From Squalus acanthias (taxonomy: Eukaryota): a DNA stretch of 64,000 nt. Below, one piece after another: positions 1-64,000 of the stretch. The translations under genes and the position numbers were made by a program. The DNA lies in the NCBI GenBank assembly GCA_030390025.1, contig CM059432.1, forward strand, positions 50,904,001 through 50,968,000. The letters run 5' to 3'. Within the stretch, counting starts at the first letter, position 1. Each line of letters opens with the position of its first letter. The notes under the pieces were generated by a model. That model was given only the letters and a program-made list of their open reading frames with translations. It searched no databases and was not told where the DNA came from.

Positions 1-805
1 TTTAAAAGACCTTAATCATATCGCCTAGAAGTCTATGTTTCTCTTTTGAAAAAAGCCCCAGTCACCTCAGCCTATCCAGATACTAAGAACTCTGAGAGTT
101 GATATAATTCTAGTGGCCCTCCTCTGGAGCTTCTCAAGGGCCTTGCTATCTCCTACCATGTTAGGGAACCAAAACTTGTTGCAGTGTTCTAGATGTGGCC
201 GTACCAATGTCTTGTATAGGTTAAATATTGTATTTAACTGTCCTAGCGATACATCCTAACTCCCTATTCGTTTTCCTTACAGTTTCATGGCACTGGTCAT
301 GAACAATGTCCTTCAGGTCCCTCTACTGCTCCACAGCATTAAGATGGTGACCTTGCATTCTATACAGATGCCTGGAATTACCATGATCCAAATGCATCAT
401 TGCTGGGTTTATCCATATTGAAGGATACCTGCCACATCCAGGGCCTGGATTCCAGGCCCATCTCCCCAATGTATCTAAATCAGCCTGCAGTTTTTCTAAA
501 CTTCTAACTTCTGCACATGTTTTAGTATCGTGAGCAAACTTAAGGATGGTGCTCCTGATGCTTTCATCCAAATGATTGATAAAGACTGTGAAGAACAGTG
601 GTCCCAATACGAATCCCTGCAGGGCTCCACCAGTCACTAGACTACACACAGAGCTGCTACCATTAATAACCATCCTCTGCCTATGTGAATGCAACCAAGT
701 CACAATAGAGCTTAACATTTAACCACCAATCCACAGGATGCAATCTTATTTAATAGCTACATGTGCAACACTTTATCAAAGGTCTTTCGAAAATCAAGAT
801 ACGCA
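1..805 (-). mobile_element. CR1 LINE ORF2 fragment (degenerate RT)
   Basis: ORF 323..718 has degenerate CR1 RT motifs (GALQGFVLGPLFFTVFIN, KFAHDTK); DFRKTFDKV-like coding sequence near 770-800. Confidence 0.85.
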
Positions 806-1014
806 GGCTGGGATTATTCTCCATTATGCCTAAAAAATAATGGTAAATGTGGGTGGTGAGGCCTAATGCCACCTCAGCAACCTGATCAGGATTTCTCTCC
901 CCCCACCCATGCCAAGTCCACTGCTAGCCTCTCCTTCCCTACAAAACCCACTTTATTACTTAGAAATGACAACATGGAAACCAGCAGTTTGGTCCAATTA
1001 GTCCGTGTTCGTGT

Positions 1015-2266
1015 TGTAGGTGGTTTGCCTTGGTGGTTCGAATCACCTCTCCTACTTAGTTCTATACGACAGGAATTACGGTGAACAGGATTGGAACACA
1101 GACAAGCTTTTCGGACTCAACCGTACGGTGTTTAATAAGGTTAACACACACACCCGCCTCCAGTACGCAAAATGCCTGGTGGCGTAAAACAAACAGAACA
1201 ACAATACAACTTGGCCCGTCGAACAGGCCCCTGTCTCGTATTAAGACGTCTAAAATCACACTGTGTTGCTATACAGAGTATAACATGGACTTGTCCCACA
1301 AACCCCGGAACATACACTGTATAATACACACAGAACCTCCCCACTAAGCCCCTCTGGATTGGTTGGGACACACAACACCCCCTCACACAGTACCGGTGGT
1401 CTTAGGGATGCGTGGGCTTGGACAATGCTCACCCCGATTGTCCGTTTTCTTGCTCGCTGCTCCCCTGTGTAGAACGTGTCTCCTGGTTCCGTATCGCCGA
1501 TGCAGTATCCAAGTCCCAGTTTCGAGGTTCGTTCCTACAGTCGAAGAGCAAGGCGAGGCTCTTGTCGCTTGTGGTGGTTTCTTCTCTCCATCTCGGATGG
1601 AGTGCTCAGTTCTTGGTTCAGAGAATAAGGGCACACGAAGTCGAGAGCAAGCGAGAGAGAGAGAGAGAATGGCCAAAGCTGCCTTCTCTGTATACCCTAA
1701 AAGTTAATTCCAGGTCTGTGTATTGCAGTGATGTCTTTTAAATCACCCTTCTTTGTCTGGTTCCCACCTTTTCGAGTCTGGGCCTTCCCCCAACTCTTGT
1801 ATTCCAATACACACCCAGTAATCCAAACCACAGGACATGTACAGGGCTGGGGGATGGAAGACAATTCCTTATCTTGTCTCCCCCTCCCTGTGGTACATAT
1901 TTGATGTGATTTAGTCTTACTGCTGATGTGTTTTGCCCAAGGTTAAAGTGTTTACCATTGAGGCCAGGAAGTTCATTGTTCCAGCGAAACTGGCATCATG
2001 GTCTTATCCAATTGAAGATCCATCGAAACCCATTAAAACACAAAGTCTCATTGTCCAAAGTTAAATCATCTATTCACCGTTAAATTACCCATCGAGACGC
2101 TCATTGTCCAAAGTAAATGTCTTTTCCATAGTTAAATTGAAACTCACAGGTGTGTCTGTGCTTCTAGGTCCAACTGCACCACGCCCCTACCACTGGGCCA
2201 AACAGACTGCTGGTCGAACAGCAGTAACAATCATACAAATACTTGGGGCCTGCGCCGATGCTTACA
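1015..2266 (-). mobile_element. Solo LTR (~1.25 kb, Gypsy/ERV-like)
   Basis: Starts TGTAGG and ends CTTACA (TG...CA, imperfect inverted termini). Flanked by a 4-bp direct repeat GTGT (1011-1014, 2267-2270). On the minus strand the order is TATA-like site (~1690), (CT)n, then ATTAAA (~1135). No coding capacity. Confidence 0.7.
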
Positions 2267-2289
2267 GTGTTTATCCTCTAAATGAGCAA

Positions 2290-2525
2290 TAGTGCTAATT
2301 CCATGTGCCCACTCTATTACAAAATCCTTTATGCCCTTTCCTTCAACCACCTATCTTACCTTTTCTTAAAGTTGGCATGGTCTCTGCGTCAATGACTAAA
2401 TCCGACAGTGCATTCTACAGCCTCTGTGTAAAAAAGGTTTCTCCTGCTCTCTGTCCTAATCTCTTACATTTAATATTATATCCATGTCCTCTTGTTCTAG
2501 ACCCCTCAATCACTGGAAACAGTCT
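2290..2525 (-). mobile_element. CR1 LINE 3' fragment
   Basis: Reverse strand resembles the CR1 ORF2 C-terminus (RTRGHG...FFTQR) seen in other copies in the window. Confidence 0.6.
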
Positions 2526-2609
2526 GGGAGTGAAATTCAACTTCAGTGGAAAAGAAAATCGGGTGGGGTGTATAACAGGCGGCTGATTCGCTACCGTCCA
2601 TTTTCATTC

Positions 2610-3440
2610 GCTACCTCTGCAAGACATGTCAGATCATCAACACAGATACCATCATCACACGTGAGGACACTACCCACCAGGTACACGGTACATACTCATG
2701 TGACTTGGCCAACGTTGTCTACCTCATACGTTGCAGGAAAGGATGCACCAGAGCATGGTACATCGGCGAGACCATGCAGACACTGAGACAACGTATGAAC
2801 GGACACCGCGCAACAATCGCCAGGCAGGATTGTTACCTCCCAGTCGGGGAACACTTCAGCAGTCAAGGACATTCAGCCTCGGATCTGTGGGTTAGCGTTC
2901 TCCAAGGCGGCCTTCGAGACACACGACAACGCAAAATCATCGAGCAGAAACTGATAGCCAAATTCCGCACTCATGAGGACGGCCTCAACCGGGATCTTGG
3001 GTTCATGTCACGCTACATGACGTAGAGTCATCCAGACTCGAGTCGTCGTTGGCTTGTTCACAGATGTGATTTCCAGTAAAAAAAAGTAAAAATTTTAAAG
3101 TTTATGGTTTTCCATACAGACTGCATTTGACACATTAGACCCCCTGTGACCCCACCTCATTGTCTCAGTTGTATCTTGCTATGTCTTTGATGTGGTGCCT
3201 TCCTGGCTGACCTGATTGTTTCTCTGCCGAGGTGTGATGAAAGGCAGTCAGAAAGATAAAATGTAGTCGTCTGAGATTGTACGCTACACAGGCATTGTTC
3301 TCTGACTATATATGCTTTGCCGATTCGTATTCCTTCACTTCTCCTGACGAAGGGGCAGCAGCTCCGAAAGCTTGTGATTTCAAATAAAACTGTTGGACTA
3401 TAACCTGGTGTTGTGTGACTTCTCACTTTTGTCCATTTTG
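2610..3440 (+). mobile_element. Penelope-like element 3' fragment (GIY-YIG endonuclease plus terminal sequence)
   Basis: ORF 2705..3025 (NVVYLIRC...WYIGET...LRQRMNGH...HF...GLNRD) is a GIY-YIG domain. The downstream tail holds a hammerhead-like motif and AATAAA. Confidence 0.85.
3335..3377 (+). ncRNA. Minimal hammerhead ribozyme-like motif (Penelope-associated)
   Basis: CTGACGA (3344-3350), A, stem GGGGC/GCTCC, GAAA, then palindromic AAGCTT; stem I is imperfect. Confidence 0.6.
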
Positions 3441-3469
3441 TGCCCACACCAAAGTTAAACTTTACTCCC

Positions 3470-5160
3470 GCTGATTCTATTTACTCAGTATCATCCCTTC
3501 ATAATTTTAATTATCTCCATCAAATCACCCCAGAATCCCCTCTGTTCTAATGAAAACAGCCATTATTTTCCAATCATATTGGTATTTCCTCATACTATGC
3601 AACATCCTAGTGTATCTGCATTGTACCCTCTCTATTGCCTCAACATCTTTCCTATATTGTGCAGCCCAAAACTGCACATAGTACTCCAACTGTGGTCTTA
3701 CTAGGGATATAGATTCACTATTACATTTGATTTTTATATTCAGTATCTCTTGCCATACAACCCAGTGTCCCATTAGTTTTCGTTATGGTCTTATCCACTT
3801 GAGGCATTGCTTTTAATACCTTGTGAACCTAAACTTCCAAATTCTTCAGTTTTTCCACATTACTCAGCTTTCCCCCATTCAAATTATAATTAATTTTTTT
3901 TTTTACCACCTCACATTTACTGATGTTGAATTAAATCTGCCACTTTTTTCTTATCAATAGCCCCTTGCAGCATCCTTTGGTCCTCAAGATTAGTTACTAT
4001 GGGGGAAAAATTCGGTTGGTTTGTGCCTCCCGTTAGCGCCTTAAGAGGGCGCGAATGGGCCGCAAAGCAACTAGCGCGCGGGCGCATCGATGTTTGTGCC
4101 GCTCGCGAAATTGACCAGACATTTTGCGGCGGCGCTAAACACTACCGCCACGATCTCCTGCGCCCGCAGATTGTGACAGTTGAGAGTGCAACGCCCCGGA
4201 CGGGATAGTGAGTGGCGCCCCCTGCCTTACCGCCTGCCGCTAGCAACGACAGGTTGAGGGGAGCGTTTTGCAGTAGGGAAGGGACTGGGGGAGCGCTATT
4301 TAAAGGCGACCGCTTCTTGCCTTTTTTTGTCGGTGACATTTTTGCACCACGCACTCTGAGTGAGAGGGAGAGACTTCTGGAGATATTCAATGCTGTGTTG
4401 AGGAGTTTTGGGTACTGAGCAGCACTTTGCAGGTTCATTTTGATTTGATCTTCCTTGCATCGATTTAGAAGAGACTATGGGGGCTGCACTCTGAGCTCTT
4501 TCCCTGGGCCTTGCCATTGTTCTTTCCAGCAGATTTGATGTACATGTCTCTCCAGGCCGAGATTCAAGGCTGCAATGAGCAAGGTGTGGATGGAGAGCAA
4601 GATCGACCCTTCCCTTTAAGAACTGGCCGGCGCCATTGTGTCTGTGTTCCATTGCTGACTGACATCACATGAGCTTCGCCAGCGCTCTGAGGTAGCGTCT
4701 CGCTCCTCGGCGTTAGCGCCTTAAGAGAGGTGTATAGCGCCTGATTTAGTGCTCCAATCACCTCCAGGGGCGATAGAAGCCAAGTTTGCAGTCGGAGGCG
4801 ATAATTAGCGCCAGGTGCTAAACTTTGCGCCCGGCCAATAATTGCACCCCAAACGGGGCGATACCAAATTTCTCCCCCTATAACTCCTATTTTAGTATCA
4901 TTTGCAAATTTAGACACAATTCCCTCGAGCTCTATATTTAAATCATTGATGTACATAATGAACAGAAGTGGTCCCAGAAGAGAATCCCATGGGGCATTGC
5001 TACCCACTTCCAGCCACTCTGAGAAACTGCCCTTAACTGCAACGCTCTGTTTTTTCCCATCTAACCACTTCTTAATACCATTTGCTACCCTCCCCCTAAT
5101 TCCATAACCCTTAATTTTCTCCCACAGTCTCCTTTGTGGTATTGTGTCAAAGGCTTGCTG
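3470..5160 (-). mobile_element. CR1 LINE fragment interrupted by a Harbinger MITE
   Basis: Motifs AFDTIPQRRL, LLGPLLFIMYINDL, KFANDTK and LVRPQLEYYVQFW. The frame KIGVI|VTNLEDQRMLQ rejoins across 4001-4878. Confidence 0.85.
4001..4878 (-). mobile_element. Non-autonomous Harbinger (MITE), 878 bp
   Basis: Termini GGGGGAAAAATT...AATTTCTCCCCC and TSD TAT (3998-4000/4879-4881). Both ends are homologous to the ends of the full-length elements. Confidence 0.9.
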
Positions 5161-5309
5161 ATGGTCCTGAGTGTGGAGCCGGGAGGAGCAGGAATGCTTC
5201 TCTCCACCCCCACCTCCCGCTACCATTCCCCCTGAACCTGCCACCAATCGCCTTGACCTGGCTACAACTACCTTCCCCCCCCGCTGCCACCCCCGATTGC
5301 TACCACCCC

Positions 5310-6127
5310 CCCATGATGAGGTCTTGGACAATGTGGACCACTTTCCATACCTCGGGAGCCTACTGTCAACAAGGGCAGATGTCAATGACGAAGTCCAACA
5401 CCACCTTCAGTGTGCCAGTGCAGCCTTCCGTCACCTGAGGAAGAGAGTGTTTGAAGACCAGGACCTAAAACCCAGCACCAAGCTCATGGTCTACAGAGCA
5501 ATAGTGATACCCGCCCTCCTGTATGCTTCAGAGACATGGACCATGTACAGCAGGCACCTCAAAGCACTGCCTCCGCAAGATCCTGCAAATCCATTGGCAG
5601 GATAGGCGCACCGATGTCTGTGTTCTCGCTCAGGCCAACAGCTCCAGCATCGAAGCTTTGACCATGCTCGATCAGCTCCGATGGATGGGCCACATCGTCC
5701 GCATGCCCGATACGGGACTCCCAAAACAAGCGCTCTACTCGGAGCTCCGACACGGCACGAGAGCCCCAGGTGGGCAGAGGAAACGCTTCAAGGACACCCT
5801 CAAAGCCTCCTTGAAAAAGTGCAACATCCATACCGACACCTGGGAATCCCTGGCCCAAGACCGCACAAAGTGGAGGAGAAGCATCCGGGAAGGTGCCGAA
5901 CACCTCGAGTCTCTTCGCCGGGAGCAAGCGGAAGCCAAGCGCAGGCAGCGCAATGAGCACACGTCAACCCAAGCACCCCACCCACCCGCCCCTTCAACCG
6001 CCGTCTGCCCCACCTGTGACAGAGACTGTAGGTCCCGCATTGGACTCATCAGTCACCTGAGAACTCATTTTTAGAGTGGAAGCAAGTCATCCTCGGTTCC
6101 AAGGGACTGCCTAAGAAGAAGAAGAAG
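5310..6127 (+). mobile_element. RTE-clade LINE, 5'-truncated
   Basis: VDHFPYLGS...LLYASETWT...QLRWMGHIVRM...GGQRKRFKDTLK with a C-terminal CPTC...H...H zinc finger; frameshift near 5565; (AAG)n tail. Confidence 0.9.
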
Positions 6128-7331
6128 CACGAGGCCCAATCTCTTCCCCCCGCCCCCTCCCCGGCCAACTCTACAGAGCCCCCACCCACCCGGCTATCAA
6201 TTGCCTCACCCTCCCTGGCCAGTGATTCCCCCCAGTTATCAATAAGCCCCCCGACACCTGATCGCCCACCTCTTCCTCACTTACCTGAGGGCAGCTGTTA
6301 GCGTTGTAATGATGCTTTGCCAGACAAGCTGCCTCTTACTCTCTGTAACTCCCTCGCTTTATGCTCGGGTCTCACCATTTACACCCTGCGCACCCCCCTC
6401 CCCGCCCGCCCAAAACTGGGCCCGCCCGAATTTCTAGGCCTATTAGCTTTGTCAAGCACAATCCTCCTTTCTAAAATACATATTGGCTGCTTCTACTTAT
6501 TTTCTCTTCATCTAGATACTTAGTAATTTCATCTTAAATTAAAGATTCCAAAATTTTCCCCACCACAGATTTGAAACTCAATGGCCTGTAATTACTTGGG
6601 TTAGCTCGGTCTGACTTTTAGAAAAACTTACCACCACTTCCTGGGCCATCATGGGGAAGGTGCTTTTAGGCCTTTGCCAGCGGCAGTAATAACCCCAGGT
6701 ACCTCCAATGGAGGAAGAGAGCCTTGTAGTCGCCTCCTCTCACTCCACCTTCGAAAGAAAGCCTCAGTCTCTGACGAAACTTTCCAGCATGCCGGTCTTC
6801 TCATTTTTGGAGGTCTTCTGCTCCTTTGACTGCCTGGCCTCCTCTTCTGGTGCTGAAGTAGCAGTTCCACTGCAGCACCGCTGGAATTTTGCAGTCAAGC
6901 AATGGCAGGCTTCCTCTTGGTAACAAGAATCCCGCCAGGAGCCTGTTCATATGGGATGAACCCTGACCCAGGAAATTATGTCGGCCTTCCAGTTCTGTTG
7001 GAGGGATGGGTGGAAATCCTGCCCCACTGGAACACTCCTGCTCCTCCTGGCCCAAATAAAATAATTGTAAACGTACCTTTTTGGTGCCTCTGCTGCTGTA
7101 CGGGCAGGTTTTACTGAGTGGAGCGCCCGCAAGCTCTGCCCAGTTGTCTGTCAAAATTGTAATTGGGGTCCTATGTATGCCTTAGGACCCCAATTTGCAT
7201 GTTAAAAGGGCCTTGTGCCTGAAACAGCGCCCGCTCCAGCAACAAAGGCCCCTTTGAAAATGCCAGTGGTCAAGGTGCCACTGTAAATGGGGCAGTAACA
7301 CTTTTACAGCGGGTGGCCCAAGTTAAAATCT

Positions 7332-8800
7332 ATCATAGAAATCATAGAAATTTACAGCACAGAAGGCGGCCATTCGGCCCATCTTGTCCCTGCCGGCCGA
7401 CAAAGAGCTATCCACCCTAATCCCACTTTCCAGCACTTGGTCCATATACTTGTAGGTTATGGCACTTCAAGTGCATATCCAAGTACTTGTTAAATGTGAT
7501 GAAGGTCTCTGCCTCTACCGCCCTTCCAGGCAGTGAATTCCAGACCCCCACCACCCTCTGGGTGAAAAAAATTGCTCCTCAAATCCCCTCTAAATCTCCG
7601 ATCAATTACTTTAAATCTATGCCCCCTCGTTATTGACCCTTCTGCTAAGGGAAATAGGTCCTTCCTATCCACTCTATCTAGGCCCCTCATAATTTTATAC
7701 ACCTCAATTAGGTCTCCCTTCAGCCTCCTCTGTTCCAAAGAAAAGAACCCCAGCCTATCCAATCTTTCCTCATAGCTAAACTTCCCCAGCCCAGGCAACA
7801 TCCTCGTAAATCTCCTCTGCACCTTCTCTAGTGCAATCACATCCTTCCTGTAATGTGGTGACCAGAACTGCACGCAGTATTCTAGCTGCGGCCTAACCAG
7901 TGTTTTATACAGTTCAAGCATAATCTCCCTGCTCTTATATTCTATGCCTCGGCTAATAAAGGCAAGTATCCCGTATGCCTCCTTAACCACCATATCTACC
8001 AGTCCTGCTACCTTTACGGATCTGTGGACCTGTACTCCAAGGTCCCTCTGATCCTCTGCACTTCTCAGTGTCCTACCATTTAATGTGTATTCCCTTGCCT
8101 TGTTAGGCCTCCCCAAATGCATTACGTCACACTTCTCCAGATTGAATTCCATTTGCCACTGTTCTGCCCACTCGACCAGTCCTTTGATATCTTCCTGCAG
8201 TCTGGAGCTTTCTTCTTCATTATCAACCTCATGGCCAATTTTTGTATCATCTGCAAACTTCTTAATCATACTTCCTACATTCAAGTTCAAATCATTGATA
8301 TATACCATAAAAAGCAAAGTACCTAGCTCTGAGCCCTGCGGAACCCCACTGGAAACAACAGCCTTCCAGTCACAGAAACACCCTTCGACCATTACCCTTT
8401 GTTTCCTGCCTCTGAACCAATTTTGGATCCAACTTGCCACTTTGCCTTGGATCCCATGGGCTTTTACTTTCGTGACCAGTCTGCCATGCGGGACCTTATC
8501 AAAAGCCTTGCTAAAATCCATATAGACTACATCAAATGCACTACCCTCATCGGCCCTCCTTGTTACCTCCCAAAAAATTCAATCAAGTTAATCACTCACG
8601 ACCTTCCCTTAACAAATCCATGCTGACTGTCCCTGATTAATCCGTGTCTTTCGAAATGAAGATTTATCCTGTCCCTCAGAATTTTTTCCAATAATTTTCC
8701 CACCACTGAGGTTAAGCTGACTGGCCTGTAATTACTCGGTCTATCCCTTTCTCCCTTTTTAAACAACGGTACCACGTTAGCAGTCCTCCAATCCTCCGGC
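7332..8800 (-). mobile_element. CR1 LINE, 5'-truncated
   Basis: ORF 7490..8521 RT (DFSKAFDKV, GVPQGS, FADD); (ATTTCTATG)n tail at ~7332-7350. Confidence 0.95.
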
Positions 8801-9569
8801 TATCCTAGTTTCTGTTACTTTGTACAATTTATATTCTTTTGATTGAATGTAAAGTTTGAAGGACTAATACTCAAGATACAAAGATGCATTTAAACCAGTG
8901 TATCTGCAATTTCTATGCTATACCCTCAGATCTCTGCAAATAGAGATGTGGAAAATGATGGGAGAAGTCCACTGCTCCTCATCAAGGGGGCATTTTCATT
9001 TCATGCATTATTTGGAGCTGTTGTGGTAGGAAAGCACATTGTGAAGGCAACACAAATGATAGAAGGGAGGCATACAGCTGAGGCAGTAGGAGCACTACAA
9101 TTAACTCAGTTTCCATGAGCTACAGAGGAGGAAATTCAGGAAAAATTTCCACACTTGTTCACTATCCCTGCCAGAAAGTGCACATGCACACTCGGCAAGT
9201 ATGGGCTTGGGCTCTGATGTGATGCCAACCGTGACTGAATAGCTTGTCACTATTTAAGTTCATATGTGAAGAGTGGCTACTTGAGAGATGAATTATATCC
9301 CAGCAGTCAACATTTTCCTTCAGGAAGGGGAAAGGGAGTGGTGGGGGGTGGGCAATGCAGGGGGGAATTGAAAAGCTGTATAGGGAGCAAATTTGTTCCT
9401 GAATGAGTCTTTCCTCTTACCAGACTTGCTTTTGAGTGAAACAATCTGTACTGCTTTGTATTCTGCATGCTGCCTTTAATAGTTCAAACATCTTACCATG
9501 TTATTTGTCACAAGCTATTACAGGCCTACTCCTGTTCCTGTTCAAAAGTTTGTCATCGTAAGACTTTAC

Positions 9570-10631
9570 GGGGGAGAAATTCAGTATCGCCCCGTTTGGG
9601 GCGCAATTATCGGCCGGGCGCAAAGTTTAGCGCCTGGCGCTAATTATCGCCTCCAACTGCAAACTTGGCTTCTACCACCGCTGGAGGTGATTGGAGTGCT
9701 AAATCAGGCGCTACACACCTCTCTTAAGGTGCTAACGCCGAGGAGCGAGGCGCTACCTCAGAGCGCTGGCGAAGCTCATGTGATGTCAGTTAGCAATGGA
9801 ACACAGACACACTGGCGCCGGCCAGTCTTAAAGGGGAGGGTCGATCTTGCTCTCCATCCACACCCTGCTCATTGCAGCCTTGAATCTCAGCCTGGAGAGA
9901 CCTGTACATCAATTCTGCTGGAAAGAACAATGGAGAGGCCCAGGGAAAGAGCTCAGAGTGCAGCCCCTATAGTCTCTTTTAAATCGATGCAAGGAAGGTC
10001 AAATCAAAATGAACCTGCAAAGTGCTGCTCAGTACCCAAAACTCCTTCACACAGCGTTGAATCTCTCCAGAAGTCTCTCTCTCTCAGAATGCGTTGTGCA
10101 AAAATGTCGCCGACAAAAAAAGGCAGGAAGCGGTCGCCTTTAACATAGAAACATAGAAACTAGGAGCAGAAGTAGGCCATTCGGCCCGTCGAGCCTGCTC
10201 CACCATTCAATACGATCATGGCTGATCATCCAAATCCAGTACCCTGTCCCTGCTTTCTCACACAGAATCCCCATTGAGCCTGCACCGACACATATCCCAC
10301 CCTATCCCCGTAACCCCACGTATTTAATTTAAATAGCGCTCCCCCAGTCCCTTCCCGATTGCAAAACGTTCCCCTCAACCTGTCGTTGCTAGCGGCAGGC
10401 GGAAAGGCAGGGGCCGCCACTCAATATCCGGTCCGGGGCGTTGCACGCTCGACTGACGTCACGATCTGCGGGCGCAGGAGATCGTGGCGGTAGTGTTTAG
10501 CGCCGCCGCAAAATGTCTGGTCAGTTTTGCGAGCGGCGCAAACATCGCCGTGCCCGGGCGCTTGTTGCTTTGCACTCCATTAGCGCCCTTAGGGCGCTAA
10601 TGGGAGGCGCAAAGCAACAAAATTTTCCCCC
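9570..10631 (+). mobile_element. Non-autonomous Harbinger (MITE) with nested SINE fragment
   Basis: Termini GGGGGAGAAATT...AATTTTCCCCC, TSD TAC (9567-9569/10632-10634); inverted close copy of 4001-4878. Confidence 0.9.
10144..10327 (-). mobile_element. 5'-truncated SINE 3' end (CR1-type tail)
   Basis: Near-identical to 47328-47490; (TTCTATGT)n tail; apparent TTTAA duplication at the insertion site. Confidence 0.75.
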
Positions 10632-10835
10632 TACAAAACAACTCTATTTTTCAAGGGCTTGTAAGCTTTAAATAAATATACTGTACATCCATGGCCGCTA
10701 CTCATTAACAGACTCATCTGAAATGTCAACGTGTCTTCCAGATGCTACACCAGCCACTATTTTTTTCTTCAAACGATGAAACTCAGTGGAAGTTCTACCA
10801 GACCCTCTCCCCAGCCCCATAACCTAGCAGACTAA

Positions 10836-11596
10836 GGGGTAAAAATTGAGTCGCGCCCCATTTGGGGCGCTAACCTCGCCGGGGCGCGACTTTTAGCGCC
10901 CCGAAAAAATTAGCGGCCCCGCGCCGGAACTTCAGTGGTTGCGCCCCAAGAGGGAAGCGGGGCGCAACTGGAAGCAGCCCGCATCCCTCTTGGGGCGCTG
11001 CGAGTGAATATCCTGGCGCTACGTGCCGCAGCGCCACGTGCTGCGGCACGTCGCGCCGCGGTATTGCAGGCCTTCCTCCCCTTCTTAAAGGGGAGGGACC
11101 CTGCGCAGCGCGAACCGGGGCCCAGCTGGGCCCCCAGGGATCGGGAGTGCCGGCAAAAGAGCCCGGCACTCAAGAGAAGTGCCGGGCTCTTGGAGCGCAG
11201 CCGGCACTTCACGGTGGGGGGGCTTCACGGGGGCCGGGGGCAGGTGCTGGCAGGCGGCCAGCAACAAAAATGGCCGCCTGCCACCTCCGCTTTAAATATC
11301 GCCGCCCCGGCCGCACGTACGCCTCCCTGAACCCGTCGGACATAGCGTCTGGCGGTAAATCAGGGGGCGCGACTGAAGATCACGGCCGGGGCGCGAGCGG
11401 GGTGCTGCGCACGGCGATGATGTCATCGCCGGCGGCGCAGCGCCACAGGGCGCTACCGGCTACCGCCGCCGCTAACCTCCCACTAAATTTTTCGGGAGGC
11501 GTGGGCGGCGCTGCGCCCGGGCGTTAGCTGCTTTACGCCCCATTAGCGCCCTCTTAAGGCGCTAACGGGAGGCGCAAGCAGCTGAATTTTTCCCCC
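10836..11596. mobile_element. GC-rich Harbinger-type MITE, 761 bp
   Basis: Termini GGGGTAAAAATT...AATTTTTCCCCC, TSD TAA (10833-10835/11597-11599), subterminal TTAGCGCC/GGCGCTAA motifs, distinct interior. Confidence 0.88.
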
Positions 11597-12723
11597 TAAC
11601 AGTTTAATATTATGACTTACATTATTATATTACAACATACAAAATTCAATCTTTCCCGATTTGTATTTCACAGATGGTTTTTCAATGGCCCCTACAGCAC
11701 AGGAACCTCTGTGTTCCATACATTTGATCATCTGTGCCTACTTTTACTTACAACGGCTGGAAGTAGTGCATCTAAATATGGTCTCCCGGCTTAAATGAAC
11801 ATTCCAATTTAAACAACATTATGAAGAAATGCCTCTGGCGATTCTTCTCAAATCGTCAGGGGGATAGTTTAAGAAAGCTTCACAGCCATTTATTCAGAGG
11901 AGCTGACAGCTGTTAAACAGATTAGGTATTGATCTCTCACAAAACAGGTCTTGCTGACGGGGTTTTCAATTTCTCATTATCATACTGTATAATGGTCCTA
12001 GTGGTCTGATGAAAATGCTGGATTCTGAATGGAGGAATCAAGGCAGAGCATGATCACCTCACAACCATGTAAACTGACCCCAGTGGCACTGAGAAAATCA
12101 GCAGCCAATTACAAAACACGGCAGTTGTGACCTGACTGGAAAGAGATGTGCTATCTCTGCTTGTTGCAGAACTGCTAGTTGCTCTTTGAACAGTAACAGA
12201 GCAATTCACTCCAATCACCTCTCACTGATCTTACTGCAGATTTCATATCTGAATGTTTTTGGAATCATATTTTCAAAATGCCTCAACAAAAGTCAGGAAG
12301 TTCCAAAGAAATGACACGAAATCTTAAATCTACACTTTTGTTCTTGGAAAAAACTATTTACGCTTGTGAGAAATGTAAATTTGTATAAACACAGCAGGTA
12401 TTCAGTATGGGTCAGGAACAGTGGTTTACGAACAGATTATTTGTACCTTTTTGCAATCATTTTTCAAGCTGATTTCTTTACTTTTCAAATTTATTTTTTT
12501 TGTTTGGGGGCAGAAGAATGAATTTTTTTCATCAACATAATGGATGTCAGTGCTGGCTCATTGAACACTTGATTTCCTTTTGTCTCCCAAACTCAGGATC
12601 TATCACTTTCAGGTCCGGCATGTAATGGGCCAAGATGCAGAATAAAACTTCCTCCATTCTGTCTTAACAATGTGGCTCAAATGTAACCTCAGAGAAACCC
12701 CCTCATATACACCAACGTGAAGT

Positions 12724-12874
12724 GGGGCCCAGAAATTCGTCTCAGGCGGTGGGGTAAAACGGGCGATATCGGATTGGCCGCCCGTTATATGCAGTGCCTG
12801 GCACTGTGTGTAACGGGCGGCCGATCCGATACCGCCCGTTCTGCGCCACCGCCCGAGACGAATTTCTAGGCCCC
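12724..12874. mobile_element. Fold-back hairpin MITE (~75-bp arms)
   Basis: Near-perfect palindrome centred at ~12799 with GGGGCC(C/T)AGAAATT termini. Confidence 0.8.
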
Positions 12875-13964
12875 TATTTCCTAAACCGGCTATCATTAGG
12901 GGCTCTTTGAGTTAAATTAGTGCTGAATTACAGCAGTGCTGTGCTATGGATTCATGTCCACCAGAGCCTGGGTTGAGACTGGCCAAACATTTCACTTCGG
13001 ACTGTTCCTCTCAGCAGGGATAGGAGTGTTTTGTCCTATCAACCTCAGTGGAATTCAAAGTTAGATCGCACAGGGAAATATATATCATTGTGGGTGTGAT
13101 TTAACTCTCCCAACTGGGCGAGATCGGATGGCAAGTAGTTAAAATGAAGTGGCTTCATTTCCTGCTCCGTTCCTGCCGATCTCCAATTTTTAAATTGCCG
13201 GTTTAGCTGGTGGATGAGGTGCCCATTGGACTCAGGCGGGAGCTCATACATAAATGCTATTTGGGGTCCTATGACGTCAATAGGATCCCGATGGCATTTT
13301 CACCGGGGTCTGAGCGGTAAAGATGCCGCAGCTATCCCACCAGGCTGAGGCAGTTCAGCAGCTGGTGGGAAGGACAAAGAGACCCTCCGTATGCGTCAAA
13401 AAAATTTCATTGTGTGCCAGGAAGAGCAGGTGTGCTCCTCTGGAGCCCACAAGAAAAGTCATGGTCTCCTCTGCTCTGGACACCACACTTCCCTCCCGCG
13501 GGTCCCTCCCGAAACTCCCCCGCCATTTACCTAGAAGCTGGCGGGTGGCCAGCCCAATTTTCACCTGACAGTGGCGGCTCTACACCCTCTTCCTGCCTGT
13601 TCCAGACGGGAAGTGTACGAGCAGCAGTTAAATGAGACCCGGGCCTGAAATTTAAGCCAGCGAGTACGTTTCACACCCGCCCCGCCCCGCCCCTCCCCCG
13701 CCCACTCCGGGAAAAAGATTGACCCCACAGTTCCCCCTCTTTGAATATTTGATAGCTGCAGAAAAATGTCAATAATCTGGATATTTATAGATAATGTATC
13801 ACAGGACTAACACAATAAATTAGAATGTTTACAGAGGCTCAGTAGAGTAATGTATTTCTGTGTGCTAGGCCAGGATGCTAGGACATCGTTTGCACTGCTA
13901 GAAAACTTCACAATAGCAATTTTTGTCTCAGTTTAGCATTGTAAGTTTAGCAATGTACCTCTAT

Positions 13965-14363
13965 ACTTGACTATTCCAATGCACTCCTAACCGGCATCCA
14001 CGTTCTACCCTACGTAAACTTGAGGTCATCCAAAATCTGCTGCCCGTGTCCTAACTCGCACCAAATCCCGTTCACCCATCACCCCTGTGCTTCCCCGATT
14101 TTAATCGCTCCACCATTGGTGGCCATGCTTTCAGCTGCCAAGGCCCTAAGCTCTGGAAATCCCTCCCTAACCCTCTCCGCCTCTATTACTCTTTCCTCCT
14201 TTAAGACGCTTCTTAAAACTTACCTCTTAAACAAGGTTTTGGTGTTTGCCCTAATATCTCCTTATGTGGCTTGGTGTCAAATTTTGTTTGATAATGCTCC
14301 TGTGAAGCACCTTGAGATGTTTTACTTCATTAAAGGTGTTATATAAATATAAGTTGTTGTTGT
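13965..14363 (+). mobile_element. L2-clade LINE 3' fragment
   Basis: Degenerate LDYSNALL...KLEVIQN..ARVLTRTK.RSPITPV; (TTG)n tail. Confidence 0.75.
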
Positions 14364-14407
14364 AGGTAAAAACAATGTAATACTCATTTAATCTTTTTTG
14401 AACATGG

Positions 14408-14826
14408 TGTTAGCCATGGCTCAGTGGTAGCATGCTTGCCTCTGAGTCAGAAGGTTGTGGGTTCAAGTCCCACTCTAAAGATTTGAGCACATAATGTAGG
14501 GAATTTTGCACTGTTGGAGGTGCTTTTTTTGGATGAGACATTAAACCTCTTAGGCAGACGCAAAAGATCCCACAGCACTTTTTGAAAAAGAGCAGGGGAG
14601 TTCTCCTGGTGTCCTGGTCAATAGTTATGCCTCAACCAACACTACTAAAACAGATTATCAGGTCATTATCACATTGTTATCTGTGGGACCTTGCTGTGTG
14701 CAAATTAGCTGAGTGTTTCCTACACTACAACAGAGACTACACTTCAACAGTACTTAATTTTCTGTGAAGCGCTTTGAGAAAACCTGAGGTCGTGAAAGGT
14801 GCTATATAAATGCAAGTCTTTCTTTC
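14408..14826 (+). mobile_element. tRNA-derived Deu-domain SINE (SacSINE1/AmnSINE-like)
   Basis: A box TGGCTCAGTGG, B box GGTTCAAGTCC, central domain GAGCAGGGGAGTTCTCCTGGTGTCCTGG, tail GCTATATAAATGCAAGTCTTTC; three copies in the window. Confidence 0.8.
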
Positions 14827-15522
14827 TGAACAGAAGTACCTTGAGCCAATTCTCCTGGCCACACTGTGCCCTAGATCGAAAAGGAGCAGTCTGTTCAGAA
14901 CCACCACCAGTTCCTTTCCTGGGGCATTGGCATGGATCAAGGGCACTACTGGTCCAGTCCCAAGTCTTTGCAGAGCCTAGCTCTGGCAAAAAGGGGAGTA
15001 AGTTCTAATGTAGCTGCAAGCTTGCAGCTTTGTTCCTGACCATTGGCCAGATGTTAGGCAGATGGCTGCGTGACCATAAGATCATCCAAGCTGGGGGTGG
15101 GAGGAGGTGGGTTAAAATATATAAAAAGCTTTAGGTTGCCCCCAAGACCTCCACAGAACCTCCAGTCAGCAGGGTTGTCCCCAGCACTAGCCCCAGAATC
15201 TGTGGTTGGTCGGGCCCCCCAGAGATTGGACAATCACAAGCAGATATAAAGGAAAGTGAGACTGGGAACACTCCCTCCCACCTCATGTCTGCAATGGGCT
15301 TGCACCTACTGCAGGTACAGGCCCAGTTTCATCCCCCAGGGAAGCCCTGCTAATCCCCGGGCAACATAAAGAGGGCAAAGACCCATCAAAATCAATCTCC
15401 ACTCCTTTTACCTGACCTTTGCACTCAAAAAAGATCATTCCCTGGGGCAAAGTTCATGAAAATTGTCCCCCTCTCCATGTCAACATTTATAATCACAAAA
15501 TCCTGTCTTATTATGTCACCCT

Positions 15523-17215
15523 CATAGCTTGTTGATATACACAAAAAGTATACCAAAAATAGTGGGGAACCAAGTGGCTAATGAGAGTGAGGAACTTAAA
15601 CTAATTAAGATCAGTAGAGAAAAAGTACTTGAGAAACTAATTTGACTAAAAGCCAACAAATCCCATGGCCCTGATGGCCTGCATCCTAGGGTTCTAAAAG
15701 ACGTGGCTGCAGAGATAGTGGTTGTGATCTTCCAAAATTCCCTAGATGCAAGAATGGTCCCAGCGGATTGCAAATGTAACCCTGCTATTCAAGAAAGGAG
15801 GGAGAGAGAAAACAGGGAACTACAGGCCAGTTAGCCTCACATCAGTCATCGGGAAAATGTTGGAATCCATTATTAAGGAAGTGGTAACAAGGCACTTAGA
15901 AATTCATAATATGATTAGGCAGTGTCAACGTGGTTTTAAGAAAGGGAAATCGTGTTTGACAAATTTATTGGAGTTTTTTGAGAATGTAAGTAGCAGGGTA
16001 GATAAAGGGGAGCCACTGAATGTAGTATATTTGAATTTTCAAAAGGCATTCGATAAGGTGCCACATAAAGGATAAGGGGACATGGGGTTGAGGGTAATGT
16101 ATTAGCATGGATAGAGGACTGGTTAACGGACAGAAAACAGAGAGGAGGGATAAACAAGTCATTTTCAGATTGGCAGGCTGTAACTAGTGGGGTGCCGCAA
16201 GGATCAGTGCTTAGGCCTCAGCTATTTACAATCTATATTAATGACTTAGATGAAGGGACCGAGTGCAATGTATCCAAGTTTGCTGATGATACAAAGCTAG
16301 GTGGGAAAGTAAGCTGTGAGGAGGACACAAAGAGCCTGCAAAGGGATATAGACGGGTTAAGTGAGTGGGCATTAATATAGCAGATGGAGTATAATGTGGA
16401 GAAATGTGAGGTTATTCACTTTGTTAGGAAGAGTAGGAAAACAGAATATTTTTTAAATGGTGAGAGACTATTAAATCTTGGTGTTCAGAGAGAGGTGGGT
16501 GTCCTAGTACATGGAACACAGAGAGTTAGCATGCAGGTATAGCAAGAAATTAGGAAGGCAAATGGCACATTGGCCTTTATTGCTAGAGGATTGGAGTACA
16601 AGAGTAAGAAAGTCTTGCTACAACTGTCCAGGGCTTTGGTGAGACCACACCTGGAGTACTGTGCACAGTTTTGGTCTCCTTATCTAAGGAAGGATATACT
16701 TGTCTTAGAGGTGGTGCAACGAAGGTTCACTAGATTGATTCCTGGGATGAGAGGGCTGTCCTATGAGGAGAGATTGAGTAGATTGGGCCTAAACTCTCTG
16801 GAGTTTAGAAGAATGAGGGGTGATCTTATTGAAACATATTAGATTCTATCAGGGATTGGCAGGATAGATGCTGAGAGATTGGTTCCCCTGGCTGAAGAGT
16901 CTAGAACCTGGGGGCATAGTCTCAGGATATGGGGTCGGCCTTTTAAGACTGAGATGAGGAGGAATTTCTTCACTCAGAGGGTTGTGACTCTTTGGAATTC
17001 TCTGCCCCAAAGGGCTGTCGATGCTCAGTCGATGAATATATTCAAGGCTGAGATAGATAGATTTTTGGACTCATGGGGAATCAAGGGATATGGGGATAGG
17101 GCAGGAAAGTGGAGTTGAGGTTGAAGATCACCCATGATCTTATTGAATGGCGGAGCGGGCTCGAGGGGCTGTATGGCCTACTCCTGCTCCTAATTCTTAT
17201 GTTCTTATATTCTTA
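15523..17215 (+). mobile_element. CR1 LINE, 5'-truncated and degenerate
   Basis: Broken ORFs 15746..17118 (NYRPVSLTS, PQGS, FADD, RNFFTQRV); (TTCTTATG)n tail. Confidence 0.95.
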
Positions 17216-17660
17216 ACCAATCAAATCATTTAAAATGACTGATAACATTTTTTTTTTCCATTTTTGTTCTTTTAATTTCCAAAATAAGGTTTTAAACAAA
17301 AAACACATTTCATAATAACATGTTAAATTTACCCATCCAATTGTCTTTTCTGTCTTTTAATATCTTCATTAAACTTTTTACTTCAAGGCCTCTTTCTGCC
17401 TGTCTCAAAAGTCTGGACTTTGACTGGCTATTTTTTATCTTACAACAGATGGATAAAGCTTTCAACCACATCTGTGAATTCTCAGCCTATTCATTTTGCA
17501 GAATGTCCCAGCATGTAACATGTGCATCAGAATGCCTTGAAGGGTAGCAGGCTTTATTAGTCACTCACTTCTTTATTACCTATGAAAATTCAGCAATAAA
17601 ACCTCTCTCTTGAGGCTTAATGTATTTTTTTTGTATATTAAAAACTTGGAAGTGACGGTA

Positions 17661-19110
17661 ATACATAGATACATAGAAGATAGGAGCAGGAGTAGGCCAT
17701 CCGGCCCTTCGAGCCTGCTCCGCCATTTAATGAGATCATGGCTGATCCTCCAATTCAGTATCCCGTCCCCGCCTTCTCTCCGTAACCCTTAATCCCTTTT
17801 GCCTGTAGAAATATATCTAATTCCCTCTTAAATATATTTAATGAGCTGGCGTACACTGCCCTCTGTGGCAATGAGTTCCACAGGTTCACCACCCTCTGAG
17901 TGAAGAAATTCCCCCTCATTTCTGTCCTAAATGGTTTAGCCCTTATCCTTAAATTATGTCCTCTAGTTCTGTTCTCACCCGCCAAGGGAAACATTCCTTC
18001 TGCATCTAGTCTGTCTAGAACTGTCAGAATTTTATACACTTTTATGAGGTCCCCTCTCAATCTTCTAAACTCCAGTGTGTACATCCCTAAACTACATAGT
18101 CTCTCCTCATAGGTCAATCCCGCCATTCCTGGTATCAGCCTGGTGAATCGCCGCTGCACCCCCTCCATGGCAAGAACATCTTTCCTCAGATGAGGCGACC
18201 AAAACTGTACACAGTACTCGAGGTGTGGTCTCACCAGTGCCCTGTACAGCTGCAGCAAGGTATCCCTGTTCCTGTATTCCAACCCTTTTGCTATGAAGGC
18301 CAGCATACCATTTGCCTTCTTGACCGCCTGTTGCACCTGCATGCTCGCCTTCAGTGACTGGTGTACAAGAACACCCAGGTCTCTCTGTACTTCCCCCTCT
18401 CCCAATTTATTGCCATTTAAATAATAATTTGCCCTCCCGTTCCTGCACCCAAGGTGGATAACTTCGCACTTGTCCACATTATAGTGCATCTGCCATTTAT
18501 CCGCCCAATCACCCAGTCTGTCCAAATCGCTCTGGAGCTTCCTGGTCTCCTCCTCTGAGCCCACCCCCCCTCCTAGTTTAGTGTCGTCTGCAAATTTGGA
18601 AATGCTGCATCCGACTCCCTGATCCAGGTCATTAATGTAAATTGTGAACAGCTGGGGACCCAGGACAGATCCCTGTGGTACCCCACTTGTTACTGCCTGC
18701 CATTCAGAAAATGAGCCGTTTATTCCAACTCTCTGTTTTCTATCTGACAGCCAGTTCTCTATCCACGTCAATACTTTCCCCTTTATCCCATGAGCTTCAA
18801 TTTTCCATGCTAATCTTTTATGTGGGACCTTGTCGAAGGCCTTTTGGAAGTCCAGGTACACCACATCTACTGGCTCTCCCCCATCTATTTTACCAGTTAC
18901 TCCCTCAAAAAATTCCAATAGATTAGTCAAGCACGATTTACCCTTTGTAAATCCATGTTGACTCTGTCCTATCCTGTCCCCATTTGCTAAGTGCTCCGCT
19001 ATTTCATCCTTAATGATGGACTCCAGCATTTTGCCCACAACTGATGTAAGGCTTACAGGTCTGTAATTACCTGCTTTTTCCCTACCCCCCTTTTGGCAGA
19101 CAAGAGTCAA
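17661..19110 (-). mobile_element. CR1 LINE, 5'-truncated with open RT
   Basis: 451-aa ORF 17755..19110 with complete RT motifs; 3' UTR and tail. Confidence 0.95.
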
Positions 19111-20818
19111 AAAGGTGTTGGGGTCGTAACTATGTCATCTGACATATATTCAGGAGGCTCCTCCCTCTTTCTGGTGGATGCTCCAGCACTTAACTCAAGT
19201 TCCGCATGAAAATCGGAACAGGCAGGAACCAAGCATAAGTTGCCGCATCAACCAGCCGCACTATTTTGGTTCGACTTACCTGCCCCTTTTAAAGCACAAA
19301 CAAGGCAGTAGGGACAGGAAAATTGCCTCCCATATCTTTTAACTTCAAAAAAGAAGGCTACCTCACACACAGAGGGGCTGCAACACTGCGGCCCTATTGT
19401 TGCATTCCTGCCATATGTCCACTGATGGTGTGGGGGATTGCTAGCAGTGAGCGGAGATTGTGAAATTGGTCAGGCGCCTCATGCTGCATTTTGCGGCAAT
19501 GAAAATATAAAAGTTTTTAGAGCTGTGCTGGTGATCAGTGCAATCTAAACTTATTTGGATAGTGGCCTCAAATTCCCCCCTCACACACACTGCTTTGGCA
19601 GAGGTAGAGAAACATGCAAAACCCATTTTGAACTCCACTTAACTTTATGTGGATGCATTGCTTTAAATTTGAGCTGGCGTTCGGCACAAGATCAAAGTTG
19701 TGCTAATTATGGAAATGAACTGGAAATTGTAGGCAGTCAGCTAAGTACACTGCTTTGTACTCGCAACTAGCCATTCCCGACTTCATTTCATTGGGATTGC
19801 AAAACTGTCTATTTAATGCATCGATCTGAAATTCCTCTCTAGATAAAAGAGAGAAAATTCCAGACAAATGCATTCAGCATTCATAAAATAGTATCCCATG
19901 ACATAATTTTAGAACCAAGATAGAGCCACAAAAACTGATGTAAAAACAATTGCCTCTTAGCAAAGGGGAAGGAATCACTAATAATAGCAATGTTATACAG
20001 TGCAGGCAGTCCTTCTAACTCAACTAGTCCTTGTCCTCAAGTTGAACCAATCATACCACTGCAGAAATAAAGAGTAACAACCAGACCAACTGGGGTATAT
20101 GAGTTACATAAATCTATTATGAAGATCCTTATACAAAAAGATAAATAGGCATAAGTAAAACAATAAATAGTGCAACAGTCGCACATTGGGACTGAGACAT
20201 GCGACATTTAGGATTTGGCACTCAGTGAAATCTTGAACTTAATCATAAAATCCGGGAATGTGCAAAACTGGTGGAGACTGGGTGAAGGAGGCAGGGAATA
20301 CTGATGGGATTGTCATCTTTGGCCACTTCTGTGTATCCCTCTCAGTTCTATCAAAAAGTGGCACTGGCAGTGGCAGATTGGTGCAAGCAAGTCTTTGCAT
20401 GGCGACAACAAAGTAACCCAAGGAGAGAGACCATAAATAAATAAAAACACAGCAACAAAACTGACACAAAACATAAATACGGTGAACAGCAGCCGATGCA
20501 AAAACAATACGTACAATGAGCAGCAGTGGCGCAATCCTGCCTGTGAATTCGTAATGAAAAATGTGTTATTTACAGATATTTAGTAGTTGCTATTACAGCC
20601 CTCAGTCATGGGAAAATAGTGGGTAGCATTATTACTGAGATTATGCAGAAAAGGTGTGGCTGGCTTGAAAGCAGTTCAAACAAGGTTTCCTGTCTGTACA
20701 CATCGCTGTGGCTTCTCAACCACAAAGAAAGCCTGAAGAAATAACCTTTGCAAAACAGATTGGAAACTGTTTGTGAAAGGAAAAACAGGTGTGGACATGT
20801 TCTTTCTGCTTTAAACTG

Positions 20819-22863
20819 TATAGAAACATAGAAACATAGAAGATAGGAGCAGGAGTAGGCCATTCAGCCCCAGGAGCCTGCTCCGCCATTCAATGCGATC
20901 ATGGCTGATCATCCAAATTCAGTACCCTGTCCCTGCTTTCTCCCCATATCCCTTGATCCCTTTAGTTTTAAGAAATATATCTAACTCCTTCTTGAATATA
21001 TTTAATGAATTGGCCTCTACTGCCTTCTGTGGTAGAGAATTCCACAGGTTCACCACTCTCTGGGTGAAGAAATTCCTCCTCATCTCAGTCCTAAATGGCT
21101 TACCCCTTATCCTTAGACTGTGACCCCTGGTTCTGGACTCCCCGGCCATCGGGAACATCCTTCCCGCATCTAGTCTGTCTAGTCCTATTAGAATTTTATA
21201 AGTTTCAATGAGATCCCCTCTCATTCTTCTAAACTCCAGTGAGTATAAGCCCAATCGACCCAATCTCTCCTCATACGCCATTCCTGCCATCCCGGGTATC
21301 AGCCTGGTGAATCTTCGCTGCACTCCCTCCATGGCAAGAACATCCTTCCTCAGATAAGGCGACCAAAACTGCACACAATACTCAAGATGTGGTCTCACCA
21401 AGGCCCTGTACAACTGCAGCAAGACATCCTTGTTCCTGTACTCGAACCCTTTCGCTACGAAGGCCAACATTCCATTTGCCTTCTTAACCGCCTGCTGCAC
21501 CTGCATGATTACCTTCAGCGATTGGTGCACAAGGACACCCAGGTCTCGTTGCACTTCCCCTTCTCCCAATCTATTGCCATTCAGATAATAATCTGCCTTC
21601 CTGTTTTTGACACCAAAGTGGATAACTTCGCATTTATCCACATTATATTGCATCTGCCATGCTTCTGCCCAATCCCCCAACCTGCCCAAATCATACTGGA
21701 GTTTCTCGGCATCCTCCTCCCGGCACACACTCCCTCCCAGCTTTGTGTCGTCTGCAAACTTGGAGATATTACATCCAATTCCATCGTCCAGATCATTAAT
21801 ATATATTGTGAATAGCTGGGGTCCTAGGACCGATCCCTGCAGTACCCCACTAGTCACCGCCTGCCACTCGGAAAAAGACCCATTTATTCCAACTCTTTGC
21901 TTTCTGTCTGCCAACCAGTTCTCTATCCAAGTCAATACCTTGCCCCCAATCCCATGTGCCTTAACTTTACACGCTAATCTCTTATGCGAGACCTTATCGA
22001 AAGCCTTCTGAAAGTCCAAATACACCACATCCACTGGTTCTCCCTTATCCATTTTACCAGTTACATCCTCAAAAAATTCCAGTAGATTAGTAAAGCATGA
22101 TTTGCCTTTTGTAAATCCATGTTGACTTTGTCCGATCCTGTCACTGTTTTCCAAGTGCTCTGCTATTACATCTTTTATAATGGACTCTAGCATTTTCCCC
22201 ACTACCGATGTCAGGCTTACTGGTCTGTAATTCCCCGTTTTCTCTCTACCACCTTTTTTGAATAGTGGGGTAACATTAGCTACCCTCCAATCCATGGGTA
22301 CTGTTCCAGAGTCTATAGAATTTTGGAAGATGACCAGCAATGCATCTACTATTTCTAGGGCCACTTCCTTAAGTACCCTAGGATGTAGATTATCAGGCCC
22401 TGGGGATGTATCGGCCTTCAATCCCGTCAATTTCTCTAACACTATTTCCCTACAAATACTGATTTCTTTCAGTTCCTCCTTCTCATTAGACCCTATGTTC
22501 CCCGACATCTCTGGGAGGTTATTTGTGTCCTCCTTTGTGAAGACAGAACCAAAGTATGTATTTAATTGGTCAGCCATTTCTTTGTTCCCCATTATAAATT
22601 CCCCTGATTCTGACTGCAAGGGACCTACGCTTGACTTCACCAATCTTTTTCTCTTCACATATCTATAAAAGCTTTTACAGTCAGTTTTTATGTTCCTCGC
22701 AAGCTTACTCTCATACTCTATTTTGCCCCTCCTAATTAATCCCTTTGTCCTTCTTTGCTGAATCCTATACTGCTCCCAATCCTCAGGTTTTCTGCTTTTT
22801 CTGGCCAATTTATATGTCCTTTCCTTGGATCTTATACTATCCCTAATTTCCTTTGTTAGCCAC
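20819..22863 (-). mobile_element. CR1 LINE, 5'-truncated with open linker and RT
   Basis: ORF 20919..22922 (CR1 homology starts at WLTKEIRDSI); (TTTCTATG)n tail. Confidence 0.95.
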
Positions 22864-24007
22864 TGTATGAACTCAGGCACATCTAATGCAGCTGCGCTAG
22901 GACCATTACACACTGCGCACACACTAGAGGCAAGCAGTTGATCTTTCCCTGTAGTGCAAGGCCAGCTGTTTTATTTGTTGTGGCACGATTCGCTGGGATT
23001 ACCATAAGAACCTGGGGCCGGGTTATTGGGTGTCAGCCATTATTAAAAGGCTGCTGGAGGCCCTTAAAGCTGCTATCATTTTGGGGGAATAAAAAATGGC
23101 ATGGGCAGAACTGCCCCATTCACAGATCAGACTCTGGAAATCATACAATAGGAGGTCCAGCAAAGATGGATGGCCCTGTTTGAAGGCGACGGCCACCCAG
23201 AAAAAAGTAAGAAATTTTGTAACAACGTCCATTTGAAATTGGCACTAACTGATAAGTGCACTTTTAAGATGCTCCAGCTGCAATATGGGGAGCTCCCTTC
23301 ATGGGCCTTAATAAGCTTTGCGCACAGTCAGTGGACAAAATCGATACGCTTGCAGCCCACATTCTCATGTGTCATATGCATTGGGTGCCGAGTAGGCTTT
23401 AGGTCTGGATACCTGATAATAAATGGCTCACTGCCTAGGTGCATCCAATCACAGTATTGGTCCCAGAATGATGAATGACTCCGATATGGAGATATAGATT
23501 CTTTTTTCATTTAGTCCTTTCTCACATGGAGATACTGCTGGAGGAGCTGGTGCTGAACAAGGTGGCCACTTCTAGGACTGAGGGGAACACTCCCTGTACA
23601 GCAAATGTGCAGCAGACATGGCACAAGGTGGCATGAATGCAGTGTCCCGTATCTACGTAAGTGGAGGTGGTAGCAGATGAGCAGCAGCAACAAGAGGAGG
23701 GTGGAGTGGTCGGGGGTGGGGGGGTGGCGGGGGGCGGGGGCGGGATGGTCAGGGGCAGACGGTGTCTATTGTGGCACCCATGAATTTGTACTTCACAGGG
23801 GCTGCATACCAAGCTGTAGTCATTAATCAGAAGAAGCTCTTTGTGCAGTCCTTTGAGAACGCTCAGAGCACCCTACATGGAATGGTGGAGAACATGCTTA
23901 GACATCTGTGTAGGAACCTGCAGAACACCATGGAGTGAGTGGCTAATCCAGGGCATCCTACAGAATTGTTTTCAAAAGACAATACATTTCTTCAAATTTG
24001 TATGTGA

Positions 24008-24118
24008 TGCGGAGATGCCGGCGGTGTTGGACTGGGGTGGACAAAAATGAGAAGTCGCACAACACCAGGTTATAGTCAAACTGTTGGACTATAACCTGGT
24101 GTTGTGCGACTTCTCATT
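24008..24118. repeat. Penelope terminal sequence in inverted arrangement (32-bp perfect hairpin)
   Basis: Arms 24046-24077 and 24087-24118; the sequence matches the Penelope tail at ~3387-3435. Confidence 0.8.
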
Positions 24119-24986
24119 CAAATTTGTAGGCAGCTATCAGTCGTAAGCCATGTATTTCAAGTAACCCATGTGGAAGAGGAGCAGTTGTTCAAAATCATTA
24201 CCTTTGACCTAATTTAAACAGTGGCGTCGTATGCTATTTCTCAATATTACAACAGTGTTGAAATGCTGGGACGCCATGCTGATAAAGGCTGTATCTCACC
24301 AGAGCTATAGGTAAATATGTTATTGCAAGTCTGAGGGATAGGTCATTTAGAGCAAATAAAAGTATGTTTCAAAGGTTCAAATGAATTTGTACTGCAGTAC
24401 TGCAGACCATGAGCTACAAATTATGGGAGCCTTAACATTTGTCTTGCATTAGTGACAGTGAATTAAGTAAAAAGAGGTTACTAGAGGTCAGACTGCCAGT
24501 CAGCTGGAGTATGAAGTAATGTTTTTGAAGTAGGCATCTTTGCAAAAAGGAATCTGAGGTTTTATTATTGGTGCTACTTTCTAACTGTAAGAACCGAATA
24601 CTTGATTACAACAGTAAACAGTCATAGAGAATTGGAATGTTTGCAGTAACCATAGCTACTGCCGTGGAAGCCTGTGCCAAGGCAGCTTCCTCTGGTAAAA
24701 ATATAAGTTGGTGCAGTGAACCACTTTTTGTGTGTCTGAGACAGCTTCCCCTCTGAAGTTATTTGATAGAAACAGAACGCCAGTATTTTCTGTGGGGATT
24801 CTCTCTATCTCCTGCTGAAGTCATAGCGGGAGATCGGGAAACCCCTGCGGAAATTCTAATCCATAGTCAAATGTCCCACTGCAGCAAAGGGCAAAGTTCC
24901 ACACCTGCCTCCCTGCGGAAATGTAAATGATGAAGATCCAGCTGATCCAACATGTCCAGGAAACTGTGGCGTGGTCTAGACATGTG

Positions 24987-25879
24987 GGGGTAGAAATTAG
25001 GTCGCGCCCCATTTGGGGCGCAAATATCGTCCGGACGCAAATATTAGCGCCTGGTGCTAATTATCAGCACTGACGGGAAACTTCACTTTTACCGCCCCGG
25101 GAGGTGAGTGGAGCGCTAAAGCAGGCGCTGCACACCTCTCTTAAGGCGCAAAGGCCGAGCAGTGAGGCGCTAACTCGGAGCGCTGGCGAAGCTCATGTAA
25201 TGTCAGTCAGCAATGGAACACACACACAATGGCACGGGCCAGTTCTTAAAGGGGATGGTTAATCTTGCTTTCCATCCACATCCTGTTCATTGCTGCCTTG
25301 AATCTCGGCCTGGAGAGACTTGCACATCAAATGTGCTGGAAAGAACAATGGAAAGTACCAGGCAAAGAGCTCAGAGTGCAGCTCCCACAGTCTCTGCTAA
25401 ATCGATACAAGGAATGGCAAATCAAAATGAACCTGCAAAGTGCTGCTCAGTACCCAAAACTCCTTCACACAACGTTGAATCTCTCCAGAAGTCTCTCCCT
25501 CTCTCTCTCAGAATGCGTAGTTCAAAAATGCCACCAACAATAAAAGACAGGAAGAGGCCCCCTTTAAATAGCGCCCCCCCCAGTCCCACAGCGATTGATA
25601 GCGTTCCAGTCTTCTGGTCGTTGGAAGCGCCAGGCGGTAAGGCAGGGGGCGCCACTCAATTTCCGCTACGGGGTGCCCCAAGGGCGTTGCACCATGGAAT
25701 GACATCACAATCTGCGCGCGCAGGTGGTCGCAGCGGTAAGTTTTAGCGCCGCCGCACAATCTCAAGTTAAGTTCTCGAGCGGCGCAAACATCGCTGCGCC
25801 CGGGCGTTAGCGGCTTTGCGCCCCATTAGTGCCCTCTTAAGGCGCTAATGGGTGGCGCAACCAAGTGAATTTTTACCCC
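24987..25879 (+). mobile_element. Non-autonomous Harbinger (MITE), 893 bp
   Basis: Termini GGGGTAGAAATT...AATTTTTACCCC, TSD GTG (24984-24986/25880-25882); ends closely match copies A and B. Confidence 0.92.
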
Positions 25880-26348
25880 GTGGCTTCTTGGGTAGCTCTG
25901 CAGAACTTTCCTCTAATTCAGGTGCACCTGCCTCTGCTCATGACTGAAACATTCCTTTTCAACCACCATCCCCCGAAGGGCAAGGGGAATTCCCTAAGGA
26001 ATGCCTATGCTATCCACAATGTGCAATAAGTTGCCTTACTCAGGCAATCTATCTTGAATGGGAGGGATGCAAATGTTAAATTCAAACCAAAACTCATACT
26101 AGAGGGAGGAACGTATAGGTTTGAATTATCGGCACAGAGCCTCACATGACAGGAACGTGCATTGGAAATTCTGGCACAAAAATCAGTGGGCTCCACAGGA
26201 TTTTCCTTTCATGGACTTAGTTCCTCCAGGACCTGCTGACCTCTGCACATGAATTCCTGATTTACATTCATAGCATGTAAAGCTTTTTGCTGGGAGAAAT
26301 AATTTGTAAAATCTACCCTTAGGTGTGGAGAATACATCTGTAATTATG

Positions 26349-27750
26349 TAGAATCATAGAATCATTGAATGGTTACAGCACGGAAGAAGGCCATTCGGCC
26401 CATCAAGCCCGTGCCGACTCTCAGCTAGTCCCACTCCCCTGCCCTTTCCCCGTAGCCCTCAAATTTTTTTCCTTCAAATACTTATCCAATTCACTTTTGA
26501 AAGATAAGATTGAGTCTGCTTCCACCACCCTTTCAGGAAGTGCATTCCAGATCTTAACCACTCGCTGCGTAAAAAAGTTTTTTCTTACATCGCCTTTGGT
26601 TCTTTTGCCAATCACCTTAAATCTGTGTCCTTTGTTTCTCGACACTTCCGCCAATGGGAACAGTTTCCCTCTATCTACTCTGTCCAGACCAATCATGATT
26701 TTGAACACCTCTATCAAATCTCCTCTCAATCTTCTCTGCTCCAAGGAGAACAACCCCAGCTTCTCTAGTCTATCAACGTAGCTGAAGTTCCTCATTCCTG
26801 GAATCATTCTCGTAAATCTCTTCTGCACCCTCGCTAAGGCCTTCACATCCTTCCTAAAGTGTGGTGCCCAGAATTGAACACAATACTCCAGTTGGGGCCG
26901 AACCAGTGTATATACAGGTTCATCATAATTTCCACACTTTTGTACTCTATACCTCTATTTATGAAGCCCAGGATCCCGTAAGCCTTTTTAACTGCTTTCT
27001 CAACCTGCCCTGCCACCTTCAATGATTTGTGCACATATACCCCCAGGTCTCTCTGTCCGTGCACCCCCTTCAGGATTGTACCATTTAGTTTATATGTCCT
27101 CTCCTCATTCTTTCTACCAAAATGTATCACTTCACACTTTTCTGCGTTAAATTTCATCTGCCTCATGTCCGCCCATTTCACCAGCCTGTCTATGTCTTCT
27201 TGAAGTCTATCACTATCCTCCTGACTGCTCACTATACTTCCAAGTTTTGTGTCATCTGCAAATTTTGAAATTGTGCCCTGTACTCTCAAGTCCAAGTCAT
27301 TAATATATATCAAGAAAAGCAGTGGTCCCAGTACCGACCCCTGGGGAACACCACTGTATACCTTCATCCAGCCAGAAAAACAACCGTTCACCACTACTCT
27401 CCATTTCCTGTCACTTAGCCAATTTTGTATCCATGCTGCCACTGTCCCTTTTATTCCATGGGCTTCAACTTTGCTGGCACTTTGTCGAACACCTTTTGGA
27501 AATCCATGTACACTACGTCAACCGCATTACCCTCATCAACCCTTTCTGTTACCTCATCAAAAAACTCGATTAAGTTAGTTAAACACGATTTGCCTTTAAC
27601 AAATCCATGCTGGCTTTCCTTAATTAATCCACACTTGTCCAAGTGACTGTTAATTTTGCCCCTGATTACTGTTTCTAAAAGTTTCCCCACTACCGAGGTT
27701 AAACTGACAGGCCTGTAGTTGCTGGGTTTATCTTTACACCCTTTTTTGAA
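26349..27750 (-). mobile_element. CR1 LINE, 5'-truncated and frameshifted
   Basis: ORFs 27451..27690, 26843..27442 and 26421..26846 carry RT motifs; (ATTCTATG)n tail. Confidence 0.95.
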
Positions 27751-29833
27751 TGTAATTATCTCTTATGCCACATAATCTTCAATGTTATAAAGATAGCTAA
27801 CTATACTGGTGTTTCTCTGTTGCTTCATGTTCCTTTAAGTTACACTGTTCCAAAGCAGTTTGAGAGCCTGGCCCTTTTGCATAGAATCTGCTCTTTAGTG
27901 TTATCGGGGACTGGCATCATAATCTTTGAAATGTAAAACCCAGGAACAAGGGAGAGACACTAGCAAGTGACCAGGTATATCCTTTCAAAACGCTTAAGCC
28001 TTGAAATTGTGAGGCTTACTGTCTATGCAGGGCCTTGCCATGGGCAAGCTCGGATCATGATTTGTGGCATGCATGGACTTGTACCTGAGTGACTGTGCAC
28101 TCCAATTTGCAGTAGTTAGAAAACCGGGCCTAAGAGAGCCTGTATTGCTGCATCCTTATAAACAAAATTATTATAATGAGGACCTTAAGATGGTCCATCC
28201 CAACTGAAGCGGTCCACACTAAGGAGAAATAAAGTACTCCAGATTTAGTTAGTGATACTTACATAATGATTTGCTCCTACTGTCTACCAGCAAGCTTCCC
28301 CTTGCTGACCCTATAAAAGTATACTGCTTCTCATGCTTACCCGACTAATATGTCTAAGAAAGCTGAATATGAGGAGCATGGTGGCAGGCTGCTGTTGGTC
28401 AATGCAAACCTCAAGGAATGAAGGTGGCATTGCACCTCTAGTGCCAATTACAAGAAGGCCTTCCTGCTAACTGGCACTTCTTCCATCCCTTGAGGGGGTT
28501 GGGTTGGATGAATATGCAGTTATTATCAGAAGAGCCTGCTTCATCCATCCCTTCTGCAATGCCAGAGATGCTGGGCAGGTCTGCATGAGAGCAGACCATA
28601 GGATACCACTGAGGAGTGTGAAGCCCACCATGACTTTCTTCAGTCAATCCCCAGCATAGCAAATCTGGCAGCCATGGACTCCAGTAAGTTGGAGCTCGAG
28701 CCTCTGTAGCCCCAGTCATAATGTTCTTGGGCTACTCTCTAGTGGCAGTGAAGGTGCCATTTGTTCCATGATGCAATGTGGTTGTGAAAATCCTTTGCAT
28801 ATTGCTGCCAGGAGGTCAGAGTTGCACTCCTGCAAATTCACCAATAACCCTTGCAGGTGCCCAGCATTGCCCTAAAGGATGGCATGAGTTTCTTTTGGTC
28901 CTTGATTAATTCTCTTCTGAAGGTCAGAAAAGTAGGGTATCAATCCCTTGCCCATGTATCTGAGGAATACCTCAGGCTGCAAGCCTGGGCAACTGCTTGC
29001 TGTTCCACCACTGCCACTTCCCTTTATGCCTCCTCACTTCTGATCTATGCTTCCCTTCTTGAAACTCACTATCTAAATGCCACGGGTGTTTGAACGGTGA
29101 TGGTGCTTGTGGTAGATGGAGTGCGAGACATGACATGCTGTGAAGTGGTCTGTTCCTGTCTGCCACTCTTCGGTTTTGCTAAACTTTGAATGAACCTATT
29201 AGAAAAAGAAATTAAAATGTATTACAATGGTTTCATATACCTTGTAACAGAGATGGGATGCTATGCTACTGCTGTGTAATGTGTGCCTCTACATTACTGA
29301 GTGAGAGTGAGAAATGGTAACAATGAGAGAAGGAAAATATTTGCTGGATGGGGGCAATACTCCTCCATACTCTTGGACCCCATGTCCTTCCATGTATTGA
29401 GGACCAACTATGCAAAGTGCCATCTTCACATTTTGTATCAGCTTATTAAACTATGGTGATACCCACATCCATGTGTGGTCACTCCCTGTCATTATCAGCA
29501 ACCTTTTCCTGGAGGCACCCACAAGACATCCAGATGTTAAAAATTGGCAGAGTGTTCAGACAGACAGCCCTGTGGCCAGTGCCCTCCTTGTGAGTGCAAA
29601 CCAATGCAGCATGCATTTAGGTTCTAATGGCAGCGAAGGTTTAGAGCAGACTTTTACATTTAGATGTTATGGTACAAACTGGTTATGCACTGTGCAAAAA
29701 GTTGTGCCTTGCAGTTTTTCCACAACTCTACAAAGAAAGGGAAAGTTTGGGTTTGGATGTATTTACATGGTACCTTCCCGAGGGTGCTGCAACTTATAAT
29801 TTTGGCTCGTGCCATATGTACAACGTTCCAACA

Positions 29834-30097
29834 TTAATAAAGTTTAGGAAGTTCTGGACAGTGACTTTGGCAGCCCTTCTGATTCCATTGAATTTTTTCT
29901 TGGAAGACTGCACTCACACTCTCTGCTGCATCCGTCCATGGAACTTGCACCTCTGCTTTCACTGAAAGTTGGCCTTCGGCTCCAAAGAGCACCACCCATC
30001 TTTGCTGCATCTCCTGCATTAAAACCACCATTGATTTTTCCTGAATAGGGGCAGTTTGTCCTGCTTTGCCACTTGGCTGCATTGTAGCTTCCACCAA
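29834..30097 (-). pseudogene. Ancient Harbinger Myb/SANT remnant
   Basis: VVLMQEMQQRWVVLFG...W..AAESVSA resembles LVDAVERRRCMLFP...WREVAQSVS of copies A and B. Confidence 0.5.
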
Positions 30098-30804
30098 AAC
30101 TTATTTCCAAATTCAGAAAGATCCATTTACCTTTAAGGGCTGCTGTGTCACCGAAAACCTTGCCCCCACCCAAACAATGGTGCTCCAATCCCAGCTCTCA
30201 GTGCCCATTTTCCTGGTGCTGGGAGTTTATTATATTTAGAAGGAAGAGCTAGCCTCACGGTTTCTGGTGAGCTTAGCATTCCCTGGTGCCAGCGTGGGTC
30301 TGCCCGTGCTACAGGTAGGCTCAGACCCAAAATTGTCAGTCATAATTTCAATGTTTTAGAATTTTGTGGCAATTTACACAAATACTGTTTGCTATAATGC
30401 AGTGTTAACTGTCCCCTTAGCGAAAGATCTGAATGGGTATCAAAATAATTGAAGGTTTTGGCAATAAGTAAGGCAGAGATTACCAAATACACTATGGAAC
30501 ACCTCGGCTCTAGACATGTTGGGATCACTGGAATGCAATTGATGGAATGCAACTGGTCATGGTATTATAAATGTTTTATTATATCTTGACTTTCTTGTTG
30601 GGGGGGGCCACTGGCAGAATTTCCCAGCGTTTTCTCTCTTTGAGCAGTTTACCTATGACTACTTGCTTCCCTCAAGAAATTAGGGTCACTCAATCATAGT
30701 GCAAATTGTGTCTCATGGTCCTTTTGAAAGAGTTGACACGTTGGGCTGAAAGAATGTTTTCTCCTGTTCCGCAATGATTCTTCTGTTTTGTGTTACTCCA
30801 TCAC

Positions 30805-31152
30805 CATTGTACTGTGGCTGTAGTATGTATTATCTACAGGATGCACTGCAGCATCTCAGCAAGCTTATTTAGACAGCATCTCCAGCTCCCCAATCTCTAC
30901 CACCAGTAAGATTGTAGCAACACCATTACCTCCAAGTTCCCCTCCAAGTCACACACCATTCTGACTTAAATATATAATTGCTGTTCCTTCATCTTTGCTG
31001 GGTTAAAATCCTGGAATTTCCTACCTAACACCATTGTGAGAGCACCAAGACTTCAGCAGTTCAAGAAGAAGGCTCACCACTACCTTCTCAGAGCCACTAG
31101 GGATGGGCAATAAATGCAGCCTTGCTTAGTATCGCCCACATCCCGAGAACAA
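30805..31152 (+). mobile_element. LINE 3' end fragment (second copy at ~62010-62420, minus strand)
   Basis: Shared sequence CAGGATGCACTGCAG...CAGTTCAAGAAG...GGGATGGGCAATAAATGC...CCCACATCCC occurs at both sites. Confidence 0.55.
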
Positions 31153-32952
31153 ATGGTATAGATTTTGAGGCCTCTCGTCTGATGAAAACGGGGTGGCAGT
31201 GCCTCGAAAATGATGGAGTTTGACTTACCGCCCCTTTCCTGCCATCACTGTGGCCACTGCAATCTTCCCCAGGGCCTACTTCTGGGTGGCACGAGCACCA
31301 GCCAGGGTCGGGTGATGCGCCCATTAATGTCATAGGACCTTGTTTGCCTTTTCAGGACAGTATTGGGCGGAGCGGCGCTGTGTATGCTCTGCCCATTATC
31401 AGCTGGTGGGCCAGCCAAAGAGAGGTGTTTATTTTTGATGGGCCGGGAGGAGCAGGGGTGCTTCTTCCCACTCCACTAAGCCAGCCTGGGCTGCGGCTGC
31501 TCCAGATACCCTCATGTAGTGAGATCAGCCGGCGGCCTCCCCAGGAGGCCCAATTTCCACCCACAAACTGCCGGCCAAATGCTAATGAGGCCCTGGCCCT
31601 CAAAATAGACTTGTCCTCCAGCCGGGACTATCAGGCGGCCAGCTGGCACTCTGCTGGCCGAATGCTCAGTGTGAAAACCTATCCCAATGAGTTTGTATAA
31701 TCGCCGTGCAATGCCGAATTGACGCACGCTGAGTGATTTTGGACGTCGTTGCTCCTTTTACCGCCCTCTCCAAAGCAGCCGTTGCCAGCACGTAGACCCA
31801 GGAGAAAGCGGCAGAGATCTATAGATCTCTGAGAAGTCTTCAATAACTATACAGAGTATGAGCAGCCCCACCGAACCTAGCCTCTGTGCATTCCTCACTG
31901 ATCACTGTTTCAAATAATTTTGACATTGTTTGCACTAGATGGTGTAATCAGAAATTTTATGACACATGTAGCATGACTTTTTGTAAATTCAAGTATTTGG
32001 AACCTCAAACTGCTAGAATAATTCCACCCAAATTGCAGTTATTTAATCAGTTAATGATGACTTTTTTTGATTGATAACTGTGCTTGACAAATTAGCCGGC
32101 TAAATATTTGAGACCGTCAGCAGTTGAATTAAACATAGAATTCAGTTAAACTGCAGGTTTGCATTCTTTAAAATCTGACAGAATATTGTATTTTTAGGCT
32201 TTGATTTATCTTGCATATCCTCTGTCAAGCTACAAACAAAGCAGGAAACACTGCACTTCACTTTCAGAAATCGCGATTTCCTGATAATGCCGCACAGATA
32301 CTTCATACCAGACCTTCTGCCTCCCACTGATCTTAGTGGCTGAAAGAGCACGTTGCAAGGTAGATTCTGCGCTGCGCTCATTTAAATCAGCAGGCAGCAC
32401 CAAAATAACATAATATTTTTACATAATTAAAAACCTGGTATATCCCACCCATAGTGCTTGCAGAATGATAAATCAGTTGTCATATTTCAATGACTGACTT
32501 AGTAACGACTATTTGTTTAGCTAACCAGCTAATTTGTTTAAAACATCCATTTGTCACTGGACAGATTGAAAAAGCAATTGCTACCAATCAGGAACCAGCA
32601 ACTTTCAGGAAACCAACTGATCAAATTGCTCAATTCATTTTCAAAGTTGTTTCAGCAGAAATGTTGCTTCCTAAGCTGCTGTAAAATATAATGCTAATAA
32701 CTGCATTTACAAAATATTATATATTGTAATATATTTTATATATTACAAAAGTAATATATAAAAAATTAGACCATTGATTAAAAAAATTATTAAATTTACC
32801 TATTACAATTCTCTGCAGCAACTGCTCCCACACAGGCCTACCCTTCTTTCTGGGGCCTGGAGCTTGAGTTCTGCAATATTCCCAGAAATGCAAATCTTCA
32901 TCTCTGTCTTTCCTGCTGACAATTCCCCGGTTTTGTGCAGGCATGAGCTCAG

Positions 32953-33415
32953 TGTCAGCCGTGGCACAGTTGGTAGCACCCTCGCCTCTGAGTTAGAGGG
33001 TTGTGGGTTCAAGTCCCACTCCAGAGACTTGAGCACATAAATCTAGGCTAACACTCCAGTGCAGTACTGAGGGAGTGCTGCACTGTCAAAAGTGCCGTCT
33101 TTCGGATGAGATGTTAAACCGAGGCCCGTCTACTCTCTCAGGTGGACATAAAAGATTCCATGGCACTATTTCGAAGAAGAGCAGGGGAGTTATCCCTGGT
33201 GTCCTGGCTAATATTTATCCCTCAATCAACATCCCTAAAAGAGATTATCTGGTTATTATCACATTGCTGTTTGTGGGATCTCGCTGTGCGTAAATTGGCT
33301 GCCACGTTTCCTACATTACAACAGTAACTACACTCCAAAAAGTACTTCATTGGCTGTAAAGCACTTTGGGATGTCCAGTGGTCGTGAAAGGCGCTATATA
33401 AATGTCTTTATTACT
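32953..33415 (+). mobile_element. tRNA-derived Deu-domain SINE
   Basis: A/B boxes, central domain and tail as at 14408; the best-preserved copy. Confidence 0.82.
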
Positions 33416-33532
33416 TTTTTCTTTTTTTACTGCTGCTTTGGGAATGTATGGCTTTGTCCTGTTCCTTCTGGATTGTGCATTCGGGATTCAGGCTCCAGCC
33501 TTTCTCACTCCTTGTCAGGCTGCAGAGGCGAT

Positions 33533-34936
33533 GGCCTAGAAATTCGATCGTGTCCGGAAACGAGTGAGCAAGGGTAGGGGCGCTCGCTGCACGCACTTGT
33601 TCAGGTGGTCCCAGGGAGCATGTGAAATTGGTGCTGGGACCTCATTATAATGATTCAGACATGCAGCCAGCATTCCCCACGCTATTCATTGGCTGCGCTG
33701 CTTTCTTTGAGGGGGGGTGGGGGTGGAATCAGGCGTCTCTCATGCCACATAAAGGAGAAGTGGACACTGGATGCAGACAATAGGGAAATTTCCCAGATTG
33801 GAAAAAAATTGCTGGAAGAGGTCCTGAGAGCGTACCCAGATACTTTGATACAGCATTGGAGGCTATGGTGCAGGCGGTGTACAGGGAAAGGGAGATCCTG
33901 TTTCCCCCAGGGGGCGGAAAGCCCTCCAGACAACACCGCCATTGCCATTGGAAAGAGTTTGCAGAGGAGGTCAATGCCAGGAACTTAGATTCCAGAATGT
34001 GGCTGCAATGCCAAAAGAACTTATATGACCTCACCAGAGTTGTCAACATAAGAATACTGCTCTCTTATTCTCTGCTCACATCTCCATCATCCTCAGCCTC
34101 ACTACTCACAACACTCGCCTCCCCTGCTTCCCTTCACTCTCCGACAATCATTGCACCACATTTCACTCCACCTCCTTCTCATACTCACACTCACCAATAT
34201 TGCAACCCTCACTTCCCCACACCTCTCATCTTACATACGATAGACAGACTATTTGACCATGACAGGCACATTCTCTAAACACCTCACAGGACAGTCATTA
34301 ACACACTCCCTTCTTTCTTGCAGGAGAATGTCACGCACAACTTGTAACAGCAGATGACCACCAGAGGAGGCTGAACTCGTCTGCACATTCGCTGCCCTGT
34401 GAAAGATAGCGTGCTAGCCACCACAAGTGGGGCAGGAGTCATGGCAGTGTTGAGTGGCAATGCTGGAGAAGATGTCGTGCAGCCAAAAACAGTGCAGCAT
34501 CAGCAAAAATTCTTCTCAAAAGTCAGAAATCAGTTGTAGAAGTGAGAAAACAGACCAAAAAATATCCAAAAGTTAACCAGCAGCCTAAAAGGACGAACCA
34601 GCAACAAATCTGTATGTAGTGGATGAGGCCTTTAAATAGGGCCCTTGTTGACTGTTAGTGTCATGAGATGCTGAGCGAGTTTACCATGTGACGAGTAAGG
34701 CACTGGTGCAGATCCATTTCACAAAAGGGTCCTACAACAAGCGTAGGATCCTTATTTAAATACTTGAATTATTGTTTTGAATACTTCCAGCACGCCTACA
34801 GAGGAGCCTGATCCAATATATTGGGTGGCGCACTGCCAGCGTCGGAAGGGCGCATGTGTGCCACCCAACATATTGGACGCTTAGGCGCCTGCTTTATGCC
34901 TGTAAAATGAGCATGGCGCCAACAAATTTATAGGCC
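33533..34936 (+). mobile_element. Old Harbinger derivative retaining a Myb/SANT remnant
   Basis: Termini GGCCTAGAAATT...AATTTATAGGCC. The ORF at 33856 (EAMVQAVYREREILFP...WKEFAEEV...WLQCQKNLYDLTRVV) is followed by an exon-2-like acceptor TTCTTGCAG at ~34323. Confidence 0.75.
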
Positions 34937-35734
34937 ATTATTTGCTATTACTTTTAAACTGTTATAAGTCTCGTTTCTCCAGAAACAAATCCCTGTGTGG
35001 TTGCCCTCATTACAACATTTCTTGAATTATATTTTCCGTCTTTTATAACCCCACATTTACAGAATCCCATATGAAATGAACAAAAACACCCCAGATTGTC
35101 TAGCGATCCAGTATGCAGATCTGATCAGAGCAGAACAAAAAAAAAGTTGGGTCATTTTATGGTTTGATTAAGATTATGAATAGGGTTTGGGTTTGTAGGA
35201 TGCACACATTACAACTTGTGCATTAATTTCATTCTCCTTAGTGGAAATGAGAATGATGCAAATGGCACATTCTTGTGTGAATCAAGTGCATAAACTTTCA
35301 TCAGCTTTCAAATCAGCAGAGCTGCAAAGAGCAATTTATACATTTGTGTAAAAAGTTGCTCGCTTATCTATATTGACCCAAAGACATTTTTAAAAACAAT
35401 TTTAGTTTTTATAATCTATCTTTTCTCTTTTCAGACACTGATACTGTGTATTTACAGCATTTTCCATTTTCTGGTAATTTGTCATTGGTTTCAGTGTAAA
35501 TGTACAAAGGAACCAACAAACTGTAGCACTATCTTACCAATTACATTGTGTGCAGTGCAAAACTCATCTTGTAGCTTTTTCAAGGAGAGGAGATGCTACA
35601 GTAACATATTTACCATAGTTCCAAAAGGTTACAAAGCTGGACTACAATCACTAACAGAAAATTATCTCTTTTTATTTTACAGTTGGGAATAGAAAGAATG
35701 AGCTTGAATTTACATAGCAATTTACTTATCACAC

Positions 35735-36554
35735 GCCAAAGTGGACTGGGATCAGCTACTTGTAGGAAAATCCACATCAGAGCAGTGGGAGTCATTCAGA
35801 AAGGAGATAGAGAGAGTACAGCGCCAACATGTTCCCGTAAAGGTCAAGGGTGGGACGAACAAGTCCATGGAACCCTGGATGTCAAGGGATATACAAGAAT
35901 GGATTAGGAAAAAAAGGGAGGCTTTTGGCAGATACAAAGGACTAAAAGCCCTAGAGGAGTATAGAAAGTGCAGGGGGGTACTTAAAAAAGAAATTAGGAG
36001 AGCAAAGAGGAGGCATGAAAAAACACTGGCGGGCAAAATAAAGGAAAATCCCAAGGTGTTTTATAAGTATATTAAGGGCAAGAGGATAACCAGGGAAAGA
36101 GTAGGGCCCATTAGGGACCAAAGTGGCAATCTGTGTGTAGAGCCGAAAGATGTAGGTGAGGTTTTAAATGAATATTTTGCATCTGTGTTCACTATGGAGA
36201 AGGACAATGTAGGCATAGAAATCAGGCAGGGGGATTGTGATATACTTGAACAAATTAGTATTGAGAGGGAGGAGGTACTAGCGGTTTTAGCGGGCTTAAA
36301 AGTGGATAAATCCCCAGGCCCAGACGAGATGTATCCCAGGCTGCTGTGTGAGGCAAGGGAGGAGATTGCAGGGGCTCTGACACAAATTTTCAGAACCTCT
36401 CTGGCCACAGGGGAGGTGCCAGAGGACTGGAGGACAGCTAACATAGTATCATTATTCAAGAAGGGTAGTAGGGATAAACCAGGGAATTACAGGCCAGTGA
36501 GCCTAACATCAGTGGTAGGGAAATTATTTGAAAAAATTCTGAGGGAAAGAATTA
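35735..36554 (+). mobile_element. CR1 LINE, 5' part (split by Harbinger copy A)
   Basis: ORF from 35741 (KSPGPDEMYPRLL...NYRPVSLTS); the frame LRERI|SLHLERQG continues at 40706. Confidence 0.95.
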
Positions 36555-37066
36555 GCGGTAAAAATTCACTTGGTTGCGCCTCCCGTTAGCGCCTTAAGAG
36601 GGCGCTAATGGGGCGTTAAGCCGCTAACGCCCGGGCGCAGCGCTGTTTGCGCCGCTCGAGAACTTAACTTGAGATTGCGCGGCAGCGCTAAAACTTACCG
36701 CTGCGACCACCTGCGCGCGCAGATTGTGACGTCATTCCATGGTGCAACGCCCTTGGGGCGCCCCGGAGCGGAAATTGAGTGGCGCCCCCTGCCTTACCGC
36801 CTGGCGCTTCCAACGACCGGAAGACTGGAACGTTATCAATCGGTGTGGGGCTGGGGGGGGCGCTATTTAAAGGGGGCCTCTTCCTGTCTTTTTCTGTGGT
36901 CGACATTTATGCACCACTCGTTCTGAGAGAGAGAGAGAGATTCGGAGAGAGAGAGAGAGAGACTTCTACATTGACTCAACGCTTTGTGAGGTAGTTTGTC
37001 CTAGTTCATCCTAACTTTGTTGCTACTTTAGTTGCTGTACCTCATTACTTTTCTGGCAAAGAGAAT

Positions 37067-38227
37067 ATGGGGGCTGCAATGATTGGGGGCGTCGTCCTGC
37101 TCCAGCTGAATCGGAGGATAGTGAGACGCAGACAGAGAGTGGCAATGATGGCCAGACGGAGGAGGGCCATCAGGCGCATGTACAGGAGAGCTTACCCTCC
37201 CAGGGTATATCGTGAACAGCTCTCCTACATCCATATGTCCGAGGAGCTGTGTTTGCGAAGGCTGTGATTCAGCAAGGAGGTGGTCACTGAGCTCTGCCAC
37301 CTGCTGCAGCCAGATCTGCAGCCTCAGCTGAGGTCCAGGACGTCTCTGTCGGTGGCAGTGAAGGTCACAGTGGCTTTGAACTTCTACGCCACTGGCTCAT
37401 TCCAAGCTGCTGTTGGGGACCTCGCCAATATCTCCCAGTTTGCGGTGCATCGCTGCATCCGGCAGGTCACCAATGCCCTCTTCAGAAGGAGACGAGACTT
37501 CATCTCTTTCCCTATGACCCCAGACAAGCAGCATGACCGTGCTATGGGCTTTGCGAGGGTAGCGGGCTTCCCCATGGTGCAGGGCGCCATTGACTGCACG
37601 CATGTGGCTTTGCGTGCTCCGCGAGAGAATGCAGAGGAATTCAGGAACAGAAAGGGGTTCCATTCCTTGAATGTGCAGTTGGTCTGTGACCACAGACAGG
37701 TGATTCTCGCTGTCAATGCCCACTATCCGGGCAGCTGCCACGATGCTTTCATCCTGCGCCAGACTACTGTGGCAGAACTTTTCGAGGCACCGCATCAGCC
37801 AGTTGGTTGGCTTCTGGGGGACAAGGGGTACGCATTGAGCACCTGGCTGATGACACCGCTCCGTACGCCAAACACCCCTGCTGAGCTGCGGTACCAGGAA
37901 AGCCATCAAGCAACCAGGAACATTATTGAGCGCACAATTGGCGTGCTGAAACAACGGTTCCGCTGTCTGGACCATTCCGGAGGAGCCCTGCAGTACTCGC
38001 CTGAGCAAGTTTCGAACTTCGTAGTCGTGTGCTGCATGTTGCACAACATGGCAATCCTCAGGACCCAGCCAATGCCACCAGGCCTTGTAGCACCACCAGA
38101 GGAGGAGGAGGAAGAGGAGGAACAGGACGAGGACGATGATCATCAGCAGCACCAAGGCAGGAGGGCGGCCCACAATGGTCAAACTGCAAGGGCCGTCCGT
38201 CAACGACTAATAGCAAGCCGCTTCTAG
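37067..38227 (+). pseudogene. Harbinger DDE transposase (HARBI1-like, 386 codons) with one premature stop
   Basis: Motifs GAIDCTH, GSCHDAFI, LLGDKGY, RNIIERTIG, CCMLHN and an acidic tail. TGA at 37265-37267 is CGA in copy B. Confidence 0.93.
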
Positions 38228-38521
38228 GGCCCCTGCCATTGCTACAAACACTAATCAACCCAGCACGCAACCCCTAAGCCGGCCAAGGCACCAATAATTC
38301 CAACCACCAGCCATGTATATTTTGAATACAGAAACTTATTTATTTTACAAACTCTGTGTGTGTCAATTCCTCATGACAAACTCATAGAAATAAACACAAA
38401 AATACAGTCAATAACATAACTGGTTCTCACAACCTGGAGATAATGTCCAAAACACTAAACAAAAGTTGGACCATGAACCTCGGCCTTTAATAAAAAAATG
38501 ACCAGCATTTTGGCACACCTC

Positions 38522-40344
38522 CTACTTTTTGCCCTTCGAGGGTGATCTCCTTCCCTTGCGCACTTCCCCCCTTCTAACCCTACTGCTCCTCTGTAATGGG
38601 ACCTCAGTGGCTGCAGCAAGGCTGGTGGAAGGCTGCTGCTCGTCAGACCCTGACACTGCAGATGCCCCTGAAGGACGGCCTCGACCACTTCTGGGCCTGG
38701 AGGGCCCGGCTGCAGACTGCACCAACTCTGCATGGGCGGCAGCAGTCTGTCCTACAGGCGGTGGCAAGTGCAGTGGAGAAGTGACAGTGTTGGCAGCAGG
38801 AATGCTGTCATCGTGAGAGAGGACAGCAACTCCCTGCTCGCCCGACACACTGGCACTCCCACGGGGCAGCACTTCAGCATCCGGAGCAATTTGCCTGAGA
38901 ACAGATTGCTGGCCTGCTGCGGCGCGGTGACAGCCCCGGGGACATGTGCACGAACCATCGAGGATGGCAGCAGTCAGTGCTCGCGTGGCCTCAATCTGAG
39001 TCTGCATGAGAGCAGTCTCAGATGGGTTCCTGGCAACCAGTGACTGAATTGCAGCACTAAGCTTTAGTGTGGCATTCGCCTGTGCTACAGCGAAGTGCTC
39101 CACACTCCTTGCCAGTGCCTCAATGCATTCGGGCACCCTTCCCACTGCACCCATGAGCTCAGTGTGCATGCCCACCGCCTGGCTGTTCATTTCTGCAATC
39201 AGCCGCTCCTCCTCTGCGTCCATTGCAGTAGGAGTGTCTGGCATACTCTCCCTCTGGGGAGAAGGCTCCCGTTCTTCCCTCCCCCCCCCATGGCGTTGCT
39301 GCAGCCCGCTGGGTCCTGGAGCTTCACCATCATCAGCCCCTTCCCCCCTGCTCCCCTCCGGGGAAGGCGTGTTCCCAGTGTGGCCATGGGCTTCCTCGGG
39401 AGAGGGTGGCACTGATGCTCCGGCTTCCTCTTCCTCCTCAGCTGCAGCATCACTTCCAGTGGCAGCTTCAGGGCCCGTCTCCTCAGCTGGTGAATCACCA
39501 TCTGAAAGCAGGGAGGTACAAGAGTGGCTTTAGCGTGAGGACAGGGTGGCAGTAAGGGAGGAATAAGTGCAGCGAGTTAGCAAGTTGGATTGAAAGTGTC
39601 AAAGGCTGGTATTGTGTGGGACAAGTGGAAGGACAGAGGACAAAAAGGTGATGACCTTACCATTGCTGTCCACAACGGGGTCGGCGTCCCCAGTGGCGAC
39701 GGGACCGATCACCCGGCTTGCCACAATCCTGTGGACGCGCTCCTCCAGATCGCTGAGGGGTTGCAGCTGAAGCCGCCCTCCACCCGTCCGTTGCTGCTGT
39801 CTCCGATTATGAGCCAGCTTAGCCTGCAAGAAAAAGGACAGCATCTGAGTAAATATACAGCCATGGTCTTGCCTGATGTGCCTCCCATAGGTGAATAGCC
39901 CTTACAATATGCAGCCATGGTCTTGCCTGATGTGCCTCCCATAGGTGAATAGCCCTTACTGTATGCAAAGTGTGGAATGTGTGTGTGTGTTTGATGAAAG
40001 GGCCATAGGTGTTGCATGAGTGTTGTGCATTGGGGTTTTAAGACCCTCTGGCCATAGAGTGAGGTTGAGATGGAGGGATGGAGAGGTATTGAGAAAAAGC
40101 CACTCACCCTGACGACCCGAGTGAGGTCGTTGAACTTTTTGCGGCACTGAACATGGGTCCTGGGCACCATGCTCCTGGAGGAGACGCTCTGAGCCACCTC
40201 CCTCCACACTCTTCTGAACTCGCGTGGCAAAGGCCTCCTGCCACTCTCCGGGAACAGCATGCATCGTCTGCGCTCCACTGCGTCAACCAGAGCATCCAAG
40301 GCCCGCTCGGTGAAGCGATGAGCGCGTTCTCTCACCCTCTCCAT
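38522..40344 (-). CDS. Harbinger Myb/SANT-like DNA-binding protein, 3 exons (40344-40108, 39823-39661, 39501-38522), 459 aa
   Basis: SANT domain (RFTERALDALVDAV...WREVA...QCRKKFNDL); canonical GTGAGT/GTAAGG donors and pyrimidine-CAG acceptors; exons sum to 1380 nt in an open frame. Confidence 0.88.
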
Positions 40345-40705
40345 GCTTGGCAGCAAAATGGATTACAGGTCTCTCCAGGCTGAGATTCAAGGCTGCAATG
40401 AGCAGGGTGTGGCTGGGGAGCAAGTGGCCCCCCCCCGCTTTAAGAAGTGTCCGGCGCCAGTGTGTCTGTGTTCCCTCGCTAACTGGCAGCAGCTGTGCTG
40501 CGCTCGTGCGCTGAGGTAGCGCCTCACTCCTAGGCCTTTGCGCCTTAAGAGAGGTGTGCAGCGCCTAATTTAGCGCTCCACTCACCTCCCGGGGCGGTAA
40601 AAGTGAAGTTTCCTGTCAGTGCCGATAATTAGCGCCAGGCGCTAATATTTGCGCTCGGACGATATTTGCGCCCCAAAAGGGGCGCGACCTAATTTCTACC
40701 CCTTA

Positions 40706-42025
40706 GTCTCCACTTGGAGAGGCAAGGATTAATCAAGGATAGTCAGCATGGCTTTGTCAGGGGGAGATCATGTCTAACCAATTTGATTGAATTTTTCGAG
40801 GGGGTGACCAGGTGTGTGGATGAGGGTAGTGCAGTTGATGTAGTCTACATGGACTTCAGTAAGGCGTTTGACAAAGTCCAGCATGGGAGACTGGTCAAGA
40901 AGGTAAGAGCCCATGGGACCCAGGGCAATTTGGCACATTGGATCCAAAATTGGCTTAGTGGCAGGAGGCAGAGGGTGATGGTCGAAGGTTGTTTTTGTGA
41001 CTGGAAGCCTGTGTCCAGTGGTGTACCGCAGGGATCGGTGCTGGGTCCCTTGCTGTTTGTAGTGTACATTAATGATTTGGATATGAATGTAGGAGGTATG
41101 ATCAGTAAGTTCGCAGATGACACGAAAATTGGTGGAGTGGTAGTGAGGAGGGAAGCCTCAGGCTACAGGACGATATAGATGGGTTGGTCAGATGGGCAGA
41201 ACAGTGGCAAATGGAATTTAACCCTGAAAAGGGTGAGGTGATGCATTTTGGGATGACTAACAAAGCAAGGGAATACACAATGAATGGTCGGACCCTAGGA
41301 AGGACAGAGGATCAGAGGGACCTTGGTGTGCATGTACATAGATCCCTGAAGGCAGCAGGACAGGTAGATAAGGTGGTTAAAAAGGCATATGAGATACTTG
41401 CCTTCATTAGCCGAGGCATAGAATATAAGATCAGGGAGGTTATGATGGAGCTGTACAAAACGCTAGTTAGGCCACAGCTGGAATACTGTGTGCAGTTCTG
41501 GTCGCCACACTATAGGAAGGATGTGATTGCATTGGAGAGGGTGCAGAGGAGATTCACCAGGATGTTACCTGGGCTGGAGTGCTTCAGCTATGAGGAGAGA
41601 CTGGACAGGCTGGGGTTGTTTTCCTTGGAGCAGAGAAGGCTGAGGGGGGACCTGATTGAGGTGTACAAAATTATGAGGGGCATAGATAGGGTAGATAGAA
41701 AGGAACTTTTCCCCTTAGTAGAGGGGTCAATAACCAGGGGGCATAGTTTCAAGGTAAGGGGCAGGAGGTTTAGAGGGGATTTGAGGAAAAACTTTTTCAC
41801 CCAGAGGGTGGTTGGAATCTGGAACTCACTGCCTGAAAGGATGGTAGAGGCAGGAACCCTCACAACATTCAAGAAGCATTTAGATGAGCATTTGAAATGC
41901 CATAGCATACAAGGCTATGGACCAAGTGCTGGAAAATGGGATTAGAATAGACAGGGCTTGATGGCCGGCGCGGACAAGATGGGCCGAAGGGCCTCTTTCT
42001 GTGCTGAAAAACTCTATGACTCTAT
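40706..42025 (+). mobile_element. CR1 LINE, 3' part (spacer between the two Harbingers)
   Basis: ORFs 40714..41178 and 41184..41945 (RT with a frameshift near 41145); the (TCTATGAC)n tail resumes at 46315. Confidence 0.95.
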
Positions 42026-42383
42026 GGGGGTAGAAATTAGGTCGCGCCCCATTTGGGGCGCAAATATCGTCCGCGCGCAAATATTAGCGCCTGGCGCTAA
42101 TTATCGGCACTGACAGGAAACTTCACTTTTACCGCCCCGGGAGGTGAGTGGAGCGCTAAATTAGGCGCTGCACACCTCTCTTAAGGCGCAAAGGCCTAGG
42201 AGTGAGGCGCTAACTCAGCGCACGAGCGCAGCGCAGCTGCTGCCAGTTAGCGCGGTAACACAGACACACTGGCGCCGGACACTTCTTAAAGCGGGGGGGG
42301 CCACTTGCTCCCCAGCCACACCCTGCTCATTGCAGCCTTGAATCTCAGCCTGGAGAGACCTGTAATCCATTTTGCTGCCAAGA

Positions 42384-44347
42384 ATGGAGAGGGTGAGAGA
42401 ACGCGCTCATCGCTTCACCGAGCGGGCCTTGGATGCTCTGGTTGACGCAGTGGAGCGCAGACGATGCATGCTGTTCCCAGAGAGTGGCAGGAGGCCTTTG
42501 CCACGCGAGTTCAGAAGAGTGTGGAGGGAGGTGGCTCAGAGCGTCTCCTCCAGGAGCATGGTGCCCAGGACCCATGTCCAGTGCCGCAAAAAGTTCAACG
42601 ACCTCACTCGGGTCGTCAGGGTGAGTGGCTTTTTCTCAATACCTCTCCATCCCTCCATCTCAACCTCACTCTATGGCCAGAGGGTCTTAAAACCCCAATG
42701 CACAACACTCATCCAACACCTATGGCCCTTTCATCAAACACACACACACATTCCACACTTTGCATACAGTAAGGGCTATTCACCTATGGGAGGCACATCA
42801 GGCAAGACCATGGCTGCATATTGTAAGGGCTATTCACCTATGGGAGGCACATCAGGCAAGACCATGGCTGCATATTGTAAGGGCTATTCACCTATGGGAG
42901 GCACATCAGGCAAGACCATGGCTGTATATTGACTCAGATGCTGTCCTTTTTCTTGCAGGCTAAGCTGGCTCATAATCGGAGACAGCAGCAACGGACGGGT
43001 GGAGGGCGGCTTCAGCTGCAACCCCTCAGCGATCTGGAGGAGCGCGTCCACAGGATTGTGGCAAGCCGGGTGATCGGTCCCGTCGCCAGTGGAGACGCCG
43101 ACCCCGTTGTGGACAGCAATGGTAAGGTCATCACCTTTTTGTCCTCTGTCCTTCCACTTGTCCCTCACAATACCAGCCTTTGACACTTTCAATCCAACTT
43201 GCTAACTCGCTGCACTTATTCCTCCCTTACTGCCACCCTGTCCTCACGCTAAAGCCACTCTTGTACCTCCCTGCTTTCAGATGGTGATTCACCAGCTGAG
43301 GAGATGGTCCCTGAAGCTGCCACTGGGAGTGATGCTGCAGCTGAGGAGGAAGAGGAAGCCGGAGCATCAGTGCCACCCTCTCCCGAGGAAGCCCATGGCC
43401 ACACTGGGAACACGCCTTCCCCGGAGGGGAGCAGGGGGGAAGGGGCTGATGATGGTGAAGTTCCAGGACCCAGCGGGCTGCAGCAACGCCATGGGGGGGG
43501 GAGGGAAGAACGGGGGAGCAGGGGGGAAGGGGCTGATGATGGTGAAGTTCCAGGACCCAGCGGGCTGCAGCAACGCCATGGGGGGGGGAGGGAAGAACGG
43601 GAGCCTTCTCCCCAGAGGGAGAGTATGCCAGACACTCCTAATGCAATGGACGCAGAGGAGGAGCGGATGATTGCAGAAATGAACAGCCAGGCGGTGGTCA
43701 TGCACACTGAGCTCATGGGTGCAGTGGGAAGGGTGCCCGAATGCATTGAGGCACTGGCAAGGAGTGTGGAGCACTTCGCTGTAGCACAGGCGGATGCCAC
43801 ACTAAAGCTTACTGCTGCAATTCAGTCACTGGCTGCCAGGAACCCATCTGAGCCTGCTCTCATGCAGACTCAGATTGAGGCCACGCGAGCACTGACTGCT
43901 GCCATCCTCGATGGTTCGTGCACATGTCCCCGGGGCTGTCACCGCGCCGCAGCAGGCCAGCAATCTGTTCTCAGGCAAATTGCTCCGGATGCTGAAGTGC
44001 TGCCCCGTGGGAGTGCCAGTGTGTCGGGCGAGCAGGGAGTTGCTGTCCTCTCTCACGATGACAGCATTCCTGCTGCCAACACTGTCACTTCTCCACTGCA
44101 CTTGCCACCGCCTGTAGGACAGACTGCTGCCGCCCATGCAGAGTTGGTGCAGTCTGCAGCCGGGCCCTCCAGGCCCAGAAGTGGTCGAGGCCGGCCTTCA
44201 GGGGCATCTGCAGTGTCAGGGTCTGACAAGCAGCAGCCTTCCACCAGCCTTGCTGCAGCCACTGAGGTCCCATTACGGAGGAGCAGTAGGGTTAGAAGGG
44301 GGGAAGTGCGCAAGGCAAGGAGATCACCCTCGAAGGGCAAAAAGTAG
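42384..44347 (+). CDS. Harbinger Myb/SANT-like protein, 3 exons (42384-42620, 42959-43121, 43281-44347), 488 aa
   Basis: Same splice sites as copy A; 1467 nt in an open frame, including an in-frame 87-bp duplication. Confidence 0.88.
42769..42930 (+). repeat. 54-bp tandem repeat x3 in Myb intron 1 (x2 in copy A)
   Basis: Unit GTAAGGGCTATTCACCTATGGGAGGCACATCAGGCAAGACCATGGCTGCATATT starts at 42769, 42823 and 42877. Confidence 0.95.
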
Positions 44348-44658
44348 GAGGTGTGCCAAAATGCTGGTCATTTTTTTATTAAAGGCCGAGGTTCATGGCC
44401 CAACTTTTGTTTAGTGTTTTGGACATTATCTCCAGGTTGTGAGAACCAGTTATATTATTGACTGTTTTTTTGTGTTTATTTCTATGAGTTTGTCATGAGG
44501 AATTGACACACACAGAGTTTGTACAATAAATAAGTTTCTGTATTCAAAATATACATGGCTGGTGGTTGGAATTATTGGTGCCTTGGCCGGCTTAGGGGTT
44601 GCGTGCTGGGTTGATTCGTGTTTGTAGCACTGGCAGGGGCCCTAGAAGCGGCTTGCTA

Positions 44659-45801
44659 TTAGTCGTTGACGGACGGCCCTTGCAGTTTGACCATTGTGGG
44701 CCGCCCTCCTGCCTTGGTGCTGCTGCTGATCATCGTCCTCGGCCTGTTCCTCCTCTTCCTCCTCTCCTCTTGTGGTGCTGCAAGGCCTGGTGGCATTGGC
44801 TGCGTCCTGAGGATTGCCATGTTGTGCAACATGCAGCACACCACTACGAATTTGGAAACTTGCTCAGGCGAGTACTGCAGGGCTCCTCCGGAATGGTCCA
44901 GACAGCGGAATCGTTGTTTGAGCACGCCGATTGTGCGCTCAATAATGTTCCTCGTTGCTTGTTGGCTTTCCTGGTACCGCAGCTCAGCAGGGGTGTTTGG
45001 CGCACGGAGCGGTGTCATCAGCCAAGTGCTCAATGCGTACCCCTTGTCCCCCAGAAGCCAACCGACTGGCTGATGCGGTGCCTCGAAAATTTCTGCCACA
45101 GTACTCTGGCGCAGGATGAAAGCATCGTGGCAGCTGCCCGGATAGTGGGCATTGACAGCGAGAATCACCTGTCTGTGGTCACAGACCAACTGCACATTCA
45201 AGGAATGGAACCCCTTTCTGTTCCGGAACTCCTCTGCATTCTCTCGCGGAGCACGCAAAGCCACATGCGTGCAGTCAATGGCGCCCTGCACCATGGGGAA
45301 GCCCGCTACCCTCGCAAAGCCCATAGCACGGTCATGCTGCTTGTCTGGGGTCATAGGGAAGGAGATGAAGTCTCGTCTCCTTGTGAAGAGGGCATTGGTG
45401 ACCTGCCGGATGCAGCGATGCACCGCAAACTGGGAGATATTGGCGAGGTCCCCAACAGCAGCTTGGAATGAGCCAGTGGCGTAGAAGTTCAAGGCCACTG
45501 TGACCTTCACTGCCACCGACAGAGACGTCCTGGACCTCAGCTGAGGCTGCAGATCTGGCTGCAGCAGGTGGCAGAGCTCAGTGACCACCTCCTTGCTAAA
45601 TCGCAGCCTTCGCAAACACAGCTCCTCGGACATGTGGATGTAGGAGAGCTGTTCACGATATACCCTGGGAGGGTAAGCTCTCCTGTACATGCGCCTGATG
45701 GGCCTCCTCCGTCTGGCCATCATTGCCACTCTCTGTCTGCGTCTCACTATCCTCCGATTCAGCTGGAGCAGGACGACGCCCCCAATCATTGCAGCCCCCA
45801 T
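44659..45801 (-). CDS. Harbinger DDE transposase, 380 aa; catalytic core intact, C-terminal tail frameshifted
   Basis: All DDE motifs are in one ORF. A 1-nt deletion in the GAG run near 44765 shifts the tail; the ancestral stop is at 44642. Confidence 0.9.
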   Translation of the reverse strand: MGAAMIGGVVLLQLNRRIVRRRQRVAMMARRRRPIRRMYRRAYPPRVYREQLSYIHMSEELCLRRLRFSKEVVTELCHLLQPDLQPQLRSRTSLSVAVKVTVALNFYATGSFQAAVGDLANISQFAVHRCIRQVTNALFTRRRDFISFPMTPDKQHDRAMGFARVAGFPMVQGAIDCTHVALRAPRENAEEFRNRKGFHSLNVQLVCDHRQVILAVNAHYPGSCHDAFILRQSTVAEIFEAPHQPVGWLLGDKGYALSTWLMTPLRAPNTPAELRYQESQQATRNIIERTIGVLKQRFRCLDHSGGALQYSPEQVSKFVVVCCMLHNMAILRTQPMPPGLAAPQEERRKRRNRPRTMISSSTKAGGRPTMVKLQGPSVND

Positions 45802-46329
45802 ATTCTCTTTGCCAGAAAAGTAATGAGGTACAGCAACGAAAGTAGCAGCAAAGTTAGGATGAACTAGGCAAAACTACCTCACAAAGCGTTGAGTCAATGT
45901 AGAAGTCTCTCTCTCTCTCTCTCCGAATCTCTCTCTCTCTCTCAGAACGAGTGGTGCATAAATGTCGACCACAGAAAAAGACAGGAAGAGGCCCCCTTTA
46001 AATAGCGCCCCCCCCCAGCCCCAGACCGATTGATAACGTTCCAGTCTTCCGGTCGTTGGAAGCGCCAGGCGGTAAGGCAGGGGGCGCCACTCAATTTCCG
46101 CTCCGGGGCGCCCCAAGGGCGTTGCACCACGGACTGACGTCACAATCTGCACGCGCAGGTGGTCGCAGCGGTAAGTTTTAGCGCTGCCGCACAATCTCAA
46201 GTTAAGTTCTCGAGCGGCGCAAACAGCGCTGCGCCCGGGCGTTAGCGCCTTTACGCCCCATTAGCGCCCATTTAAGGCGCTAACGGGAGGCGCAACCAAC
46301 TGAATTTTTACCCCTATGACTCTATCTCT

Positions 46330-48403
46330 CAAAAATATCTCAAAGGTGATACTGGGCTCTAGTTGCAGACCCCTTGGACTGCCGCATGACGTGGAGATGG
46401 AGCAGAGGCAGCAAAGGGACAAGTTGCTTGCAGAGGGAGGAGGAGGAGGAAGAGGAGGAAGCAGAAGAGGAAAAAGCAGAAGAGGAGGAAGCAAAAGAGG
46501 AGGAAGCAGAAGAAGAAGAAGCGGAAGGAAGGAGGCAACCAAGGCAGCCCCTTTCTGGCCAGGATATCTGGGATTGAATCATCCGCCTCCGGTACCAGTG
46601 ACCACAACCCCAATTCCCCTTTCAACGTTTGTCCCACACTTTACCTTCCCTCTGTTACTGACCAGCACAGCATCCTCTTGGCCAAGAGCAAACTTTCCAA
46701 TCCAGCTTTACCCATATAAGCATCAAATATTACATTAAAAAATCAACTAATCAACCTTGTGCATTCCCTTAGTGAGTGTCTTGCATGTGTCTTTGCCTAT
46801 CATAGTGCTTTTACGTAGTGCTACCCCAGTGGCTGCAGCATGGCTGATGCAAGGCTGCTGACTTTCAGTGGGAGAGTCTACAGATGGACTTGGAGGACCA
46901 CCTCGAGGAGCTGATGGCTGGGAATGTGATATCGAGTGATGGTGTTTCTTCTTCTTCTTCTTCTTCTTCTTCTTCACTCTCCTCTCCCTCTTCTTGGTCA
47001 ACCACTCGCTGGGCAGGCTGGATTTCTTGGGGGTCTGAAATGAGAAAGGCACAGGGTAGGGTAGTGGTGATGGGAGGCTGTAAAGCAAGAGGTGCATGCT
47101 TACATCATGTGTAGATTGTAAATCAGAAGAGATTGAGGGGGAAGTGGGATGTTAAAAGTGGATAACATATGAGGATACCAGCATCTTGTATTCTTTCAGC
47201 CCCGCCTCTGGCCAAGGTCTCAACCATACCCCTGCCAAGAATGGCCAGCACCATCTCCTCCATGGGGGTGAGGTGAAGCTAGGAATGTGAGGTGTTCCTC
47301 ATGTTTGGTAGAGATTGTTGGTAGAAACATAGAAACATAGAATCTAGGAGCAGGAGTAGGCCATTCGGCCCGTCGAGCCTGCTCCACCATTCAATACGAT
47401 CATGGCTGATCATCCAAATCCAGTACCCTGTCCCTGCTTTAATCCCCACAGTACACATATCCCACCCTACCCCCGTAACCCCACGTATTTAATTCCCCCT
47501 AACATATCCCATCCTATCCCCATAACCCCACATATTTAATCCCCCCCTAACACTAAGGGTCAATTTATCATAGCCAAATCAACCTAACCCGCACATTTTT
47601 GGACTGTGGGAGGAAACCGGAGCACCCGGAGGAAACCCACGCAGACACGGGGAGAATGTGCAAACTCCACACAGACAGTCACCCGAGGTCAGATTCGAAC
47701 CCGGGTCTCTGGCGCTGTGAGGCACCAGTGCTAACCACTATGCCACCGTGCTGCCCGATGGGTGATGGCGGTGGGGGGGGGGGGGGAGGGGTGGCGGTGG
47801 TGGTGTCATGCATTGAGCAGTGTGTGAGGCTAGTGGTGCAGTTGGTAGGTGATGGCTTTTGAAGCTGCATTCACTGATCTGACCACTCGTCTGAGGTCAT
47901 GGCACTGGAGTCACATCCTGGGTGTGACACTGCTGGCTGTGACCACCTCGGCGATCTGGTCCCACATCCTTCTTTCTGGAGGACCTCCTGGCCCCCTGTG
48001 GGTAGAGGACTTCTCTTCCAGTGTTGACCCCCTGCACGAAGCTCGAGTGCTGCGTCCGAGATCCTGCATGTCCTTTCCCTGGCCTATTGAGCCATTTGGG
48101 TTCATGCTGAAGCACTTTTACCACTTTTCATCAGCAGAAGGAAGCTCACCTTTAGGAGGTGCAGACTGCCTTTAAGAGAAGCAGGCTAGCTTTAAGTTTC
48201 GCTCGAACAACGCGAAGTTCGGCCCGCTTCTGAACACACACACAGCCTATAAGCAGCGCGTTCAGCACTAGGCTGTGTACTGCAATCGTTATAATTAGCA
48301 GGCAGCAGGAAGTTGATGTGCTGCCTGGGCTCTTTGAATGGGCACGGGATATCTCGCATTGTGGTGCCCACACCTGTTTATCGCGTTATCCAATTTCTAG
48401 GCC
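46330..48403. mobile_element. Degenerate Harbinger of another family (transposase tail on +, Myb remnant on -)
   Basis: Poly-Glu tail then RQPRQPLSGQDI on +. On -, QQPCISHAAATGVALRKS and MWDQIAEVVTASSVTPR. Right terminus AATTTCTAGGCC. Confidence 0.7.
47322..47756 (-). mobile_element. tRNA-derived V-domain SINE (HE1-like) with CR1-type tail
   Basis: A box TGGCATAGTGG, B box GGTTCGAATC, V-domain GTGGAGTTTGCACATTCTCCCCGTGTCTGCGTGGGTTTCCTCC; the 3' end matches the CR1 3' UTR at 20820-20940. Confidence 0.85.
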
Positions 48404-48699
48404 AGAATCTTTAATGTTCACCTAAGCAAGCAGACGGAGCCTCAGTTTAATGGCTCATCCAAAGAACGGTGCATTTCACAAGTTAGCAATCTCTCAGTAC
48501 TGCTATGAAGTGTCAGCCTAGATTATATGCTCAAATTCTGGCATGGGCTTGAACCTACTCGGGCAAAAGTTTTACAAGCTGACACTGCTTTAAATATTAT
48601 TGCCTTGTAAAGATCCTTATCAGAAGTTAATAAGGGCATTGATTTAATAAGTGCTATCCTGAACATTAAACAAATGTTCAGTATTCAAGAGGGGAGAGG

Positions 48700-49250
48700 G
48701 GAAGAATTTCTTTTAAGCACCAAGTTTTTATGATCTGGAATGCACTACCTGAAAGGGTGGTGGAAGCAGATTCAATAGTAACATTCAAAAGGGAATTGGA
48801 TATATACTTGAAAAGCAAACATTTGCAGGGCAATGGGGAAAGAATAGAGGAGTGGGACTACATAGGATTACATAGGATAGGATTACATAGGATATATGGC
48901 AAAGAAACAGGCCATTCGGCCCAACCAGTCCATGCCGGTGTTTATGCTCCACTCGAGTCTCCTGTCAGCATAACCCCCTATTTCTTTCTCCCTCATATGC
49001 TTATCTAGCCTCCCCTTAAATGCATCTGTACTATTTGCTTCAACCACTCCCTGTGGTAGCGAGTTCCACATTCTCACCACTCTCTGGGTAAAGAAGTTTC
49101 TTCTGAATTCCCTATTGGATTTCTTGGTGACTATCTTAGATTGATGGCCTCTAATTTTGCTCTTCCCCACAAGTGGAAACACTCTCTCTGTATCTACTCT
49201 ATCAAAACCTTTCATAATATTAAAGACCTCAATTAGGTCACCCCTCAGCC
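48700..49250. mobile_element. Two tail-to-tail CR1 3' fragments
   Basis: IWNALPERVVEADS on + (48730); LRGDLIEVF...RNFFTQRVV on - (48883-49250). Confidence 0.8.
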
Positions 49251-49599
49251 CCTCATGAAGAATGACCACTTGCATTAGGGCCCATGTAGTCCATAGCATA
49301 AAAACCACCATCTTTAGAAAAGAATTAAGGGAAGAAAAAATGGAGGAGAAAAATATAAAGAGTGAAGGAAACAGGAAGTAAAAGGTCAACTAACTCAGTT
49401 GTAACTAATCAGCAGTAAATTACTGAGAGCATTCCAAAGTTGGAGTAGAGTTTGTCGGTAAGATTTGCATGAGAGGCAAGGAATTCCTCCCAAAATAGCA
49501 AGAAAAAGACTCTGCTGAACTTAATGTTCCTACACCCAAAGTACACCTTTTATTCCAATTGTCACATTACAAGAAAACAATCAAGAAAATAATAAAAAG

Positions 49600-50440
49600 T
49601 CTTTTATGTTCATCTCCCCTCCCCCCACACAGGCACTGGAAAGGCAGAGCACACTGAAAGATGACTCTGCTGTTTTTCAGGGAAATGCTGCCAATCAAAT
49701 GCATGTGCCAGAAAGCTGCCGGAGCCTGGCAGCCACCACAGGGCCAGATATGGCAGAAGCAGCTGTCGGACCATCTAACGCCTTTGTACAAGGACACAGA
49801 GAACCACCTTGAACCCAAGAGGCTATCATCGACATCCAACAGTCAGCCATCTGCCTTACTCCTTCCACCTAAAAGGAGCACAAGTTTAGGTACGACAGTA
49901 CAGAAAATGTACACTCTCACCAAGGGAAAGTACTGGAACAAAAACAATAGGCCCTTAATCTAAACACTTTTAGGGACTTAAATTTGGCTGCACTTTATTT
50001 CAATGGTGTTCTTCTGATGGTGCAGAATAAGGTATTAGCAAATCAAAGACTTGGCATCCACGATAGTTGATTTAACACAGAGTAAAATGCATTTAACCAC
50101 TTCATTATGTACATGGGGACTGTTAATACATTGGTCGATGTGGCCCATCACCAGGAGGTCTCCTTTAAGTGTGCTTGGGGTATGACTGTTGCTGCTTGCA
50201 ATGGTGTTTCAGCAGCAATATTTTTTGCCTTATTTTCAGTGTTTTGGCCTTTGGTGGGCTTCATCCCTCCACCCCCCCCACCCCCCCCACCACCCCCCCC
50301 CCCCCCCCCCCACCCCACCCTGGTGAAACGGAGCCTGCAAAGGAAGTTTTCTTCGGACATTCCCAGGAAACTGTCCCTGGGTTTGTAAACACACCTATGT
50401 ATGTAAGGGCATGCACATTAACCTGTCCTGCATCCCTCCA
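49600..50440. pseudogene. Ancient Harbinger remnant (Myb C-terminus on +, transposase N-terminus on -)
   Basis: MSEENFLCRLRFTR resembles MSEELCLRRLRFSK; AEAAVGPS and PKRSTS resemble QSAAGPS and PLRRSS. Confidence 0.5.
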
Positions 50441-51446
50441 TACATCCTCCAGCAAATTACACAAAAAGTGAGTAATTATCATATTCCAAATGTTAATTGG
50501 AATGATCAAAAATGTTACTATCAAAAATATAATGCAAGAAACACTGTTTATGTTGCTTCTCCGGGGTTTCCATGGATCTTCTACCTAAGTTGCAATGGAT
50601 GATTGGGAGAACCCCCATGGAAATTCTCCACCAAACCATTTAACAAAAAAACCTTAAAAATTCAGCTTTCAAAAATCTATATTTAAAGTCTTTTTTTGTA
50701 ATGATCACATGAAAAATTCAGTTGATTCCCCTTTAAGTGGTCATTTATATCTTCCCCGAACCAGCCTGATCCTTAGCGCCTTTTTAATATGAATGAACAG
50801 AGCACACAACTCTCGGAATTGTCATGCATTGTACCATGAATTTTAATATTTAATTACATGGAACAAAAATATACCCTGTTATTTCCTTTAAAGGACAGGA
50901 CAGGACACACTAAAATTAATGTCCAAATTATCAAACTCCAAGCATTTGCTTAGAAACCAGAAATGGCAGAAACTCAAGACACTTTCTTCAGTTCAGGTCA
51001 TGTTCCTATCAGGGTTATTTGCATAACTGAGGTTTTCACATGAATTAAGGTCACACTGTCGTCTTTGGTCCCAAAATCCTGCGGATGTCATTATTATCTT
51101 AGATGGCAATGATGTGATTAAAGAAAGAAAGAAAACAGGATGAAGCGATCAAAGTGTAATTAAAGTAATGACACCATCGTGCTCTGTAAGAAATCTGACA
51201 TAATCCGCCCAATACTTCAACAAATTAAAGCATCTGGAAATAACTCAGTGCTCTGAATGAAAATAGAGCATCTAGAAAATGAATCATCTAAAGTACTGTG
51301 CGGATGAGAAACAATAACATGTCCTCCTCATCTCCAACTTAGAATGAGCTGAGATTGTTTCAACTGTAAATCTAAAATGACCTCTTGACAACTCATCACT
51401 GCAGGCAAGTGTGTGAAGAACCAGAAATGCAACTAAACTGACTAAT

Positions 51447-52460
51447 GTGACTAATGCTTCCAATTTCCACCCTTCCCTCACCTTCACATGGTCCATCTCC
51501 GACTCTTCCCTTCCCTTCCTCGACTTCTCCATCTCCATCTCTGGGGATAGGTTATTGACTAACATTCACTACAAGCCCACTGACTCCCACAGCTACCTGG
51601 ACTACACTTCCTCCCACCCCGCCTCCTGTAAGGACTCTATTCCATTCTCCCAGTTTCTCCGTCTCCGCCGCATCTGCTCTGATGATGCCACCTTCCATAC
51701 CAGTGCTTCCGACATGTCTTCCTTTTTCCTCAACCGAGGATTCCCCTCTACTGTGGTCGACACGGCCCTCGACCGTGTCCGTTCTATCTCCCGCACTTTT
51801 GCCCTCACCCCTGCCCCTCCCTCCCGGAACCACGATAGAGTTCCCCTTGTCCTCACCTTTCACCCCACCAGCCTCCACATTCAACGGATCATCCTCCGCC
51901 ATTTCCGCCACCTCCAGCGTGATCCCACCACCAAACACATCTTCCCCTCACCTCCCCTTTCAGCATTCCGCAGGGACCGCTCCCTCCGCGACACCCTAGT
52001 CCACTCCTCTACCACCCCCTGCACCCCTTCCCCTTCGCCCGGCACCTTCCCGTGCACGCGCAGGAGATGCTACACATGCCCTTACACCTCCCCTCTTCCC
52101 ACTGTCCAGGGCCCCAAACACCCCTTCCAGGTGAAACAGCGATTTACTTGTACTTCCTGCAATTTAGTATACTGTATTCGCTGCTCACGATGTGGTCTCC
52201 TCTACATTGGGGAGACCAAACGCAGATTGGGTGACCGCTTTGCGGAACACCTCCGTTCAGTCCGTAATGGGGACCCCGAGCTCCCGGTGGCCTGTCACTT
52301 TAATTCACCGCTTCACTCCCACTCTGACCTCACCGTCCTCGGCCTATTACACTGTTCCACGGAGGCGCAGCGTAAGCTCGAGGAACAGCACCTCATCTTT
52401 CGTTTAGGCACGCTACAGCCCTCTGGACTCAATATCGAGTTCAACAATTTTAGATCATAA
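51447..52460 (+). CDS. Penelope-like RT C-terminus/thumb plus GIY-YIG endonuclease (5'-truncated)
   Basis: FHPSLTFT...LPFLD...YKPTDSHSYL...SQFLRLRRICS...LVYCIRC..CGLLYIGET...RFAEH...GLN. Confidence 0.92.
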   Translation: MTNASNFHPSLTFTWSISDSSLPFLDFSISISGDRLLTNIHYKPTDSHSYLDYTSSHPASCKDSIPFSQFLRLRRICSDDATFHTSASDMSSFFLNRGFPSTVVDTALDRVRSISRTFALTPAPPSRNHDRVPLVLTFHPTSLHIQRIILRHFRHLQRDPTTKHIFPSPPLSAFRRDRSLRDTLVHSSTTPCTPSPSPGTFPCTRRRCYTCPYTSPLPTVQGPKHPFQVKQRFTCTSCNLVYCIRCSRCGLLYIGETKRRLGDRFAEHLRSVRNGDPELPVACHFNSPLHSHSDLTVLGLLHCSTEAQRKLEEQHLIFRLGTLQPSGLNIEFNNFRS

Positions 52461-52870
52461 CCTCAGCTCCAATCACATTTATATTTTATTTTTTCCACCC
52501 TTTTATTTCCCCCCCCCCCCACCTTTTTTTTCCTCCTAGAAGCTGGCAGCTGTCCTTCATTCTGCCAGTGGATTTCACACTTCTTTCAGCCTTAATCTGT
52601 CACATTAACACCACCTCTAGCCTTGCATATCTCTTAATGTCTCTTAATGTCTCTTCATCTCCCCCTTTGTTCTTTTATCCCCTCCCCCTTTTCCCAGCTT
52701 TACTCTGGCCTTAAATCTATTTGATTTCCGGCTCTTCACAGTTCTGATGAAAGGTCATCGACCTGAAACGTTAACTCTCTTTCTCTCTCCACGGATGCTG
52801 CCTGGCCTGCTGAGTTTTTCCAGCGCTTTCTGTTGTTATTTCAGATTTCCAGCATCCGCAGTATTTTGCT
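51450..52870 (+). mobile_element. Penelope-like element, 5'-truncated
   Basis: The ORF above, followed by a pyrimidine-rich 3' region with a hammerhead motif. Confidence 0.9.
52735..52780 (+). ncRNA. Minimal type I hammerhead ribozyme
   Basis: AGTT, CTGATGA (52744-52750), A, stem AGGTC-ATC-GACCT, GAAAC, GTTA, ACT. Perfect 5-bp stem II and palindromic AACGTT in place of stem III. Confidence 0.8.
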
Positions 52871-53695
52871 ATCGTAAACATTTTGATTGACAGATTTATA
52901 TTATTCAGATTAGACCCCAGATAACTGTAAACTTTATCCCAAAATGTACTCACATACCATTGGTTTCAGAGAAGAGAAAGAGGATAATTTTGCTTAAAAT
53001 CACAGGAAATAGAATAAGGATTGATTTTAAAGTTAGGTTTACTTGGAATAGAATACAAGTGAATATGAGGAGAATGTTAATGAAAACTTACGAGGGGAAG
53101 ATTACAGCTGTCACTATGGGGCAGAATTTCCTCTTATCGCACTTGGATGTAAAGAATCACCTGGGTACAGTGCACAAAAAAATGGGGTGGTGAGTATCAC
53201 ATGCCAGTAATGTAGCTCATCCAGATTTCCATCGATTAATTTAGCTAATTAACTTCATACGGGGGGGCTGCTTTCACACTGTTACAAGTTTAGGGTCTTG
53301 CCTCAGATCCCTTCGCAGGTTCAATGGCGTCAATCATGGATGGATCCCATGCACAGGAAGTCATGAGATGGCAAGCACGTGCTTGAGACTTTGATAGAAG
53401 GAATGAGGAAATGGAAGGGGACCATCAGTGGGATGAAGAACCATGTTCAGTATTTTTGCTTGTTTATCCTGCTTGAATTTTGTGGGCCTAGCGGTTTGGA
53501 ACATAAGAACATAAGAAATAGGAGCAGGAGTAGGCCAATCAGCCCCTCGAGCCTGCTCCGCCATTCAATAAGATCATGGCTGATCTGATCCTAACCTCAA
53601 ATCTAAAGAACACAAGAAGTAGGAGCAGGACCCGGCCACTCAGCCCCTGGGCCCGCTCCGCCACCCACAGGGCCTTGACCGATCCGATCTCAGCC

Positions 53696-56590
53696 TCATG
53701 TCCAACTTCCTGCCCGCTCCCCGTAACAACTAATTCCCTTTACTTCTAGGAAACTGTCTATTTCTGTTTTAAATTTATTTAATGATGTAGCTTCCACAGC
53801 TTCCTGGGGCAGCAAATTCCACAGACCTACTACCCTCTGAGTGAAGAAGTTTCTCCTCATCTCAGTTTTGAAAGAGCAGCCCCTTATTCTAAGATTATGC
53901 CCCCAAGTTCTAGTTTCACCCATCCTTGGGAACATCCTTACCGCATCCACCCGATCAAGCCCCTTCACAATCTTATATGTTTCAATAAGATCGCCTCTCA
54001 TTCTTCTGAACTCCAATGAGTAGAGTCCCAATCTACTCAACCTCTCCTCATATGTCCACCCCCTCATCCCCGGGATTAACCGAGTGAACCTTCTTTGTAC
54101 TGCCTCGAGAGCAAGTATGTCTTTTCTTAAGTATGGACACCAAAACTGTATGCAGTATTCCAGGTGCGGTCTCACCAATACCTTATATAACTGCAGCAAT
54201 ACCTCCCTGTTTTTATAATCTATCCCCCTAGCAATAAAAGCCAACATTCCGTTGGCCTTCTTGATCACCTGCTGCACCTGCATACTAACTTTTTGATTTT
54301 CTTGCACTAGGACCCCCAGATCCCTTTGTACTGTAGTACTTTCCAGTTTCTCTCCATTAAGATAATAACTTGCTCTCTGATTTTTCCTGCCAAAGTGCAT
54401 AACCTCACATTTTCCAATATTGTATTGCATCTGCCAAATCTCCGCCCACTCACCCAGCCTGTCTATATCCCCTTGTAGGTTTTTTATGTCCTCCCCACTT
54501 TCTACTTTCCCTCCCATCTTTGTATCATCTGCAAACTTTGATATGTTACACTCGGTCCCCTTCTCCAAATCGTTAATATAGATTGTAAAGAGTTGGGGAC
54601 CCTGCACCGACCCCTGCGGAACACCACTGGCTACTGGTTGCCAGTCCGAGAATGAACCATTTATCCCAACTCTCTGCTTCCTGTTAGATAACCAATCCTC
54701 CACCCATGCCAGAATATTCCCCCCAATCCAGTGATTTTTTATCTTGAGCAATAATCTTTTATGTGGCACCTTATCGAATGCCTTCTGGAAGTCTAAATAC
54801 ACTATGTCCACTGGTTCCCCTTTATCCACCCTGTACGTTATGTCCTCAAAGAACTCAAGCAAATTTGTCAGACACGACTTCCCCTTCATAAAGCCATGCT
54901 GACTTTGTCCTATTAAATTATGTTTATCTAAATGTTCCGTTACTGTCTCCTTAATAATAGACTCCAAAATTTTACCCACCACAGATGTTAGGCTAACTGG
55001 TCTATAATTTCCAGCCTTCTGCCTACTACCCTTTTTAAATAAGTGTGTTACATTTGCAGTTTTCCAATCTGCCGGGACCTTTGCTGAGTCCAGGGAATTT
55101 TGGCAAATTATTACCAAAGCATCCACAATCCCTACTGCCACTTCCCTCAAGACCCTAGGATGTAAGCCATCAGGTCCAGGGGATTTATCCGCCTTGAGTC
55201 CCATTATTTTACTGAGTACCAATTCCTTAGTGATTTTAATCGTATTTAGCTCCTCCCCCCCTAGAGCCCCCTGTTTGTCCAGTGTTGGGATATTCTTAGT
55301 GTCCTCTACCGTAAAGACTGAAACAAAATATTTGTTCAGCATTTTTGCCATCTCCATGTTTCCCACCATTAATTTCCCGGTCTCATCCTCTAAGGGACCT
55401 ACGTTTGCCTTAGCCACCCTTTTTCTTTTTATATAACTATAGAAACTCTTGCTATCTGTTTTTATATTTTTTGCTAATTTATTTTCATAATCTATCTTCC
55501 CTTTCTTAATCAATCCTTTAGTTACTTTTTGCTGTCTTTTGAAGACTTCCCAATCTTCTATCCTCCCACTAAGTTTGGCTGCCTTATATGTCCTTGTTTT
55601 TAGTCGGATACTATCCTTAATTTCTTTACTTAGCCACGGATGGCTGTCATTTCTTTTACACCCTTTTTTCCTCAGTGGAATATATTTTTTTTGAAAGTTG
55701 TAAAATAACTCCTTTAATGAACACCACTGCTCATGTACCGTCTTACCCTTTAATCTATTTTCCCAGTCCACTTTTATCAATTCCGCTCTCATACCATCAT
55801 AGTCTCCTTTATTTAGGCTCAGTACGCTTGTTTGAGAACCAACCTTCTCACCCTCTAATTGGATATGGAATTCAACCATGTTATAGTCACTCATTCCAAG
55901 GGGATCCTTAACTAGGACATTATTAATTAATCCTGACTCATTACACAGGACCAGGTCCAAGGTTGCTTGCCCCCTTGTAGGATCAGTTACATACTGCTCA
56001 AGAAATCCATCCCTAATACACTCAATAAACTCTTCCTCAAGGTTGCCCTGCCCAATTTGATTTGTCCAGTTAATATGATAGTTAAAATCCCCCATAATTA
56101 TAGCTGTTCCCTTATTACATGCCCCAACTATTTCCTGATTAATACTTCTTCCAGCAGAGTTGCAACTATTAGGAGGCCTATATACTACTCCCACTCGTGT
56201 TTTTTTCCCCTTATTATTCCTTATCTCCACCCAAACTGTTTCATTATTCTGATCCTTTGACCCAATATCATTTCTCTGTATTACACTGATTCCTTCCTTT
56301 ATTAACATAGCCACCCCACCTCCCCTTCCTTCCTGCCTGTCCTTCCTGATTGTTAAATACCCTGGCATATTTAATTCCCAGTTGTTGTCACCCTGCAGCC
56401 ATGTTTCTGTAATGTCCACAAGATCATACCCATACGTAGTTATTTGTGCCGTTAACTCATCCATTTTGTTACGAATGCTACGTGCATTCAGATAAAGAAC
56501 TTTCAAATATGTTTTGTGACACTTAGTTCCTGCTTTTTCCTTTTTTAACACTTTACCTTTTACTCCATATCTTCTGTCCCTTCCTGACAC
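53696..56590 (-). CDS. CR1 ORF2: APE endonuclease plus reverse transcriptase, 964 aa
   Basis: YLNARS, ITETWL, VYRPP, GDFN, LDLV, SDY (usually SDH), DFQKAFD, PQGS, FADD. Confidence 0.93.
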   Translation of the reverse strand: MSGRDRRYGVKGKVLKKEKAGTKCHKTYLKVLYLNARSIRNKMDELTAQITTYGYDLVDITETWLQGDNNWELNMPGYLTIRKDRQEGRGGGVAMLIKEGISVIQRNDIGSKDQNNETVWVEIRNNKGKKTRVGVVYRPPNSCNSAGRSINQEIVGACNKGTAIIMGDFNYHINWTNQIGQGNLEEEFIECIRDGFLEQYVTDPTRGQATLDLVLCNESGLINNVLVKDPLGMSDYNMVEFHIQLEGEKVGSQTSVLSLNKGDYDGMRAELIKVDWENRLKGKTVHEQWCSLKELFYNFQKKYIPLRKKGCKRNDSHPWLSKEIKDSIRLKTRTYKAAKLSGRIEDWEVFKRQQKVTKGLIKKGKIDYENKLAKNIKTDSKSFYSYIKRKRVAKANVGPLEDETGKLMVGNMEMAKMLNKYFVSVFTVEDTKNIPTLDKQGALGGEELNTIKITKELVLSKIMGLKADKSPGPDGLHPRVLREVAVGIVDALVIICQNSLDSAKVPADWKTANVTHLFKKGSRQKAGNYRPVSLTSVVGKILESIIKETVTEHLDKHNLIGQSQHGFMKGKSCLTNLLEFFEDITYRVDKGEPVDIVYLDFQKAFDKVPHKRLLLKIKNHWIGGNILAWVEDWLSNRKQRVGINGSFSDWQPVASGVPQGSVQGPQLFTIYINDLEKGTECNISKFADDTKMGGKVESGEDIKNLQGDIDRLGEWAEIWQMQYNIGKCEVMHFGRKNQRASYYLNGEKLESTTVQRDLGVLVQENQKVSMQVQQVIKKANGMLAFIARGIDYKNREVLLQLYKVLVRPHLEYCIQFWCPYLRKDILALEAVQRRFTRLIPGMRGWTYEERLSRLGLYSLEFRRMRGDLIETYKIVKGLDRVDAVRMFPRMGETRTWGHNLRIRGCSFKTEMRRNFFTQRVVGLWNLLPQEAVEATSLNKFKTEIDSFLEVKGISCYGERAGSWT

Positions 56591-56634
56591 GCTTTCCTTT
56601 GTCTCCCTGCTCAGGTGCCCAACCCCCTGCCACT

Positions 56635-57250
56635 TTAGTTTAAACCCTTCCCAACAGCACTAGCAAACACTTCCCCTAGGACAGCGGTCCCGGCCCTGCC
56701 CAGGTGCAGACCGTCCGGTTTGTACTGGTCCCACCTCCCCCAGAACCGGTTCCAATGTCCCAGGAATTTGAATCCCTCCCCCTTGCACCATTCCTCTAGC
56801 CACGTATTCATTTGAAATATCCTCCTATTTCTACTCTGACTAGCACGTGGCACTGATAGCAATCCTGAGATTACTACCTTTGAGGTCCTATTTTTTAATT
56901 TACCTCCTAACTCCCTATATTCTGCTTTTAGGACCTCATTCCCTTTTTTACCTATACCGTTGGTGCCTATGTGCACCACGGCAGCTGGCTGTTCGCCCTC
57001 CCCCTCCAAAATGTTCTGTAGCCGCTCCGAGACGTCCTTGACCCTTGCACCAGGGAGGCAGCACATCATCCTGGAGTCTCGGTTGCGGCCGCAGAAACGC
57101 CTATCTATTCCCCTTACAATTGAGTCCCCTATCGCTATAGCTCTTCCACTCTTTTTCCTCCCAGCCTGTGCAGCAGAGCCACCCATGGTGCCAGGAAGTT
57201 GGCTGCTGCTGCCTTCCCCTGATAAGTCATCCCCCACAACAGTATCTAAA
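56635..57250 (-). CDS. CR1 ORF1 C-terminal SGNH/GDSL esterase domain (5'-truncated)
   Basis: IGDSIVRG, LPGA, HIGTN and DGLH blocks. Confidence 0.88.
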
Positions 57251-58004
57251 GAGCAGCTTCTAACGTTGCTGCCTCCCTGGAGGGTAGATCCTAAATAAAG
57301 CAGCAAGATCTGTTAGTTTCAACAAATCAAGATATATACAAATTAATGGGAGCACAGATTGAAACTCGCCCTGTGACTCCAAGGTACACATCCATGAAAA
57401 CGTAAGTTTGGACATCCCTGCAGTATGCTACAAAATCTGTGAACTGCCTGACATTGTCAACATTCTATGTACATTCAATATTTCAATACTTTTCTTCTGC
57501 TTGCACAACAAAATGCCCTTTGGCCAGTCACTGGGTTTGGCACATGTATCTGGCTTCCTGCTCTAAAAGATTGGACATCCCTACACTAAGTCAATAAAAA
57601 CCCGCTATCCTGGCAGAAGACAAATCCCTGACCCCTTCAATATATGCACCATCATGGATGAACAGTGGTCTGCATTGCAATTTTCCTAGGAGACTATGGC
57701 AACTCCAGTGGTATCTAAGTGGAGTCCTCATAGGCACAGTGGAAGTATTTCTCGTGAATACTCACACTGCTGCTATAGATACTTTGGGGGCCCAACATTT
57801 ACACTCGGTGCCAGCTGCTACCTGCTTGGAGAACAGATGCATGTAACTTTGATCCGGTGATTCTTAAATCACATAGATGCCCAAATTTCTGTTCTCAGAA
57901 AGATTAGTGGACGTATTGAGGGAGTGCCCAGCAGCAGGGGCAGGTATATAGTAGTTAGATGGCTGGTTCTTGTGACAATACCCTATGCGGACCATAAACT
58001 ATCT

Positions 58005-58189
58005 GGGCTGAAGTTGGTCTACACCAGCAGTGTGAAATGGGCTCACAGTGAATCAGCAACCCATTTTACACCGTGCCTGATCTTCTTTTCCAGAAGTCAA
58101 TGGAAAAAAGAAATCAGGTGTGATGTAAATGGGCTGCCGATTCGTTATGAGCCTGTTTCGCGCAGCTGGTGCAGTCCAATGTCATCGCC
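58005..58189. mobile_element. Degenerate fold-back MITE
   Basis: ~88-bp imperfect inverted arms around a central GAAGTCAA. Confidence 0.65.
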
Positions 58190-58414
58190 TCTGTGTGAAA
58201 GTGACAGTAGGTGGGCCAGAAAGCATGCAGGATCAGGCCATCTGAACAGAGTATGGCTGGCTCATATGCAAGGCCATCAGAGTTCCACATGGAGGACTTA
58301 TGTCTCTACAATCTTACCAGGTTGACAGGAAAACCCTGCAGTCAACCAGCAAAGGTACTTCTTCCAGTAGGGAATTACTGAAGAGAAGCAATAGACCATG
58401 GAACTAATAATAAC

Positions 58415-59832
58415 GAGGGGAATTTTAACATGGTTGAGCGCGTGGGTTTGGGTGCGGGGTTAAATTGGGGAAAATGACAGCACGTCGGGAAGCTGGATCC
58501 AACCCGCCGACTTCCGCATTTCACTTGAGCGCGTCAGGCTGCATGCGCGCAACCCTCTCTTGAGAGGCGGGTTGCAAATTAACTTATGTTAATCACTCAA
58601 TTGGAGCGATATTTAAACACACTTTTGAGTTTAACGTTGGGTCCATGGGATTCCCGGACTTCCTGAAACTCGCCAGTGAAAGTAAGGCAAGAACACAGCG
58701 GCAATTGAAGAGGGTCAATCAATTTCATGGAAACATGACACTGTTGTCCCTGTCCCCACCATCTGCTCTTGCTCACTTGTGACGTGTGAGTCACCGGGTG
58801 AAAACCTTACTATCTGTTTATGTGGTCCCACCAAGGTACATGTATCTGAGCTTGTGCATGGTATGCATGAGTCCTGTGATGGTGCACCCTCAGAAGGACT
58901 CAGCTCCTCTGAGGATCATCAGCGGCAACCTCCACTGACTTCTGCTGCACGTGTGAAGGCCCTGTTAGAGATAAAAGACATGATTTAGTCCTCGCAGGGA
59001 AAGAATATGTTTCAAGTTATCATTATGAAGATTATCATATTTCACTCGCTGTTGAAATCAAGTCAACATGACTGAGTGCCGGATGACATGTGGGCTGCTA
59101 ATATTTAATTGTGTCACCAGGTAGCTGGGAGCTCCCCGTTACGTGGATGAGGGTGAGTAGCAGTGGTGGATGGATAGGGATGTGAGGAAGTGCATAGACA
59201 GAGAGGGATGGATGCACCTGCAAGGTAAGTGGGTGTGTGGAATGATGTGATGGAGTAGGCTTGAGAAAGCAAAGTGAGAGGGTTGGGATGTTGCGCACAG
59301 CAAGATTTAGGTGAATATGCAACTGTACTTGCCTTTCCTGACCTGGTTAGGTCATTTAACCGCTTCTTGCACTGCATCCAGGTGCGTGGCACTCAGCTCC
59401 TGCTGCTCACTTCCTGAGCAACCTCTAAACACGCGTTCTTCATTTCTGCCTCAGGTTTTCTCTTCCCACTGCTGGGGAATAGTATCTCCCTCCGGCTCCT
59501 CACAGCCCCCAGCAACACATCAAGAGAGGCATCAGTGAACCAGGGCGCAGCCTTTGCCCATCTTGAATCCATTGTTGAAGATGCTCCTCTCTTCTTCTCA
59601 ACTTCAACTCCTCCAAATTTGGATTGGGCCTTTAAATACTGCAGTTGAGATTGCGTCATGCGGGTCCTCATCACGGCTGATACCGCGGATTGGACAGAAA
59701 CCCAGAAGTAAAATGTTAGTGAGGTGGCTGAGTTAAAAAGTCACTGACAGACATGCTGAACATACTTCTGGGTTTCCCACGCGATATCGGACACCCCGGC
59801 TCCCAGCGTGTCTCCCAGTTAATATCGGGGTC
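58415..59832 (-). mobile_element. Old Harbinger derivative with Myb/SANT pseudogene (~59572-59333)
   Basis: MDSRWAKAAPWFTDASLDVLLGAVRSRREILFP...EVSSRS*VPRTWMQCKKRLNDLTRSGK; element boundaries approximate. Confidence 0.75.
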
Positions 59833-59836
59833 AAAA

Positions 59837-60272
59837 TGTCAGCTGTGGCTCAGTGGTAGCACTCTCGCCTCTGTGTCAGAAGGTCATGGGTTCAAGTCCT
59901 ACTCCAGAGACTTGTAGAACATATTTTATGCTGACACTCACAGTGCAGTACTGAGGAAGTGCTGTCTCTCGGATAAGGCATTAAACTGAGGCATTGTTTG
60001 CCCTCTCATGTGGATGTAAAGAGATCCAATTGCACTATTTTTAAGAAGAGCAGGGGAGTTCTCCAGGTGTCCTGGCCAATATTTATCCCTCAACCAACAT
60101 CACTAAAACAGATTACCTGGTCTTTATCACGTTGCTGTTTGTGGGACCTTGCTGTGCACAAATTGGCTGCTGTGTTTCCTACATTACAACAGTGACTATA
60201 CTTCAAACTTAATTGGCTGTAAAGCACTTTGGGATGTCCTGAGGTCATGAAAGGATTTATATAAATGCAAGT
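59837..60272 (+). mobile_element. tRNA-derived Deu-domain SINE
   Basis: Homologous to the copies at 14408 and 32953. Confidence 0.8.
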
Positions 60273-60849
60273 TCATGCTGGTGTTGGTTAAGGTGTTCCA
60301 CACGCCTATGTATGAAAGACCTCGTCTCATGAAATAACATCAGCCAGAATATTTAAATACTGGTGCTCTGGGTGTGTCTCTTGTGATATGCTGATAGCAC
60401 CAGGGCCGCATTGTTGGATGTCAGCAGCTGTACTAAGGAGTCAGGGGTGTAAAGGGGAGTGGTGCCTGAATTAAAAGAAAAAATAAAGGTTGCCTCCTCC
60501 AGCACTTGTACCAAATGGGTCTTGTGCAGTTCGAGCACTGCTCAGGTGTACGATAGGGCAGGCAACCATGTGCCATTTAAATGAGATTTGGGGGCTCAGT
60601 GAATTTAACACACAACTTGTACACTGGCTCCCAGATCCTTTTACGATCATCACAGCAAAAGATGGGAATAGATGGTATTTGAGGAACAGTAGGAGCAGCA
60701 AAGTAGGAGAAGGTGGTATGAGGCAGGTTGCTTTGCACAAATTGATTAATGATTTATTTCATGGGACAGCTCTGGCACTTATTGGGAGGCATCTTGGATT
60801 TAAACTTGCTGAACGGGTTGTTCTGCAGCTACATTCTCATTCTTGCCTC

Positions 60850-61030
60850 AGCCTCCTGCTCTACCATGTATTTAGCATTCTGTTTTTCTTCTTCCAATGG
60901 TGAGACCTCTTTGCAAAACAAAGTGCTGAATGCAGCGGATGATCATTATTCTGGATACCTTCAAGGCTTTACAGCAAGGTACCCTGATCGGTATCAACGT
61001 CTGAAGCGCTGCTTCAAGATACCTTTGATA
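60850..61030 (-). pseudogene. Ancient Harbinger transposase C-terminal remnant
   Basis: Reverse strand reads TIKGILKQRFRR*YRSG, compared with TIGVLKQRFRCLDHSG in copies A and B. Confidence 0.6.
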
Positions 61031-62939
61031 GTTGTGAGGATCTCACATTATAAAATTTGAATACAATAGGATAATATAATAATATAATAGAGCAAGACTG
61101 CTGGCACACTGTTGGTGGCAAAGTTTCATTTTTCACTTAATAACCTGTTTCACAGCATTGTTCTTTGTGTTTTAATTCTGGTTGTCATACACATCACATG
61201 TTTTGCAGTGCAATCTCCTTAGTTTTCACACCCTTTCCTGCAACAGTCTTGTTTCCAGCTGCAATTTAATTTAAAGAAAGTTCTCAGGATGAGAATTCCT
61301 TTGAGCGTTCCAATAGCACTACACAATTTGAATGACGAAAATGAATTCATAAGGGGATTTGAAAGGCGTGTTATATACACATCCGTCATTACCCAGGGCC
61401 TGCATTTGTAGATCAAGACAGACCTATCTGTGCATCTCCGTCTTTGCTTCTTTCCCCTCACAAGGAAGGCTGTCACTGGAGCAATGCCACCTGCTCCAAA
61501 CCAACCTACAGACAACTTCAACAACAGGGATGACTCTTACTGTAGCTGTGAAAATAACCAATGCATCAATCTTTCATTCAATCCAATCCTCCCAAGGCAC
61601 CAAACTCCCAACTTAGCCAGTCTACTGTCCATGGGACCAATTTTCCTGACCTTTATCGCAGGGAACATCTATTCACGTTGGGTCTCCACCCCTTTATCTT
61701 GCCCAGGATTCCCAGGGCCTCTCTGAGGGGCAGAGCAGGACCTGCACCTGCAATGGGCACAGACCCCATACAGCCTAGGTAATGAGATGGAGGGATCGTT
61801 TCCAGCTCTTCCGCCTCAGATTCCTGTGTTTACAGCCCAGTGATGCCTGAAGAAGCTTGCGGTCGGCCTGCGCCAGGACCTGCCTCAGATCACAGCATCT
61901 GAGGGGGCACAGCATTAATCTGAAGACAAGCCTAGTGATACGTAGCCTTTTCTTGTTGCTTGCAGGTCAATTTTCAGGCCCAGAGGCCTTGTGGCTGCTG
62001 TTCACCCTAGGCTTTCTTGGGATGTGGGTGGCATTGGCAATGCTGCATTTATTGGCCATCCCTCAGCTACCCTGAGAAGGTAATGGTGAGCTTTCTTCTT
62101 GAACCACTGCAATCATTGTGCTGATGGTGCTCTCACAATGATGTTAGGTAGGCATATTGACCCAATGAAGTTGAAGGACCCAATGAAGTTGAAGGAACAG
62201 CATAAAAAGATACTGTGCAATTTAGAGTGGTGCTTGGAGGTACCAGTGTTCCTATGATCTTGCTGTCCTTGCCCTTCTTGGTGGTAGCTGTTGAGGGACA
62301 GGGAGGTGCTGTTGAAGTAAGCTTGTACAGTTACTGCAGTGCATCCTGGTAATAGCACATACTGCAGCGCCAGTGATGGGGAGGGTGGATATTAAATCCA
62401 GTGGCAGAGGCACCAAGCAAGCAGCCCTTATGTTTCAGTGCAAGGCCCTGACCTGGTGGGCCTTTGCAGTACATGCAACCCGGCTATGTTAATGGGCTGG
62501 CCCATCAAAATTGGGCACAGTTTGATCCTGGATAGGCCACAGCATACTTCAGGGGTCCAGCACTGTGGCAGAGGAGGGCCAGGAAAACTGGGTCCCATAT
62601 TTGCAAGGGGCAATATCTTGTGGAAAATAGACATCATCTGGGCAGGGCACAGAACTTTATTGGGTGGCAGAATTCCAAGAGTACACAGCATCATAGATGG
62701 CATCACGTGGCCATCAGGGCTTCAATGGTCTACATGAACAGAAATTACTTCCATTCCACTAGTTTTCAGGTGGTGTCAGACCACAGAAACATTAGGGGTG
62801 ATTTTAAGCAAACCCACCCAGCAGGAAACGGACAGGATTGGGTCGGCCGCCTGTGTTACACCCTGCCTGATTTTACTTTCCATTTGAAGTCAATTCAATC
62901 AGTTTCCCACTGGGCGGGTTAGGTTAACATTAACCCCGA

Positions 62940-63125
62940 TATCATGCAAGCCAATGCTCGATAACCTGGAAGCATCCATGATGCATTCATTTTGCGCCAA
63001 TCCACTGTGCCTGGATTTTTGAAGGTACAGAAAGACAGGATGGATGGCTGCTGGCTACTTAAGGAAGACCTTCTTGGTCTGTAGATCCTGGTGAGTGGAT
63101 ATGAGCGAATAGGGAAGAGATTCAT
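62940..63125. pseudogene. Harbinger transposase remnants joined in opposite orientation
   Basis: On +, IMQANAR*PGSIHDAFILRQSTV...GWLL; on -, RSYPLTRIYRPR (N-terminal-like). Confidence 0.6.
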
Positions 63126-63444
63126 TTGTGAAGCCTGACTTTAAGGGCCTCCAACCTAGTTTCTTCCATGTCTTCATCCTTCCTCTTCATCATATAAGAA
63201 TAGAGGTATTCATATTGAGAATCCATATTTACAGTGCAAAGCAGTACTTTGACCAAAACTGAGAGAAACTAGTCGCAAAAGTAATGAAGAGATCGAAATG
63301 CAGGCAACGTAACTTTACCCTTGCGTAGCAGCAACCAAAATGGTCTCCTCAATGTGGCGAACACCTCAGGGATACCTTACTGGTGCTCCGACTGTCACTT
63401 ATATAGTGCTGGTCATTTTTTGAGGAGGAAGTTGGGGGAAACAG

Positions 63445-63991
63445 AGAGTCATAGAGTCATAACGGCACAGAAGGAGGCCATTTGGCCCATTTAGTCCATG
63501 CCGGCTCTCTGTAGAGCAATCCAGTCAGTCCCATTCCCCCACTCTATCCCCATAGCCCTGCAAGTTTATTTCCCTCAAGTGCCTATCCAGTCTCCCCTTG
63601 AAAACATTGAGTGTCTCCGCTTCCACCACTTCCGTCGGCAGCGAATTCCAAGTCCTCACCACTCGCTGCGTAAAAAAGTTTTTCCTCACGTCCCCCCTGT
63701 ATCTCTTGCCCAAAACCTTAAATCTGTGTCCCCCAGTCCTTGTACCATCAATTAGTGGGAACAGCCTTTCCCTGGCTAGCCTATCCAAACCCGTCATAAT
63801 CTTGTACACCTCTATCAAATCACCCCTCAACCTCCTTTGCTCTAATGAAAACAAATCCAGCTTCTCCAACCTGTCCTTGTAGCTAAGATCCCCCATCCCC
63901 GGAACCATTCTGGTAAATCTCCTCTGCACCCTCTCAAGGGCCTTCACATCCTTCCTAAAGTGTGGTGACCAGAACTGGATGCAATACTCCA
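63445..63991 (-). mobile_element. CR1 LINE 3' fragment
   Basis: ORF 63525..63947; (GACTCTAT)n tail. Confidence 0.92.
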
Positions 63992-64000
63992 GCGCTTTAT

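Follow-up and report, generated by a model that had tools for sequence, protein, structure and literature searches.

Two inverted Harbinger copies within one CR1 element

In the window, by which we mean the whole analysed stretch of 64,000 nucleotides, two PIF/Harbinger elements (A and B) lie in opposite orientation within a single CR1 LINE. In the assembled sequence A measures 4148 bp and B, inverted relative to A, 4288 bp; the spacer between them has 1324 bp and the whole structure 9760 bp. The inverted pair is real in the assembly, and these bounds bear out a sequence-only reading that had described a palindrome of about 9.8 kb, consisting of two near-identical inverted Harbingers with arms of 4148 and about 4288 bp around a 1.3 kb spacer. 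The features of the locus, and the short relatives of the two copies, are as follows:

4001-4878, 9570-10631, 10836-11596 and 24987-25879: short non-coding relatives, sharing the termini of A and B
35708..36554, + strand: 5' piece of the CR1 element, 5'-truncated, ORF2 before the RT core, with an open frame of 282 codons; matches the CR1 copies of the window (left boundary approximate)
36555..40702, + strand: Harbinger copy A, target site duplication (TSD) TTA, terminal inverted repeats (TIRs) of about 12 bp
37067..38227, + strand: transposase gene of A, 386 codons
40344-40108, 39823-39661 and 39501-38522, - strand: Myb/SANT gene of A, three predicted exons with GT-AG sites, open over 460 codons
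40703..42026, + strand: spacer, comprising the CR1 RT region (RVT_1, E 4e-20), 3' UTR and first tail units
42027..46314, - strand: Harbinger copy B, in the CR1 tail at ACTC[TAT]GACT, both TIRs starting GGGG
42384-42620, 42959-43121 and 43281-44347, + strand: Myb/SANT gene of B, three predicted exons, open frame
44644..45801, - strand: transposase gene of B, with DDE_Tnp_4 (PF13359; Pfam, E 4e-38)
46315..46326, + strand: second target copy of B and remaining CR1 tail
46330..46930, strand not assigned: older, decayed Harbinger-like remnant with an acidic transposase-like C-terminus and a 73% match to the end of the Myb gene of A (identified partly by resemblance)

Each arm holds, between its TIRs, a DDE transposase gene and a convergent Myb/SANT gene on the opposite strand; the stretch that separates the two has poly(A)-like signals on either strand. 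GT-AG sites and an open frame suggest that the Myb/SANT gene is spliced from three exons, the first of which carries in B a Myb_DNA-bind_5 domain (PF13873; Pfam, E 1e-9). The acidic transposase residues D176, D226, D252 and E288 are present in both copies and are common to 31, 26, 31 and 20 of 37 homologues, respectively. With a DDE_Tnp_4 transposase, a Myb/SANT gene, TIRs and a 3-bp TSD, the copies show the full set of features of autonomous-type PIF/Harbinger (PHIS) elements. Their TIRs, at about 12 bp, are shorter than the 25-50 bp quoted for PIF/Harbinger (PMC9179366). Within the first 12 bases the TIRs of B pair at 11 positions and those of A at 10; the left TIR of A reads GCGG, position 2 having undergone a G-to-C change, whereas B and all four short relatives carry G there.

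Both copies appear to be decaying: A has a premature TGA at codon 67 of the transposase (37265, a CpG-type change) in addition to its damaged left end, and the transposase of B is open for 345 codons, the acidic residues included, after which a 1-bp frameshift near 44764 alters the last ~40 residues.

The host LINE possesses an RT domain (RVT_1), a 5' truncation and a short-unit 3' tail; from such features we take it to belong to the CR1 clade, the 8-bp tail presumably being typical of CR1. As had been read from the sequence, each arm has a target duplication of its own. TTA stands on both sides of A (36552-36554 and 40703-40705), the 5' piece of CR1 ending in this target, and B is flanked by TAT(G) on both sides, which can be read as a duplication of 4 bp, or as one of 3 bp (TAT) with a surplus G on the inner side. 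When A and one TTA are removed, the two CR1 pieces share a reading frame, and the CR1 paralogues at 7.3-8.8 kb and 26.4-27.8 kb of the window run unbroken across this position; removal of B leaves a tail of tandem (ACTCTATG)n units. The expectation that excision of both copies restores the CR1 frame and tail thus stands for the junction and the tail; the frame itself is broken again further on, near 41130-41150, and a stop follows at 41945.

Divergence between the arms

Viewed as inverted repeats, the arms are 98-99% complementary. A global alignment of A and B gives 4069 matches and 77 substitutions (98.1% identity), the latter divided into 30 transitions and 47 transversions. The length difference of 140 bp had been attributed to three indels; the net figure is correct, and it is produced by five, of 87 bp, 54 bp and three times 1 bp (+1, -1, -1). 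The two long indels are extra tandem units, both in B: an in-frame 87-bp tandem duplication in the Myb gene (43426-43601) and a third 54-bp unit in Myb intron 1 (42761-42931). The longest identical run between the arms reaches 340 bp (p 0.10), so that no significant identical tract is present, and CpG-type losses are even (six in A, five in B). Of the differences, 27 fall in the inner halves of the arms and 50 in the outer halves (p 0.012), an imbalance that conversion between the arms could produce.

The two genes differ in the kind of divergence they have accumulated. In 344 codons of the transposase there are 15 synonymous and 10 non-synonymous codon differences (dN/dS 0.21, p 1.2e-4), and this purifying signal is retained under five other mutation-bias settings for transitions and CpG (p 0.0004-0.002). 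Neutral decay at the non-synonymous rate would yield about 3 synonymous differences, compared to the 15 observed. In the Myb gene 22 of 1823 bases differ (about 1.2%), and over its 460 codons 5 differences are synonymous and 14 non-synonymous (dN/dS 0.94); a recently shared donor would leave values of this kind. The Myb introns are 0.7% apart, compared to 2.9% and 2.0% for the non-coding ends. Synonymous divergence amounts to 6.1% in the transposase and 1.4% in the Myb gene, a difference that is significant (p 0.002).

A local hop leaves an exact copy of the donor, whose later changes are neutral. A dN/dS of 0.21 indicates instead that the transposase halves diverged in lineages that were still transposing, and the uneven synonymous divergence of the two genes shows A and B to be mosaics. 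To judge from these comparisons, B is not a simple copy of A. Only neutral decay, as expected of a sister pair, is seen in the Myb half alone and not in the transposase. The proposal of a simple local hop is thereby weakened, given the signature of purifying selection beyond neutral decay after copying; a hop combined with recombination is possible. The closeness of the Myb halves would fit an exchange between lineages, a hop followed by replacement of the transposase half, or conversion of the inner halves. With the short relatives as outgroup for the ends, 20 differing columns place derived states on both copies, and in at least 4 of these columns the states of both A and B are present in other members; at 55-91% similarity these relatives are a weak outgroup.

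The family and its target sites

The family, counted as A, B and the four short relatives outside the palindrome that share their termini, occupies 18.8% of the window. Its six insertion sites follow the motif A-N-N-Y-[TSD]-R-N-N-T, which was fixed before it was applied to the window: 20 of 24 positions agree at the six sites (p 4e-6), in line with the target preference suggested earlier. The site of B is a perfect match, spelled by the octamer of the CR1 tail. The site of A matches at three of four positions and misses the motif at position -1, an observation that speaks against independent insertion. The full motif fits about 1.7% of window positions; being so loose, it explains the exact base of insertion more than the closeness of A and B. 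The duplications at the six sites read TTA, TAT (twice), TAC, TAA and GTG. A TWA duplication, the mark of the strict-sense PIF/Harbinger group, is found at two of the six, and CWG, as in NuwaI and Harbinger3_DR-like elements, at none. Measured against C|TNA|G, three sites have C at -1, three have G at +1, two have TNA and none has the full sequence, six sites being too few for such a comparison.

If the genome is assumed to have 3-6 Gb, a single inverted pair this close would arise by chance at about 2,100-3,000 full-length copies, or 3,000-4,300 for this particular orientation. An abundance of this order is plausible from the density of the family in the window.

The protein search places the transposase among cartilaginous fishes. 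Among the 120 listed of 238 matches, proteins of sharks and rays with the annotation 'putative nuclease HARBI1' or a HARBI1-like one predominate; the best of those listed come from Pristiophorus japonicus, with 70% identity (89% of the query covered) and 63% identity (100% covered). A tree of 32 matches, chosen by hand so that the taxa were covered, puts A and B in a 26-row clade made up exclusively of sharks and rays (support 100/98), so that the sequence probably comes from a shark. None of the 120 matches listed exceeds 70%, so that near-identical copies, and with them the family itself, were not found in other species there; among shorter proteins the best of four matches reaches 60%, and a search with the protein of Myb exon 3 gave no match. 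In a search of sequencing runs with 33400-42026 as query, 0.35-0.47 of the words were present in 15 of the 20 rows, and these represent at least eight other organisms; arm A makes up 0.48 of the query and the words of A shared with B 0.28. Such word sharing could reflect related sharks or horizontal transfer. Our literature search, which covered mostly non-subscription journals, found among the papers listed no description of this family or of a Harbinger insertion into CR1 tails.

A Pfam scan of 243 ORFs of at least 55 codons outside repeats, from which the 0.7-kb stretch right of B was left out and in which short exons would be missed, found no host exon. A GDSL esterase at 56638-57312 is the sole match above the curated cut-off. 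A match to DUF1619_N at 12093-12311 was considered as a host exon and rejected, as it is weak, lies below the cut-off and has no clear exon borders.

Origin of the inverted pair

We consider it likely that the pair arose by two independent, target-guided insertions of an abundant young Harbinger family into the CR1 element. A CR1 LINE would have inserted and then decayed, and two members of a young two-gene PIF/Harbinger family would have entered it separately by cut-and-paste, each with a 3-bp duplication of its own. B would have landed on a perfect preferred target in the tail octamer, and A on a three-of-four match. As regards the transposase half, at any rate, A and B would stem from separate active sub-lineages; exchange between lineages, or conversion at a later time, may have brought the Myb halves closer together. 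Which way the copies face would then be a matter of chance, and the mirror image of 9.8 kb is probably incidental to the insertions, not an element of a new kind. That two members of a young family inserted separately, as had been proposed from the sequence, agrees with the separate duplications and with a CR1 that is intact on removal; the independence of the two events, as well as the lack of a function of the pair, we infer.

Alternatively, one copy may have hopped locally over 1.3 kb, after which one transposase half was replaced from a distant member by gap repair or ectopic conversion, the Myb half being the trace of the common origin. This explanation accounts for the low and apparently neutral divergence of the Myb gene and its introns and for the unevenness between the two genes; local hopping is reported to be common in cut-and-paste elements (PMC3016246), and closely linked inverted Ds pairs are reported to have arisen at 1% in rice (PMC3429523). 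However, a second event is needed, and the non-coding ends differ more than the introns. We regard it as unlikely on balance.

A pair that is functional or actively maintained, with exchange between the arms, inversion of the spacer and read-through into a 4-kb fold-back RNA by which the family would be silenced, seems very improbable to us. Such a hairpin silencer would resemble maize Mu killer. The high identity of the arms and the greater closeness of their inner halves are what arm exchange would produce, and spacer inversion represents 11% of the rearrangements described at inverted Ds pairs (PMC3429523). Against this, the substitutions and five indels are spread along the whole arm and leave no significant identical tract, and, judged against the left CR1 piece, the spacer has not been turned around. 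A fold-back RNA would need read-through past the poly(A)-like signals, which lie on both strands between the genes of an arm, or a host transcript, and the scanned ORFs contain no host exon. Recombination between the arms could possibly invert the spacer, as it does at Ds pairs (PMC3429523). The cruciform suggested in the sequence-only reading is unlikely in double-stranded DNA with a 1.3-kb spacer: extrusion is described as dropping steeply with spacer length and divergence, and rearrangements in yeast became about 31-fold rarer with a 1.5-kb spacer, such repeats still pairing in single-stranded DNA (PMC10164571).

The assembly might have joined A and B from different haplotypes or loci via the CR1 spacer, as an artefact or as a haplotype chimera; the repeat-in-repeat context gives reason to think of this, and transversions are unusually many among the substitutions. 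A false fold-back, however, would give identical arms without separate duplications, and the differences between A and B are biased to synonymous sites, unlike base-calling errors. The CR1 is moreover collinear across its three pieces. Of the words sampled from 33400-42026, 0.76-0.81 are present in five runs of a single organism, drawn from two studies; this measures word content and not the junctions, and one of the runs may be the source data. Such an error is given little credence, a haplotype chimera being conceivable.

That the outer ends act as one composite transposon carrying CR1 RT sequence, an idea invited by their near-perfect inverted repeats (38 of the 40 first bases), is scarcely credible, because the outer flanks share no duplication (TTA vs TAT), the CR1 continues on both sides, so that the unit has not moved, both outer ends are of the same type with that of A damaged, the enclosed RT is partial and frameshifted, and outermost-end macrotransposition of Ac/Ds is described for another arrangement of the pair, inverted pairs leading to sister-chromatid events (PMC3429523).

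A more general suggestion, which we put forward tentatively, is that the octamer tails of shark CR1 LINEs may act as landing pads on which members of this Harbinger family settle. The target taken by B matches perfectly; three CR1 tails of its type were found in the window, all spell the motif, and only one holds an insertion. If the suggestion is true, the commonest retrotransposon gathers DNA transposons, and that CR1 tails are preferred Harbinger targets is a testable idea. The wider scenario, in which CR1 tails serve as landing pads and inverted pairs in addition exchange arms and yield a 4-kb fold-back silencing RNA, strikes us as highly doubtful; if the silencing RNA were true, the locus would be a natural transposon-killer in a cartilaginous fish. 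Nested insertions and inverted transposon pairs are both already known, and the locus is a clean example of them. A second testable idea is that 4-kb inverted arms of 98% identity persist in the shark; such pairs are reported to be depleted in humans (PMC3215922). Little seems to have been written about young two-gene Harbingers of sharks, and a survey of fishes reports none in the elephant shark (PMC9179366).

Comparison with known systems

Among known elements, A and B resemble NuwaII of the PHIS superfamily, for which DDE transposase and Myb/SANT ORFs, a length near 4.2-4.7 kb, TIRs with GG and the target C|TNA|G are described (PMC4482050). They share with it the two ORFs, a length near this range, TIRs starting GG and a 3-bp duplication with preferred flanks. 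The NuwaII target resembles the Y-[TSD]-R found here, and the six sites, few as they are, seem closest to NuwaII, although looser, with only two of six duplications being TNA and none of the sites showing the complete C|TNA|G. The 12 species listed for NuwaII include no shark (PMC4482050). Zebrafish Harbinger3_DR (cited in PMC3016246) likewise has two genes and a palindromic target preference that extends beyond the duplication; compared by description, it differs in its target, AAACACCWGGTCTTT with CWG, which occurs at none of the six sites here. The shark and ray proteins annotated as HARBI1 are homologous to the transposases of A and B (up to 70% among the matches listed), but the gene described here lies between TIRs with a target duplication and is therefore that of a transposon, not a domesticated gene.

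The pair itself is comparable to inverted Ds pairs in rice (PMC3429523) and inverted Alu pairs (PMC3215922, PMC10164571), which likewise consist of close, inverted members of one family, and for which spacer inversion, deletion and loss over time are the reported outcomes. In contrast to the Ds pairs, which arose by local hops in tissue culture (PMC3429523), the arms here are 4 kb long and natural, and A and B are not clonal. Finally, the density of the family and its short non-autonomous derivatives recall Harbinger-Snek of sea kraits, a vertebrate Harbinger that makes up 8-12% of the assembly there (PMC8437027). Harbinger-Snek, compared here by description, was acquired horizontally according to that account (PMC8437027), whereas the transposase tree obtained here fits a shark and ray lineage.

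CR1 tails as possible targets

The two inverted arms, A and B, belong to a Harbinger family with the target motif A-N-N-Y-[TSD]-R-N-N-T. Three CR1 tails built of (A-C/T-TCTATG)n units were identified in the window; each spells the motif in full at its TAT, and only one carries an insertion:

26355-26375, CR1 tail, full motif at TAT
42011-42025, CR1 tail, full motif at TAT
63440-63460, CR1 tail, full motif at TAT

From the presence of the motif in all three tails we predict that CR1 tails would serve as insertion sites of this family genome-wide. The window holds at least ten other CR1-like copies, and matches to coding pieces of the host CR1, the truncated LINE carrying both arms, cover 22% of it (1-64000).

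Related elements and other frames

Four short non-coding elements share the family's termini, and the one at 24987-25879 shows 90-91% similarity to A and B at its left end; older Harbinger-like remnants (bounds approximate) contain Myb-like or transposase-like pieces:

4001-4878, short element, duplication TAT
9570-10631, short element, duplication TAC
10836-11596, short element, duplication TAA
24987-25879, short element, duplication GTG
33533-34940, older remnant
46330-46930, older remnant
59330-59563, older remnant
61400-63070, older remnant

Two further frames we take to be, probably, a Penelope-like and a LINE ORF1 remnant, respectively:

51417-52457, plus strand, 347 codons, weak GIY-YIG match below cut-off
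56638-57312, minus strand, 225 codons, GDSL esterase match

Matches elsewhere and divergence of the arms

Sequencing runs from at least eight other organisms, several comprising 0.8-1.0 billion letters of contigs, contain 0.35-0.47 of the words sampled from 33400-42026, approximately the share of one arm in that query. These word counts are a lead only, to either related sharks or horizontal transfer.

Within the Myb gene (39502-40344 and 42384-43280), A and B are only 0.6-1.2% apart across exons 1 and 2 and the introns; the transposase and left end diverge more, by 2.3-2.9%. Between the arms (36555-46314) 47 transversions exceed 30 transitions, and only 11 differences are of CpG type, a combination that is unusual under neutral vertebrate decay.

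Follow-up and report, generated by a model that had tools for sequence, protein, structure and literature searches.

Two Harbinger insertions in one CR1 LINE of Squalus acanthias, probably decayed independently, represent an abundant chondrichthyan family

Two inverted neighbouring copies, A and B, were found in a window of 64,000 nucleotides (the whole stretch of Squalus acanthias DNA analyzed here; Table 1). They are separate complete PIF/Harbinger insertions in one CR1 LINE, each with its own target-site duplication, and they belong to a young, very abundant chondrichthyan family. With a probability of about 0.8, both are members of this family that have decayed independently of each other. 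An earlier note on this DNA had taken them for a pair from which a working element could be restored. The Harbinger identity that it proposed (a PF13359 transposase, terminal inverted repeats, and 3-bp duplications), the 386-codon ancestral frame, and both lesions are confirmed, the last in the assembly, but there is no support for this pair being special or needed, since it consists of separate insertions, with duplications of their own, from a family of very many copies.

Table 1. Positions of the two Harbinger copies, their genes, the host LINE, and related elements in the window
Feature	Positions	Strand	Details and basis
Related MITE	4001..4878		TAT duplication; ends 77-82% like A/B
Related MITE	9570..10631		TAC duplication; ends 77-83% like A/B
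Related MITE	10836..11596		TAA duplication; short ends 80-93% like A/B
Non-coding MITE	24987..25879		GTG duplication; ends closest to A/B (91-93% over 400 bp; other end 85% over 355 bp)
Host CR1 LINE ORF2, 5' part, cut by A	35867..36554	+	Similarity to the other CR1 copies of the window; start is that of the ORF, the LINE may extend further left
Left target-site duplication TTA of A	36552..36554	+	Right copy 40703-40705; flank comparison
Harbinger copy A, complete	36555..40702	+	4148 bp; both terminal inverted repeats; ends and TTA/TTA duplication
Left terminal inverted repeat of A	36555..36568	+	G-to-C at second base (36556); comparison with other ends
Transposase gene of A	37067..38227	+	386 codons; nonsense codon 37265-37267; acidic linker and terminal helix kept
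Myb/SANT-like gene of A	38522..40344	-	Exons 40344-40108, 39823-39661, 39501-38522; open, 459 aa
Same CR1 LINE, 3' part	40703..42025	+	Ends in 8-bp repeat tail; forms the 1.3-kb A-B spacer
Harbinger copy B, complete	42027..46314	-	4288 bp; inverted relative to A; within the CR1 tail
Myb/SANT-like gene of B	42384..44347	+	Exons 42384-42620, 42959-43121, 43281-44347; open, 488 aa
Transposase gene of B	44659..45801	-	380 aa; catalytic core intact; acidic linker and terminal helix lost

The CR1 reading frame resumes across copy A, and contigs from three of four runs fuse its left and right flanks directly (break at 36555), confirming the TTA duplication. Copy B lies between TAT at 42023-42025 and TAT at 46315-46317, with one extra G at 42026 or, alternatively, with a 4-bp duplication; it is the exception among the six elements of the window, the other five having clean 3-bp duplications. 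A, B, and the four MITEs all carry G-rich terminal inverted repeats, and all but one of the 12 ends found in the window start with GGGG, the exception being the left end of A (GCGG). The target preference reaches past the 3-bp duplication: around the six elements the flank motif A-N-N-Y / R-N-N-T is matched at 20 of 24 positions, against 9.2 expected, and none of 200,000 simulations scored as high. Over 4146 aligned bases, A and B are 98.1% identical in pairwise alignment. A fold-back or palindromic duplication of one element was considered and rejected, as both copies are complete at either end and are flanked by duplications of their own, and what separates them is the remainder of the LINE.

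The size of the family is apparent from two DNA runs, in which 23,771 and 35,691 contigs align over 3.4 kb; all runs consist of contigs, so that depth does not translate into copy number. Twenty of the 24 listed runs (12 studies, eight organism codes) contain the stretch. The chondrichthyan affinity suggested earlier is borne out by the protein search, in which the top 58 of 120 listed matches are shark or ray proteins, the best of them with 70% identity. These nearest relatives, chondrichthyan proteins named "putative nuclease HARBI1" (63-70% identity at best), have the acidic linker and terminal helix of the A/B family, but many lack a catalytic residue (E288 is found in 32 of 60 alignment rows). 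Some look domesticated, whereas A and B sit in multi-copy elements and, with their ends, duplications, and very many copies, do not resemble a domesticated single-copy gene of the HARBI1/NAIF1 type. No description of the family was found in the literature searched, which consisted largely of the main texts of open-access papers.

Both transposases score above the cut-off for DDE_Tnp_4 (PF13359; E 5.7e-39 in A, on the part past the stop, and 5.1e-38 in B), and each copy also has a Myb/SANT-like gene with a PF13873 domain (E 7e-9 and 9e-9), in agreement with the two-component anatomy already recognized. Neither copy has both genes uninterrupted (a stop at codon 67 in A, a frameshift near codon 346 in B). 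In the assembly, the only place where the lesions are seen, A has a single internal stop, TGA at 37265, where B has CGA, and the frame of B matches that of A until about codon 345, followed by a one-base deletion in a GAG repeat (about 44765, opposite 38104 of A, the exact base being ambiguous); 37265 is not among the 40 of 193 contig-variant rows listed, and 38085-38156 was skipped as a repeat. The claim that A differs from an intact element only by this change holds for the gene, which has no other stop and an intact C-terminus, but the G-to-C change at the left end (36556) is a possible cis lesion. In B, the switch from an acidic to a basic tail is real (past residue 326 the net charge amounts to -6 in A, compared with +8 in B), but the lesion is not a mere charge flip: the frameshift also costs B the final 40 residues, among them a conserved helix.

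That the two lesions differ is no surprise. The chance of two independent null lesions sharing one codon is about 1 in 386, and therefore lesions at independent sites are expected to differ between A and B; their complementarity is the default outcome of independent decay. At one lesion per copy, the Poisson chance of an unbroken copy is 37% (95% range 3-89%), and intact copies of the family likely exist elsewhere, although none was seen among the contigs, which are short, or the listed protein matches.

The helix lost from B is well conserved: among 60 homologues, F386 is shared by 41, I382 by 35, L381 by 32, and R378 by 32 (10-13 rows being gapped there), and the tail is net acidic in 49 of 52. 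In the model of A the terminal helix has pLDDT 96-97, whereas the new tail of B (pLDDT 44-57) has no such helix. In a predicted complex, the helix given as a separate chain docks on the B core at residues 169, 256-262, and 272-279, with a score of 0.82 against 0.19 for the best control, at least 96% of contacts agreeing between runs, and partner pLDDT of at least 68. This mark was calibrated on microbial pairs rather than on peptides (51 of 78 solved pairs and 2 of 108 mismatched ones attain it), and segments that belong to a single chain would be expected to pass. The terminal helix is thus predicted to brace the catalytic core, docking beside the catalytic residues. The B transposase is probably impaired, because the frameshift deletes a conserved helix that the models pack against this core, and the suggestion that B may still be active is weakened. 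In the accessible text of PMC2836001, a C-terminal export signal of rice Ping lowers activity, and so tail loss is not always harmful. A C-terminal deletion test of a Harbinger transposase was not found in the literature searched (largely open-access papers). A sequence search of solved structures gave no match to the transposase up to E 1, and Foldseek gave none at E 0.001 or better. A wide structure search does match other DDE transposases (best piggyBac, Z 9.4, rmsd 5.5, 235 residues aligned), over residues 60-341 only, with the terminal helix outside the matched part.

It is unlikely that the deletion in B is an assembly error, which would make B a fully intact autonomous element with an open transposase gene, an open Myb-like gene, and both ends. 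Indel errors are common in repeats, and the deletion, known from the assembly and being the sole null lesion of B, sits in a GAG repeat. However, natural indels, too, arise most often by slippage in repeats of this kind, and other one-base indels are present in the family contigs. A high rate of indel errors is also made less likely by the several long open LINE frames of the window, which is free of N.

It is likewise improbable that the pair works or repairs itself, either by the tail-shifted enzyme of B acting with the Myb-like protein or by conversion between the arms restoring a full-length gene. B retains D176, D226, D252, and E288 as well as its N-terminus, and its core still folds with high confidence in the model; D176, D252, and E288 we take to be the catalytic triad of these transposases. 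The N-terminus is described as the Myb-binding part of the transposase in the available portions of PMC9392472 and PMC7282668. B nevertheless lacks the conserved docking helix. As to conversion, the arms share 98% identity and lie within 1.3 kb of each other, and positions 39502-40344, which look homogenised, are less diverged than the rest (7/843 against 70/3303, p 0.01, for a region picked post hoc), which could be due to conversion between the arms. The transposase, for which conversion had been proposed, gives no sign of it: no class of sites differs more between the arms than its silent ones (15/246 against 3/443 intron sites), so that no recent conversion is apparent there. Besides, so abundant a family needs no repair from one pair. 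A restart of A at M150 was rejected; the resulting 237-aa piece would lack the N-terminal part, to which Myb binding has been attributed. That this piece supplies the helix to B in trans is a far-fetched speculation.

Beyond the two lesions, codons 1-345 of the transposases differ by nine further missense and 15 silent changes; taken as 15 silent and 10 replacement differences, this gives pN/pS 0.21 (one-sided p 1.2e-4) for one pair with 25 differences. Similarly, six of the eight transposase variants among the 40 of 193 contig-variant rows listed are silent. Since the A-B differences are mostly silent, working source lineages existed after the split of A and B. The two copies agree against the contig majority at 11 of 19 rows (picked by us from the same 40 of 193), and such shared minority letters indicate a closer relationship than between copies taken at random; a local hop from a neighbour of both is conceivable.

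Once the predicted introns are removed, both Myb-like genes are intact; that of B has 87 bp duplicated in frame and an additional 54-bp unit in intron 1. The joint of the predicted intron 2 (39501-39661) occurs in runs X14 and X19, both probably RNA, and the helper gene appears to be spliced; the assignment of X14, X18, X19, and X20 to RNA is a guess, as no listed run with the stretch is recorded as RNA. Coverage of the transposase gene in X14 and X19 was not taken as a sign of expression, since this gene is intronless and the Myb intron, too, has coverage in these runs. An inverted pair acting as a silencer, with read-through giving hairpin RNA of 4 kb and small RNAs that target the family, is most improbable, since its geometry (4.1-kb arms of 98% identity, a 1.3-kb spacer, inward transposase promoters) is all that favours it, whereas poly(A) signals lie downstream of the transposase gene (38389, 38489) and inverted neighbours are expected occasionally in an abundant family.

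Under independent decay, each copy would have inserted at a preferred target motif of the CR1 LINE, A in ORF2 and B in the 3' repeat tail. A transition at a CpG may then have created the stop in A, and a one-base slip in the GAG repeat the frameshift in B; we infer the causes and order of these lesions, as well as the loss of activity in B. The product of A would be a 66-residue stub and that of B an enzyme without the helix bracing its core, both probably dead or impaired, with the Myb-like genes of both copies still open. Any mobility of A, B, or the MITEs would come in trans, with transposase from intact copies elsewhere.

Several known systems have a similar organization. As cited in PMC2836001 and PMC9392472, zebrafish Harbinger3_DR with Harbinger3N_DR (Sinzelle et al. 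2008) also has a DDE transposase and a separate Myb-like gene, terminal inverted repeats, a 3-bp duplication, an extended target preference, and non-autonomous MITE partners; it was rebuilt from a consensus and moved in cells, whereas A and B are known from sequence and are compared with it by description. Rice Ping/Pong with mPing likewise combines two proteins, a 3-bp duplication, an extended motif, and MITEs mobilized in trans, but is a plant system with mostly TAA/TTA duplications, compared with TAT, TAC, TAA, GTG, and TTA here (accessible text of PMC2836001). Both Harbinger3_DR and Ping/Pong need the two proteins for transposition, as stated in the available sections of PMC2836001 and PMC9392472. 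Harbinger-Snek of sea kraits is another young Harbinger of high copy number in a vertebrate; it has two genes and short non-autonomous derivatives and, as a further likeness, RNA over its coding regions. According to the available text of PMC8437027, it has 269 intact copies in one species and one in another, so that intact vertebrate Harbingers are already known; here intact copies are deduced. Its horizontal transfer was shown, whereas the nearest proteins among the matches listed here are all chondrichthyan.

The A/B pair itself is of little weight, but the family answers a need expressed in the literature: no Harbingers were detected in the elephant shark, and the authors urged the study of other cartilaginous fishes (PMC9179366, accessible part), while two shark genome papers name Harbingers merely as a repeat class in their accessible parts (PMC8455134, PMC12498223). 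Being young, spliced, and abundant, with an excess of silent differences, the family would be a place to study the upkeep of a DNA transposon enzyme in a slowly evolving genome. Its transposases are without a sequence match among solved structures, and the terminal helix predicted for them is a structural feature open to testing. We tentatively consider, as a possibility that is open to doubt, that this is a still-active two-gene Harbinger of several cartilaginous fishes with intact copies, its transposase being kept under purifying selection among the copies of one genome through segment shuffling between lineages or re-entry from related species; for vertebrate DNA transposons a neutral pattern has been reported (PMC7070016). 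If so, a vertebrate Harbinger could be assayed in its native form, with no need to reconstruct it, and B would offer a natural experiment on a terminal helix bracing the active site.

The two inverted PIF/Harbinger copies, A and B, are best read as products of ordinary independent decay (probability about 0.8). Every testable PIF/Harbinger feature is found in them, and both fail as autonomous copies. Their Harbinger identity and two-gene make-up, proposed in the earlier note, are confirmed by Pfam: both transposases match DDE_Tnp_4, and both neighbouring genes, open over 459 and 488 aa in A and B, respectively, once two GT-AG introns are taken out, match Myb_DNA-bind_5. In A, the two genes converge across 38228-38521. 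Forward-strand poly(A) signals lie at 38389 and 38489 and a reverse-strand one at 38339, so that the 3' ends of the genes would overlap.

Both copies are complete elements, 98.1% identical, with 77 substitutions over 4146 aligned bases. The substitutions are rich in transversions (47 of 77), and just 11 of the 30 transitions lie at CpG; the observed/expected CpG ratio is 0.56 in the two elements, against 0.81-0.85 for two MITEs and 0.20-0.33 for pieces of CR1 LINEs close by. TTA flanks A at either end, and the CR1 reverse-transcriptase frame, split by A, resumes beyond it. The left flank of A is joined directly to the right flank in contigs of three public sequencing runs (X3, X14, X19), representing the unoccupied site as it exists in other copies of CR1 or else an allele without A. 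The same CR1 also took up B, in its 8-bp repeat tail, where TAT stands on either side along with one extra G; the junction (42023-42030) can also be read as a 4-bp duplication, though the flank motif (A-N-N-Y / R-N-N-T around the target duplication) favours TAT. Four MITEs with related ends have duplications TAT, TAC, TAA, and GTG, and the motif fits 20 of the 24 flank positions around the six elements, where 9.2 would be expected. The left terminal repeat of A has its second base changed, unlike the other 11 ends found. Given complete elements, each with its own duplication, and the flank motif, two separate insertions struck two good targets within one CR1 LINE. A single palindrome composed of the two arms was ruled out by the same completeness and separate duplications.

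Features of the window
Feature	Position	Strand	Description
Element A	36555-40702	+	complete Harbinger
Transposase frame of A	37067-38227	+	386 codons, one internal stop
Element B	42027-46314	-	complete Harbinger
Transposase frame of B	45801-44659	-	380 aa, one base lost in GAG repeat
MITEs	4001-4878, 9570-10631, 10836-11596, 24987-25879		ends related to those of A and B; 24987-25879 is non-coding
Older Harbinger remnants	33817-34047, 47878-47997, 59342-59566, 62704-63009		three Myb-like (41-52% identity), one transposase piece (30%)
CR1/L2-type LINE	53696-57186	-	922-aa open endonuclease and reverse-transcriptase frame; GDSL esterase frame upstream
248-aa frame	51714-52460	+	weak hit to GIY-YIG, narrowly below cut-off (E 2.7e-4)
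Short self-complementary elements	12724-12874, 24046-24118		151 bp, 86%; 73 bp, 96%

Among the other repeats, the CR1/L2-type LINE is a young-looking copy, and the 248-aa frame probably represents the terminal part of a Penelope-like element, which it resembles. The 151-bp self-complementary element opens with a G-rich end and may be a further MITE.

At codon 67 (37265) the transposase of A reads TGA against CGA in B, and that of B has lost one base near 44765; both lesions, named in the earlier note, are as read in the assembly, and it is unlikely that the deletion is an assembly error and B intact. The earlier note had regarded the lesions as complementary. Two independent null lesions would fall in the same codon with a chance of about 1 in 386 and the family is very abundant, so the complementarity carries little meaning. 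Contigs matching a 3.4-kb stretch number 23,771 and 35,691 in two DNA runs (read to about 55% and 95%, respectively; these are not copy numbers, and one run may be the assembly source), and the stretch is present in 20 of the 24 runs listed, covering 12 studies and eight organism codes. About half of the element's sampled words also turn up in runs under seven other organism codes, which implies near-identical copies in several species, by vertical descent or by transfer. If each copy carries one lesion, a transposase of this age class has a Poisson chance of 37% (wide range, 3-89%) of being unbroken; in so abundant a family, intact copies are thus expected elsewhere.

That A and B form an active or self-repairing pair is quite improbable. 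B does retain D176, D226, D252, E288, and the N-terminus, reported as the Myb-protein binding part (PMC9392472, PMC7282668). The deletion does turn the acidic tail basic, as claimed, but the frameshift also costs 40 residues, reaching beyond the acidic run. Among 60 homologues, the terminal residues are conserved (41 rows keep F386, 35 keep I382, and 32 each keep L381 and R378; 10-13 rows have a gap at these positions). Of 52 tails, 49 are net acidic, and 31 of the same 52 fit a loose terminal pattern. AlphaFold2 predicts a helix at residues 365-385 of A with a pLDDT of 96-97, preceded by a linker scoring 54-59, whereas in the model of B the new tail falls to 44-57 and the core stays confident. 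Supplied as a separate 33-residue chain, the tail of A is predicted to dock on the B core at 169, 256-262, and 272-279, adjoining D252 and on the E288-bearing helix. The complex score of 0.82 (the highest among three controls was 0.19; contacts agreed by at least 96%, and partner pLDDT was no lower than 68) passes a mark that 51 of 78 solved microbial pairs and 2 of 108 mismatched ones attain, a calibration on such pairs and not on peptides, while tail and core are parts of one chain. No solved relative of the transposase was found by sequence, which makes a memorised like complex less likely. Since the lost residues include this conserved, predicted core-docking helix, the B transposase is probably impaired, which weakens the suggestion that B may still be active. 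Against impairment, Ping activity rises on removal of a C-terminal export signal, according to PMC2836001.

The earlier note also proposed gene conversion between the arms restoring a 386-aa enzyme. Over transposase codons 1-345, 15 silent changes and 10 replacements, counting the stop among the latter, separate A from B (pN/pS 0.21 by simple site counting, one-sided p 1.2e-4). Silent divergence is 15/246 sites there versus 3/443 in introns (p 4e-5), a disparity that, on these sequences, a single clock cannot accommodate and that argues against recent conversion across the transposase. Conversion may explain the lower divergence of 39502-40344 (7/843 versus 70/3303 elsewhere; p 0.01, window picked post hoc). 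Given the silent excess, A and B would be mosaics of lineages whose transposases stayed functional past their split, and the null lesions late, private additions. That the inverted pair acts as a hairpin silencer is very unlikely.

Compared between the two copies, the Myb gene as a whole looks neutral (14 replacement against 5 silent changes, pN/pS 0.94), and in exons 1-2 three of four changes are silent. Among the 40 of 193 variant rows listed, 6 of 8 transposase variants in contigs are silent and 4 of 24 in Myb exon 3. At 11 of 19 rows picked from those 40, A and B agree against the majority contig depth, and at 8 the family carries B's letter; this puts the two copies in one sub-lineage. 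Among the joints listed, one (39501-39661) leaves out exactly the predicted 159-bp intron 2, with CT..AC ends and short sides of 18 and 28 letters; a single contig carries it in X14 and likewise in X19, at depths of 264 and 622, and none does in X1 or X3. X14 and X19 differ in study and in organism code, and that they are RNA is a guess. The joint points to transcription and splicing of the Myb gene at the level of the family and not of A or B themselves.

The chondrichthyan affinity is borne out: 353 proteins match at E <=1e-30, and sharks and rays supply the top 58 of the 120 listed. No close protein match was found in the searched collection, the best among the matches listed being 70% identical. 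Many open HARBI1-like frames of sharks and rays have K, R, or Q for E288, a residue kept in 32 of 60 rows, and some such proteins turn up in more than one species, suggesting several domesticated genes that are catalytically inactive. Harbingers were reported as undetected in elephant shark, with other cartilaginous fishes left open (PMC9179366); for whale shark and grey reef shark they are mentioned as a repeat class (PMC8455134, PMC12498223). Intact vertebrate Harbingers are already known: one sea krait has 269 of them (PMC8437027). No description of this family was found in the article texts searched.

As vertebrate DNA transposons are reported to be neutral within genomes, with purifying selection across horizontal transfer (PMC7070016), the silent excess, drawn from one pair, is the least ordinary result. 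The lead is the family: tentatively, it may be active now, with purifying selection on the transposase among its copies.
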